Shown here: piece after piece, positions 1 to 41,629 of the stretch
How the letters are laid out: every line of letters begins with the position of its first letter
Position numbering within the stretch: the first letter of the stretch is position 1
Assembly (NCBI GenBank): GCA_043767805.1
Contig: JAYUGC010000011.1
Coordinates: 1 to 41,629 of the forward strand
DNA from: Pseudomonadota bacterium
GTDB taxonomy: Bacteria; Bdellovibrionota; FAC87; UBA2466
DNA: 41,629 bases
Direction of reading: 5' to 3'
The notes under the pieces: generated by a model
Databases searched by the model: none
What the model saw: only the letters and a program-made list of their open reading frames with translations
What the model was told of the DNA's origin: nothing
Position numbers and translations under genes: made by a program

Positions 1-2
1 TG

Positions 3-374
3 CTCCCTTACGTCACCCATGAAATTAAGGATAAGTTGATCTTGCTCCAGACCGCCCGGGGCGATCTCGATAGCGCGTGGGGAATGCTCGAAAACTCTCC
101 CGCAGAAATGAGAGTTCTTCCCAAGGCGCCTGTCTTGGCGGCCGGCCTCGCCTCCTTTGGGCTTGAACTGGCCTCAGGCGGCCCCGCGGGCGAGGTCACC
201 CGTATCGCTGAATCAGTGGCGGATCTGGAGTACGCAGTCCGTACGCACGAGTTATTCAAACACTGGTTCGCACGATTTCTTAAGTTGCACATCGCTCTCT
301 CCGTGATCCTCTATTTATTGCTGGCACTGCACGTTGGGTCCGGAATCTATTTCGGACTGCGGTGGCTGCAATGA
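3..374 (+). CDS. C-terminal part of a membrane protein with a His-bearing TM helix (ferric-reductase/cytochrome b-like partner of the downstream cytochrome); 5'-truncated by window
   Basis: The frame is open from position 3. It ends in W...LHIALSVILYLLLALHV, and its stop overlaps the next ATG (ATGA). Confidence 0.65.
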   Translation, partial: LPYVTHEIKDKLILLQTARGDLDSAWGMLENSPAEMRVLPKAPVLAAGLASFGLELASGGPAGEVTRIAESVADLEYAVRTHELFKHWFARFLKLHIALSVILYLLLALHVGSGIYFGLRWLQ

Positions 375-1147
375 AGCAGCTCGCGCTCTGGCTTGTATTG
401 ATCGTCGTTGTAGCCGCCGCGGCATGGGTCACTCTCGCGCGGTCCAAGGTAGTATCAACGCCATTGAAGCAGTTCGTAAGTCCAGGAGCGCTCTCGCCTC
501 GGCACGCCTACCTCGGTAACCGATGCACATCGTGCCACGATCCATCCACCGGTGTGTCAGTCGCCAAATGCACGGCATGCCATGCGAACGCCGAGCGCTT
601 GCTTGGTCGCCAGCCGACCACATTCCATGCGAGCATTCAGCAGTGTACCGGCTGCCACATTGAGCATCAGTCCACAAACGTTCGACCTCTCTTGATGGAC
701 CATGTGGAACTAGCGAGAATTGGGGCGCGAACCCTAGCTCGCGCGTCTCGAACGGACGCCGAAAGTAGCGCGACGCTCAATTCGCTGAAGAGATGGTTCC
801 GAATTCAGAATCCTAATCAATTGGACGCGCACTCCGCGCGGGAGGCCCTCAACTGCGCCGGCTGCCACGATCGCCAGGAGCCGCATTTTAAACGGTTTGG
901 CAATGACTGCGCTCAGTGCCACGAACTCAATTCGTGGACCATTTCCGAATACCAACACCCGTCTTCCCGGTCGAAGCAGTGCGTGCAATGCCATCAGCCT
1001 CCGCCGAGTCACTTAATGGGGCACTTCGCAATGGTTTCGCGAAAGTTTGCCGGGAAGGAACACGCGAACGTGAATCAGTGCTTTGAATGCCATAATACGA
1101 CAAGTTGGAACGACATCGTCGATGTTGGATTTTACAAGCACCACTGA
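371..1147 (+). CDS. Multiheme (7 CxxCH) cytochrome c, class III/c3-like, N-terminal membrane anchor
   Basis: CTSCH, CTACH, CTGCH, CAGCH, CAQCH, CVQCH, CFECH; hydrophobic N-terminus; ATG at 371. Confidence 0.9.
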   Translation: MKQLALWLVLIVVVAAAAWVTLARSKVVSTPLKQFVSPGALSPRHAYLGNRCTSCHDPSTGVSVAKCTACHANAERLLGRQPTTFHASIQQCTGCHIEHQSTNVRPLLMDHVELARIGARTLARASRTDAESSATLNSLKRWFRIQNPNQLDAHSAREALNCAGCHDRQEPHFKRFGNDCAQCHELNSWTISEYQHPSSRSKQCVQCHQPPPSHLMGHFAMVSRKFAGKEHANVNQCFECHNTTSWNDIVDVGFYKHH

Positions 1148-1269
1148 GAGCGGCGGGAGAGAACCGAGACTGACGGCCGCGATGGTTAGGTGTCCTCTAA
1201 AGTCTCCCTTGGGAGACAAATGTCTCCGATCAGGGGGATAAGCGGGCCTTATAGCCGAAAAGATGAAGC

Positions 1270-2565
1270 TTATCCTTCCAGCCACCCACCAGAAAACCCG
1301 GCCTGGCGCAGGCCCGCAACCAGATAGGGACAGCGGCGCATTAGGCTCCAGATGAGTCCCGAGCGGTAATTCTCTACCATCAAAACGAGCGGGCCCTGAT
1401 TGAGTCCGTAATTCCACGGCGATACCCAGCCAAGAGAGCCGGTCGGCGCCGGGAACGTGGGATTGAAGCTCGCCGCCAGACCATAACTGCAGCAGGTGGG
1501 CCCGACACCCATCTGGATCATGTGCTGAATCGTCGGCAGTACAATCTCTGGAGCGAATGGCAGCGAGGCGACCGCCGCCCAAGGAGCGATGGTGCCGTCG
1601 TCCGGGCCGAACGGGGCGCCCCGCGAAAGGTAATCATAAAAGCGGCGTTCGATACCATCGATAAGTAGCGTCGCCGGACCGGGGCCGTCGCTCGCCGTGA
1701 GCCCCCAGCAGCAATCACAGTGGTGGCTGAACTGGAGGGGATTTTGGATCGAGTATTGTTGGTGCACGTAGGTCGCACGGCGGCTGTTCTCGAAGTAATC
1801 GATGCCCCGGGCCCCCATGAAGGTGTCCTGGATACCACGGAAATCGACCCAAACATGTGAGTACTGGTGAATGAAGAGCGGCCCGGCGTATACAAACTCG
1901 TAGTCGTAAATTTTTTTCCAGCTATAAGTCGAGGTGTACGCCGTGTAGCTCTCCACGGGCAGAGGGTGGGTAGGCGAGCCGAGGCCAAAGAGGTAGAGGA
2001 TCGTAGCCTCGTCGTAACCAACCCACCGATACGGCAGGAACCCGCCCTCCGGCGTCCACCCGTGAGTAACGGTTGCCTCCCCGTTTTGCGCCCATTGCCA
2101 GTCGACGCGGCGGTAAAGCGCTTCCGCAAGTTTGCGCACTTCGTGCTCGTCTGCCACGTCCCAATCGAAGTAGGAAGCGGCAGTCAGCGCACCGGCGATC
2201 AAGAGCGTCGTATCGATGGTGGAAAGTTCACAGTCCCGGGAGCGTCGCCCAGAATCCATGTCAAGAAAGTGATAGTAAAACCCCATGTAGCCGGTGGCGT
2301 CCGGCGCGGGTCCCTGAGGGCTGTTCCAAAAGAACCGCAAGGTCGTCAACGTCCGCGCCACCGCCTCGGCACGCGTTAGTAGCCCGCGCTCGACTCCAAC
2401 CGGGTATGCCGCAAGCGCGAGCCCCACGGCGGCAATGCTGGAGGGGAAACCCGGGCGCGTGCAATCCTTCACCAACCCGTTCGCCGGATTCGCCTCGTTC
2501 ACGAAGTAAGCGAAGGCGTCCCGCTGAAGCTGATTAAGTATGTCTTCGTAAGAAGGTTGGGTCAT
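1270..2565 (-). CDS. Glucoamylase-like/GH144 family glycoside hydrolase (beta-1,2-glucanase-like)
   Basis: Motifs NGLVKD, SIAAVGL, GFYYHFLD, ELSTIDT, GPLFIHQYSH, WGLTASDGP, DGTIAP, GLNQGP; AGGAGG RBS. Confidence 0.85.
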   Translation of the reverse strand: MTQPSYEDILNQLQRDAFAYFVNEANPANGLVKDCTRPGFPSSIAAVGLALAAYPVGVERGLLTRAEAVARTLTTLRFFWNSPQGPAPDATGYMGFYYHFLDMDSGRRSRDCELSTIDTTLLIAGALTAASYFDWDVADEHEVRKLAEALYRRVDWQWAQNGEATVTHGWTPEGGFLPYRWVGYDEATILYLFGLGSPTHPLPVESYTAYTSTYSWKKIYDYEFVYAGPLFIHQYSHVWVDFRGIQDTFMGARGIDYFENSRRATYVHQQYSIQNPLQFSHHCDCCWGLTASDGPGPATLLIDGIERRFYDYLSRGAPFGPDDGTIAPWAAVASLPFAPEIVLPTIQHMIQMGVGPTCCSYGLAASFNPTFPAPTGSLGWVSPWNYGLNQGPLVLMVENYRSGLIWSLMRRCPYLVAGLRQAGFSGGWLEG

Positions 2566-2692
2566 TTACGTCCGCCTCCTGAAGTGTGTATCCGCAACTT
2601 CCGACACGCAATGAGAATGGGACAAATGGGGCCCTGGCGAGCCGAAATGTCCCTGGCCGCGCGGTTATCTCTTACAGCGCGATTGGTACATG

Positions 2693-2708
2693 CGGCACGC
2701 TATATGCA
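2693..2708 (+). promoter_or_regulatory. Putative sigma54 (-24/-12) promoter
   Basis: CGGCACGCTATATGCA (GG-N10-GC), ~50 nt upstream of ATG 2760. Confidence 0.6.
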
Positions 2709-2759
2709 CTACGGCGGGGAATATAGAACTACCATTGGTTTTACTGAAGGAGTCATTTT

Positions 2760-3131
2760 ATGCATTACCTTACGAAGAGTGCGGTCTCGCTCGGCTTTCT
2801 CGTTTCGATAAATTTTTCCCATGCCGCGAACGGGGAAATGAAGCCAACCGATCACCTGCGTCAGGCGAAAGCCGAGATGTTCGACAAAATGGCAACGTGC
2901 CTTAAGTCGGAAAAGTCAGAAGCGGATTGCGAGAAAGATCTTAAGCAAAACTGCCTAAAAATGGGGGGCATGAAAGATTGTGGGATGTCGTCGATGGCAT
3001 CGAAGGGTAAGAGAATGGCCAAAGGCGCCATGGGAAATCCAGACTCGGCAATGCCCGATGCGAAGGCAATGCCCCCCGACAAGGGTATGGGCATGGAGGA
3101 CGACAAGGAAATGATGGGCGGGGAGATGTGA
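2760..3131 (+). CDS. Exported Met-rich, 4-Cys small protein (paralog 1), putative copper binder
   Basis: Signal peptide ending SHA; core MATCLKSEKSEADC...C...C; Met-rich tail; AAGGAG RBS; stop overlaps the copA start. Confidence 0.75.
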   Translation: MHYLTKSAVSLGFLVSINFSHAANGEMKPTDHLRQAKAEMFDKMATCLKSEKSEADCEKDLKQNCLKMGGMKDCGMSSMASKGKRMAKGAMGNPDSAMPDAKAMPPDKGMGMEDDKEMMGGEM

Positions 3132-5110
3132 GTCTCCCACGGAAACTCTCCTCTAAAAGCTGTGGGGACGGCACTAGAATCAGAGAGTCATCGGAGCGTT
3201 TCGACGATTGTTTGAAGTCGGCTGGAACTCCTCTCAGCCGGCGTTCCCTTCTCAAGCTTAGTCTTGATTTAGGCGCCTTCGTGGCCTCCGCATCTCTTTT
3301 TCCAGCGTTCGCCCGCGCTTCAAACAGCGAACGCAAAGCGAAGGTAGTTTCGAAGGCAGATGGAGCCAACGAGCTTTTGGTACGAAAAGTCCCCTTCCCA
3401 GTTAGCGGCCGAGTCGGAACGGCAATCTCCGTCAATGGCACAGTTCCCGGGCCAATCCTCCGTCTGAAGGAGGGAAGCGAAGCGGTTCTTCGAGTTACGA
3501 ACAAACTCGAGGAAGCAACGTCCATCCATTGGCACGGCATTTTGCTTCCCCCCGGAATGGACGGCGTGCCCGGCGTGAGCTTTGCCGGAATAAAGCCCGG
3601 AGAGACTTTTATCTATCGGTTCCCTGTCCTCCAAAGCGGCACCTACTGGTACCACAGCCACTCCGGCGGCCAGGAGCTACTCGGGATGTACGGTGCTCTG
3701 ATTATCGATCCCCTTGAGCCAGAGCCCTTTCGCTATGACAGCGAACACGTCGTCGTGCTCTCCGACTGGAGTTTCGACGACCCCATGGCGATAGTAGCTA
3801 AACTCAAAAGTGATGCAGGATACTACAACTTCCAAAAGCGGGACCTGGGAGACCTCGTCTCAGATGTATCGAAGATGGGCGTCCTTGGCATGCTCTCCGA
3901 CAGGCTCAAGTGGGGCCGAATGAGTATGGACCCGACCGATATGGCGGATGTGACCGGTTACGCTTACACCTACCTGATGAACGGTTTTGCGCCCTCGGAT
4001 AACTGGACCGCCCTCTTTCGAAAAGGCGAGCGGGTGAGGTTGCGCTTCGTCGCGGCTGGCGCCATGACCTTGTTTGATGTCCGCATTCCGGGACTCAAGA
4101 TGACGGTGGTTCAAGCAGACGGACAAAACGTGCAGCCCGTTACGGTCGAGGAGTTTCGGATCGCTCCGGGGGAAACCTATGACGTAATCGTTGAGCCATC
4201 GGAAGAAAAGGCCTATGCCATCTTTGCCGAAACAACCGATCGAAGCGGGTACGCCCTGGGCGCCCTCGCTCCCCGTGCCGGCATGCTAGCTTCCCTCCCC
4301 GAGCGCCGAGAGCGGCCCATTCGCGGCATGGCGGATATGGGAATGGCCATGACCGGGATGAAGGGCATGGCCGGTATGAAAAGCGGAATGGATAACGGGG
4401 CGGAGAACGCCATGCCGGAGATGAAAACTCCAAAGACGAGTGAGTCCAAAGCATCCGCAATGCAGGACATGCCGGGCATGGAAACGCCTTCCATAGCGTC
4501 GAGAGGTGGAGAGAAAAAAGGTTCTCGCGGAGGACAGGCGACTTCCCCTATCCCGGGAAGCACTCCCGTCAAACATGGCCCCGATCAGCACGGAATGGGG
4601 AACTCATTCGTCCCGGAAGAATCAAGAAGCCGTCTTCATGAACCGGGGACCGGCCTTGAAAAGGCTGGGCGCCGGGTCTTGGTTTACACGGACTTGAGAA
4701 GTCTTGCACCGGGTGACGACCAAAGAGCGCCCGCGCGCGATATCGAACTACATCTGACCGGCAACATGGAACGGTACATCTGGTCGATTGACGGAAAAAA
4801 ATACTCCGAATCGCCTTCGCCTATCCTCTTCCACTATGGAGAGCGCTTGCGCCTAACTTTCGTCAACGACACCATGATGGAGCACCCAATGCATCTGCAC
4901 GGCATGTGGATGTATCTCGAGAATGGAACCGGGGATTTTTTGCCGCGCAAGCATACCGTCATGGTTAAGCCCGCCGAACGCCTGTCGGTCGCCATTACGG
5001 CGGATGCCCCCGGGCGCTGGGCCTTCCACTGCCATTTGCTTCTGCACATGGAAATGGGAATGTTTCGGGTAGTTGAAGTGACGCCTAAGAAAACCGAGGC
5101 GGACTCATGA
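3128..5110 (+). CDS. copA: Copper-resistance multicopper oxidase CopA/PcoA
   Basis: Tat motif SRRSLLK; HWHG, WYHSH, HPMHLHG and HCHLLLHM copper sites; Met-rich insertion. Exact start is uncertain. Confidence 0.95.
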   Translation: MSLPRKLSSKSCGDGTRIRESSERFDDCLKSAGTPLSRRSLLKLSLDLGAFVASASLFPAFARASNSERKAKVVSKADGANELLVRKVPFPVSGRVGTAISVNGTVPGPILRLKEGSEAVLRVTNKLEEATSIHWHGILLPPGMDGVPGVSFAGIKPGETFIYRFPVLQSGTYWYHSHSGGQELLGMYGALIIDPLEPEPFRYDSEHVVVLSDWSFDDPMAIVAKLKSDAGYYNFQKRDLGDLVSDVSKMGVLGMLSDRLKWGRMSMDPTDMADVTGYAYTYLMNGFAPSDNWTALFRKGERVRLRFVAAGAMTLFDVRIPGLKMTVVQADGQNVQPVTVEEFRIAPGETYDVIVEPSEEKAYAIFAETTDRSGYALGALAPRAGMLASLPERRERPIRGMADMGMAMTGMKGMAGMKSGMDNGAENAMPEMKTPKTSESKASAMQDMPGMETPSIASRGGEKKGSRGGQATSPIPGSTPVKHGPDQHGMGNSFVPEESRSRLHEPGTGLEKAGRRVLVYTDLRSLAPGDDQRAPARDIELHLTGNMERYIWSIDGKKYSESPSPILFHYGERLRLTFVNDTMMEHPMHLHGMWMYLENGTGDFLPRKHTVMVKPAERLSVAITADAPGRWAFHCHLLLHMEMGMFRVVEVTPKKTEADS

Positions 5111-5877
5111 GACGCACTTGGCTGGTTCTAATTTGGCTTCTGTGTCTTCTCCCTCCGCTGACCACCAGGGCCGAAGACGCCACCCAGCCGAACTCTTCAA
5201 CCACGACCGAGTGGCCAAGCCCCGTTGCTGATTCCGAGTCTCACGGCTTATTGCTGCTCGATTTGTTTGAGTACAATCCCCGCGCGGGCGGATCTTTCCG
5301 ATGGGATATTCTCGGTTGGAGAGGCGGAGACTATAACCGCGTGTGGATTAAAAGCGAGGGTACCCAGAGTACGACCCTTTCCACGGGTGGTGTCGGCGAT
5401 CTGCAAGTGCTCTACGGCCGCATGATCTCCGCCTATTTCGATCTTCAGGTGGGACTCGATTACAACCGTGCCTGGGGACGCGCCAATCAAGCCGGGCGCT
5501 TTCAACTCGCCATCGGACTTCAAGGGCTCATGCCTTATGCCTTCGAGTTGGAACCAGTCATTTTTATCGGCCAAAACGGAGAAGTCTCCGGGCGCTTTAC
5601 GGCAAGTCAGGATTTCGTACTTTCCCAGCGCCTCGTTGCGCAGTTCAGATTCGAAACGAGCGCGGCGATTCAGCACGCCCACGCTTTCGACGTGGGGACC
5701 GGCTGGAACGATATTTCGGCGGGCCTTCGATTTCGCTACGAATTGAGGCGCGAATTCGCACCTTATGTTGGTGTGAATTGGAATCATCTGTTCGGTGAAA
5801 CCGCTGACTATGCCCGCCGATCGGGCACCGAACCCCAGGGCTTCGCGCTCGTGGGAGGAATCCGGGCGTGGCTCTAG
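5107..5877 (+). CDS. copB: Copper resistance outer-membrane protein CopB/PcoB
   Basis: GGDYNRVWIKSEG, GLRFRYELRREFAPYVGV, C-terminal GIRAWL; coupled to copA. Confidence 0.92.
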   Translation: MRRTWLVLIWLLCLLPPLTTRAEDATQPNSSTTTEWPSPVADSESHGLLLLDLFEYNPRAGGSFRWDILGWRGGDYNRVWIKSEGTQSTTLSTGGVGDLQVLYGRMISAYFDLQVGLDYNRAWGRANQAGRFQLAIGLQGLMPYAFELEPVIFIGQNGEVSGRFTASQDFVLSQRLVAQFRFETSAAIQHAHAFDVGTGWNDISAGLRFRYELRREFAPYVGVNWNHLFGETADYARRSGTEPQGFALVGGIRAWL

Positions 5878-5890
5878 GGAAGGAAGAATT

Positions 5891-6916
5891 ATGCAATTAG
5901 GTATGATCGGTCTTGGGCGTATGGGCGGGTCGATGGTGGAGCGGTTGCTCGTCGCGGGTCACCAGTGCGCGGTTTACAGTCGCCGTCCTGCCGCCGGCCT
6001 TGCCCTCGCCGCGAAAGGTGCTGAGGTCGCAAGCTCCCTCGCCGACATGGTCGCAAAGCTCGAACGCCCGCGTCACCTGTGGCTCATGGTTCCCGCCGCG
6101 GGCGTCGACGCCTTAATAGCGGAGCTCGAGCCCCTCCTTGCGGCGGGCGACACTCTTATTGATGGCGGCAACTCCTACTACCACGACGATCTCCGCCGCT
6201 CGGCGCGCCTCTGGGAGCATAAAGTCCACTACCTCGACGTCGGCACCAGCGGCGGTGTTTGGGGCGCGAAGCGCGGTTATTGCCTCATGATTGGCGGCGA
6301 TAAGAGCGCTGTGGATCGGCTCTCCCCAATCTTTACGGCGCTCGCCCCCGGCCTCGAGTCTGCGCCGCGGACATCCGGCCGAGAGCCCGACAGGGGAACC
6401 GCTGAGATAGGCTATCTGCACTGTGGACCAAGCGGCGCCGGACACTTCGTAAAGATGATCCACAACGGAATCGAGTACGGCCTCATGGCCGCTTACGCCG
6501 AGGGCTTCGACATTCTTCGCCATGCGAACGCGGGAAAAAAGAGCCGCGAGACGGACGCGGAAACCACACCACTCGGCCATCCCGAACACTATCAATACGA
6601 CTTCGATCTCGGCGAAATCGCCGAGCTCTGGAGGCGTGGCAGTGTCGTCGCCTCGTGGCTTCTCGATCTGACCGCCTCAGCGCTTCTGCGTAGCCCCGAT
6701 CTCGAGAATTTCGAAGGACGGGTTTCGGATTCCGGCGAAGGGCGCTGGACCATCCAGGCGGCCATCGACACCTCGGTGCCGGTGCCGGTCCTAAGCTCCG
6801 CGCTCTTTGAGCGCTTTAGCTCGCAAGGGGAGGCGATGTTTCAGAACAAGATTCTGTCCGCGATGCGCCATGCGTTTGGTGGGCACCTGGAAAAGAAGGA
6901 AGGCAGCAGGCAATGA
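5891..6916 (+). CDS. gnd: Decarboxylating 6-phosphogluconate dehydrogenase, short-chain (YqeC-type)
   Basis: MQLGMIGLGRMG, IDGGNS, DVGTSGG, GHFVKMIHNGIEYG, DSGEGRW, AMRHAFGGH. Confidence 0.95.
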   Translation: MQLGMIGLGRMGGSMVERLLVAGHQCAVYSRRPAAGLALAAKGAEVASSLADMVAKLERPRHLWLMVPAAGVDALIAELEPLLAAGDTLIDGGNSYYHDDLRRSARLWEHKVHYLDVGTSGGVWGAKRGYCLMIGGDKSAVDRLSPIFTALAPGLESAPRTSGREPDRGTAEIGYLHCGPSGAGHFVKMIHNGIEYGLMAAYAEGFDILRHANAGKKSRETDAETTPLGHPEHYQYDFDLGEIAELWRRGSVVASWLLDLTASALLRSPDLENFEGRVSDSGEGRWTIQAAIDTSVPVPVLSSALFERFSSQGEAMFQNKILSAMRHAFGGHLEKKEGSRQ

Positions 6917-9165
6917 GCGGATCGACGGACGGTATTGGGAAAGCCGACGTCCTCGTATTTTTCGGGGCAACCGGCGATCTGGCCCGCCGCAAGATCTATC
7001 CGGCGCTCTTCGAGATGGTGCGCAAGGGCAAGCTCGATATCCCTATCATTGGTGTCTCACGCCCGACTCGCGATGAGCGCGCCTTCAAGCAGATGGTGCG
7101 CGAAAGCCTCGGTCGAGCCTACGATACCGACCGTGCGACGAGCGAGAAGCTCCTCTCGCTCGTCCACTTCGTCGGCGGCAACTATGAGGACGAGACTACC
7201 TACCGCCATCTCGCCGAACTTACGTCGTCTTACCGACGGCCCGCTTACTACTTAGCCATTCCACCGAGCCTCTTCGGAACAGTCGCAATGAATATGGCGC
7301 ACTCCGGGTGCTCCAAAGAAGCACGGCTCATCGTCGAAAAGCCTTTCGGTCGTGACCTGAAGTCCGCGCAAGAGCTAGACGAAGCGCTACATCAATATTT
7401 CCCGGAGTCGTCGATATATCGCATCGACCATTACCTCGGAAAAGAATCGGTCCAGAACCTCGTCTATTTTCACCTCGCCAATCAAATGGTCGATTCCACC
7501 CTCCATCGTAGCTGTGTCGAGCGCGTTGAAATAACGGTAGCGGAGACGCTGGGGATGGAGGGCCGCGGTCACTTCTACGAGGAGGTGGGTGCGATGCGCG
7601 ACGTTCTACAAAATCACATGCTGCAGGTCATTGCCTGCCTTGGGATGGAGTGTCCCGTGCGGATGGAGAACGAGGAGATCCGAAACGAGAAAGCGCGCGT
7701 CATCAAAGCGGTGCGTCCCATGGTACCCGAAGACATCGTACGCGCCCAATACGTCGGTTACCGTCAGGAACCGGGCGTCGCCTCTAGCTCGAACGTGGAG
7801 ACTTACGCCGCAGCAAGGCTCTTCATCGACAACGACCGCTGGGACGGTGTTCCCTTCTTCGTCCGCGTGGGAAAGCGCCTGCCGGTAAGCTGCGCCGAGG
7901 TCTACGTGAAGTACAAAGCGCCCCTCTGGGCCAAGATAATGGAGACGAACGGCGCCGACTGCGGTAACTACCTGCGGCTCCGCTTGAGTCCGAACATCGA
8001 GATTGCGCAGGGAACTCAGGTAAAAAAAGCCGGGACCGAGCTTGTGGGCAACTGTGTCGAGTTGCTCGCGAACTACGCGCCGCCCGACGAAATGATGGCG
8101 TACGAGCGCCTGTTTCTCGACGTCATCGCCGGCAACACCGAGCTTTTCGCCCGCAAGGACATCATGCTCGCTCAATGGCGGGTCGTCGAAAACGTCCTCG
8201 ACAACAGCACGCCGCTCTATTTCTACGAGCCGGGAACGTGGGGGCCGCGCGAAGCGGACGTGCTTATGGGGCCGACCGCATGGCACAATCCCGTCGTGCC
8301 TAACGAGCCTGCCGAGCTGGCGTTATTTCAAGAGACGGCGTTCGCGCAGGGCCCGAGCTACCAAGGGCGCCAACTCCCACCGCCCCGCAAACGGGGACGC
8401 ATAGAAATCGTCGATAGCGCTGCCGCAGTGGACCGGACTGCGGCGATGCGTTTCACAGAGCTAGCCCAGAAGGCGATTGCAGAACGGGGACGATTTACCG
8501 TCGCTTTTCCCGGCGGCCGCTCGCCGGTCGGCGCCTTGCAGATTCTTGCTTCTCCGGAGTTAGCTCGCGGCGTGACGTGGGACAAGGTCCACGTCTTCTG
8601 GGTAGACGAACGGTGCGTACCTCCGACCGACGCGCAAAGTAACTACCGTCTCGTCAACGAGCATCTCTTGTCGAAGGTTGCCATCCCTGAGCCGAATGTG
8701 CACCGCATCCGCGGCGAGGAGGACCCCACCTCCGCGGCGGCCTCGTACGAGCGCGAACTCCGCAAGTGGTTTGGGGAAGGGCCTCGTGGCCTCGATCTCG
8801 CCTGGTTGGGCTTGGGCGAGGACGCGCACATTGCCTCGCTGTTCCCGAACCAACCGACTTTACAAACGAGCGCTTGGGTTGTCTCGGCGGAGGTCGAGGC
8901 AGCAGTGCCCCGGCGGATCACGCTGTCTGTGTCTTTTCTTAACCGCAGCGCAGAGCTTTATGTTCTGGCGGAGGGATTTCAGAAAGCGGAAGCGGTCGCT
9001 CTCGCCATCGGAGTCCCTTTCAACCCCAGCCTCGTTCCAGCGCAGCTCCTCGATCCGCCTTCCGGACATCTCGTTTGGCTCATCGACCGCGCGGCGGCTT
9101 CTCGGCTAGAGCCCGTCCGCCATAGTTCCCGAGCCACCACATGGGATCAAACCAAATGGGACTAA
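6913..9165 (+). CDS. zwf: Fused glucose-6-phosphate dehydrogenase / 6-phosphogluconolactonase (Zwf-Pgl)
   Basis: N-terminal GATGDLA, EKPFG, RIDHYLGKE, RDVLQNH. The C-terminal ~250 aa carry PGGRSP, DERCVP, SNY, GLGEDAHIASLFP and RITL in the same frame. Confidence 0.9.
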   Translation: MSGSTDGIGKADVLVFFGATGDLARRKIYPALFEMVRKGKLDIPIIGVSRPTRDERAFKQMVRESLGRAYDTDRATSEKLLSLVHFVGGNYEDETTYRHLAELTSSYRRPAYYLAIPPSLFGTVAMNMAHSGCSKEARLIVEKPFGRDLKSAQELDEALHQYFPESSIYRIDHYLGKESVQNLVYFHLANQMVDSTLHRSCVERVEITVAETLGMEGRGHFYEEVGAMRDVLQNHMLQVIACLGMECPVRMENEEIRNEKARVIKAVRPMVPEDIVRAQYVGYRQEPGVASSSNVETYAAARLFIDNDRWDGVPFFVRVGKRLPVSCAEVYVKYKAPLWAKIMETNGADCGNYLRLRLSPNIEIAQGTQVKKAGTELVGNCVELLANYAPPDEMMAYERLFLDVIAGNTELFARKDIMLAQWRVVENVLDNSTPLYFYEPGTWGPREADVLMGPTAWHNPVVPNEPAELALFQETAFAQGPSYQGRQLPPPRKRGRIEIVDSAAAVDRTAAMRFTELAQKAIAERGRFTVAFPGGRSPVGALQILASPELARGVTWDKVHVFWVDERCVPPTDAQSNYRLVNEHLLSKVAIPEPNVHRIRGEEDPTSAAASYERELRKWFGEGPRGLDLAWLGLGEDAHIASLFPNQPTLQTSAWVVSAEVEAAVPRRITLSVSFLNRSAELYVLAEGFQKAEAVALAIGVPFNPSLVPAQLLDPPSGHLVWLIDRAAASRLEPVRHSSRATTWDQTKWD

Positions 9166-9319
9166 ATGGCTCCCGACGGGACTTTAGCTCCCCCAGTTCC
9201 ACAGAGTTCTTTCGCCACCTTCGTTTGCCAAACGGCACGCGCCTCGCTTCGAAAATTTACAGAATCTATCTCACAGTTGCCTGCATCGCTTCAGCTCCGC
9301 ACACGATAGCGCGACAGTC

Positions 9320-9335
9320 CGGTGCGATCCTTGCA
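9320..9335 (+). promoter_or_regulatory. Putative sigma54 promoter (alternative candidate CGGCACGCGCCTCGCT at 9234-9249)
   Basis: CGGTGCGATCCTTGCA (GG-N10-GC), 40 nt upstream of ATG 9376. Confidence 0.5.
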
Positions 9336-9375
9336 GACCATTAGTCGCATATAAGGTGATCTTGGAGGCATAACG

Positions 9376-9738
9376 ATGAAAAAACTCGATACTTTGGTTT
9401 TATTAGCGGTAGCGCTCGGCATTGTAGGGTGCTCACACTCATCCATGCGCGGCACCGTGGCTATGAAAGTAAGCGACCGCGAGGGACATGTCTGCCTGGG
9501 AGACGGAGAGGTTAAGCCGGGAACCCCAGTGGCTTTTTATGAAAGCGTGTGCAAAGAGCGCGGCGCCTCTAGATTGGAGTACTCAAGCCTGATTTGTAAA
9601 AAGGTAAAGGTTGGGGAGGGTGAGATAACCCAAACTCTGAATGAGCATTATTCCGTCGTGCGGGCGGACCCAGGGGTACTTCTCAGAGAAAATCTAATTG
9701 TGGAAACGATTGGGGACAAATCCTTCAAAGCTGAGTGA
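9376..9738 (+). CDS. Small lipoprotein of unknown function (paralog A)
   Basis: Lipobox IVGC; HSSMRGTVAMK...HVCLG...LNEHYSVV; GGAGG RBS; paralog at 11702-12034. Confidence 0.8.
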   Translation: MKKLDTLVLLAVALGIVGCSHSSMRGTVAMKVSDREGHVCLGDGEVKPGTPVAFYESVCKERGASRLEYSSLICKKVKVGEGEITQTLNEHYSVVRADPGVLLRENLIVETIGDKSFKAE

Positions 9739-9780
9739 GCATCCACAATGAAAACCAATTTTGAATTAAAGGGAGCAAAG

Positions 9781-10194
9781 ATGAGCACGAACTTTTCGAG
9801 AATGATGCTTTTAGCCGTACTCTGGCTGAGTCCGATGGTCCTGGCGGATGGCGCCTCCGAAATGGAGATGACCCCACCAAAAGACAAAACTACGCCAACC
9901 CAGAAAACTACGGGCGCCGATCGAAAGGCCAAGAGCGAGATGTTCGGCAAAATGGCTCAGTGCCTGAAGTCCGACAAGTCCGAAGCACAGTGTGAAAAAG
10001 AGCTTCAAGGCAATTGCCATCAAATGGGCGGCATGAATCGCTGCGGAATGGGAATGATGATGGGGAAAATGGGTCAGTCGATGATGGGTAAGAAAATGAA
10101 GGGCATGGGCATGGACAAAATGGGCGGCGGAATGAATAAAGACGCCCCCCAAGGGGATGAAAATAGCGATAAAACCATGGAACCTATGGAATGA
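9781..10194 (+). CDS. Exported Met-rich, 4-Cys small protein (paralog 2)
   Basis: Signal peptide ending VLA; EMFGKMAQCLKSDKSEAQC...C...C; very Met-rich tail; GGAG RBS before 9781 (alternative start 9748). Confidence 0.75.
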   Translation: MSTNFSRMMLLAVLWLSPMVLADGASEMEMTPPKDKTTPTQKTTGADRKAKSEMFGKMAQCLKSDKSEAQCEKELQGNCHQMGGMNRCGMGMMMGKMGQSMMGKKMKGMGMDKMGGGMNKDAPQGDENSDKTMEPME

Positions 10195-10244
10195 CTGCCC
10201 GTAATAGCAAACGCATGTCTAACCAAACAAAAAAAGGAATGAAA

Positions 10245-10586
10245 ATGAAACTATCTTGCAAACCAGCTCTAATGGCTATGTTCGCATTACTAATGTCCAC
10301 TCCTGCGTTAGCAGAAAAGAAATCCGCGGCTCCCGCGCCAAAGAAGGCAGCAACGGAAAGCGACCGCAAAATCGAAGACAATATGAATCAAGAAATGGCC
10401 GCCTGTATTAAGTCGGGTAAGTCATCCGAGGATTGCCACACCCAAATGGTTAATAGCGGTAAGCCCATGGGTAAAATGGGTGGAACGGGCCATGGCAAGA
10501 TGAAGACCGGGATGAAGAACCGCGGAATGAAAGGAAATATGCCGTCGGACATGAAAGGTATGGAGCAGAACACTCCAGGTGAGTGA
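10245..10586 (+). CDS. Exported Met-rich, 2-Cys-core small protein (paralog 3)
   Basis: Signal peptide ending ALA; EMAACIKSGKSSEDC; Met-rich tail; start uncertain (10191/10239/10245). Confidence 0.7.
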   Translation: MKLSCKPALMAMFALLMSTPALAEKKSAAPAPKKAATESDRKIEDNMNQEMAACIKSGKSSEDCHTQMVNSGKPMGKMGGTGHGKMKTGMKNRGMKGNMPSDMKGMEQNTPGE

Positions 10587-10637
10587 CCGCTAAACACCTA
10601 CTAGGAATAAAATAAATATTGAGAGGCGGTTCCAAGA

Positions 10638-11102
10638 ATGAAGAGGTATTTCAGCGTAGCATGCTTGTTGTTCGGGCTGATCGGCGGAGCTGGCAGTAGG
10701 GCTGAGTCGGCCGCCGCGCGGGCACCCAGCGGCAGTTGGGGTACCGCCACTCCGTATCATAGCCTTTACGAGAAAGGGATCCGTACTACCTTCGACGGGC
10801 GGGTCCTTCGGACCGAGGACGTAGTGCCGCTCCCGAACATGGAGCCGGGAGTTCAACTCCATCTCGAGGGCGACAACGGCGGGATCGACGTACACTTGGG
10901 GCCCAGATGGTTCGTCATGGAACGGGATCTGTTATTCACAAAGGGGGCGCCTATCGTTGTCGTCGGCATGACGATTCGTCTTAGAGGAAAACCCACGCTA
11001 ATCGCAGATGAAATCATATATGGGCACCGAAAGGACATCCTGCGAGACCCTTCGGGCGTTCCCGTCTGGACGAAGCCGGCAGGTACAAAGTTTCCCAAGT
11101 AA
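10638..11102 (+). CDS. Exported small beta-barrel (OB-fold-like) protein of the VHLGP-W family (resembles the MamS/MamX-type domain)
   Basis: Signal peptide; GVQLHL...IDVHLGPRWFV...G...LIADEI...LRDPSGVPVW pattern. Confidence 0.6.
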   Translation: MKRYFSVACLLFGLIGGAGSRAESAAARAPSGSWGTATPYHSLYEKGIRTTFDGRVLRTEDVVPLPNMEPGVQLHLEGDNGGIDVHLGPRWFVMERDLLFTKGAPIVVVGMTIRLRGKPTLIADEIIYGHRKDILRDPSGVPVWTKPAGTKFPK

Positions 11103-11207
11103 TCTTGATTCTCAGCTCACTGACACAGGCGGATGCCGAGCAGGCCCACCTTGGACGTGAAACAAAAGAGCTTGCCACCAATAAACAATCTCAAAAGGCT
11201 GGTCACT

Positions 11208-11660
11208 TCACATAGTGTCTCGGCTTATGAAGCATCCCGCTATCCAAACGCTAATCGGAGTTAGTAGCATCATCTGAAGTAGCGGAAGGGCAGAAAAATC
11301 GGTTCCCGGGACTCGGGGATTCGCGACCGTGTAATTCCATCTTCCCGTTGAGAGAGCGCGCGCCTCGATAGCTACCCCTGCAGCCAGAGCCAATCCAATC
11401 AAGACAACAAAATCCGACATTCGCCAACGGTCCAAAGACCAAAGCCAGCGTCCTTTTTTAAGAGCAAGCAAAGAGTAGAGAATCCAGGTGATGACGACAT
11501 CTCCAAGAGTCGCCATCACCATGGCCCAATGAGAGGGGGAAACGGTGCCGTGAACAAAATACTCTCCGCACTGCGCGTATTCCCACGCCAGGTGCAAAGA
11601 AATAGTAGCAAGCGTAAGGCTCGCCCCGTGCCTCCTAGCGATTTGTCCCACGCTTGTCAT
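11208..11660 (-). CDS. Four-TM membrane protein of unknown function
   Basis: Hydrophobic helices with motifs LHLAWEYAQ, ATLGD, IE..A...GRWNY and PLLQM; downstream of lipoprotein B. Confidence 0.7.
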   Translation of the reverse strand: MTSVGQIARRHGASLTLATISLHLAWEYAQCGEYFVHGTVSPSHWAMVMATLGDVVITWILYSLLALKKGRWLWSLDRWRMSDFVVLIGLALAAGVAIEARALSTGRWNYTVANPRVPGTDFSALPLLQMMLLTPISVWIAGCFISRDTM

Positions 11661-11701
11661 GGGTTCGAACCGAAGTGAGGGGGACGCCCGGTGCCCAAGT
11701 C

Positions 11702-12034
11702 CTATAGCCTCTCGACTATGGCACCCTCCTCAAACTTAACTCCGGAATCGACTTTTACGACCGAGTAATGCTCGTTCAAAAGCCTAGTGACCTCTCCCGT
11801 TCCAAGCCGGACTTTCTGACAGCTGCGACCCCGTCCTTCTCTTCCTCCCGTTCCAGTGCATTCGTTGCGAAATAGGGCTACCTTATCTCCCGGCTTCACT
11901 TCTGAGTTTCCGAGGCAAACATGAGCTTCCGTGTCGCTCGCCTTCATCGCTACGGATCCGCGCATAGTACTATGTGCCGCACAGCCACTGAGCAAAACAA
12001 CTCCGCCAAGCACAGCCATCATGATTCTATTCAT
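11702..12034 (-). CDS. Small lipoprotein of unknown function (paralog B)
   Basis: Lipobox LSGC; HSTMRGSVAMK...HVCLG...LNEHYSVV; AAGGA RBS. Confidence 0.8.
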   Translation of the reverse strand: MNRIMMAVLGGVVLLSGCAAHSTMRGSVAMKASDTEAHVCLGNSEVKPGDKVALFRNECTGTGGREGRGRSCQKVRLGTGEVTRLLNEHYSVVKVDSGVKFEEGAIVERL

Positions 12035-12079
12035 TTGCGATTCCTTTCAGGAAATAGATTCTAGTTGAGTAGTGATCTC

Positions 12080-12095
12080 TCCAAGAATCGTGCCG
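12080..12095 (-). promoter_or_regulatory. Putative sigma54-like promoter (imperfect -12)
   Basis: Minus strand CGGCACGATTCTTGGA: good -24 box, TTGG instead of TTGC; 45 nt upstream of the 12034 start. Confidence 0.4.
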
Positions 12096-12211
12096 AAGCA
12101 GCGGGCACAGGGTTAAGAACAATACCAAAAGCAAAAAGGGACGTACGGGACCACAGACAGCGGTCATAGGACGTTTTGGCCCATGGGTCTCGTGTGGAAG
12201 AGCTAGAGATA

Positions 12212-12227
12212 CGGCACGTCTATTGCT
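12212..12227 (+). promoter_or_regulatory. Putative sigma54 promoter for the Cu-ATPase
   Basis: CGGCACGTCTATTGCT, near the consensus TGGCACG-N4-TTGCW. Confidence 0.6.
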
Positions 12228-12431
12228 TCGGTAACTAAAATAGACTTCCATTTCAGGGCAAACCCTCGATAGAAGAGACCGTTAAGAGACATAGGCGTCT
12301 CCGATCAGAGGTAACGAGGGAGACTTAGTCGGCGATCCCCGAAGAGGTAAATCTTAAGGGTGACATTATGTTCAGTTTCGGGCGCTCGAAGACCTAGCTC
12401 CTAAACGGATGACGACCTTGGAGGGTTCGGT

Positions 12432-14795
12432 ATGAGGAATGAATTACAGGCTGAAGGCCACCGCGGAAGTACCGCCCGGATCCAGGAGATAGAGACGGTA
12501 AAGGACCCGGTGTGCGCAATGTCCGTAGATCCCAGGACGAGTCGAACCCTCACCCATGCCGGAAGCATCCTCTATTTCTGCTCCGACCATTGCGTAACGA
12601 AGTTCAAAAGCGATCCGAAACAGTACCTTCACGACACCAGTGCCCAGGCTAAGAAGGAGCCCATTGATCAGGAAGCCATTTATACCTGCCCGATGCACCC
12701 GGAGATCCGCCAGAAGGGACCAGGGGCCTGCCCGAAGTGCGGGATGGCTCTCGAACCAGTGGAAGCTCAGATTGAAGAAGGGCCAAACACAGAACTTTTG
12801 GATATGACGAAAAGGCTCAAGTGGGCCACCGCCTTTACAGTTCCCCTTCTCCTTCTCACCATGGGGGAGATGACTGGTCTTCCCCTCCACCGCTGGGTTT
12901 CGGGCACCCTACTGAACTGGACTCAGCTACTTCTGGCAGCACCGGTTGTGATCTGGGCCGCCCTTCCCCTTTTCGTTCGAGGTTACCAGTCATTCCGCTC
13001 GCGGAACCTCAATATGTTCTCTCTCATTGCCCTCGGAACCGGAGCGGCCTTTGTCTACAGCGTTATTGCAACTCTCTTTCCCCAGGTGTTCCCCACTTCA
13101 TTTCGAAGTCCTCATTCGGGGGCGGTAGGAGTGTACTTCGAGGCCGCGGCCGTCATAGTGGCCTTGGTCCTCCTGGGCCAGGTACTAGAGCTTCGCGCTC
13201 GCGGGCAAACGAACGGAGCTATCCGCGCGCTCTTGGGACTCGCTCCAAAGACCGCGAGAATCCTCCGACCCGATGGAAAAGAAGAGGACATCGACCTGGG
13301 ACAAATTCACCCTGGAGACCGACTGCGAGTTCGGCCGGGCGAGAAAATCCCCGTGGACGGAGTCGTACTTGAGGGAAAAAGCGCAGTCGATGAGTCGATG
13401 ATTACCGGAGAACCAATACCCATCGAGAAGCTGCCTGGAGGCTCGGTCATCGGTGGAACGGTGAACGCTACTGGCGGGTTTATCATGGAAGCTAAGCGCG
13501 TTGGATCGGAGACCGTCCTCCAGCAGATTGTAAAAATGGTGAGCGAGGCGCAAAGAAGCAGAGCCCCCATTCAGCGCCTGGCCGATCGGGTATCGACCTA
13601 CTTTGTGCCCGCCGTCATTCTCATTGCCATCGCCACAGCGATAGTTTGGGGGATTTGGGGACCGAGTCCCGCGCTGTCCTTTGCTTTGGTTAACGCGGTC
13701 TCTGTTCTCATTGTCGCCTGCCCATGCGCACTGGGACTCGCCACTCCAATGTCGATCATGGTGGGTACCGGAAAGGGCGCTCAGAACGGCGTCCTAATTA
13801 AGAATGCCGAGGCACTCGAACTTTTTGAAAAAGTGGATCTCCTTGTCGTCGATAAGACTGGCACTCTGACGGAAGGCAAACCCCGATTGGTCTCAGTGGT
13901 TCCGGCGCTCGGATTCACCGAGGAACGTCTACTGAGTTCTACCGCCGCTCTCGAAAAGGGAAGCGAACACCCCCTTGCAGCCGCAATACTCGAAGGCGCG
14001 AAGGCTCGAGGCGTAGTAGTCCCATCCGACGTTCAGGATTTTCAATCCTTGACTGGCCTAGGTATCAAGGGACGAGTGGCTGGCGAATGGATTGCCATCG
14101 GCAATCAAGAGTTCCTTCAGAAGTCCGGATTTGAAGTGCCTCCTTCCCTTGCCGAGCGAGCCGAAGCGAACCGAAGCGAAGGGCAGACGGTCATGTTCGT
14201 GGCAATTGGAGAAAAAGCGGCGGGATTCGTAGGGGTAGCCGACCCAATCAAGGAAACTACTCTTTCCACGATTCAGGAACTTCAGGCGACGGGAGTTAGA
14301 GTCGTCATGGTAACGGGCGATCATGAAAGCACGGCGAAAGCTGTCGGAAAGCAACTTGGCATCACAGAAATTAGAGCAAGTGTGAAACCCGAAGAAAAGA
14401 TCAAAGCAGTCCGAGAGTTTCAGTCACAGGGGCACACGGTGGCCATGGCGGGAGACGGCGTGAACGATGCGCCTGCCCTTGCCCAGGCCAATGTTGGAAT
14501 TGCCATGGGCCATGGAACCGACGTCGCAATGCAAAGCGCCGCTATCACTCTCATCAAAGGGGATCTGAGAGGGATTCTGAAAGCTCGGAAGCTGAGCCAG
14601 TCAACCATGCGCAACATTCGGCAGAATCTCTTTTTCGCTTTCGTCTATAACGCTCTTGGCGTACCGGTCGCGGCCGGGGCTCTCTACCCGTTCTTAGGAA
14701 TCCTCCTAAGCCCGATGGTTGCCAGCGCGGCCATGGCGCTAAGCTCGGTCTCGGTAATCGCCAATTCCCTAAGGCTAAGGAAACTCGCCCTGTAG
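12432..14795 (+). CDS. Copper-translocating P1B-type ATPase with N-terminal YHS and heavy-metal-binding (YTCPMHP) domains
   Basis: [55 protein letters not shown]. Confidence 0.96.
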
Positions 14796-14956
14796 AAGGA
14801 GTCTCGGCGGTCCAAAAAGCTAGGAGGCTCGACCGCGCTGATGAGAATGTCGCATTTGTGATGCGTTCGAGCGATACAGGGCTCGCTCGAAACATCGACC
14901 AAGCCTCAACTCGGGATTTCAGGCTGAGAATAGGTTCCGCCGCCCTTTCCTGGAAA

Positions 14957-14972
14957 TGGCACGACGGATGCA
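14957..14972 (+). promoter_or_regulatory. Putative sigma54 promoter
   Basis: TGGCACGACGGATGCA (GG-N10-GC), ~100 nt upstream of ATG 15070. Confidence 0.55.
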
Positions 14973-15069
14973 TTCTTTATGGAATTGAACTACTAGTGTG
15001 CAAAAAGGGGTAGGGCCTAGCACCACCTACTATTTTAAAGCGTCGCCCAAATTTTTTGGAGAGACCAAT

Positions 15070-15630
15070 ATGCGATATTTGATTTTCGTTTTACTGGCGT
15101 TAGTTGGAACGGTCGCTTCAGCGGCTGCCAATGAGGAATTCTCGCCAACGGGAAGTTGGCAGTGTACTGCCCGAAGTACCGGCTTTGACAAGCATGGGGT
15201 CCACTACGGGAGTGGAACTAATCGATTCGATGCAAAAGACGATGTACTTGCAACGTGCCAGGCCTTTCACGTTGCAACGCAATGTGAACTGATGGGTTGC
15301 GGGACAAATACTGACAACGCTGGGAAAGCCGCGACCCTGCTGATGAGTGGGCCTGGTAAATATCTTGGATGCACGGTGGACGCTCAGCAATGTGGCATGC
15401 GTGCGACCCGTTACGGGTATTCTCACTACCATGCCGAGAGTTACTACGGGTGTGCCAATGCCTCTAAGTTCGGATGTTGGGGAGTTACTGCAGGAGCGAC
15501 CCTCGGGGCCGCTGGGGATGCTTCCTTTGAAGGCGACGCTAACGAAGATTGTGCCCGGTTTACCAAACAAATCCTTTGCGTCAGCTATAACGGCTGCTCG
15601 TGGGTAAATGGCCACTGTGTGAATGATTAA
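15070..15630 (+). CDS. Secreted cysteine-rich protein (12 Cys in three 4-Cys modules)
   Basis: GGAG RBS; MRYLIFVLLALVGTVASA signal peptide; Cys clusters separated by low-complexity linkers. Confidence 0.75.
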   Translation: MRYLIFVLLALVGTVASAAANEEFSPTGSWQCTARSTGFDKHGVHYGSGTNRFDAKDDVLATCQAFHVATQCELMGCGTNTDNAGKAATLLMSGPGKYLGCTVDAQQCGMRATRYGYSHYHAESYYGCANASKFGCWGVTAGATLGAAGDASFEGDANEDCARFTKQILCVSYNGCSWVNGHCVND

Positions 15631-15684
15631 CCCCGTCCTTTTGATTCAAAAGCCACTAGCAACAACCGCGAGAGGAGCCAGTTC

Positions 15685-15870
15685 ATGGAAAAATCGAAGT
15701 CCGTGACCAAAGACCCCATTTGTGGAATGACCGTTCAACCATCTACCGCCGTCCGTGCTGAGCAGAATGGAAAGACGTTCTACTTTTGTAGCGACCACTG
15801 TCGGCAAGCGTTTGTGTCCACGCCCGCCGGTGCAAAGCCGGAGAAAAAAGCCGGCGGTTGTTGTGGCTAA
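15685..15870 (+). CDS. Stand-alone YHS-domain protein with C-terminal GGCCG
   Basis: KDPICGMTV...GKTFYFCSDHC...F; GAGGAG RBS. Confidence 0.85.
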   Translation: MEKSKSVTKDPICGMTVQPSTAVRAEQNGKTFYFCSDHCRQAFVSTPAGAKPEKKAGGCCG

Positions 15871-15887
15871 CACCCGCACATTGCACC

Positions 15888-16109
15888 ATGAACCGCAAAG
15901 TAACCGAGGAGGTCTTTGACCTGCTCGACCGCAGAAAAAATAGCTCAGCTCAGCCATGATCCTGGCCAGTAACCGCGTCGTTGAAATGGGGCGAGGTCTT
16001 TCCGGAGCCGGCTCTCGCTAACTGCACTATGGGCCGCAGGTTCGAAAACGCACACATCGCCGTCTTTAAGGGCAACTCCTATCTAACCAAGCCTCTACTT
16101 CAGCCCTAG
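15888..16109 (+). pseudogene. istB: Frameshifted C-terminal fragment of an IS21-family helper ATPase (IstB-like)
   Basis: Joining frames across two indels gives EEVFDLLDRRKNSSAMILASNRVVE/WGEVFPEPALANCTMGRRFENAHIAVFKGNSY. This matches the IstB pattern (F.li..Rye..s.I.tSN....W..vf.d...a.a..DRl.h.a......GeSY). Confidence 0.7.
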
Positions 16110-16112
16110 CAT

Positions 16113-17195
16113 TTACTTCTCTATAAAGACCTTTTTCTTGTCCTTATAGGCCTTGAAGGTTTGATCTAGAGTTTGGTGCCCTAGCCAAACCGATACTTCG
16201 GTGAACTTTCGTCCCTTCTTTAGCATCAGGTCAACGAAACCCTTCCGCCCGCCGTAACAAGTAACACCTTGCCCAAGATGTAAACGAACCGTCTTCACCA
16301 AAGGGCGTTTGAACTCACCAGAGTTGATAATTTCTAGAGCCTTGAGCTGTTCCTTGAAGAATAACGGGATGTACTTCCATCTCTTATCTCTGGGTATGCC
16401 CGACAGCTTGGATTGGTAGACTAGAAGTACCTTCATTCCATCCGTTTCTTCCATTGCCCACGTCTGCTTCTTCTTTAGTTCATCAATTTCATGTGGCCTG
16501 AGTCCAAGCCAAACGCTTATAAACAGCCAGTTGTAATGCTCAGCGGATAGGACGTTCTTCTTTGAAGTTAGGTTTTCCGGTGTCAGAGGAGCTGATTCTT
16601 TGGTCTGCTTACCTGAGTCCAAATAAGTATCACTAATGCGTTCTTGCTCAACGCCCCTAGGGGAGGGAATTGCCAGGTAGGCTTTGTCTACCTTCGCGCT
16701 CCACCACTTTCCGTAGAGGTTCAGAGTGAAGATGATTTTTTTGGTGTAGCTCAGGCTGTACTGCTTCTTCTGGCAGTACCTATAAACGAGTTTTGGGTTC
16801 TTACAGATAACCTCAATCCCCATCTTCAAATCGGCGATGCAACGTTTCGAGGCTTCCCAATACCTAGCAGCCGTGGAGTTCTCACCATCCCCAAAGGACT
16901 CCTGCTCGAACTCCGTGGTGAAGGCTTTTGGTAGGTATAGAAGAACAGCGTTTTCTGTTTCTTGGACCCTCACCTGAGCAACGTTTTTGGCCCGTTCAAT
17001 TCGCTTGTGGTGACTGTCTTTGTTCAAGGAACGTAGGACAGCTTTCGCCTGTTCGTAGTTCAAATTTGTACTCAAACCGAGTTGAGAATACTCGCTAGTT
17101 TTGACTGTACGTTGCTTCGTTTTATCGACGTGAAACACTCGCCAACTTCGCAAACCGTTCTTACGTTTTGCGGTTAAACCAATCTTGTAGCCCAT
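16113..17195 (-). CDS. Tyrosine recombinase/integrase (divergent)
   Basis: LGLRPHEI (catalytic Arg), YGGRK (HxxR position), WLGH, and C-terminal AY (catalytic Tyr); adjacent to the tRNA 3' end; AT-richer than its flanks; likely start 17195. Confidence 0.8.
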   Translation of the reverse strand: MGYKIGLTAKRKNGLRSWRVFHVDKTKQRTVKTSEYSQLGLSTNLNYEQAKAVLRSLNKDSHHKRIERAKNVAQVRVQETENAVLLYLPKAFTTEFEQESFGDGENSTAARYWEASKRCIADLKMGIEVICKNPKLVYRYCQKKQYSLSYTKKIIFTLNLYGKWWSAKVDKAYLAIPSPRGVEQERISDTYLDSGKQTKESAPLTPENLTSKKNVLSAEHYNWLFISVWLGLRPHEIDELKKKQTWAMEETDGMKVLLVYQSKLSGIPRDKRWKYIPLFFKEQLKALEIINSGEFKRPLVKTVRLHLGQGVTCYGGRKGFVDLMLKKGRKFTEVSVWLGHQTLDQTFKAYKDKKKVFIEK

Positions 17196-17324
17196 ACTCA
17201 GACACTCCCGAAACCTCTTCGGCATAATCGAAATTACGCATGAAAAAAGCTTCGACACAGTCGTCACAATGTGACGAACTTTGTTTAGTTAAGTGACTGA
17301 GTTTATTAGTTTTTTCCGGGGAAA

Positions 17325-17400
17325 TGGTGGACCGGATGGGGATCGAACCCACGACCTCCTCATTGCGAACGAGGCACTCTCCCAGCTGAGCTACCGGCCC
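17325..17400 (-). tRNA. tRNA-Ala (anticodon CGC)
   Basis: GGGCCGGTAGCTCAGCTGGGAGAGTGCCTCGTTCGCAATGAGGAGGTCGTGGGTTCGATCCCCATCCGGTCCACCA; 76 nt, G3:U70 pair, encoded CCA. Confidence 0.96.
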
Positions 17401-17520
17401 TTACTATCGGCTATTCGCCAAAGTATTCGGCAAGCTACCACCGGTCTTTTTGTAGGGCAATCGTTTAGGATCCCTAAATGCCCCTTGTTCCCACCCAGGC
17501 CCCTCCTCTATAAGAGTCCG

Positions 17521-18855
17521 ATGCCTAATGCCAATGAGCTGGGGCCCGAGTGGCTCGCCGAACGCTTCCGAAAAGCCTGCCGTAGCCCGGAAGCCCGCAA
17601 AATCGGTTTGGAAGTAGAGCGCATCGGTCTGTTCAAGGACGGTAAATCCCTCACTTATTCCGACAAGTCCGACCGACGTGGCGCCGCGACCCTCTTGTCC
17701 GAAATCGCCGCCCGCCATGGCTGGCAGGTCGGCAACAACGCCGAAGGCCGGCCTCTGTACCTGTCGGGACCCGTGGGCAAAGTCTCCCTGGAGCCCGGCA
17801 GCCAGCTCGAGCTCTCGGCTCAGCCGGACGGCAACTTAGTTTCTCTGTCCCGGACCATCGATACCTTCGAGCGCCAGGTGGATGAGATCACCTCCCCGTG
17901 GGGCCTCAAATGGATCTCGGTCGGCGTGAACCCCGTGGAAGCCGTGCCGGACGTGGAGCTCATTCCCTCCACGCGCTACCACATCATGACGCAATATCTG
18001 GGTAAGCGAGCCGCTCTCGGCACCAGCATGATGCGACTTACGAGTAGCGTGCAGATTAACCTCGATTACACTTCGGAAGCCGAAGCGGTCGAGATGCTCC
18101 GCGCGGCCCTCGCGCTGACTCCCGTGTCCTATGCCCTCTTTGGCAATTCGCCGATCTCCAAGCGAAAGGCTTCGGGAGAGCTCAGCTACCGGCAAAAGAT
18201 TTGGAAAGAAACCGATCCCGATCGTTCCGGCCTTTTGCCCGAAGCGTTTCAGCCTGGATTTGGTTTCGATGCTTACGCACGTATCGCGTGGACGCGGCCT
18301 TTGATGTTCGCTCAAGCGACCGACGGCTCCTACATTCCGGCCCACGGCAAATCTTTGGAAGAAATCGCGGCGGGCAAGCTTCCCGGCGCGACGCTGACGG
18401 AAGCCAATCTCACCAATTCCGTTCAAGAGCTCTTCTTCGAAGCTCGCTTGAAGCCCGGGTACGTGGAAATCCGATCGCTCGATGGCCAATCTCCCGAGCA
18501 TCGCTATGCCTGCTCGGCATTCTGGGTCGGTATTTTGTACCGCCCGGAAGCGCGCCGGCTCGCCCTCGATTTGCTCGGCGGCTTGACCGCCGAGGCGCGC
18601 GAGCGGCTTCGTGACGAGTGCGGCCGAGTCGGTCTCGCGGCCAAAGAGGGCGAGATTTCCATCAAGGAAGTCAGCCGCAAGCTTTGCGAAGTGGCGCGGG
18701 AAACCTTGGTGAACCGAGGCCGCGGCGAAGACAAATTGTTAGAGCCCCTCTACCGCATTCTCGAGACCGGAAAGAACCCGGGCCAGCTTCAGCTTGAAAA
18801 ATTCGAAGCCGAAGGCAGCCCCACGGATCCGGCGCGTATCGCCGCTCTCTCTTAA
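17521..18855 (+). CDS. gshA: Glutamate--cysteine ligase (GCS2 family, alphaproteobacterial/plant type)
   Basis: IGLEVE, SLEPGSQLELS, RYHIM..Y, MMRLTSSVQINLDY, LFGNSP, EARLK..VEIRSLD. Confidence 0.88.
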   Translation: MPNANELGPEWLAERFRKACRSPEARKIGLEVERIGLFKDGKSLTYSDKSDRRGAATLLSEIAARHGWQVGNNAEGRPLYLSGPVGKVSLEPGSQLELSAQPDGNLVSLSRTIDTFERQVDEITSPWGLKWISVGVNPVEAVPDVELIPSTRYHIMTQYLGKRAALGTSMMRLTSSVQINLDYTSEAEAVEMLRAALALTPVSYALFGNSPISKRKASGELSYRQKIWKETDPDRSGLLPEAFQPGFGFDAYARIAWTRPLMFAQATDGSYIPAHGKSLEEIAAGKLPGATLTEANLTNSVQELFFEARLKPGYVEIRSLDGQSPEHRYACSAFWVGILYRPEARRLALDLLGGLTAEARERLRDECGRVGLAAKEGEISIKEVSRKLCEVARETLVNRGRGEDKLLEPLYRILETGKNPGQLQLEKFEAEGSPTDPARIAALS

Positions 18856-19154
18856 AAGGTAGCGCCGTACCTTTAGGTAGTGATTCCGCTCGTGGTCTTG
18901 ATTCTCGTGGTTTGTGTCTCGCTCTGGAAGCGGGATCCTTCCTACGCGGATAAGTCCGGGCTCTCGCCGAGAACGGCGGGCATCGAGTTACCGAAGCTCC
19001 ATACGCCGTTTCCTCCCGAAGCCGAGCCCGCTAAATAGTGATTTCGGCTCAGCTCTCCCTCATTGTGAGACATTCCCCGCCTTTTCAAAGACATTGCTCT
19101 CACACGCGCTAGGTATCCTAAGCTCAAGAGTCTCGCCTCTTCCAGGACCTACCT

Positions 19155-20039
19155 ATGCGTTGGCTTGCCTTAGTGTTTCCCCTTCTTTTGAACCTCGCTT
19201 GTGGAAAAGCCACGGACGTCGATCTCGACGCTTTGGAATCTCCGTCGAATCGCTCCATCGTCGTCACGTCCGATTATCCCGCGGTGGTTATGGTGGTGAT
19301 GCCCGGAGGCCACGGCCTTTGCACCGGCACTTTCATCAGCCCCACAACGGTGGCGACCGCCGCTCACTGCACTCAAGACGATGGCAGCTATCTCATCGTC
19401 TCTTCCTTCGGAAATTTTCGCACGAGCACGCGGCGCAATTTCGGTCCGGGAGTCGTCGACGATCCCGAGGATTTGGCGCTCTTGATCTTAGACGAGTCCG
19501 TCGCCAATCCCCGAAGAGGGCAGGTGATCGCCGTTGGTCAACAGCCCGATCTCGCCGAAAAAGTACGTTTGGTGGGTTTTGGCTGCAATGATTTCGAGCA
19601 GCGTCTGGGCACCGGCGTGAAGCGTACCGGAACCAATCAGGTCTCTCGTCTTGGCGACTACGTCGAGCTTTACACGCCTAGAGTGGCGAAGACCACGCTG
19701 ACTTCGGGAAGGGCGCTCATCGGTTCCGATAACCGATCGGGAACGTGTTTCGGCGACTCCGGCGGACCGCTTCTCAACTACCGTAACGGCGAATGGGGTG
19801 TCGCCGCCATTAGCCACGCCGGAGCCAGTCTCACCGACGGCTACCTCTCCGGATTCGTGAATTTGAACCGGGGAACGAATCTCGACTTCCTGAAATCCGC
19901 CGATGCCGAGCTCGACCTTGGCATCTTCGATGTGTGCCGTACGTCGGCTCGTCCCGGCATCAGCTGCAGTGTGGAGTTCGCTTCCGCACAGATCGAGAAG
20001 TTCCTCCGCCTCCTCGGTAAGTGGCTGAACCTTTGGTAA
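19155..20039 (+). CDS. Trypsin-like (S1) serine protease lipoprotein
   Basis: Lipobox NLAC; CTGT, TAAHC, DLAL and GDSGGP catalytic triad motifs. Confidence 0.9.
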   Translation: MRWLALVFPLLLNLACGKATDVDLDALESPSNRSIVVTSDYPAVVMVVMPGGHGLCTGTFISPTTVATAAHCTQDDGSYLIVSSFGNFRTSTRRNFGPGVVDDPEDLALLILDESVANPRRGQVIAVGQQPDLAEKVRLVGFGCNDFEQRLGTGVKRTGTNQVSRLGDYVELYTPRVAKTTLTSGRALIGSDNRSGTCFGDSGGPLLNYRNGEWGVAAISHAGASLTDGYLSGFVNLNRGTNLDFLKSADAELDLGIFDVCRTSARPGISCSVEFASAQIEKFLRLLGKWLNLW

Positions 20040-20066
20040 AGCGCTTAGCCGTGTTATCGATTAGCC

Positions 20067-20537
20067 ATGCTGTATCGGGCCTCGGTTCAAGACATTAAGG
20101 ACGAGCGGATTTTCCGCCGCCGTACCCATCTCGCCGTGGTGATGCAGTTCTATCCGCGTTTTCTCTCCAAAGATCGCATCGACGAGTACGTGAGACCGCT
20201 CGCGCCCGAGCGCCCCCTGTTCACCGAGTTCAAAGCGAAGGAGCGAGAGCTAAAGAATCACAACCAGGCTTTCGAGCTCGTGCGCTACGAGAGCCGTTTC
20301 GGATTATCTCCCGATGGACTGTCGGCTTTGGCGCGGCTAGCGGATCTTGCCAGCACCAAGGATGTCGCCCTGATCTGCCAATGCGCCGCCGCCCTTCGCT
20401 GCCACGCGGACTTACTTTTGCTGATGGCTCGCCGGTGGCACGGGGCGCACGCTCCGCCCCTTCGTCATTCCTACCCGGTTTTCGAAGCCAGGCTGGCGAG
20501 CGGTGACTTACTTTCCTTGGCGGAGGGCGCCCTATGA
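20067..20537 (+). CDS. DUF488/YeaO-like protein
   Basis: M.FYPR, LAP...LF and LIC.C...RCH..LL pattern. Confidence 0.6.
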   Translation: MLYRASVQDIKDERIFRRRTHLAVVMQFYPRFLSKDRIDEYVRPLAPERPLFTEFKAKERELKNHNQAFELVRYESRFGLSPDGLSALARLADLASTKDVALICQCAAALRCHADLLLLMARRWHGAHAPPLRHSYPVFEARLASGDLLSLAEGAL

Positions 20538-20746
20538 ACGCCGAGTATCTACGCCGCGTCGTCGCCACCCGCATGCCTTTCGGTAAGTACAAGGGAAGCC
20601 GGCTCGTCGACTTGCCCGAGCCCTACGTCGTTTGGTTTTTTAAAAAGGGGTTTCCCGAAGGCGAGCTCGGCGACATGTTGAAGCTCGTTTACGAGATAAA
20701 GCTCAATGGCCTCGAGTATCTTTTCCCGCGCGGCCAGCCGGGCTAG
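20534..20746 (+). CDS. DUF3820 (YpeB-like) protein
   Basis: MPFGKYKG..LVDLPEPYVVWF..KGFPEGELG..L....EIKLNGLE. Confidence 0.9.
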   Translation: MNAEYLRRVVATRMPFGKYKGSRLVDLPEPYVVWFFKKGFPEGELGDMLKLVYEIKLNGLEYLFPRGQPG

Positions 20747-20846
20747 GGGAGCGCTGCGGCGAGTTGCGTGCGCTTTGCATTTCCCCAGGACAGGAGTACG
20801 TTGGACCTAAGCACGACAGGTCGTGGGCTCAAGGGGGGACACAACA

Positions 20847-22031
20847 ATGAAGCGTTTCTTTTTTCAGGCGTTTGCCTTGGGGCTTACCGCTTCTTTCAGC
20901 TTGCTCGCCCTCGCTCCTCCGCCCGGCTGTGAGTACGACAAAGAATGTGTGCTCGAATTGCCGGGCGCCATCTGCGCCGACGGCACCAGCTCTTACTACA
21001 CTGTCATTGCTCGTCGTGATTCCGATAATTTGATGATCTTTTTGAACGGCGGCGGCTGCTGCTGGGATCCGGTCACCTGCAGCAAAGGGTACGCGGCGAA
21101 CTTGACCCGCCGGGCTCCGATCATCGATTGGAACAAAGGCACGGGGATTCGCAATCACCTCGACCCGAAAAATCCTTTCGCGAGCTATACGATTCTCACC
21201 GTGCCCTACTGCACGGGAGATCTCTTCATGGGCGATTCCGTTCAGAACTACGGAACGAAGGAAAAACCCTTTATCGTTCGTCATCACGGTTACAAGAACT
21301 TGGAACTCGCCCTCGACAAGGCGGCGCTTCATTTTCCGCGGCCGGACAAAGTGATTATGTTCGGCATGAGCGCCGGGGCGATAGGCGCCTTTCACCATCT
21401 GTCGGGCTTCGATAGCCGTTTTCCGGGCTCGGCGAAATACGTCATTAGCGACGCCGGCACTCCTTTCAAGCCGCCGCATCTCGTGGAGACGAATTACAAG
21501 TCGCTCCTCAGGGTTTGGAACATTTTTACCAACTTTCCCAACAATGAGCTTGGCCGCCCCATCGAGCATTTCGGCGACATGCTCGAGTACAACAAGCGGG
21601 CTTACCCGAATGTCCGTTACGGCTTGGTGCAGGCTTACTCCGATTACATCATGACTTACTTCGCGTACCGGGTCGGCTCGAAGGATCCGTTCAACGCGGT
21701 GAAAACGACCGCCATCGACGTGGCCGATCACTACCTCGGGCCGGATGCCTCGAACGATCGTGTCTTTTACGTCGATAGCTGGGCACATACGCTTTCCGAC
21801 GGGGATCTCGCCAAGACGAAGTCGATGGGAGTTTCTCTCGGCGATTGGCTGACCTCCATGGTGAGTGATTTGCCTTGGGATAACCACCGCCCCGATCTCG
21901 CTGTGCCCACCGGTCAGTTCGTGCCGAAGGCGAAGCCGCCTCAGTTCGTTCGCTTCAACGATCTTTTGCCCACGAGTGGCGCGGCCGAGCAGCTTGCGGG
22001 TCTTGCGCCTCCCGAGATGTTTGGTTTTTAA
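20847..22031 (+). CDS. Exported pectin-acetylesterase/Notum-family hydrolase
   Basis: Signal peptide; CADGT, GGGCCWD, VPYCTGD, GMSAG nucleophile elbow, DAG, late His. Confidence 0.85.
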   Translation: MKRFFFQAFALGLTASFSLLALAPPPGCEYDKECVLELPGAICADGTSSYYTVIARRDSDNLMIFLNGGGCCWDPVTCSKGYAANLTRRAPIIDWNKGTGIRNHLDPKNPFASYTILTVPYCTGDLFMGDSVQNYGTKEKPFIVRHHGYKNLELALDKAALHFPRPDKVIMFGMSAGAIGAFHHLSGFDSRFPGSAKYVISDAGTPFKPPHLVETNYKSLLRVWNIFTNFPNNELGRPIEHFGDMLEYNKRAYPNVRYGLVQAYSDYIMTYFAYRVGSKDPFNAVKTTAIDVADHYLGPDASNDRVFYVDSWAHTLSDGDLAKTKSMGVSLGDWLTSMVSDLPWDNHRPDLAVPTGQFVPKAKPPQFVRFNDLLPTSGAAEQLAGLAPPEMFGF

Positions 22032-22032
22032 G

Positions 22033-23358
22033 ATGCGATTTTTGATAGTTTCCGCTCTCTGCTTCGGTTGGTTCGCCAAAGCAAACCCAGTGAAAGCCGG
22101 TTGGGAAGTGGGCCTCGCGGCGCGCCCCCTCACTTTGCCTGCGGGAGTGCCCCTGGCGGGATACGTCCACGCGATTCGTCGCCGGAACTTATTTTCGACC
22201 AATCTTCCCTTTGCCACTTACTTCAAACCCTCCGTCGGTGCTTTGAGTCCCGTGCGGGCTAAGGCCGCGGTGCTTCGCTCGGGGAAGGAGAAGCTGCTTC
22301 TGGTAAGCCTCGATATTATCGGAGTGACCGAACAGTTGCGTCAGGCCATCGAGCAGTCACTTTCGGGAAAATTCTTGCCGGAAAATATCGTCCTTTCGGC
22401 GACCCATACCCACAGCGGACCGGGTGGGGCCACCAAGCATTGGCTTTGGGAAGCGCTCCTCATGGATAAGTTCAAGCCGCAGCTCTTTCACAACCTCATC
22501 GAGGACGTCGTGTGGGCGGCGAGTGAAGCGGAAAAAGCCTTGCAGCCCGCCGACGTTTTCGCCACCGAGTTCGACACCGAAAAACTCCAGATCAACCGCC
22601 GGGTGCTCGGGGATCCGGTCGATCGGTCCGCGCGGCTTCTCTTATTTAAGAGTCAAAGCGGAAACTGGCTGGGCGCCTGGATCAATTTCGCCGTCCACGG
22701 CACCGCGCTGCACGCGGAAAATCTTTTCTTGAGCGCGGACGTTCCGGGGGCCATCGAGCGTGAAGTGGCCGAGGAACTATCGTCGAAAAACCCGGCGGGC
22801 GCCCCAACGCCCATCGCGCTATTTGCCAACGGAGCCGAAGGGGACGTGTCTCCCGCCGAGCAGGACGTGGCGGGAATCGAATCGATCTCGAAAGGGTTTC
22901 GAGACCAGATGGCTCGCCATTGGAAAGAGAGCTTCCGATCTTTGAAGCCCGGCTGGGTATCCCGGCGAAGCGTCATCGATCTCGGCCGGCCCGCGCTGAG
23001 GCTCGCGCCTTGTATGGGAAGCAGCAGCTGGTATCAGCGGCTCTTGTCGAAGCTTTCTATCCCCGTGGGACTTTTCCTGCCGAGAAAAACGCAGATCGCG
23101 CAAGTGGAGCTCGATGGCATCCTCCTCGCGTCATGGCCCGGAGAGCCGACGACTCAAAGCGCAGAAGAGTTGAAGAAAGCCCTCGCCCATACTTCCCGGG
23201 AAGTTTGGCCCATGGGAGTGACGAACGACTACCTGGCTTACTTTCCCAATCAAACCGAATCGAAAGAAGACAGCTTCGAGAGCTGTTTCAGCTTTTTCGG
23301 CGAAGAGGGCGCGAGCCGCGTTACTGCCGGTCACCGGGCGCTGGCTTCTGCCCCCTGA
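22033..23358 (+). CDS. Exported neutral/alkaline ceramidase-family amidohydrolase
   Basis: Signal peptide; PLAGY, SATHTHSGPG, NFAVHGT, SADVPG, NGAEGDVSP, PGEPTT, NDYLAY. Confidence 0.85.
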   Translation: MRFLIVSALCFGWFAKANPVKAGWEVGLAARPLTLPAGVPLAGYVHAIRRRNLFSTNLPFATYFKPSVGALSPVRAKAAVLRSGKEKLLLVSLDIIGVTEQLRQAIEQSLSGKFLPENIVLSATHTHSGPGGATKHWLWEALLMDKFKPQLFHNLIEDVVWAASEAEKALQPADVFATEFDTEKLQINRRVLGDPVDRSARLLLFKSQSGNWLGAWINFAVHGTALHAENLFLSADVPGAIEREVAEELSSKNPAGAPTPIALFANGAEGDVSPAEQDVAGIESISKGFRDQMARHWKESFRSLKPGWVSRRSVIDLGRPALRLAPCMGSSSWYQRLLSKLSIPVGLFLPRKTQIAQVELDGILLASWPGEPTTQSAEELKKALAHTSREVWPMGVTNDYLAYFPNQTESKEDSFESCFSFFGEEGASRVTAGHRALASAP

Positions 23359-24859
23359 GATCGTTAAAGCCCTTCACGCAGGCCTCGGTGATTCCCCAGC
23401 GATCGTTCATCTGAGAGAGAAGCGAATCGATGGCGGGAAGCCCAGGCGCGGTTCCGGGAGCCGCGGAGTCTTCCAAGTAAAGCTGGCGTAGCAGATAGAC
23501 GGCGTTGGACGCTTCGCCCGTTGCCTCTTGGATGGCCGCCAAGCCCGCTCCGCTCAAAGGCGCATGCACCACGGCCGTCAAATTACGGGGGCCGTTCGGC
23601 GCGAACCGCGGATCGTCGACCGTTTGATCGAAACGGAGTGAGGTGGGAAACGAAATAGGAACGATGGTGACGTTATAGCCATCCTTCTGGAGCTCCTCGA
23701 CAAACGACTTGATGAAACCCGGCCGCACGGGACGCGTTTCGCCGAGACCTCCGCTCAAGGAGCCCTCGGGGAAAAGTATGAACTTGTTTATCTTGCCCGA
23801 CTTGAGCATCGCCCGCACTTTCTCCATGGGCTTTCCGGCGCCTCGTCCGACCATGACGAAGCTATCGCTCGCCTCGAAACGATCCGCCGCCCATTTCCCC
23901 ATGTGGAAATTATCGGCGGCGCCGAAGAAAGCCGAGCCCTTCAGATCGAGCTGGCTCGTGCTGACGAAGTCGAGAAACGGATTACTATGTTGGGGCGTGT
24001 AAATGACGACGTCTTTGGGGCTCCTGGGCTTGACCATATTCTCCGCGCCGACCACGTCGACTTTGAATCCTCCCACTTCTCCCTGCACCTTGAACATATT
24101 CATCATGGCATCGGAAAGCGGGGCCTTGCCGGCCGGTGATTTTTTATACGGGCTTCGGTAAAGTTCCCAGGCCATGGGAACCGCCGCGGGCACGAGGCGC
24201 GCGACATTGAGTAGGGTCCTCAATTTGGAAACCTTCTCTGGTTGCGCCTGGCTTTTGGCCGAGTCCCACTGGGCGTAGAATCCGAAGTCGGCCAGGAGTT
24301 GCCGGCTCTTGTCGAAAACCTCGCGAATGGAAGTTAGCCGCAACGTATCTTTGCCGAGTCCGAAGAGCGGCTTTCTTTCCACGTAGGTGGCGCCGCTTTT
24401 CTTGATTTCCTCGACGGCCGCGCGGAACGCTTCCCTCTTTTTTTCGGGAACGAGGCTCTCGCCCGCGGCGCCTATTTCCTGCGCGAGGGAGACCTGAGCT
24501 TTGACGAAGAAGTCATAGCGAGCATTGGAGAGTGCGTCGTAGCTGTCTTGAAAAGTTTTGAGCTCGGGCAAGAGCTGTTTAAGCTGAGCCAAAACGGGCT
24601 CTCGCTCGGCGGCCGTAAGATTGGGATTGGCGAGGATCTGAAACAGAGCCGACGCCGTGGGATTTTCCGCTTTGATTTTCTCGCCGTGCGCGGCGAGGTC
24701 TTTTTCCTGACGGCGCAAAGCCTCTAGCTGAGTTCCGAGCGCCGGCCGATCCGAATCGGAGACGAGCTGTAAAATGAGCTCGCGCGGCTCCGCTCGTCCC
24801 GTGAGACAAACGAAAAGAAAAGGCAGCGCGAGCCAAAAATTAGGAACGAGTTTCATCAC
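23321..24859 (-). CDS. Lysophospholipid/glycerolipid acyltransferase (LPLAT) with signal peptide and helical N-terminal region
   Basis: QHSNPFLD (HX5D), FPEGS, IVPISF; N-terminal MKLVPNFWLALPFLFVCLTGRA. Confidence 0.75.
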   Translation of the reverse strand: MMKLVPNFWLALPFLFVCLTGRAEPRELILQLVSDSDRPALGTQLEALRRQEKDLAAHGEKIKAENPTASALFQILANPNLTAAEREPVLAQLKQLLPELKTFQDSYDALSNARYDFFVKAQVSLAQEIGAAGESLVPEKKREAFRAAVEEIKKSGATYVERKPLFGLGKDTLRLTSIREVFDKSRQLLADFGFYAQWDSAKSQAQPEKVSKLRTLLNVARLVPAAVPMAWELYRSPYKKSPAGKAPLSDAMMNMFKVQGEVGGFKVDVVGAENMVKPRSPKDVVIYTPQHSNPFLDFVSTSQLDLKGSAFFGAADNFHMGKWAADRFEASDSFVMVGRGAGKPMEKVRAMLKSGKINKFILFPEGSLSGGLGETRPVRPGFIKSFVEELQKDGYNVTIVPISFPTSLRFDQTVDDPRFAPNGPRNLTAVVHAPLSGAGLAAIQEATGEASNAVYLLRQLYLEDSAAPGTAPGLPAIDSLLSQMNDRWGITEACVKGFNDLRGQKPAPGDRQ

Positions 24860-25114
24860 GGGCTAGATCCCCCACCAGGCCTGTAAGTAACGCGTCTTGG
24901 CATTGTATCATGTTCCTGAGGGGTTCTTCGCGGTCAAAAAAGACCGGCGCACTTCTGGTGTACGTCCGCCACTTCGTCGTATTCAACGCGAGCACAAACG
25001 GGATCACCTCTCGCCGCGAGCCGCTACTTCGCTGCGTCCTGACAACCCATGCCAAACTTGACTACCCTAAGTGAAGGCATACCATCGCCTCCGAACTCCA
25101 AGGGGTAGGTTCAC

Positions 25115-26047
25115 ATGAAAGCCTTTTTAGGATTGTGGTTCCTGTTCGGTACGCACGGGGTCGGCTATAGCGTGGATGTCCCGGTCCCGGGCCACGCCTG
25201 CTATCAGTACGAGTCCACCGTCCTTCAGCGCAAGGTCGGCTATTGCCTGCACCGCTCGCACCCGGAGCTCCCCGCGGTCGACGAGCCCGTCGTGTACTTC
25301 TTCCACGGCATGGGCGGCAATGCGACGAGCTGGCTGGGCGAAGGGTACGGCGAAGTCGTCAATACGCTCACGCAAAGCGAAGGCTTTCCCGCGACGACTT
25401 TCGTTTCCTTTGATACCGAGTCGCATAGCTTTTTCTCCGACTTCGGGGGCAAGACCGCGGGCGGTAAGGCCTACGAGACTTGGTTCGTGAATGAGTTCAT
25501 GCCGCACATCGAGCGGACTTTTTCCGTTTGCCGCAAGCGCGAGTGCCGCGCGACCTTGGGTCTTTCGATGGGAGGGTTCGGCGCCTTGAGGACGGCGTTC
25601 CGCCATTCCGATCTTTTTAGCGCCGTCGCCGTCAATTGCCCGGCCTTGCCTCCGTTTAGCGCTTATCGCCCCTGGGCGGATTGGAAAGCTTACTTCACGC
25701 GCCATCCGGTGGGACAAGCTGAGGGCACTTTCCTCCTGGTCTATTTGAGAAAGATGTTCCCGACCCAAGACATGTCCGACGGCAACGATCCGTCGTTCCT
25801 CGCGGACCATTTCGCCGACCTCGCTCAGTTCCCAAAGATTTACTTCGATATGGGCGGTAAGGATTATTTTGGTTTCCAGGAAGGCTACGAGCGCTTCAAG
25901 GAAATCCTCGATCGCCGCGGCCTCGGGTATAAGAGCTACCTCGATCCGGAAGCGGGCCACGACATCAGCCACAAGACCCGCTGGAACTCGGTCCGTTTCC
26001 TGCGCGACGCCTGGAGAATCCCCCAGACCGCTCCGGCCTTGAACTAG
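25115..26047 (+). CDS. Exported alpha/beta-hydrolase esterase (putative esterase/FrmB-like family)
   Basis: YFFHGMGG, GLSMGGFGA, G.KD, AGHD; hydrophobic N-terminus. Confidence 0.85.
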   Translation: MKAFLGLWFLFGTHGVGYSVDVPVPGHACYQYESTVLQRKVGYCLHRSHPELPAVDEPVVYFFHGMGGNATSWLGEGYGEVVNTLTQSEGFPATTFVSFDTESHSFFSDFGGKTAGGKAYETWFVNEFMPHIERTFSVCRKRECRATLGLSMGGFGALRTAFRHSDLFSAVAVNCPALPPFSAYRPWADWKAYFTRHPVGQAEGTFLLVYLRKMFPTQDMSDGNDPSFLADHFADLAQFPKIYFDMGGKDYFGFQEGYERFKEILDRRGLGYKSYLDPEAGHDISHKTRWNSVRFLRDAWRIPQTAPALN

Positions 26048-26122
26048 CCAGGGCGCCGGAAATTAAGCAGAGCCCGGCACTAGCATGGTCGAGTATACGG
26101 GCTATTCGGCTCTAGGAGCGAT

Positions 26123-28075
26123 TCACAGCGGTTTTACGACCACTGACCCGTCCGCGCCCACCGTAATATCTAAATTCTCGAGCACCGGGCGTCCCGCGGC
26201 CGTGGGGATGTCCCCGCGTCCTCGCAGAATCGCCGCCACGTCGAGCGGCTGATCCGTCCCGTTGGTCACCGAGACTTTACCCTTCAAGACCGTTTCAGAG
26301 AGATTCACGGCCCCCTGCACATTCAGCTTATCCAAGTGGAGCAAGCTGGTATTTTTCAGGTTGCCCTGCATGGTATCCACGTTTTCCCAGTACTTGTCTT
26401 GACCTGGGGGCGGCTTGAAAGACGCTGCCGGTGAATGTCCCGGCCTATGGTTCACAAGGCCCATGGTCTTAGGATTTAAGGAAAACCGATCTGAGTGCAA
26501 CTGCATCACGAGATCAAAGCCTGTTTTGATGGGCCCGAAGAAATCGGTTCGCCGTTCCTTCTCGACGTTGATGAACGTCACGAGCGGCTCGCCGTACTTG
26601 GCGCGCCAGTACTTATCCAAGTTCAAGACGGTCGAGCCCATCGCTCCTTCGAGCTGCAAGTACTCCCGCACCTGCCCGTCGAAGTCCGTCTGCTTTTTCC
26701 ACTTGTCGATGAGGTCCGGCATGAGGATTTTCATGACTTCCTCTTCGCCGATGTCCTTGACGAGCTGTTTGATTTTGGGAGCCAGGACGTCGTAGTTAAA
26801 GAGCGCCATATTCGTATTGAAGAAGGCGATCTGATCGCCTCGCTTCACATCGATACCGAGCTTTTGAAAGAGCTCGAGCTGATTGGCGTCTTCCGCCTGC
26901 GCCGTCTCGATGATGGTTGCATAGACGGTTCCATCCGCCTTCCTGACGACGGCGATTTGGCCGCCCTGACGGTCCACTCCGGTTTTTTCGGTGGTGACCA
27001 TTACGATGGGAACCTTGTTTCTCACCATCCAATCGACCATCGCTTGATTGGGCGTGCTCGAAAGATCTTCTCCGTTTCCGATGACCGAGACCAAAGGCTT
27101 GCCATGGCTGTTCGGCAAGGCGCCCGGAATCCATGCCGCGCGGATAGCGTCCACGCCGAAAAGCGCGTGCCCTCCGGGTGAAGTGCGGTTGAAGTTCAGG
27201 TTTCCCTGCTTATCCATGGTCGGGAGATGCGCCTGAAAGGTGTCCTTGAAGCGGTCCAAGCTCGGCAAGTCGTTGACGAGCTGGGAATAGGTCTTCGTGG
27301 CATCGAGAAGGGACGGCTTACTCCACACTTTCTCCATGGACGCTTTCGTCTCGGTTCCCACTATGTCGTGAAAAATGACTCCGCCGAACTCTCCCCGCTG
27401 AGCGGAGAGAATCATTTGTAAGATCTGCGCTTCCGCGAGAGAGACCTTTACCTTCTCACTGGGTTTCAGTGGATTGGGCAAGTCGATGTAGATGTCCGTG
27501 CCCTTGGCGCCGATGTGCACGTCTTCCACCGCGATTCCGAGAATCTTGGAAAGGTAGATTTTACGATCCATGGCGGAACCGGTCCCCGCGAACATTTTCT
27601 TCACCCAGAGCCAGGCTTTCGTCGGGGGCTGGCCAGCGACGGCCGCTTCGACCGCGCTCAAGGAAATGTTCGGAAGGTGCGCCATCATGTCTGGCGGCGC
27701 GATGGCCGTGGGGAAGGCAACCGCACTGCCGTCGTCCGGGCGCCCTTCCTCGAAAATGGCAACCTTTTCCGTCGCCTTCCCGTTCTTCTTCATTCTATAG
27801 AGCGAGTAGAAGTAGGTGAAGTTGAGGTCGTCGAGACCCAAAAGTTTTTGGAGCGCGTGGCGCGCTTCTTCTCCCTCGGGGCCCGCTTCGAGCCCTGCCG
27901 CCGCCATCTCATTCATGGCTTTCCGGTACTCATCCGTGGCACGGGCCTTGCCGGAGACGCCGATGTAATCGGCGTAACAATCCCACTTCGAGACCGCTCC
28001 CACCGACGTCAATGACGTGGCGGCGAGCAAAGAATAGGTAATAACGTTTCTCAGCAAACGAGATCTAAATTCCAC
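26123..28075 (-). CDS. Eukaryote-type (UDPGP family) UTP--glucose-1-phosphate uridylyltransferase with signal-peptide-like N-terminus
   Basis: KKMFAGTGSAM..GAKG (compare KLNGGLGTSMG..GPKS), PGGH, NGEDL, GGQI, FNTN, QLEGAMG, FGPIKT, C-terminal L.V.G.V beta-helix-like repeats. Confidence 0.8.
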   Translation of the reverse strand: MEFRSRLLRNVITYSLLAATSLTSVGAVSKWDCYADYIGVSGKARATDEYRKAMNEMAAAGLEAGPEGEEARHALQKLLGLDDLNFTYFYSLYRMKKNGKATEKVAIFEEGRPDDGSAVAFPTAIAPPDMMAHLPNISLSAVEAAVAGQPPTKAWLWVKKMFAGTGSAMDRKIYLSKILGIAVEDVHIGAKGTDIYIDLPNPLKPSEKVKVSLAEAQILQMILSAQRGEFGGVIFHDIVGTETKASMEKVWSKPSLLDATKTYSQLVNDLPSLDRFKDTFQAHLPTMDKQGNLNFNRTSPGGHALFGVDAIRAAWIPGALPNSHGKPLVSVIGNGEDLSSTPNQAMVDWMVRNKVPIVMVTTEKTGVDRQGGQIAVVRKADGTVYATIIETAQAEDANQLELFQKLGIDVKRGDQIAFFNTNMALFNYDVLAPKIKQLVKDIGEEEVMKILMPDLIDKWKKQTDFDGQVREYLQLEGAMGSTVLNLDKYWRAKYGEPLVTFINVEKERRTDFFGPIKTGFDLVMQLHSDRFSLNPKTMGLVNHRPGHSPAASFKPPPGQDKYWENVDTMQGNLKNTSLLHLDKLNVQGAVNLSETVLKGKVSVTNGTDQPLDVAAILRGRGDIPTAAGRPVLENLDITVGADGSVVVKPL

Positions 28076-28595
28076 TTGAACTTCCCCCTACGGCCCAACA
28101 ACGAGTCTCGACATTATGCGGGAGTCCGAAACCCCATATCAAGACGACACAGAGGGAATGCGGATCTCACGCGAAGATTTTTTTCGTAGTCGAATGCGAG
28201 CGGTCTGCGTCTCTCGGCGAGTCAGTTTGAAAATCCTCTCGCTCGTATAATAGAGGCCCATTTCGGTGGAGTGGGTTTTGCAATACGAGTTGGCGCTGGA
28301 ATTTTTGTGCGCGGGAGTGGTTTGAGCCGGAAAACGCCGCGAGGTGTTCCCGGCCCGGATCGCGAAGTCGGCTACGACGGAGTCGATTCTCCGCCGAAGT
28401 TAGACAGAACACGGAGAAGTGACCGCCAAGGCAGACCGGCGGTCTTCGGAACGACTAGGGAACAGTTCCGAAGGCTTCAAAGTGAATACGATTTTCGTAA
28501 AGATTTGCGCATAGGTTTTGCAATTGATGCCGGGACGTCGAGGCGAAACGGCTGTGCAAGCTTAAAGCGCAGAGAAAGTCCGGGGGGACTTGGGG

Positions 28596-29969
28596 ATGTC
28601 AAAAGGTCTAACTTACCAATTTTCACTCTATTTGTGCCTGGTGGCGCTCGCTCTCGTCGCGCCCGCGGCCCATGTGCTCGCCGAGCCGGCGGCGCAGGCG
28701 CCCGCGAAACCCGCTCAAAAGATCGTCATTCTTTGGGGCAGCATCGGCGCAGGTCATAAGACCGCGGCCGAAGCCGTCGCCGCCGAAGTCCAGAAGAAGT
28801 ACCCCGGTGCCGAAGTCATTCTTAAGGACTCACGCGAGTTCGGGAACAAGTATATCAATGCCGCCAGTCTCTGGGGTTACGACTTTCTGACTCAGCGCTG
28901 GCCCAGTCTGTATGACAAGGGCTTCACCGGTTACATGCAAAAAGGCAAGACCATGCCCATCTCGGAAATGGGAATGGCGAAGAGCTACGGTACCGAGACT
29001 GCGCTGCGCTGGCTGCACGAGCAGGAGCCGACGCTCATCATCTCCACTTACAATCCCATGACCGAAGGCCTCATCCGGCTTCGCAGTCAGGGGCATCTCA
29101 AAGGCGTCCCCGTGGGCTGGACGCATACCGATTTCGTGGATGAAGAGTATTTCCGGAAAGTGGCCAAGGAAATCGACATGACCTTTCTCGCGCACGACGC
29201 GCTGAAAGAGTCGTGGATAAAGGCGGGAGTTCCCGAGAGTAAGCTCATCGTCACGGGCATGGCCATCAAGAAGGATTTGTTCAAGCCTTTGAGCGCGCAG
29301 GAGCAGAGCGATTTCCTCGTTTCCAAGGGTCTCGATCCGAAGGTGCCGACCATCACGCTTCTCGGCGGATCGGCGGGCGTCGGTGATTTCGTAACCCAGG
29401 TGAAGAGCTTGGAGAGCTCCTTTGACGGGCCCGTGCAAATTTTCGCCATGGTGGGAAAGAACAAGCGTCAGCAAAAGAAGCTCGAGGCTCTGGCTAAGAA
29501 GCTTCGCCCCGGCATTACGCTCAAGATTTTCGGCTGGACTCCGCAGAAAGAACTTTTGCCGTACCAGCAGTCGTCTTTCTTGGTTTCGACGAAGAGCGGC
29601 GGGCTCGCGCCCGCCGAGGTCGCGTCCATGAACAAACCCATGATCCTCCTGGACATCAATGGCGGTCAGGAGCGTTACAACGCCGAGTTTCTCACTCGTC
29701 CCGGTCAGGACATGGGAGTGGCCACGGCCGATCAAACGCAGGTGGGGCCTTTGGCTCGCCAGCTCTGGGAAGATCCCGCGCGCCGGCAGGCGATCGTGGA
29801 GAACCAGATTCGTTTTGGCGAAATGACCCAGCCTGGGCGCGCGGCCGATTGGGCCGTGCAGGCGAGTGACGCGTCCGGAGTGAGATTGTCGAAAGCCGAC
29901 GCGCCTCCGGTGAGGCCTTCACTTTTGGCTACGATTTGTAATTTTGGACGGTTGAGCAGCAAGCGGTAA
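28596..29969 (+). CDS. GT28 MGDG-synthase/UgtP-like glycolipid glycosyltransferase with signal peptide
   Basis: SIGAGHKTAA, HTD, TGMAI, GGSAG, TKSGGL, GQERYNA; N-terminal LYLCLVALALVAPAAHVLA. Confidence 0.85.
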   Translation: MSKGLTYQFSLYLCLVALALVAPAAHVLAEPAAQAPAKPAQKIVILWGSIGAGHKTAAEAVAAEVQKKYPGAEVILKDSREFGNKYINAASLWGYDFLTQRWPSLYDKGFTGYMQKGKTMPISEMGMAKSYGTETALRWLHEQEPTLIISTYNPMTEGLIRLRSQGHLKGVPVGWTHTDFVDEEYFRKVAKEIDMTFLAHDALKESWIKAGVPESKLIVTGMAIKKDLFKPLSAQEQSDFLVSKGLDPKVPTITLLGGSAGVGDFVTQVKSLESSFDGPVQIFAMVGKNKRQQKKLEALAKKLRPGITLKIFGWTPQKELLPYQQSSFLVSTKSGGLAPAEVASMNKPMILLDINGGQERYNAEFLTRPGQDMGVATADQTQVGPLARQLWEDPARRQAIVENQIRFGEMTQPGRAADWAVQASDASGVRLSKADAPPVRPSLLATICNFGRLSSKR

Positions 29970-30000
29970 TCGGCGGAAGTTTATTGGGCTATAGGGGAAG

Positions 30001-33000
30001 ATGATGCAGTCAAATTACGGGATGAAACGTTTGAAAATGTTCGTGGTGACGCTGGTTCTTTTGAGCCTTCCCGCCTCCCTACGTGCGGAATCGGATCCGA
30101 AGCCGATGCTTCGCTTGACGGGGCCGGCCTCGTCGATAGTGCCGCTTCCGGACGCCGTTCCGGTAACGGCACCGCCCGCAACTCCAGTTGTCGAGCCGGC
30201 TCCCGCGCAGGACGCGGCCACCGGTCCCACGAAGCCGCGTAAACTCGTCATTTTTTATTCGACCATCGGACAAGGCCACGAGAGTGCGGCCAAAGCCATC
30301 AAGGCGCAGGTCGAAGCGCGCGAGCCCGGCACCGAAGTCGTCCTGAAGAATAGCCGAGATTTCATTACGCCGAAGTGGTGGGCCAAGTGGGATGAGCGCA
30401 TCTATTGGTTCATCGTCAAGAAGACGAACAAGTTTGAAGGCTTCTATCAGAGTCATATGAAGAGCGGCCAAGCCGCGTCGAGCCTTCAAGATCTCGGTAC
30501 GGATCTCGATCACCCCGCGGTCGCGGCTTGGCTGAAAGAGCAAGCGCCCGACGCGGTCATCGCGACCCACGCCAATTCGGCGCAAATGCTGAGTAACCTC
30601 CGTCAGGACCGGTTGCTCACCGCGCCTCTCGGCTGGCTCAATACCGATTACATCAAGGGCTACTTTCCGCGCATTTCCAAAGCCGTGGACATGAGCTTTT
30701 TACCGCACCCCGAGCTCATGAGCATCTATGAAGCCGCGGGAGTCGATCCGAAAAAATTCGCGTCGACCGGCATGCCCATATCCAAAGTCTGGACGGATCC
30801 GCCGAAGCCTCGCGCGGAAGTCTTGGGTGGCATCGGGCTCGATCCGAACGTGCGCACGATTACGCTCTCGAGCGGCGCCGAAGGCGTTGGCGATTTCGCC
30901 GACGTCGTGAAACAGATCGCGTCCCAAACGAAGGACCCCGTCCAGATCATTGCGGTCGCCGGTAAAAGCAAAGCGAACTTCGACAACTTGAACAAGCTGC
31001 TGAAGACCTTGCCTCCGCACGTGACCTTGAAGGTCTATGGCTGGAGCACGGAGCTTCCGACTTTCGTGAAAGCTTCAGACCTCTATATCACCAAAGCGGG
31101 TGGCCTTTCTCCGACGGAAGCTTTCGCCGCCAACGTTCCTACGGTGGTGATGGAGGTTTATCACGGGCATGAAGGCGAGAACGCGACCCTCTTCGAAAGA
31201 TTGGGGCTAGCGACGATTTCGCGCGATCCCAAAACCGTGGGTAAAGAAGTGCTGCGCCTTCTCGGGGATCCGGCGACTCAGCAAAAGCAATTGATCGCCC
31301 AGGCCGCGTTTCGTAAGTCCATGGATCTCACACCGGTCGTCGACTTCGCCTTAAAAAGCAGCACGAGTGTTCCGGCCGCCGATCTCGTTCCCGGTCATGA
31401 GACGGGTGCCGAGTATTCGAACGTCGCCAATACTTTCAGAAAGCTCGATTTGGATCTCCCGGCCGAGGCCGAGATTCTTTTGAGCTATCCGAAGGCCGGC
31501 TGGCCGAAAGCGGGAGAGCCCGTCACCGATGGGCATGTCGCCATCCGTATCGGTCAAGACGTGCTCGTCTTCAATCCGGACACCAAGGAAATGGAGAAGA
31601 CTTCCCTTACCGAGTACATGTACGGCACCAAGAATAAATCGGGCAAGACGGGTAAGGCGGGAGTCACGTACGGCGTGGCCTACGAGCGCGACACCCTTGG
31701 CGTGCGTTTTAGCGGGCTCGACGCGAGCCGTCTCAATGACATGTCTCAAGAAGGCTTGCGCGCTCTCGTCGGCAATTATGAGCATTCGGATCGCGGAGCG
31801 ACCGAGCTCATAGCTCACATTCTATCGAGGGCGAACCTGGGAGAAATTCCCAAGCCGAAGAAGGGCGCCATCACGCCACTCGACGTAGTGAACCACTACA
31901 TTGGGAAGCTTCAGGCGAATCCGAACATCAAATCGGTTCTCGTTAACTACGCCCACACGCCGGGCGTGGGAAAGCAGCCGACTAACCGCCAGGCTTACAT
32001 TTTAGGGATGCTCGGTTTCACGCCGAAGGGCGGCCGCGATCTTCTGACTCGGGCGAGCAAACGCGTCACCTCTTACGTCGGCGATAACTCGCTTCACTAC
32101 GAAGACATGGATGGCGTGAGCCAAGCTCGCATCGAGTCCAACACCGCGACCCTCGCGACGAGGACGAGCGAAGGCCGTGAGCCTTTCCGTCAGCAGGAGG
32201 AAAAAGTTCATGAAATGTTCAAAGGCCTCAAGGCCAAGGGCTACACGGCTCCCGAAGTCTCCAGGCGCGTGAAGGACTTCATGAGCGCGCTCAGCGAGAC
32301 CGAGCAGGTCGCCGTGCGCGAGGGCCATTTTGATACGCTTACCGGAGAAGTGGCCGAGAAGGCGAAGGCGCTCCGTGATTTCGTGACGGCCGCCAATACC
32401 GGAATGAAAGAGTTCCACGCGGCCTACGACGACTTCAACTCGAAGAAGCTCGAGCACATGGTAGAGGTCAACCACTTGCGCTTGGATTCGCTGATGGCGG
32501 AGCTGGCTTTGCGCTTGACTCCGAAAGACATGGCGGCGATCCGCAAGAAGTTCGCGCTCGCGGAGAAAGAGTACGACATTTATATGAAGAGCCGCGTGCT
32601 CTACAACCAGCCTAAGGACGTGAAGCGCATCAGCGGCGTCCGGGCGTACATGCAGCATTCGAAGGAGCTCATCCAGCAAGCCGACCGCGCGGTCCGGCTG
32701 GCTAGCGGAGAAAAGTTACCTACTACGCCCATCCTCGAACGCTTAGGCGGTCTGTTGAAGACCGTCGATCTCGTGACCGGCGCGCTTCAGATGATCGGCA
32801 CCGCGGCCATCAAGCACGGCGAGTTGCCCAACGGACAAACCCCCCTGTCCGAAGGCTCCTTCAACTTCATGGGCCGTTATGGCCGCATCGAAGGTATGAA
32901 GGTGAAAGTCGAAGGCAGAGAGAATCTTCCGGCCCCCGGTGCGGGCAAGGTCGTCAATCTCTACGCGGTCCAGCACGCCAATCCGCTCTTGGATAATATG

Positions 33001-33627
33001 GCGATGGCGAAGCTCGGTCTGAAGAACTTCGGTATCTTCGGTGCCGTGGACGACTTCGGTCAGCCCAAGTTCTTCGCGGACTGGCTCGATCAGAGCGATC
33101 ACTTCATTGCGGTCGGACGCGGGTCGGATAAGCCGATCGAAAAAGCTGTGGCGATGCTAAAGCGCGGCAAGACCAACGACTTCGTGATTTATCCGGAAGG
33201 CAGCGTCTCCGCCGGTCTCTATGAGACCCGGCAGCCGCGCGCGAAGATGGTCGATGGCCTCATCAAGCGCCTCCAGGCGGAGGGGTATGAAGTGAACATC
33301 GTGCCCATCAGTCTCCCCGACAATTATCGTTATAACTCGGTGTGGAACTCGAGCACCGTAGACCCGAACCCGAAGGACCTGAAAGTCATCGTGCATAAGC
33401 CGGTACCCCCCTCCGAATGGCAGGCCATGCAGGCGCTGTCCGGAGACACACAAATCGTTAACCATATGCTTCGGCAAACTTGGATTAACGAGCGCCCCGA
33501 GGGCGAGTCGTATGTGGCCGGTATGCTGCGTATGGACGAGCTCACCGAGCGTGCGGACCAGTACGTGCTGGGTAGCAACTCGAACCGTTGTCCTTTCAGC
33601 GCGCTTATGCGGCCGCAGGCACAATAG
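30001..33627 (+). CDS. 1208-aa fusion: signal peptide + GT28 glycosyltransferase + papain-like middle domain + helical region + LPLAT acyltransferase
   Basis: IGQGHESAA, NTD, TGMPI, TKAGGL, GHEGENA; middle GHVAIRIG; C-terminal QHANPLLD, YPEGS, IVPISL. Confidence 0.82.
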   Translation: MMQSNYGMKRLKMFVVTLVLLSLPASLRAESDPKPMLRLTGPASSIVPLPDAVPVTAPPATPVVEPAPAQDAATGPTKPRKLVIFYSTIGQGHESAAKAIKAQVEAREPGTEVVLKNSRDFITPKWWAKWDERIYWFIVKKTNKFEGFYQSHMKSGQAASSLQDLGTDLDHPAVAAWLKEQAPDAVIATHANSAQMLSNLRQDRLLTAPLGWLNTDYIKGYFPRISKAVDMSFLPHPELMSIYEAAGVDPKKFASTGMPISKVWTDPPKPRAEVLGGIGLDPNVRTITLSSGAEGVGDFADVVKQIASQTKDPVQIIAVAGKSKANFDNLNKLLKTLPPHVTLKVYGWSTELPTFVKASDLYITKAGGLSPTEAFAANVPTVVMEVYHGHEGENATLFERLGLATISRDPKTVGKEVLRLLGDPATQQKQLIAQAAFRKSMDLTPVVDFALKSSTSVPAADLVPGHETGAEYSNVANTFRKLDLDLPAEAEILLSYPKAGWPKAGEPVTDGHVAIRIGQDVLVFNPDTKEMEKTSLTEYMYGTKNKSGKTGKAGVTYGVAYERDTLGVRFSGLDASRLNDMSQEGLRALVGNYEHSDRGATELIAHILSRANLGEIPKPKKGAITPLDVVNHYIGKLQANPNIKSVLVNYAHTPGVGKQPTNRQAYILGMLGFTPKGGRDLLTRASKRVTSYVGDNSLHYEDMDGVSQARIESNTATLATRTSEGREPFRQQEEKVHEMFKGLKAKGYTAPEVSRRVKDFMSALSETEQVAVREGHFDTLTGEVAEKAKALRDFVTAANTGMKEFHAAYDDFNSKKLEHMVEVNHLRLDSLMAELALRLTPKDMAAIRKKFALAEKEYDIYMKSRVLYNQPKDVKRISGVRAYMQHSKELIQQADRAVRLASGEKLPTTPILERLGGLLKTVDLVTGALQMIGTAAIKHGELPNGQTPLSEGSFNFMGRYGRIEGMKVKVEGRENLPAPGAGKVVNLYAVQHANPLLDNMAMAKLGLKNFGIFGAVDDFGQPKFFADWLDQSDHFIAVGRGSDKPIEKAVAMLKRGKTNDFVIYPEGSVSAGLYETRQPRAKMVDGLIKRLQAEGYEVNIVPISLPDNYRYNSVWNSSTVDPNPKDLKVIVHKPVPPSEWQAMQALSGDTQIVNHMLRQTWINERPEGESYVAGMLRMDELTERADQYVLGSNSNRCPFSALMRPQAQ

Positions 33628-33684
33628 GGGTGTCATAAGGCCCTGCTGACAAGATAGGGGAGGAATGCTAATTCCTCCCCTTAT

Positions 33685-35025
33685 ATGAAACTCTTGTTAG
33701 TCTTGGTTTTGGGGTCGGGATTGGCCTTTGCGGCCACTCCTCAGGTGGCAAAACAACCGTTCCTTTGGGGCGTATCCAATTCCTCCTTTCAGGTGGAAGG
33801 GGCCGAGCCCAAGGACTCCGATTGGCTTCGTTGGACGAAGACTCCGGGCAAGATCCGGGACGGGTCCAACGCCGATCGGGCCACCGATTTCTGGAACCGC
33901 TACGAAGAGGACTTCAAGCTCGCGCAAGACGCCGGCCTCAATGCGTTTCGCATGAGCATCGCCTGGGAGCGCATCCAGCCTGCCCGCGGCCAGTGGGACG
34001 AAAGAGCGCTCGCGCATTACGAAAAGATAATCGAGTCCATGCGCAAGTTCGGGCTTGAGCCCGTAGTGACGCTCCACCACTTCGTGCTTCCCGGCTGGGT
34101 CGCGGATGACGGTGGTCTTCTTTCCAAGACGTTCGTCGCGGATTTCACCGCTTACGCGGATAAAGTCGTGAACCGGCTTTCTCTGAGCACGGCCAACGTT
34201 CATTACTGGATGACTTTCAACGAGCCCGAGATTTTGGTCCGCGGCGGCTTCTTGACCGGAGACTGGCCCCCGGGCTTTCAAGACACCAACAAGGCTGCTC
34301 AGGCCTTTGCGCAGCTCGCGCGCGCGCACATCGAAGCGGTGAGAGCCATTCGCGCGCACCGGTATGCCGAAGTTAAAGTTAGCGTCGCGAAGAACTGGCA
34401 AGTGTTCGAAATGGGCGACGCGAACCCACTCAGCTTCGCTGCCATGAAGCTTTTGGACGGCATCTACAATCAGCAGTTCCTTCAGGCGCTTCACACGGGA
34501 AAGCTTAATATCTGGATGCCGGGCGCGACCCGCATCAAGGAAACCATCGCGCTTCCCGGCGGCCGCTCGACTCTCGACTACCTCGGCGTGAACAACTACG
34601 GGCGCTGGCTGGTGAAGTTCACCACCAAGGCGCCGTATTACACGTCGGCCGTCGGCCCGGGCGACAAGAACGATCTCGGCTGGGAAATTTATCCGAAGGC
34701 CATCTACAAAGTGATTCAGGCGGCGTCGGCGTACAAAGTGCCGGTGCTCGTGTCCGAGAACGGACTTGCGGACGCGAAGGATCAGCTGCGGGCGAAGTTT
34801 TTGACGGACCACATGGAGTGGATCGAGAAAGCGCGCGCCGATGGTTACCCGGTCATCGGGTATCTCCACTGGTCGCTCACCGATAATTTCGAATGGGCGT
34901 ATGGTCTGACGCCTCGGTTCGGCTTGGTCGAGATCGACTACGCGACCGGAAAGCGCTCGCCGCGTCCTTCCTTCGGGACCTATGCGGGGCTCGTTCTGAA
35001 GTATAAGAAGCTTCACCGCGAGTAG
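33685..35025 (+). CDS. Exported GH1 beta-glycosidase
   Basis: FLWGVSNSSFQVEG, RMSIAWERI, TFNEP (acid/base), SENG (nucleophile), DNFEWAYG..PRFGL; signal peptide ending AFA. Confidence 0.93.
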   Translation: MKLLLVLVLGSGLAFAATPQVAKQPFLWGVSNSSFQVEGAEPKDSDWLRWTKTPGKIRDGSNADRATDFWNRYEEDFKLAQDAGLNAFRMSIAWERIQPARGQWDERALAHYEKIIESMRKFGLEPVVTLHHFVLPGWVADDGGLLSKTFVADFTAYADKVVNRLSLSTANVHYWMTFNEPEILVRGGFLTGDWPPGFQDTNKAAQAFAQLARAHIEAVRAIRAHRYAEVKVSVAKNWQVFEMGDANPLSFAAMKLLDGIYNQQFLQALHTGKLNIWMPGATRIKETIALPGGRSTLDYLGVNNYGRWLVKFTTKAPYYTSAVGPGDKNDLGWEIYPKAIYKVIQAASAYKVPVLVSENGLADAKDQLRAKFLTDHMEWIEKARADGYPVIGYLHWSLTDNFEWAYGLTPRFGLVEIDYATGKRSPRPSFGTYAGLVLKYKKLHRE

Positions 35026-35037
35026 CAGCTTCAAAGT

Positions 35038-35075
35038 AAAAGGGGGGAGCCTTTTCAGGTTCTCCCCTTTTTTTT
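35038..35075 (+). terminator. Intrinsic (probably bidirectional) terminator
   Basis: AAAAGGGGGGAGCCT-TTTC-AGGTTCTCCCCTTTTTTTT directly after the GH1 stop. Confidence 0.85.
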
Positions 35076-35077
35076 AT

Positions 35078-35200
35078 GTGCGCCCAGCATGGGCGTTGTC
35101 TTGTGGGTGAAAGTCCCGCCGAGAGGAGATCATCCTGATCGAAGGGAGCCGCAACTGCGCGAGGAATTACCGACGGTGGCGCATGAAGACGAGCGCTCTG
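35078..35200 (+). mobile_element. 5' fragment of a class C group II intron (no RT ORF, no domains V/VI)
   Basis: Begins GTGCGCCCAGCATGGGCG...GGGTGAAAGTCCC, the typical IIC 5' end, 2 nt after a terminator U-tract, which is the known IIC target. The 3' limit is approximate. Confidence 0.75.
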
Positions 35201-35214
35201 GAACGAGCGGATTG

Positions 35215-35278
35215 CCAAAAGGTGTGTGGATACTTTTAGCATTGAGGCTTTGGCTAAAAGTATCCACACACCTTTTGG
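35215..35278. repeat. Perfect 26-bp inverted repeat with 12-nt loop (REP-like palindrome)
   Basis: CCAAAAGGTGTGTGGATACTTTTAGC-attgaggctttg-GCTAAAAGTATCCACACACCTTTTGG. Confidence 0.9.
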
Positions 35279-35312
35279 ATCTAGCGCGAATGGGGAGTGC
35301 GTTGTGACTCGT

Positions 35313-36485
35313 TTAATAGAGGAGGAATTTGCGGCGGAGTTTTAGGAAGTCTTGGCATTCTTTTTTGGATTTGGCGAGGAAGTCGCGGACGCCGCCGGTT
35401 TTCTCGAGCTCTTCGCGTAACGCCGCGCTGCCCGCGATCAAATCGATGGGCATGCGCGTGTGCTCGTACTCGTAAGGCGGTTGCTTCCACTGAAATTTGC
35501 CGTCCTTGCCTTGGCGGTAGAATGCGGCGAGGAGCTCGATCCCGGAGCGGAAAGGCTGATAGAGCTTTCGGTTGGTAACGTGAATCTGAACGCCGCCCAA
35601 AACCTGGTCTTTTCCCTTTTGATAGGTCGGCTGGAAGTAAATGGCGCGGAAATAGACGCCGGGAAACTTCTTCTTGTTCATCTCGTCGGCGAGCTTGTCC
35701 GGATCGACGTAAGGCGCGCCAATCCACTCGAAGGGCTTGGTGGTGCCGCGTCCTTCCGAGACGCTCGCTCCCTCGAAATGCACGGTACCGGGAAATGTGA
35801 GCGCGGAAGTGAGATTGGGGATGTTCGGAGAAGGGGAAACCCAATCGCGTCCCCAGGTGTCGGCGTCCATGGGACGTTTCCAGCCTTTGCACTCGATGAC
35901 GTCAAGATTGCAGCCGATGCCGTATGCCTCGTTGAAGAGACGCGCGAGCTCGCCCATGGTCATGCCGTGGCGAGTGGGCATGCTGTACTGGCCGACGAAA
36001 GACGTATAGCCACTTTCTAAAACGTTACCTTCCACCAAAACGCCGCCGATGGGATTGGGCCTATCGAGCACGATGACCTTCTTGCCCGTTGCTTTAGCGG
36101 CGCGCATGCAGTTGGCCATCGTGTACATGAAAGTGTAAATGCGAGTGCCGATGTCTTGGAGATCGACGACAAAGGCATCTACTTTTTCGAGAAGCGGAGG
36201 CGTCGGCTCGCGAGAGGTGCCGTAGAGGCTATACACCGGCAGGTTGATCCGCGGGTCGATGAAGTCCGAGGACTCCACCATATTGTCCTGCTTTTCGCCG
36301 CGCACGCCGTGCTGCGGGCCGATGAAGCAGGTCACGTTCAGCTTCAGCTTTTTCTGCAAGACAAGATCGCTGATGTGCTGGAGCCGTCTGTCGACGGACG
36401 CCTGATTGCAAAGCACGCCCAAGCGCAGCTTACGGTACTTCGCGTGGCTTTTAGCGAGAAAGATTTCGAGCCCGGTGGCGATCAT
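35313..36485 (-). CDS. namZ: Exo-beta-N-acetylmuramidase NamZ (DUF1343/YbbC)
   Basis: NQAS, GPQHG, SLYG, DLQDIGTRIYTF, LDRPNP, RHGMTMGELA, SPNIP, SEGRGTT.PFE. Confidence 0.92.
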   Translation of the reverse strand: MIATGLEIFLAKSHAKYRKLRLGVLCNQASVDRRLQHISDLVLQKKLKLNVTCFIGPQHGVRGEKQDNMVESSDFIDPRINLPVYSLYGTSREPTPPLLEKVDAFVVDLQDIGTRIYTFMYTMANCMRAAKATGKKVIVLDRPNPIGGVLVEGNVLESGYTSFVGQYSMPTRHGMTMGELARLFNEAYGIGCNLDVIECKGWKRPMDADTWGRDWVSPSPNIPNLTSALTFPGTVHFEGASVSEGRGTTKPFEWIGAPYVDPDKLADEMNKKKFPGVYFRAIYFQPTYQKGKDQVLGGVQIHVTNRKLYQPFRSGIELLAAFYRQGKDGKFQWKQPPYEYEHTRMPIDLIAGSAALREELEKTGGVRDFLAKSKKECQDFLKLRRKFLLY

Positions 36486-36495
36486 GCTGTTTCCT

Positions 36496-37875
36496 CTAGT
36501 CCGGTAAGGAGCCGATATAGCGTTCCTGATTCGGCTCGATCTTGGAGACGTTGCGATATCCCGAAAGACATTTTTCCGCGCGCCCCTGCGGGACCTTCAA
36601 GCGGTAGCCCTGTGGAATGAAGCCTTGTCCCGAGATGACCCAGTCGGTGAGCGCCGGATTATAGAGCGCGAGCTCTTGCGGCTTTACCGAGCAGGCATCC
36701 ACCATCTCGGAGAAGGGCACGTTGTCGGCCACGGGAACTTCCTCGAAGGCGATGGCGGAGTCGACGAGAATCTTTCCGAAGTGCGAGCGGTACTCCTTTT
36801 CCACTTCGAGAACCGCGAGGAACTCCGAGTAGAAGTTGGCGGAGGCAAACCCGAACGTCTCGGACTGATAGCGCTCGATGATTTCCGGAAGGGAATTCGT
36901 GCCGAGCTCCGCCGCGGCCCGTGCCATGCCTTCCGGGCCGTGGTTATAGGCGGTGATGGCCAGCGGCCAGGAGTTGAGCTTCTTGAAATTGCTTTCGAGA
37001 AGTTCCGCCGCGGCCCAAGAGGCACTTATCGGATCGTTTCTTTCGTCCACCGCTTTATCGACGCGCAGGTAGAGCTTTCCCGTGGAGCGCATGAACTGCC
37101 AGACACCCGAAGCGCCCACCTTAGAGCGAGCGGCCAGATTGAAGCTCGATTCCACCATGGGAAGCCGGGTGAGCTCTTTTGGGATCTTTTTCTTCTCGAA
37201 GGCTTCCATCATTTTGGTGAAATAGCGCCCGCCGAAAAAGAGGCCGCGCACCAGGCGATCGCGCTGCCCGGCCTGCGCCCGCACCTGCTTCGAGGCTTTT
37301 TTGAATTTCTCCGGATCCTTGCGCTCTTCGAATTTGCGAAAGATCGGAAAGAGCTCCAGCGGAATCTTCAAAGGGTCGTGCTGGTTCTCTTGTAAGAACA
37401 TTAGATTTTCCGCGATGCGTTTGCGGATGGGCTTCAAGAAGCGGCTGATGCGCCGGAGCTTCGCCCGCTCGGAAAGCTTGGGGTCCTTAGTGAACTGACT
37501 CACGTCGACCGCTTCGTAGATTACACTGGGGTCGGTGGAGTCGTGGAGCACCATCTGATCGCTGGTGTAGTCCGTGAAGATCTTTTTCCAGAACTCGACG
37601 CGTCGGCGAAGGCGAGGGGGTACGCTGAAAGTCTCGGCAGGATCGTAGCCGAGGGCGCCGTCCTGCACGCCGAAGGAAGGAAGCTCCATCTCTCGCAGCT
37701 GCCCGCCTTGATAGAGATCGAAATAAGCGGCGACACTTTTCGGATCCCGGTCGGGAGTTTCCACCGCGGCGAGCTCCTCGTCCGGCGCTTCCAGCGCGTA
37801 GGGCAGGGGCAAAATGGCGTGGGCGCGGAGTGCCGGGAAAAGCAGGCCAATCCAAAGTAAATGAGAAGCTTTCAT
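36496..37875 (-). CDS. Lytic transglycosylase (SLT/MltD-like)
   Basis: LPMVESSF, GASGVWQFM, DERNDP, AITAYNHG; signal peptide. Confidence 0.9.
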   Translation of the reverse strand: MKASHLLWIGLLFPALRAHAILPLPYALEAPDEELAAVETPDRDPKSVAAYFDLYQGGQLREMELPSFGVQDGALGYDPAETFSVPPRLRRRVEFWKKIFTDYTSDQMVLHDSTDPSVIYEAVDVSQFTKDPKLSERAKLRRISRFLKPIRKRIAENLMFLQENQHDPLKIPLELFPIFRKFEERKDPEKFKKASKQVRAQAGQRDRLVRGLFFGGRYFTKMMEAFEKKKIPKELTRLPMVESSFNLAARSKVGASGVWQFMRSTGKLYLRVDKAVDERNDPISASWAAAELLESNFKKLNSWPLAITAYNHGPEGMARAAAELGTNSLPEIIERYQSETFGFASANFYSEFLAVLEVEKEYRSHFGKILVDSAIAFEEVPVADNVPFSEMVDACSVKPQELALYNPALTDWVISGQGFIPQGYRLKVPQGRAEKCLSGYRNVSKIEPNQERYIGSLPD

Positions 37876-37881
37876 GGGATT

Positions 37882-39363
37882 TTACTTACGGGAAAATTTG
37901 GAAAGCGCTACGGCGACGCCGTCCGCCCAGCCGGTCATCCGGCCGTGCTTGAGCTTCGGATCGTTTAAGAGGACGGCGAACGCAATCAGCTCGCCGCCTT
38001 CGGTATCGAGATAACCAGCGAGCGCCGTCACGCCGTCCAGGGTGCCCGTCTTGCCGCGCACGGTGCTGCCCCTGGTTTTCGACGTGGGCAATCGGTTGCG
38101 AAGGGTGCCGTCTTCGCCGCCGATGCCGAGCGACGCTATGAACTCCGCCGACATCGAATGATCTTTCTGGGCGGCGGTCAGCACGGTGACAATGTGGCGC
38201 GGAGATACGGTCGTTCCGCGAGTCAGGCCGCTGCCGTCGATGATGGTGAAAGACTTACGAGGAACGCCGATGTCTTCGAGGACGTCGCTGAGCGCGGTGA
38301 GCCCCTTGGCCAAAGTGCCGGGAGGTCCCCAGACTTCCGCGCCGAGCTTTTTCATGAGCTGATCGGCGACGAAATTATTGCTGAACTTATTCATGCCCCA
38401 GACGATCTGCCAGATGGGCGTGGAGTCGAATTCCAGTACGAGCTTCGCGTTCGAGGGCACTTTGCCTTCGACGACGTTGCCTTTGAGTTCGAGCCCCCGG
38501 CGTTCCCAGAAAGTGCGGAACATGTGCGCCGTATAAAGCGCGGGGTTTACGATGTTGCGGTAGAAGCGGACTTCCTTGTGGTTTGTCGGAATCGAGCCAC
38601 GCAGCAGCACGGTGTCACCGATGTCTCCCTTTACGAAGCTCGTGCGCTTTACCGCCACCGTGTTCTCGCCGTCGGGCTTCCCGGTGGTAGCCTGGTTCAC
38701 AATGTCGATGTAGGAGTTGTCGGGATCCGTGTAGACGATGGGCGGCTTACCCACCTCTTCGGAAGGGCGGACGTAAATGGTCGTGGTGTTGAAATTGAAA
38801 GACAACGCGCCTACGGGTGCGTTGTAGGCCTGATCCTGCAAATAAGTTGGCCGCGTATCGGGAGTACGCTCTTCGTCATAGTAACTGGAATCGGCGACGA
38901 GGTTTCCGGTCAGGCTTTTGATCCCGGAACGGACCAGCTCGTTGACGAGCATCCACATGCGTTCCGACACGAGGCTCGGATCTCCGCCGCCCTTAAGATA
39001 AAGATCGCCAGTCAGCTTCCCGTCGACCAAGGAGCCGGTGCGATAGACCTGAGTCTTGAAGGCGCCCGTGGGCCCCATCTTTTTAAGCACCGCGTAGGAA
39101 GTGAAGAGCTTGCTGACGGAAGCCGGAATCAAAACTTTGTCGGCGTTGCGTTGATAGATGATGTCGCCCTTGGTGAGAGACACCGCCAGGATTCCGACTT
39201 TGAGGTTTTTCTTCCCCTCGGGAAGAATACTCTCGATTTCCTGTTTGACGCGCTGGGCTCCGCGGGAGGCGCCCGATTCTTCAGCCCGCGAGAAAGGCGT
39301 GCAAAAGCCTAGGCAGGCAATGCAAACCAAAAATCGGATAAAGGTCGGCCCGCCAATTTGCAT
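37882..39363 (-). CDS. dacB: D-Ala-D-Ala carboxypeptidase/endopeptidase (PBP4, S13)
   Basis: PASVSK (SxxK), GGGDP, SNN, DGSGL, KTGTL; start uncertain (39363 vs 39435). Confidence 0.92.
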   Translation of the reverse strand: MQIGGPTFIRFLVCIACLGFCTPFSRAEESGASRGAQRVKQEIESILPEGKKNLKVGILAVSLTKGDIIYQRNADKVLIPASVSKLFTSYAVLKKMGPTGAFKTQVYRTGSLVDGKLTGDLYLKGGGDPSLVSERMWMLVNELVRSGIKSLTGNLVADSSYYDEERTPDTRPTYLQDQAYNAPVGALSFNFNTTTIYVRPSEEVGKPPIVYTDPDNSYIDIVNQATTGKPDGENTVAVKRTSFVKGDIGDTVLLRGSIPTNHKEVRFYRNIVNPALYTAHMFRTFWERRGLELKGNVVEGKVPSNAKLVLEFDSTPIWQIVWGMNKFSNNFVADQLMKKLGAEVWGPPGTLAKGLTALSDVLEDIGVPRKSFTIIDGSGLTRGTTVSPRHIVTVLTAAQKDHSMSAEFIASLGIGGEDGTLRNRLPTSKTRGSTVRGKTGTLDGVTALAGYLDTEGGELIAFAVLLNDPKLKHGRMTGWADGVAVALSKFSRK

Positions 39364-39452
39364 GGATTTATATGTTTTACCTTGGGGGCGAAGGATTGGC
39401 CAGAACCTTCCGGTGGCCAGCGCGCGATCAATCACCTATCATGACTTAGCCG

Positions 39453-40427
39453 ATGGAAACTCCTCGCATTCTCCTCGTGGACGACGAGTCCGAGAACCTA
39501 AGGGCGCTCGAAAGAACGCTGCGCCCTAAATTTCAGGTCGTTTCCGTCGATAATCCCGCCGCCGCGCTGGACGCGCTGGCCAAGGAAAACTTCGCGGTGC
39601 TCGTGTCCGATCACAATATGCCGGGAATGCTCGGCACCGAGCTTTTGGCGAAAGCGTCGCTCATCAAGCCGAAAACGACGCGAGTGCTGCTCACCGCCTA
39701 CACCGAAACTAATATTTTGCTCGACGCGATCAACCGCGCGGAGATCTACCGCTATCTCACGAAACCTTGGGAAAATGCAGAGCTACTCTCCGTGGTTACC
39801 CAAGCCGCCGAGCGCCATCATTTGCTTAGCGAGAACGAAAGGCTCGTCACCGAGCTTAAAAGGCTGAACGAAGGATTGGAAAAGACGGTTCAGGAGCGTA
39901 CCGCCGATCTCACCGAAGCCAACGAGCGGTTGGCGAAGCTCGCCATGACCGATCCGCTCACGAAAATTTTGAACCGCCGGGCTTTCTTCGCGCGCTTTGC
40001 CGAAGAGGTGGAGCGCTCTCGCCGCTATTCTCGCGCGCTGGTCGTCGCCATGATCGACGTCGACCGATTCAAAGAGTTCAACGACATGGAAGGACACCTG
40101 CGCGGCGATGAGGCTTTAAAACGCATTGCCGCGACTCTACAAAGTAGCCTCCGCAAGACCGATCTCCTTGGCCGCTACGGCGGAGAGGAGTTCATAGTCG
40201 TCATGCCGGAAACGGGGCTCGCACCCGCGACGGAAACTTGCGAGCGCTTGAGAGTTGCCATTGAGGATCTCGAGTTCCAAGGAAAAGACGAGCCGGCTTA
40301 TCTTACGGTCAGCATCGGAGTCGCTTCTTATCCGGATCAGGGCAACACCATGGAGGCGCTGACGGAGTCCGCCGACCAAGCGCTGTACCAGGCCAAAAAT
40401 GGCGGCCGTAACCGAGTCGTGTACTAA
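39453..40427 (+). CDS. Response-regulator diguanylate cyclase (REC-coiled coil-GGDEF)
   Basis: LVDDE, SDHNMP, KPW; DPLT..NRR, RKTD I-site, RYGGEEF. Confidence 0.93.
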   Translation: METPRILLVDDESENLRALERTLRPKFQVVSVDNPAAALDALAKENFAVLVSDHNMPGMLGTELLAKASLIKPKTTRVLLTAYTETNILLDAINRAEIYRYLTKPWENAELLSVVTQAAERHHLLSENERLVTELKRLNEGLEKTVQERTADLTEANERLAKLAMTDPLTKILNRRAFFARFAEEVERSRRYSRALVVAMIDVDRFKEFNDMEGHLRGDEALKRIAATLQSSLRKTDLLGRYGGEEFIVVMPETGLAPATETCERLRVAIEDLEFQGKDEPAYLTVSIGVASYPDQGNTMEALTESADQALYQAKNGGRNRVVY

Positions 40428-40432
40428 ACGCC

Positions 40433-41137
40433 ATGCAACGCTTTCTCGTAGACGAAGCCCCTCGTCCCGGCGCCGAAATCATTCTCTCCCCCGACGAGTC
40501 CCGGCACTTAGCCACCGTGCTTCGCATGGAAGTCGGAGAGACGATTGTCGTCGCCGATGGCCAAGGTGGTGTCGCGCGCGCGGTGATTGCCGCGGTGTCT
40601 TCCAAAGGCACGCGCGTGCAGGTGGAAGCTTTGCTTTCTGTGGGCCCTCCGCCGCGAGTGTCTGTCGTCTTTGGCCTTCCGAAGCCTCCGGCTCTCGAGT
40701 TCATCTTGCGCCGTTGCGCTGAAGTGGGCGTCGATTGCCTTCAGCCGGTCCTCACCGACCGCTCGCAAAGATTCAACTCTTGGAACGAGGGTCGCTGGGA
40801 AAAAATCTTGAGGGAAGTGGCCAAGCAATGTGAGACGCCTTACTTCCCGAAGCTCGGCGAGCCTTTGCCGATGGCGAAATGGTTTGCGAGCCGGGAAGCG
40901 GGGAGGGGCCTTGCGGTTTGTGACGACGCGGATAGAACAGGCCGCGGGCTTGAGCGCCTCTCCGACGGTAAATGGGATCTGCTCATCGGCGCCGAAGGCG
41001 GCTGGAGCGACAAGGAAACCGAGGACCTCGCTTCCCGCGGCGCTCGCTCCATCGGCCTGGGTGAGCTGCGTCTGCGCACCGAAACCGCCGCCTTGGTGGG
41101 ACTCGTTTTCCTAAAGCGCGCGCTCGCCGAAATGTAG
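40433..41137 (+). CDS. rsmE: 16S rRNA m3U1498 methyltransferase
   Basis: HLATVLR, E.GV, KQC, IGAEGGWS, LGELRLRTETA. Confidence 0.92.
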   Translation: MQRFLVDEAPRPGAEIILSPDESRHLATVLRMEVGETIVVADGQGGVARAVIAAVSSKGTRVQVEALLSVGPPPRVSVVFGLPKPPALEFILRRCAEVGVDCLQPVLTDRSQRFNSWNEGRWEKILREVAKQCETPYFPKLGEPLPMAKWFASREAGRGLAVCDDADRTGRGLERLSDGKWDLLIGAEGGWSDKETEDLASRGARSIGLGELRLRTETAALVGLVFLKRALAEM

Positions 41138-41142
41138 CTGGC

Positions 41143-41628
41143 TCACGTCGCCGGCCGGCGGTGGGAAAGCGTCGTCGACGCTTGGTCGGTCGGGTAGAGC
41201 ACGATCTCCCGGATGTTCACGTGCTTCGGACGGCTCACGCTCCACACGATGGTTTCCGCGATGTCTTGCGCGGTAAGCGGAGTCAGGCCCGCATAAACCG
41301 CGTCGGCCTTCTGCTTATCGCCGAACCGCACGAGGCTAAACTCCGTATTGACCATGCCTGGGGAAATTTCCGTCACGCGAATGCCGGTGCCGTTCAGATC
41401 CCAGCGCAGAGATTCCGTTAGCATTGCGACCGCCGCTTTGGAAGCCGCGTACACATTGCCTTTGGGGTAGGGCCATCGTCCGGCGACGGATCCCAGGTTC
41501 ACGATATGCCCCGCTTTCTTTTCCAAGAAAAAGGGCAGTAAGGCGCGCGTGAAATACAGCACGCCCTTGATGTTGGTATCGAGGGTGACGTCCCAATCGT
41601 CGGGATTACCGTCTTGCAGGAGAGAGAG
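41143..41628 (-). CDS. SDR oxidoreductase (YdfG-like), 5'-truncated by window end
   Basis: DTNIKG, NLGS, YAASK, PGMVNTEFS.VRF, P.HVNI; frame open to the window end. Confidence 0.9.
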   Translation of the reverse strand, partial: LSLLQDGNPDDWDVTLDTNIKGVLYFTRALLPFFLEKKAGHIVNLGSVAGRWPYPKGNVYAASKAAVAMLTESLRWDLNGTGIRVTEISPGMVNTEFSLVRFGDKQKADAVYAGLTPLTAQDIAETIVWSVSRPKHVNIREIVLYPTDQASTTLSHRRPAT

Positions 41629-41629
41629 A

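Follow-up and report, generated by a model that had tools for sequence, protein, structure and literature searches.

The glycosyltransferases UgtP/YpfP and plant MGD1, which are the closest described counterparts of the GT28 proteins considered here, work on the cytoplasmic or stromal side, and all nucleotide-sugar-dependent GT-B enzymes known to us are cytoplasmic. Ceramidases, PAE/Notum-type esterases and PF00756 esterases are often secreted enzymes. One published account (PMC12994826) treats DUF4105/Lnb proteins, which one domain described below resembles, as a clade of His/Cys acyltransferases alongside a clade of phospholipase toxins.

The window, a stretch of 41,629 nucleotides from a genome of the Bdellovibrionota, contains the enzyme types named in a preliminary description of this DNA as eight adjacent genes at 20847-35025. 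Their identities, assigned from open reading frames and Pfam, agree with that description, seven being recognized by Pfam and the acyltransferase AT by fold and motifs:

20847..22031, + strand: PAE/Notum-like esterase (394 aa; Pfam PF03283, E 2e-16)
22033..23358, + strand: neutral-ceramidase-like amidohydrolase (441 aa; Pfam PF04734, E 2e-28)
23321..24856, - strand: stand-alone LPLAT-fold acyltransferase, AT (511 aa; predicted fold and motifs)
25115..26047, + strand: esterase of PF00756 type (esterase D / antigen 85; 310 aa; E 7e-16)
26123..28075, - strand: UDPGP-family protein, eukaryote-type UDP-sugar pyrophosphorylase-like (650 aa; PF01704, E 8e-12)
28596..29969, + strand: GT28a, MGDG-synthase/UgtP-like GT-B glycosyltransferase (457 aa; Pfam PF06925 and PF04101)
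30001..33627, + strand: GT28b fusion (1208 aa; Pfam GT28 domains)
33685..35025, + strand: GH1 beta-glycosidase (446 aa; Pfam PF00232, E 2.5e-83)
35038..35071, + strand: terminator-like hairpin (15-bp stem, then a T run), closing the GT28a-GT28b-GH1 unit

The hairpin is called from stem length and position only, the region's total of terminator-like sites being no higher than in shuffles. Both PF06925 genes of the genome lie within the cluster, and no paper giving an account of an exported lipid-glycosylating enzyme cluster was found.

Domain architecture of the enzymes

GT28a, in which the signal is followed by an Ala/Pro linker, shares with UgtP/YpfP and MGD1 the GT-B fold, the MGDG_synth N-domain, an alignment of about 360 residues (359 to MGD1, 4wyi, at E 1e-13; the processive DAG beta-glucosyltransferase 9wde is also aligned), the GxGH loop, and the K[AS]GG and G(Q/H)E..N donor-site motifs, which appear here as GAGH at 51, TKSGG at 332 and GQERYN at 357. 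Its nearest NCBIfam model, the diglucosyl-DAG synthase PRK13609, is matched below cut-off. The GT28 proteins of the cluster differ from UgtP and MGD1 in scoring 88-95 bits against an NCBIfam equivalog cut-off of 500, and the proteins of this group bear a Sec signal or lipobox and are mostly fused to NlpC/P60-like, LPLAT or PLD domains.

GT28b had been described as a fusion of a GT28 with an acyltransferase; both parts are present, but the two-part view does not hold, because a permuted NlpC/P60 domain of Lnb/LRAT-like type lies between them and gives the protein three enzyme parts. The signal (residues ~1-29) and a Pro-rich linker (30-80) precede the GT28 domain (~82-455), the NlpC/P60-like domain (~456-700), a helical linker and the LPLAT-fold acyltransferase domain (~940-1190; HANPLLD at 992, VGRG at 1038, PEGS at 1065). 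An alignment of the middle domain across the fusion family conserves NPFGH and NCAD, and this order, with the His upstream of Asn-Cys, is the permuted one found in Lnb/DUF4105, LRAT/PLAAT, YiiX and Tox-Act1. Three of 11 members give weak Lnb_N matches, and the best Foldseek match to a model of the domain is the YiiX-like cysteine peptidase 3kw0 (prob 0.94), with YiiX and RID lower, although all family matches fall under curated thresholds and the confidence of the model is modest (pLDDT 66.9). Unlike Lnb-type enzymes the domain sits behind a glycosyltransferase, and the window copy, which has DGHVA at 510 and no NC, has lost the cysteine.

Full-length homologues of the fusion occur in other Bdellovibrionota, where further signal-bearing GT28 proteins carry two fused PLD domains and, in two cases, are encoded next to an EEP phosphodiesterase. 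This repeated joining of GT28 to NlpC/P60-like and LPLAT domains or to two PLD domains fits the theme of lipid synthesis and remodelling proposed earlier. The two ends of the fusion each have a paralogue in the cluster, namely GT28a and AT.

AT consists of a signal, a helical region of ~180 aa and the acyltransferase domain. It has no match in Pfam or NCBIfam, and is 33% identical to fusion residues 802-1164. The best Foldseek matches to its AF2 model (pLDDT 75.5) are PlsC 5kym (E 1e-6), GPAT 1iuq/1k30, LpxM, GPAT1 and PatA. With the PlsC/GPAT/LpxM/PatA enzymes (5kym, 1iuq, 5knk, 5f2t) it shares this predicted fold and the order of the four motif blocks H...D, VGRG, (Y/F)PEGS and NIIPV, represented by H-SNPFL-D at 290, VGRG at 336 and PEGS at 363, so that the LPLAT label is supported by modelled fold and motifs rather than by a family model. 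The window proteins differ from the PlsC superfamily in lacking a PF01553 match even at E <= 5 and in their HX5D rather than HX4D spacing, and AT differs in its helical N-terminal region. One homologue, P0170, does have a PF01553 label among its precomputed annotations. Acyl-CoA or acyl-ACP would moreover be impossible as donor in the periplasm, but the need for acyl-CoA assumed in the preliminary description is not a necessary one: tafazzin is a CoA-independent LPLAT transacylase, and by analogy AT may carry out a similar transacylation.

The ceramidase-like protein shares with bacterial neutral ceramidase (2zws; NF041649) the catalytic N-domain motifs HTHSGP (residue 125) and GDVSP (270) and a predicted secretion, and aligns to the human and Pseudomonas enzymes (4wgk, 2zws). 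It comprises the catalytic domain only, however, with 441 aa against ~640-690 and no C-terminal tail domain, and it matches the NCBIfam model ceramidase_neut well under cut-off (67 bits against 1200, NF041649). The PAE protein, whose signal-like N-terminus is followed by a Cys-Glu-Tyr-Asp stretch, has NOTUM as its nearest solved chains (E 1e-6). A short signal-like N-terminus and a Cys-Tyr-Gln-Tyr stretch begin the PF00756 esterase, while the GH1 protein matches 159 solved GH1 chains at E <= 1e-30 and has NEP at 179 and ENG at 358.

The UDPGP-like protein shares with eukaryote-type UDP-glucose pyrophosphorylases the C-terminal half, which is the part of the profile covered by the PF01704 match, together with NGED, TEKT..GG, EGAMG and the P-x-K loop, and its family profile matches the UGPases 3gue, 2oef and 2i5k. 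AGTGS at 163, NGED at 334 and PIKTGFD at 515 fall in columns invariant in 25 homologues. It differs from those enzymes in an N-terminal third which does not match the profile, in the length of its family (~600-650 aa, with named records all from Bdellovibrionota MAGs), and in the signal and single Cys which precede the conserved core in part of the family, this protein included.

N-terminal signals and their conservation

All eight proteins begin with a basic n-region and a hydrophobic core, as the preliminary description had observed, followed by an AXA-type site, and all pass a rule demanding a net positive n-region, an uncharged hydrophobic core and a small-x-small site, which is a crude heuristic of our own and not SignalP. 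The same rule is passed by 1223 of 3909 proteins (31%) in crude gene calls of the genome, and a second run of eight passing proteins lies on contig C81; runs of exported proteins are therefore not rare in this genome, and the oddity of the cluster is which enzymes bear signals rather than the run itself. Since ceramidases, PAE-type enzymes and PF00756 esterases are commonly secreted, the anomaly claimed earlier persists only for the UDPGP-like, GT28 and LPLAT proteins and disappears for those three.

G-rich Shine-Dalgarno-like runs precede seven of the eight signal-bearing starts, among them the PAE ATG at 20847 and the UDPGP-like GTG at 28075, and a single base separates the PAE stop from the ceramidase-like ATG at 22033. 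In the database the UDPGP-like gene is called as a 626-aa product (P0001) starting 24 codons downstream, with loss of the signal and with no Shine-Dalgarno-like run before that later start. The fusion has an in-frame ATG at codon 36, between signal and GT28 domain, so a signal-less product is possible.

The signals are retained in homologues. At 12 other loci the GT28, fusion, GH1, ceramidase-like and Lnb-like proteins all have a positive n-region and hydrophobic core, and in many GT28 and fusion homologues a small-x-small site lies just 2-6 residues ahead of the first beta-strand; the GH1 and ceramidase-like homologues have signal-peptide-like N-termini. The AT family, a small one with no Pfam model, has 213 representatives in a set of 1.84 billion proteins (E <= 1e-3). 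Of the best 150, 137 begin with Met, and 91 of these 137 are signal-like, compared with 31% genome-wide. In the UDPGP-like family retention is partial, signal-bearing members and many signal-less ones being mixed across the tree and the genome's second copy being signal-less.

Among 120 GT28-NlpC/P60 proteins surveyed, 61 begin directly at strand 1, 14 (the named ones from Acidovorax, Polaromonas and Rhodoferax) have an Arg cluster behind a helix, which places the catalytic domain facing the cytoplasm, about 30 have Sec-type signals, and three (P0136, P0185, P0197) have lipoboxes. A tree of 114 of them separates a signal clade from its sister clade in a single split (support 1.0). A signal peptide or lipobox is found in 32 of 33 members of the former, the exception being a truncated gene call, and in 1 of 81 of the latter, where 56 begin directly at the first strand and 14 have the cytoplasm-facing anchor. 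The signal-clade members which bear names all belong to Bdellovibrio, Bdellovibrionaceae or Bdellovibrionales, and the donor motifs are kept (K[AS]GG in 28/33, GHE..N in 30/33). Median cysteine counts in the 640-aa core are 2.5 in the signal class (n=30), 5 with the anchor (n=14) and 6 with a direct start (n=57), a difference which may be one of lineage and not of location. The contrast between the clades is the strongest new evidence, at the level of sequence, for the predicted export.

Conservation of the gene neighbourhood

In 8 of 14 loci, among them 7 of the 9 with the full fusion, GH1 has a GT28-family gene as its neighbour, and a ceramidase-like gene adjoins the fusion in 5 of those 9 genomes; genomes with these associations represent several Bdellovibrionota families and differ in gene order. 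The conserved core is thus the GT28 fusion, GH1 and the ceramidase-like gene, with or without a stand-alone Lnb-like protein, while PAE, stand-alone AT, GT28a and the esterase vary. PAE was not found next to GT28 genes in the other loci compared. At locus L094 an esterase homologue of 52% identity is flanked by GH1 and a GT28-PLD gene, and in the sister species, which belongs to the same genus, another is found near NamZ. The genome of that species (93% complete) yielded no match to the fusion, which marks the cluster as accessory.

The co-occurrence expected of the eight genes therefore holds for this core and fails for the unit as a whole. Any of the other seven genes is present in only 2 of 54 UDPGP-like loci (considered along with the genome's own second copy), and linkage to GT28 genes is confined to three genomes (the window, L003 and L006/L097). 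Because of this sparse linkage and the mixture of signal-bearing and signal-less relatives, the UDPGP-like protein may have a role outside the GT28 pathway.

A proposed remodelling of lipids outside the cytoplasm

The enzyme families, the signals conserved in homologues and the core of fusion, GH1 and ceramidase-like gene are the observations on which the preferred reading is based: that the cluster encodes extracytoplasmic lipid-remodelling enzymes of predatory-type Bdellovibrionota, to which a probability of about 0.5 is assigned. Export by Sec, with some homologues as lipoproteins, is likely, though the hydrophobic segments may instead be uncleaved or monotopic anchors. The chemistry that would follow has perhaps an even chance of being correct. 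Acyl-handling modules (LPLAT-fold, Lnb/LRAT-like NlpC/P60 and, in sister architectures, PLD domains) would process membrane glycerolipids outside the cytoplasm without acyl-CoA; GT28, with its UDP-sugar-type motifs, would glycosylate the resulting diacylglycerol-type acceptor; GH1 would trim or reverse the beta-glycoside; and the ceramidase-like enzyme and esterases would remove amide- and ester-linked acyl groups. It is more doubtful that the signal-bearing UDPGP-like enzyme could supply UDP-hexose locally: this needs UTP and hexose-1-phosphate, and is thus plausible only where prey contents leak, as in an invaded prey cell. We know of no periplasmic source of UDP-sugars, which counts against the model. 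The net effect would be conversion of phospholipid to neutral glycolipid in the predator-prey compartment.

The same export evidence would serve if the enzymes acted on the producer's own envelope rather than on prey, at the periplasmic face or outer membrane, where its phospholipids would become neutral glycolipids or lyso/acyl variants, a change that might spare phosphate or give protection against its own phospholipases, with GT28 using an unknown donor or acting as a transglycosylase. Lipoboxes would tether an enzyme to producer membranes, no secretion-system or prey-targeting gene is conserved beside the core in the loci compared, and a GH1 enzyme, plant SFR2, can transglycosylate MGDG without nucleotide sugars. 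This explanation is nevertheless unlikely, as the UDP-sugar-type motifs kept in the exported clade and the signal-bearing UDPGP-like gene near GT28 genes in three genomes point to a nucleotide-sugar donor, which is not known in the cell's own periplasm.

It is less probable still that the segments are uncleaved anchors with the catalytic domains on the cytoplasmic face, serving an ordinary pathway that would cover UDP-hexose synthesis, glycosyl-DAG synthesis and acylation in the manner of UgtP plus PlsC. In favour of this reading, the substrates required by the chemistry are cytoplasmic, the homologues from other phyla either lie in the cytoplasm or are anchored toward it, the fusion has its internal ATG, and PlsC-type enzymes have hydrophobic N-terminal helices. 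The positive charges, however, come before the hydrophobic core and not after it, making the N-termini N-in, unlike the betaproteobacterial anchors with Arg after the helix; this, with the three lipobox homologues, also weighs against the objection, raised at the outset, that they might be N-out anchors. Most cores are short (about 11-17 residues), AXA-type sites follow them, and the GH1, ceramidase-like and Lnb-like partners bear the same kind of signal. That there is no system, and that a genome rich in secreted proteins simply holds some unrelated hydrolases of that kind and a few mis-annotated genes side by side, is very improbable, even given the 31% pass rate, the other run of eight, at least four transcription directions among the genes, and the absence of PAE, stand-alone AT and GT28a as conserved neighbours. 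The recurrence of the fusion with GH1 and with the ceramidase-like gene across families in varied orders argues against it for the core, as do the joining of GT28 to lipid-acting domains in three architectures and the paralogy of AT and GT28a to the ends of the fusion; for PAE and the esterase it is possible.

Under the preferred reading of extracytoplasmic remodelling, the presence of export signals on lipid-modifying enzymes, including a lipid glycosyltransferase of a normally intracellular type, suggests that membrane lipids are rebuilt outside the organism's own cytoplasm.

Enzyme families of the cluster

The cluster at 20847-35025 lies on contig C11 of a genome of 4.5 Mb in 204 contigs, and the relatives of the window sequences recovered by database search come almost exclusively from Bdellovibrionota MAGs. 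It comprises eight genes of mixed orientation, and for seven of them the enzyme identities given in the preliminary description are also those assigned by Pfam.

Genes of the cluster, with coordinates and strand for those named individually in the text
PAE/Notum-like esterase; Pfam-confirmed
neutral-ceramidase N-domain protein; Pfam-confirmed
23321-24856 (-), AT, the stand-alone gene first labelled LPLAT; without Pfam or NCBIfam match
PF00756 esterase; Pfam-confirmed
UDPGP-family protein; Pfam-confirmed
28596-29969 (+), GT28a, MGDG_synth/GT28 glycosyltransferase; Pfam-confirmed
30001-33627 (+), the fusion, MGDG_synth/GT28 glycosyltransferase of 1208 aa; Pfam-confirmed
GH1; Pfam-confirmed

Both glycosyltransferases carry the two domains of the GT28 family above the Pfam gathering scores, namely PF06925 (the MGDG_synth N-domain; 58.5 and 52.5 bits, cut-off 25) and PF04101 (the GT28 C-domain; 28.9 and 30.8 bits, cut-off 22), and both PF06925 genes of the genome lie in the cluster. 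The GxGH loop is present as GAGH at 51 and GQGH at 90, together with the C-domain nucleotide-sugar motifs TK(S/A)GG and G(Q/H)E..N; from the MGD1 literature, we take the His of the loop to be the proposed catalytic residue and the C-domain motifs to be UDP-binding residues. Judged by its sequence, the GT28 domain resembles an ordinary UDP-sugar:diacylglycerol transferase, and equivalog identity to diglucosyl-DAG synthase is not reached (NF010135, 87.9 and 94.9 bits, cut-off 500). The GH1 protein (280.5 bits in Pfam) carries the two motifs that hold the catalytic Glu residues (NEP, at 179; ENG, at 358). The ceramidase-like protein, of 441 aa, is not a full-length neutral ceramidase equivalog (67 bits, cut-off 1200): its match is confined to the N-domain, and the C-terminal tail domain is missing.

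The fusion, in which a signal and a Pro-rich linker are followed by the GT28 part, an NlpC/P60-like middle domain, a helical linker and an LPLAT-fold domain, looks like two stand-alone genes joined, since GT28a is 34% identical to its N-terminal part and AT is 33% identical to its residues 802-1164. The LPLAT label of AT holds for the fold, on the evidence of Foldseek and motif blocks, but not for the strict family: neither AT nor the fusion C-terminus matches PF01553 at E <= 5 in Pfam, and AT has no Pfam or NCBIfam match even at permissive thresholds. An alignment of 15 C-terminal domains reveals four blocks of conservation, arranged as in LPLAT enzymes (PTH-x5-D, VGRG, (Y/F)PEGS and NIIPV), in which the acyltransferase H and likewise the D are invariant or nearly so and PEG(S) and VGRG are conserved, with a spacing of HX5D as opposed to the classical HX4D. 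The assignment of AT to the LPLAT fold is supported by its AlphaFold model (pLDDT 75.5), for which the nine top-ranking Foldseek chains each belong to the LPLAT group (PlsC, GPATs of plant and human origin, LpxM and PatA), with E from 1e-6 (5kym) to 8.5e-3 (5f2z) and TM of 0.30-0.50. The coiled-coil, designed-protein and penicillin-acylase matches returned by a PDB profile search with the AT alignment are spurious matches to the helical region. AT belongs to a small family: an exhaustive profile search of 1.84 billion proteins finds 213 representatives at E <= 1e-3, and a word-based homologue search with AT returned AT alone. The family is mostly signal-bearing: among the best 150 of the 213, signals are found in 91 of the 137 Met-started members, and several of the remainder have visibly truncated signals.

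Residues ~456-700 of the fusion align with the corresponding part of ten homologues, and the 11 aligned sequences have a conserved NPFGH followed ~90 residues downstream by NCAD. The His-then-Cys order is present in 10 of these 11 and in 29 of the 33 proteins of the signal clade described below. The window sequence keeps the His (DGHVA at 510) and lacks the Asn-Cys; because the cysteine is gone, this copy is probably inactive in the His/Cys function. The Foldseek top match of the middle-domain model (pLDDT 66.9) is the YiiX-like cysteine peptidase 3kw0 (E 2e-3, prob 0.94), with YiiX itself and an acyltransferase RID domain ranked lower. Lnb_N (DUF4105) matches are weak and below the cut-off (E 0.01-0.02) in 3 of the 11 middle domains and in a stand-alone, signal-bearing Lnb-like protein of 446 aa which occurs in the cluster of three other genomes; hhalign aligns the middle domain with this protein at 56% probability over 51 columns, and kinship between the two is taken as a lead. 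According to PMC12994826, DUF4105/Lnb is a clade of permuted NlpC/P60 acyltransferases of the His/Cys type, with a clade of phospholipase toxins as its sister. We assign the middle domain to the permuted NlpC/P60 superfamily with moderate confidence.

The UDPGP-like protein matches PF01704 with 45 bits (cut-off 22) over profile positions 193-410 only, and a variant Gly-rich loop, AGTGS(A/S)M, is invariant in its family and unaligned to Pfam or PDB profiles. Full-length members of the family are signal-like in 17 of the 41 cases examined and not in 24, a count that leaves out partial matches and four loci without a findable start, and in the tree both kinds are mixed with one another. The genome also encodes a signal-less paralogue of 58% identity, whose ATG overlaps the stop of a gene for a multi-helix membrane protein of 423 aa, probably a permease; the pair is syntenic at locus L009.

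The paralogue pair on contig C164
3666-4937, multi-helix membrane protein, 423 aa
4934-6673 (+), signal-less UDPGP-like paralogue

Elsewhere in the window, copper-handling genes at 3128-5877, 9376-11102 and 12432-14795 encode a multicopper oxidase, CopB, four small signal-bearing proteins without family and a P-type ATPase with YHS and HMBD domains. A 750-aa glucose-6-phosphate dehydrogenase/6-phosphogluconolactonase fusion is encoded at 6913-9165 (+), adjoining a 6-phosphogluconate-dehydrogenase-like gene. A tRNA-Ala(CGC) at 17325-17400 (-) lies inside the 5' end of the longest GCS2 (glutamate-cysteine ligase 2) ORF at 17293-18855 (+), so the real GCS2 start must lie farther downstream.

Signal-like N-termini and their evolutionary distribution

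The signal-like N-termini first noted on all eight enzymes are reproduced by a heuristic rule that specifies a positive n-region, an h-region of ~7-15 residues and small residues at -3/-1, which 8 of the 8 proteins pass. G-rich Shine-Dalgarno-like runs precede seven of the eight starts, and the ceramidase-like gene has its start coupled to the stop of PAE. The run of eight is not remarkable in itself, because the same rule passes 31% of the 3909 crude gene calls in the genome and a second run of eight exists. Automatic gene callers sometimes truncate such signals, as in the database versions of the window UDPGP-like protein and of its homologue at L003. Directly 5' of the GH1 start codon, an inverted repeat (GGGGAGGAAT...ATTCCTCCCC, 33640-33684) contains the only Shine-Dalgarno-like sequence before that start; its possible roles are termination of fusion-gene transcription or translational control of GH1.

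The main result of the analysis is comparative evidence for export. The query was a GT28-NlpC/P60 protein of 690 aa, encoded by a complete genome from the phylum; 134 proteins matched, and the best 120 were classified by N-terminus. Among the matches listed, 61 of the 120 start directly at the first beta-strand (MKIILFYSSIGQGH...), with Syntrophaceae, Smithella, Desulfomonilia and Lebetimonas among the named sources, and 14 (Acidovorax, Polaromonas and Rhodoferax being those named) show an Arg cluster after a hydrophobic helix, an orientation which keeps the enzyme in the cytoplasm. In about 30 of the 120, a positive n-region and a short core lead to an AXA-type site that lies 2-6 residues ahead of strand 1, and three of the 120 (P0136, P0185 and P0197) have lipoboxes.

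A tree of 114 GT28-NlpC/P60 proteins contains one split, with support of 1.0, that separates a clade in which 32 of 33 members have signals from one in which 1 of 81 does; the sole signal-less member of the signal clade is a truncated gene call. All named members of the signal clade are Bdellovibrio, Bdellovibrionaceae or Bdellovibrionales, and homologues of ~690 aa bear the source names Bdellovibrio sp. 22V and sp. HCB2-146. If the proteins are indeed exported, the relocation of the glycosyltransferase family was apparently a single evolutionary step. The donor-site motifs are kept in 28 and 30 of the 33 signal-clade proteins, and the 640-aa core has a median of 2.5 cysteines in the signal clade vs 5 and 6 in the other classes, a low count which fits an oxidising compartment and may alternatively be a lineage effect. 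Signal-type N-termini are retained in homologues, a comparison that the preliminary description had proposed, in the GT28 family by 32 of 33 members of this clade and in the neighbouring partners of the fusion by N-termini that are all signal-like.

Proteins of 700-890 aa with GT28 and NlpC/P60-like domains and no signal are widespread outside the phylum (P0138-P0232) and seem to form an uncharacterised family; among their named sources are Syntrophaceae, Smithella, Desulfomonilia, Lebetimonas, Pleomorphomonas and a Methanomethylovorans MAG.

Co-location across Bdellovibrionota

The conserved synteny of all eight genes, one of the tests proposed for the cluster, is not found for the whole set; what recurs is a core of the fusion, GH1 and the ceramidase-like gene. 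Of the 401 genomes sampled from the phylum, 46 gave a match in a fusion-anchored search; nine genomes, the window genome included, have full fusions. The full fusion is accompanied by GH1 in 7 of 9, by the ceramidase-like gene in 5 of 9, by the stand-alone Lnb-like gene in 3 of 9 and by the UDPGP-like gene in 2 of 9; in one further genome a UDPGP-like gene is paired with a GT28-PLD protein. The order and orientation of the core genes vary between families, which argues for selection on proximity. At three other loci, a signal-bearing GT28 is fused to two PLD-type domains in place of the NlpC/P60 and LPLAT domains. Two of these loci, L097 and L098, share the gene next to GT28-PLD, which in L097, where it was scanned, encodes an EEP-family phosphodiesterase.

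GT28-PLD loci (signal-like N-terminus and two PLD-type domains) and the shared neighbour
L094 7942-10695 (-), GT28-PLD
L097 9185-11935 (+), GT28-PLD
L097 11932-12789 (-), EEP-family phosphodiesterase (sphingomyelinase/PLC-type fold)
L098 10232-12760 (+), GT28-PLD

In species-representative genomes, the search located the UDPGP-like gene at 54 loci. Across these and the second copy in the window genome, only 2 loci hold any of the other seven genes, and no neighbour is conserved beyond close relatives; the second-largest neighbour 'cluster' was rejected as an antisense shadow ORF.

The cluster is accessory, because the fusion has no match in the sister species, which belongs to the same genus and has a 93% complete genome. 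Directly downstream of the cluster, at 35313-39435 (-), lies a trio of peptidoglycan-remodelling genes, which encode NamZ (exo-beta-N-acetylmuramidase), an SLT lytic transglycosylase and an S13 D-Ala-D-Ala carboxypeptidase. The trio is conserved with 78% DNA identity in the sister species and the lipid cluster is not found there, a synteny comparison bounded by the end of the sister-species contig 3.8 kb past NamZ.

Proposed extracytoplasmic lipid remodelling and its alternatives

We consider export of the cluster proteins, as read from their sequences, to have a probability of about 75%, and we infer that the cluster encodes extracytoplasmic lipid-remodelling enzymes. That glycolipid is formed outside the cytoplasm is an even proposition, and the version in which this occurs in the prey compartment with locally made UDP-sugar is less likely than not. 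The acyl-handling modules (LPLAT fold, Lnb/LRAT-like and PLD) could in principle act on phospholipids without acyl-CoA, as do Lnb and PLAAT-type enzymes and likewise tafazzin, itself an LPLAT member. Exported LPLAT, NlpC/P60-like or PLD modules would supply the glycosylation acceptor; after invasion, exported GT28 fusions would convert diacylglycerol derived from prey phospholipid into neutral glycolipid, using UDP-hexose that the exported UDPGP-like enzyme would make locally from leaking prey UTP and hexose-1-phosphate. GH1 might trim or transfer a beta-linked sugar and, with the ceramidase-like enzyme, tune the glycolipid product. Acyl-group removal would fall to the ceramidase-like protein and both esterases.

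The weakest cases under the signal rule are the esterase, with its short core, and PAE, with a 25-residue uncharged stretch. A less probable reading is that the N-termini are cytoplasm-facing anchors, and an in-frame ATG at codon 36 of the fusion could, from its position, give a signal-less product; the AXA-type sites and the near-complete segregation of signals in the GT28 tree point to export. If the proteins are exported, they may instead act on the cell's own envelope, and no conserved transporter or secretion gene was found beside the core at the loci compared; local donor synthesis, for its part, needs UTP and hexose-1-phosphate, so that for an invading predator its site would be the invaded prey.

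PAE and the esterase may simply be neighbours. At L094, in a genome of the window's family, GH1 is followed by a 52%-identical esterase and then by GT28-PLD. Three unrelated proteins, PAE (GCEYD), the esterase (ACYQYE) and the UDPGP-like protein (DCYADY), have in common a Cys followed by aromatic or acidic residues shortly after the signal (window 20847-20960, 25115-25215 and 27970-28075, respectively; also L036-L049 and L094). This pattern, which was defined post hoc, matches 6 of the 1223 signal-like gene calls in the genome, three of which are these cluster proteins, and sorting, an intermolecular disulfide and a modification site are candidate roles for the residue. Cysteine pairs as a sign of disulfides were rejected for the signal-bearing UDPGP-like proteins, in which there is a single Cys and no pair: 13 of the 17 homologues have exactly one, and Cys-enriched alignment columns occur only just after the signal.

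The superfamily of every domain is known; the clade-wide relocation of GT28 by signal peptides, the three-enzyme fusion and the exported LPLAT family appear to be undescribed, and in titles and abstract openings we found no literature on the subject for Bdellovibrio monogalactosyldiacylglycerol, ceramidase or secreted glycosyltransferases and prey. Should the export be genuine, one bacterial lineage has shifted out of the cell three types of enzyme that are taken to depend on cytoplasmic substrates (a UDP-sugar GT-B lipid glycosyltransferase, a PlsC-fold acyltransferase and an enzyme of the UDP-sugar pyrophosphorylase type), and an exported LPLAT family and a GT28-NlpC/P60 fusion family whose cytoplasmic form is widespread outside the phylum are added to those known. 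Export would also bear on the re-use or remodelling of prey membranes by intraperiplasmic predators and on the small molecules available in invaded prey. The fuller proposal, that Bdellovibrionota use nucleotide sugars to glycosylate lipids outside their own cytoplasm with the prey as donor source and substrate, is on present evidence unlikely; if it is true, bacterial GT-B lipid glycosyltransferases would have their first known extracytoplasmic member, and the invaded prey would be an extension of the predator's metabolic space.
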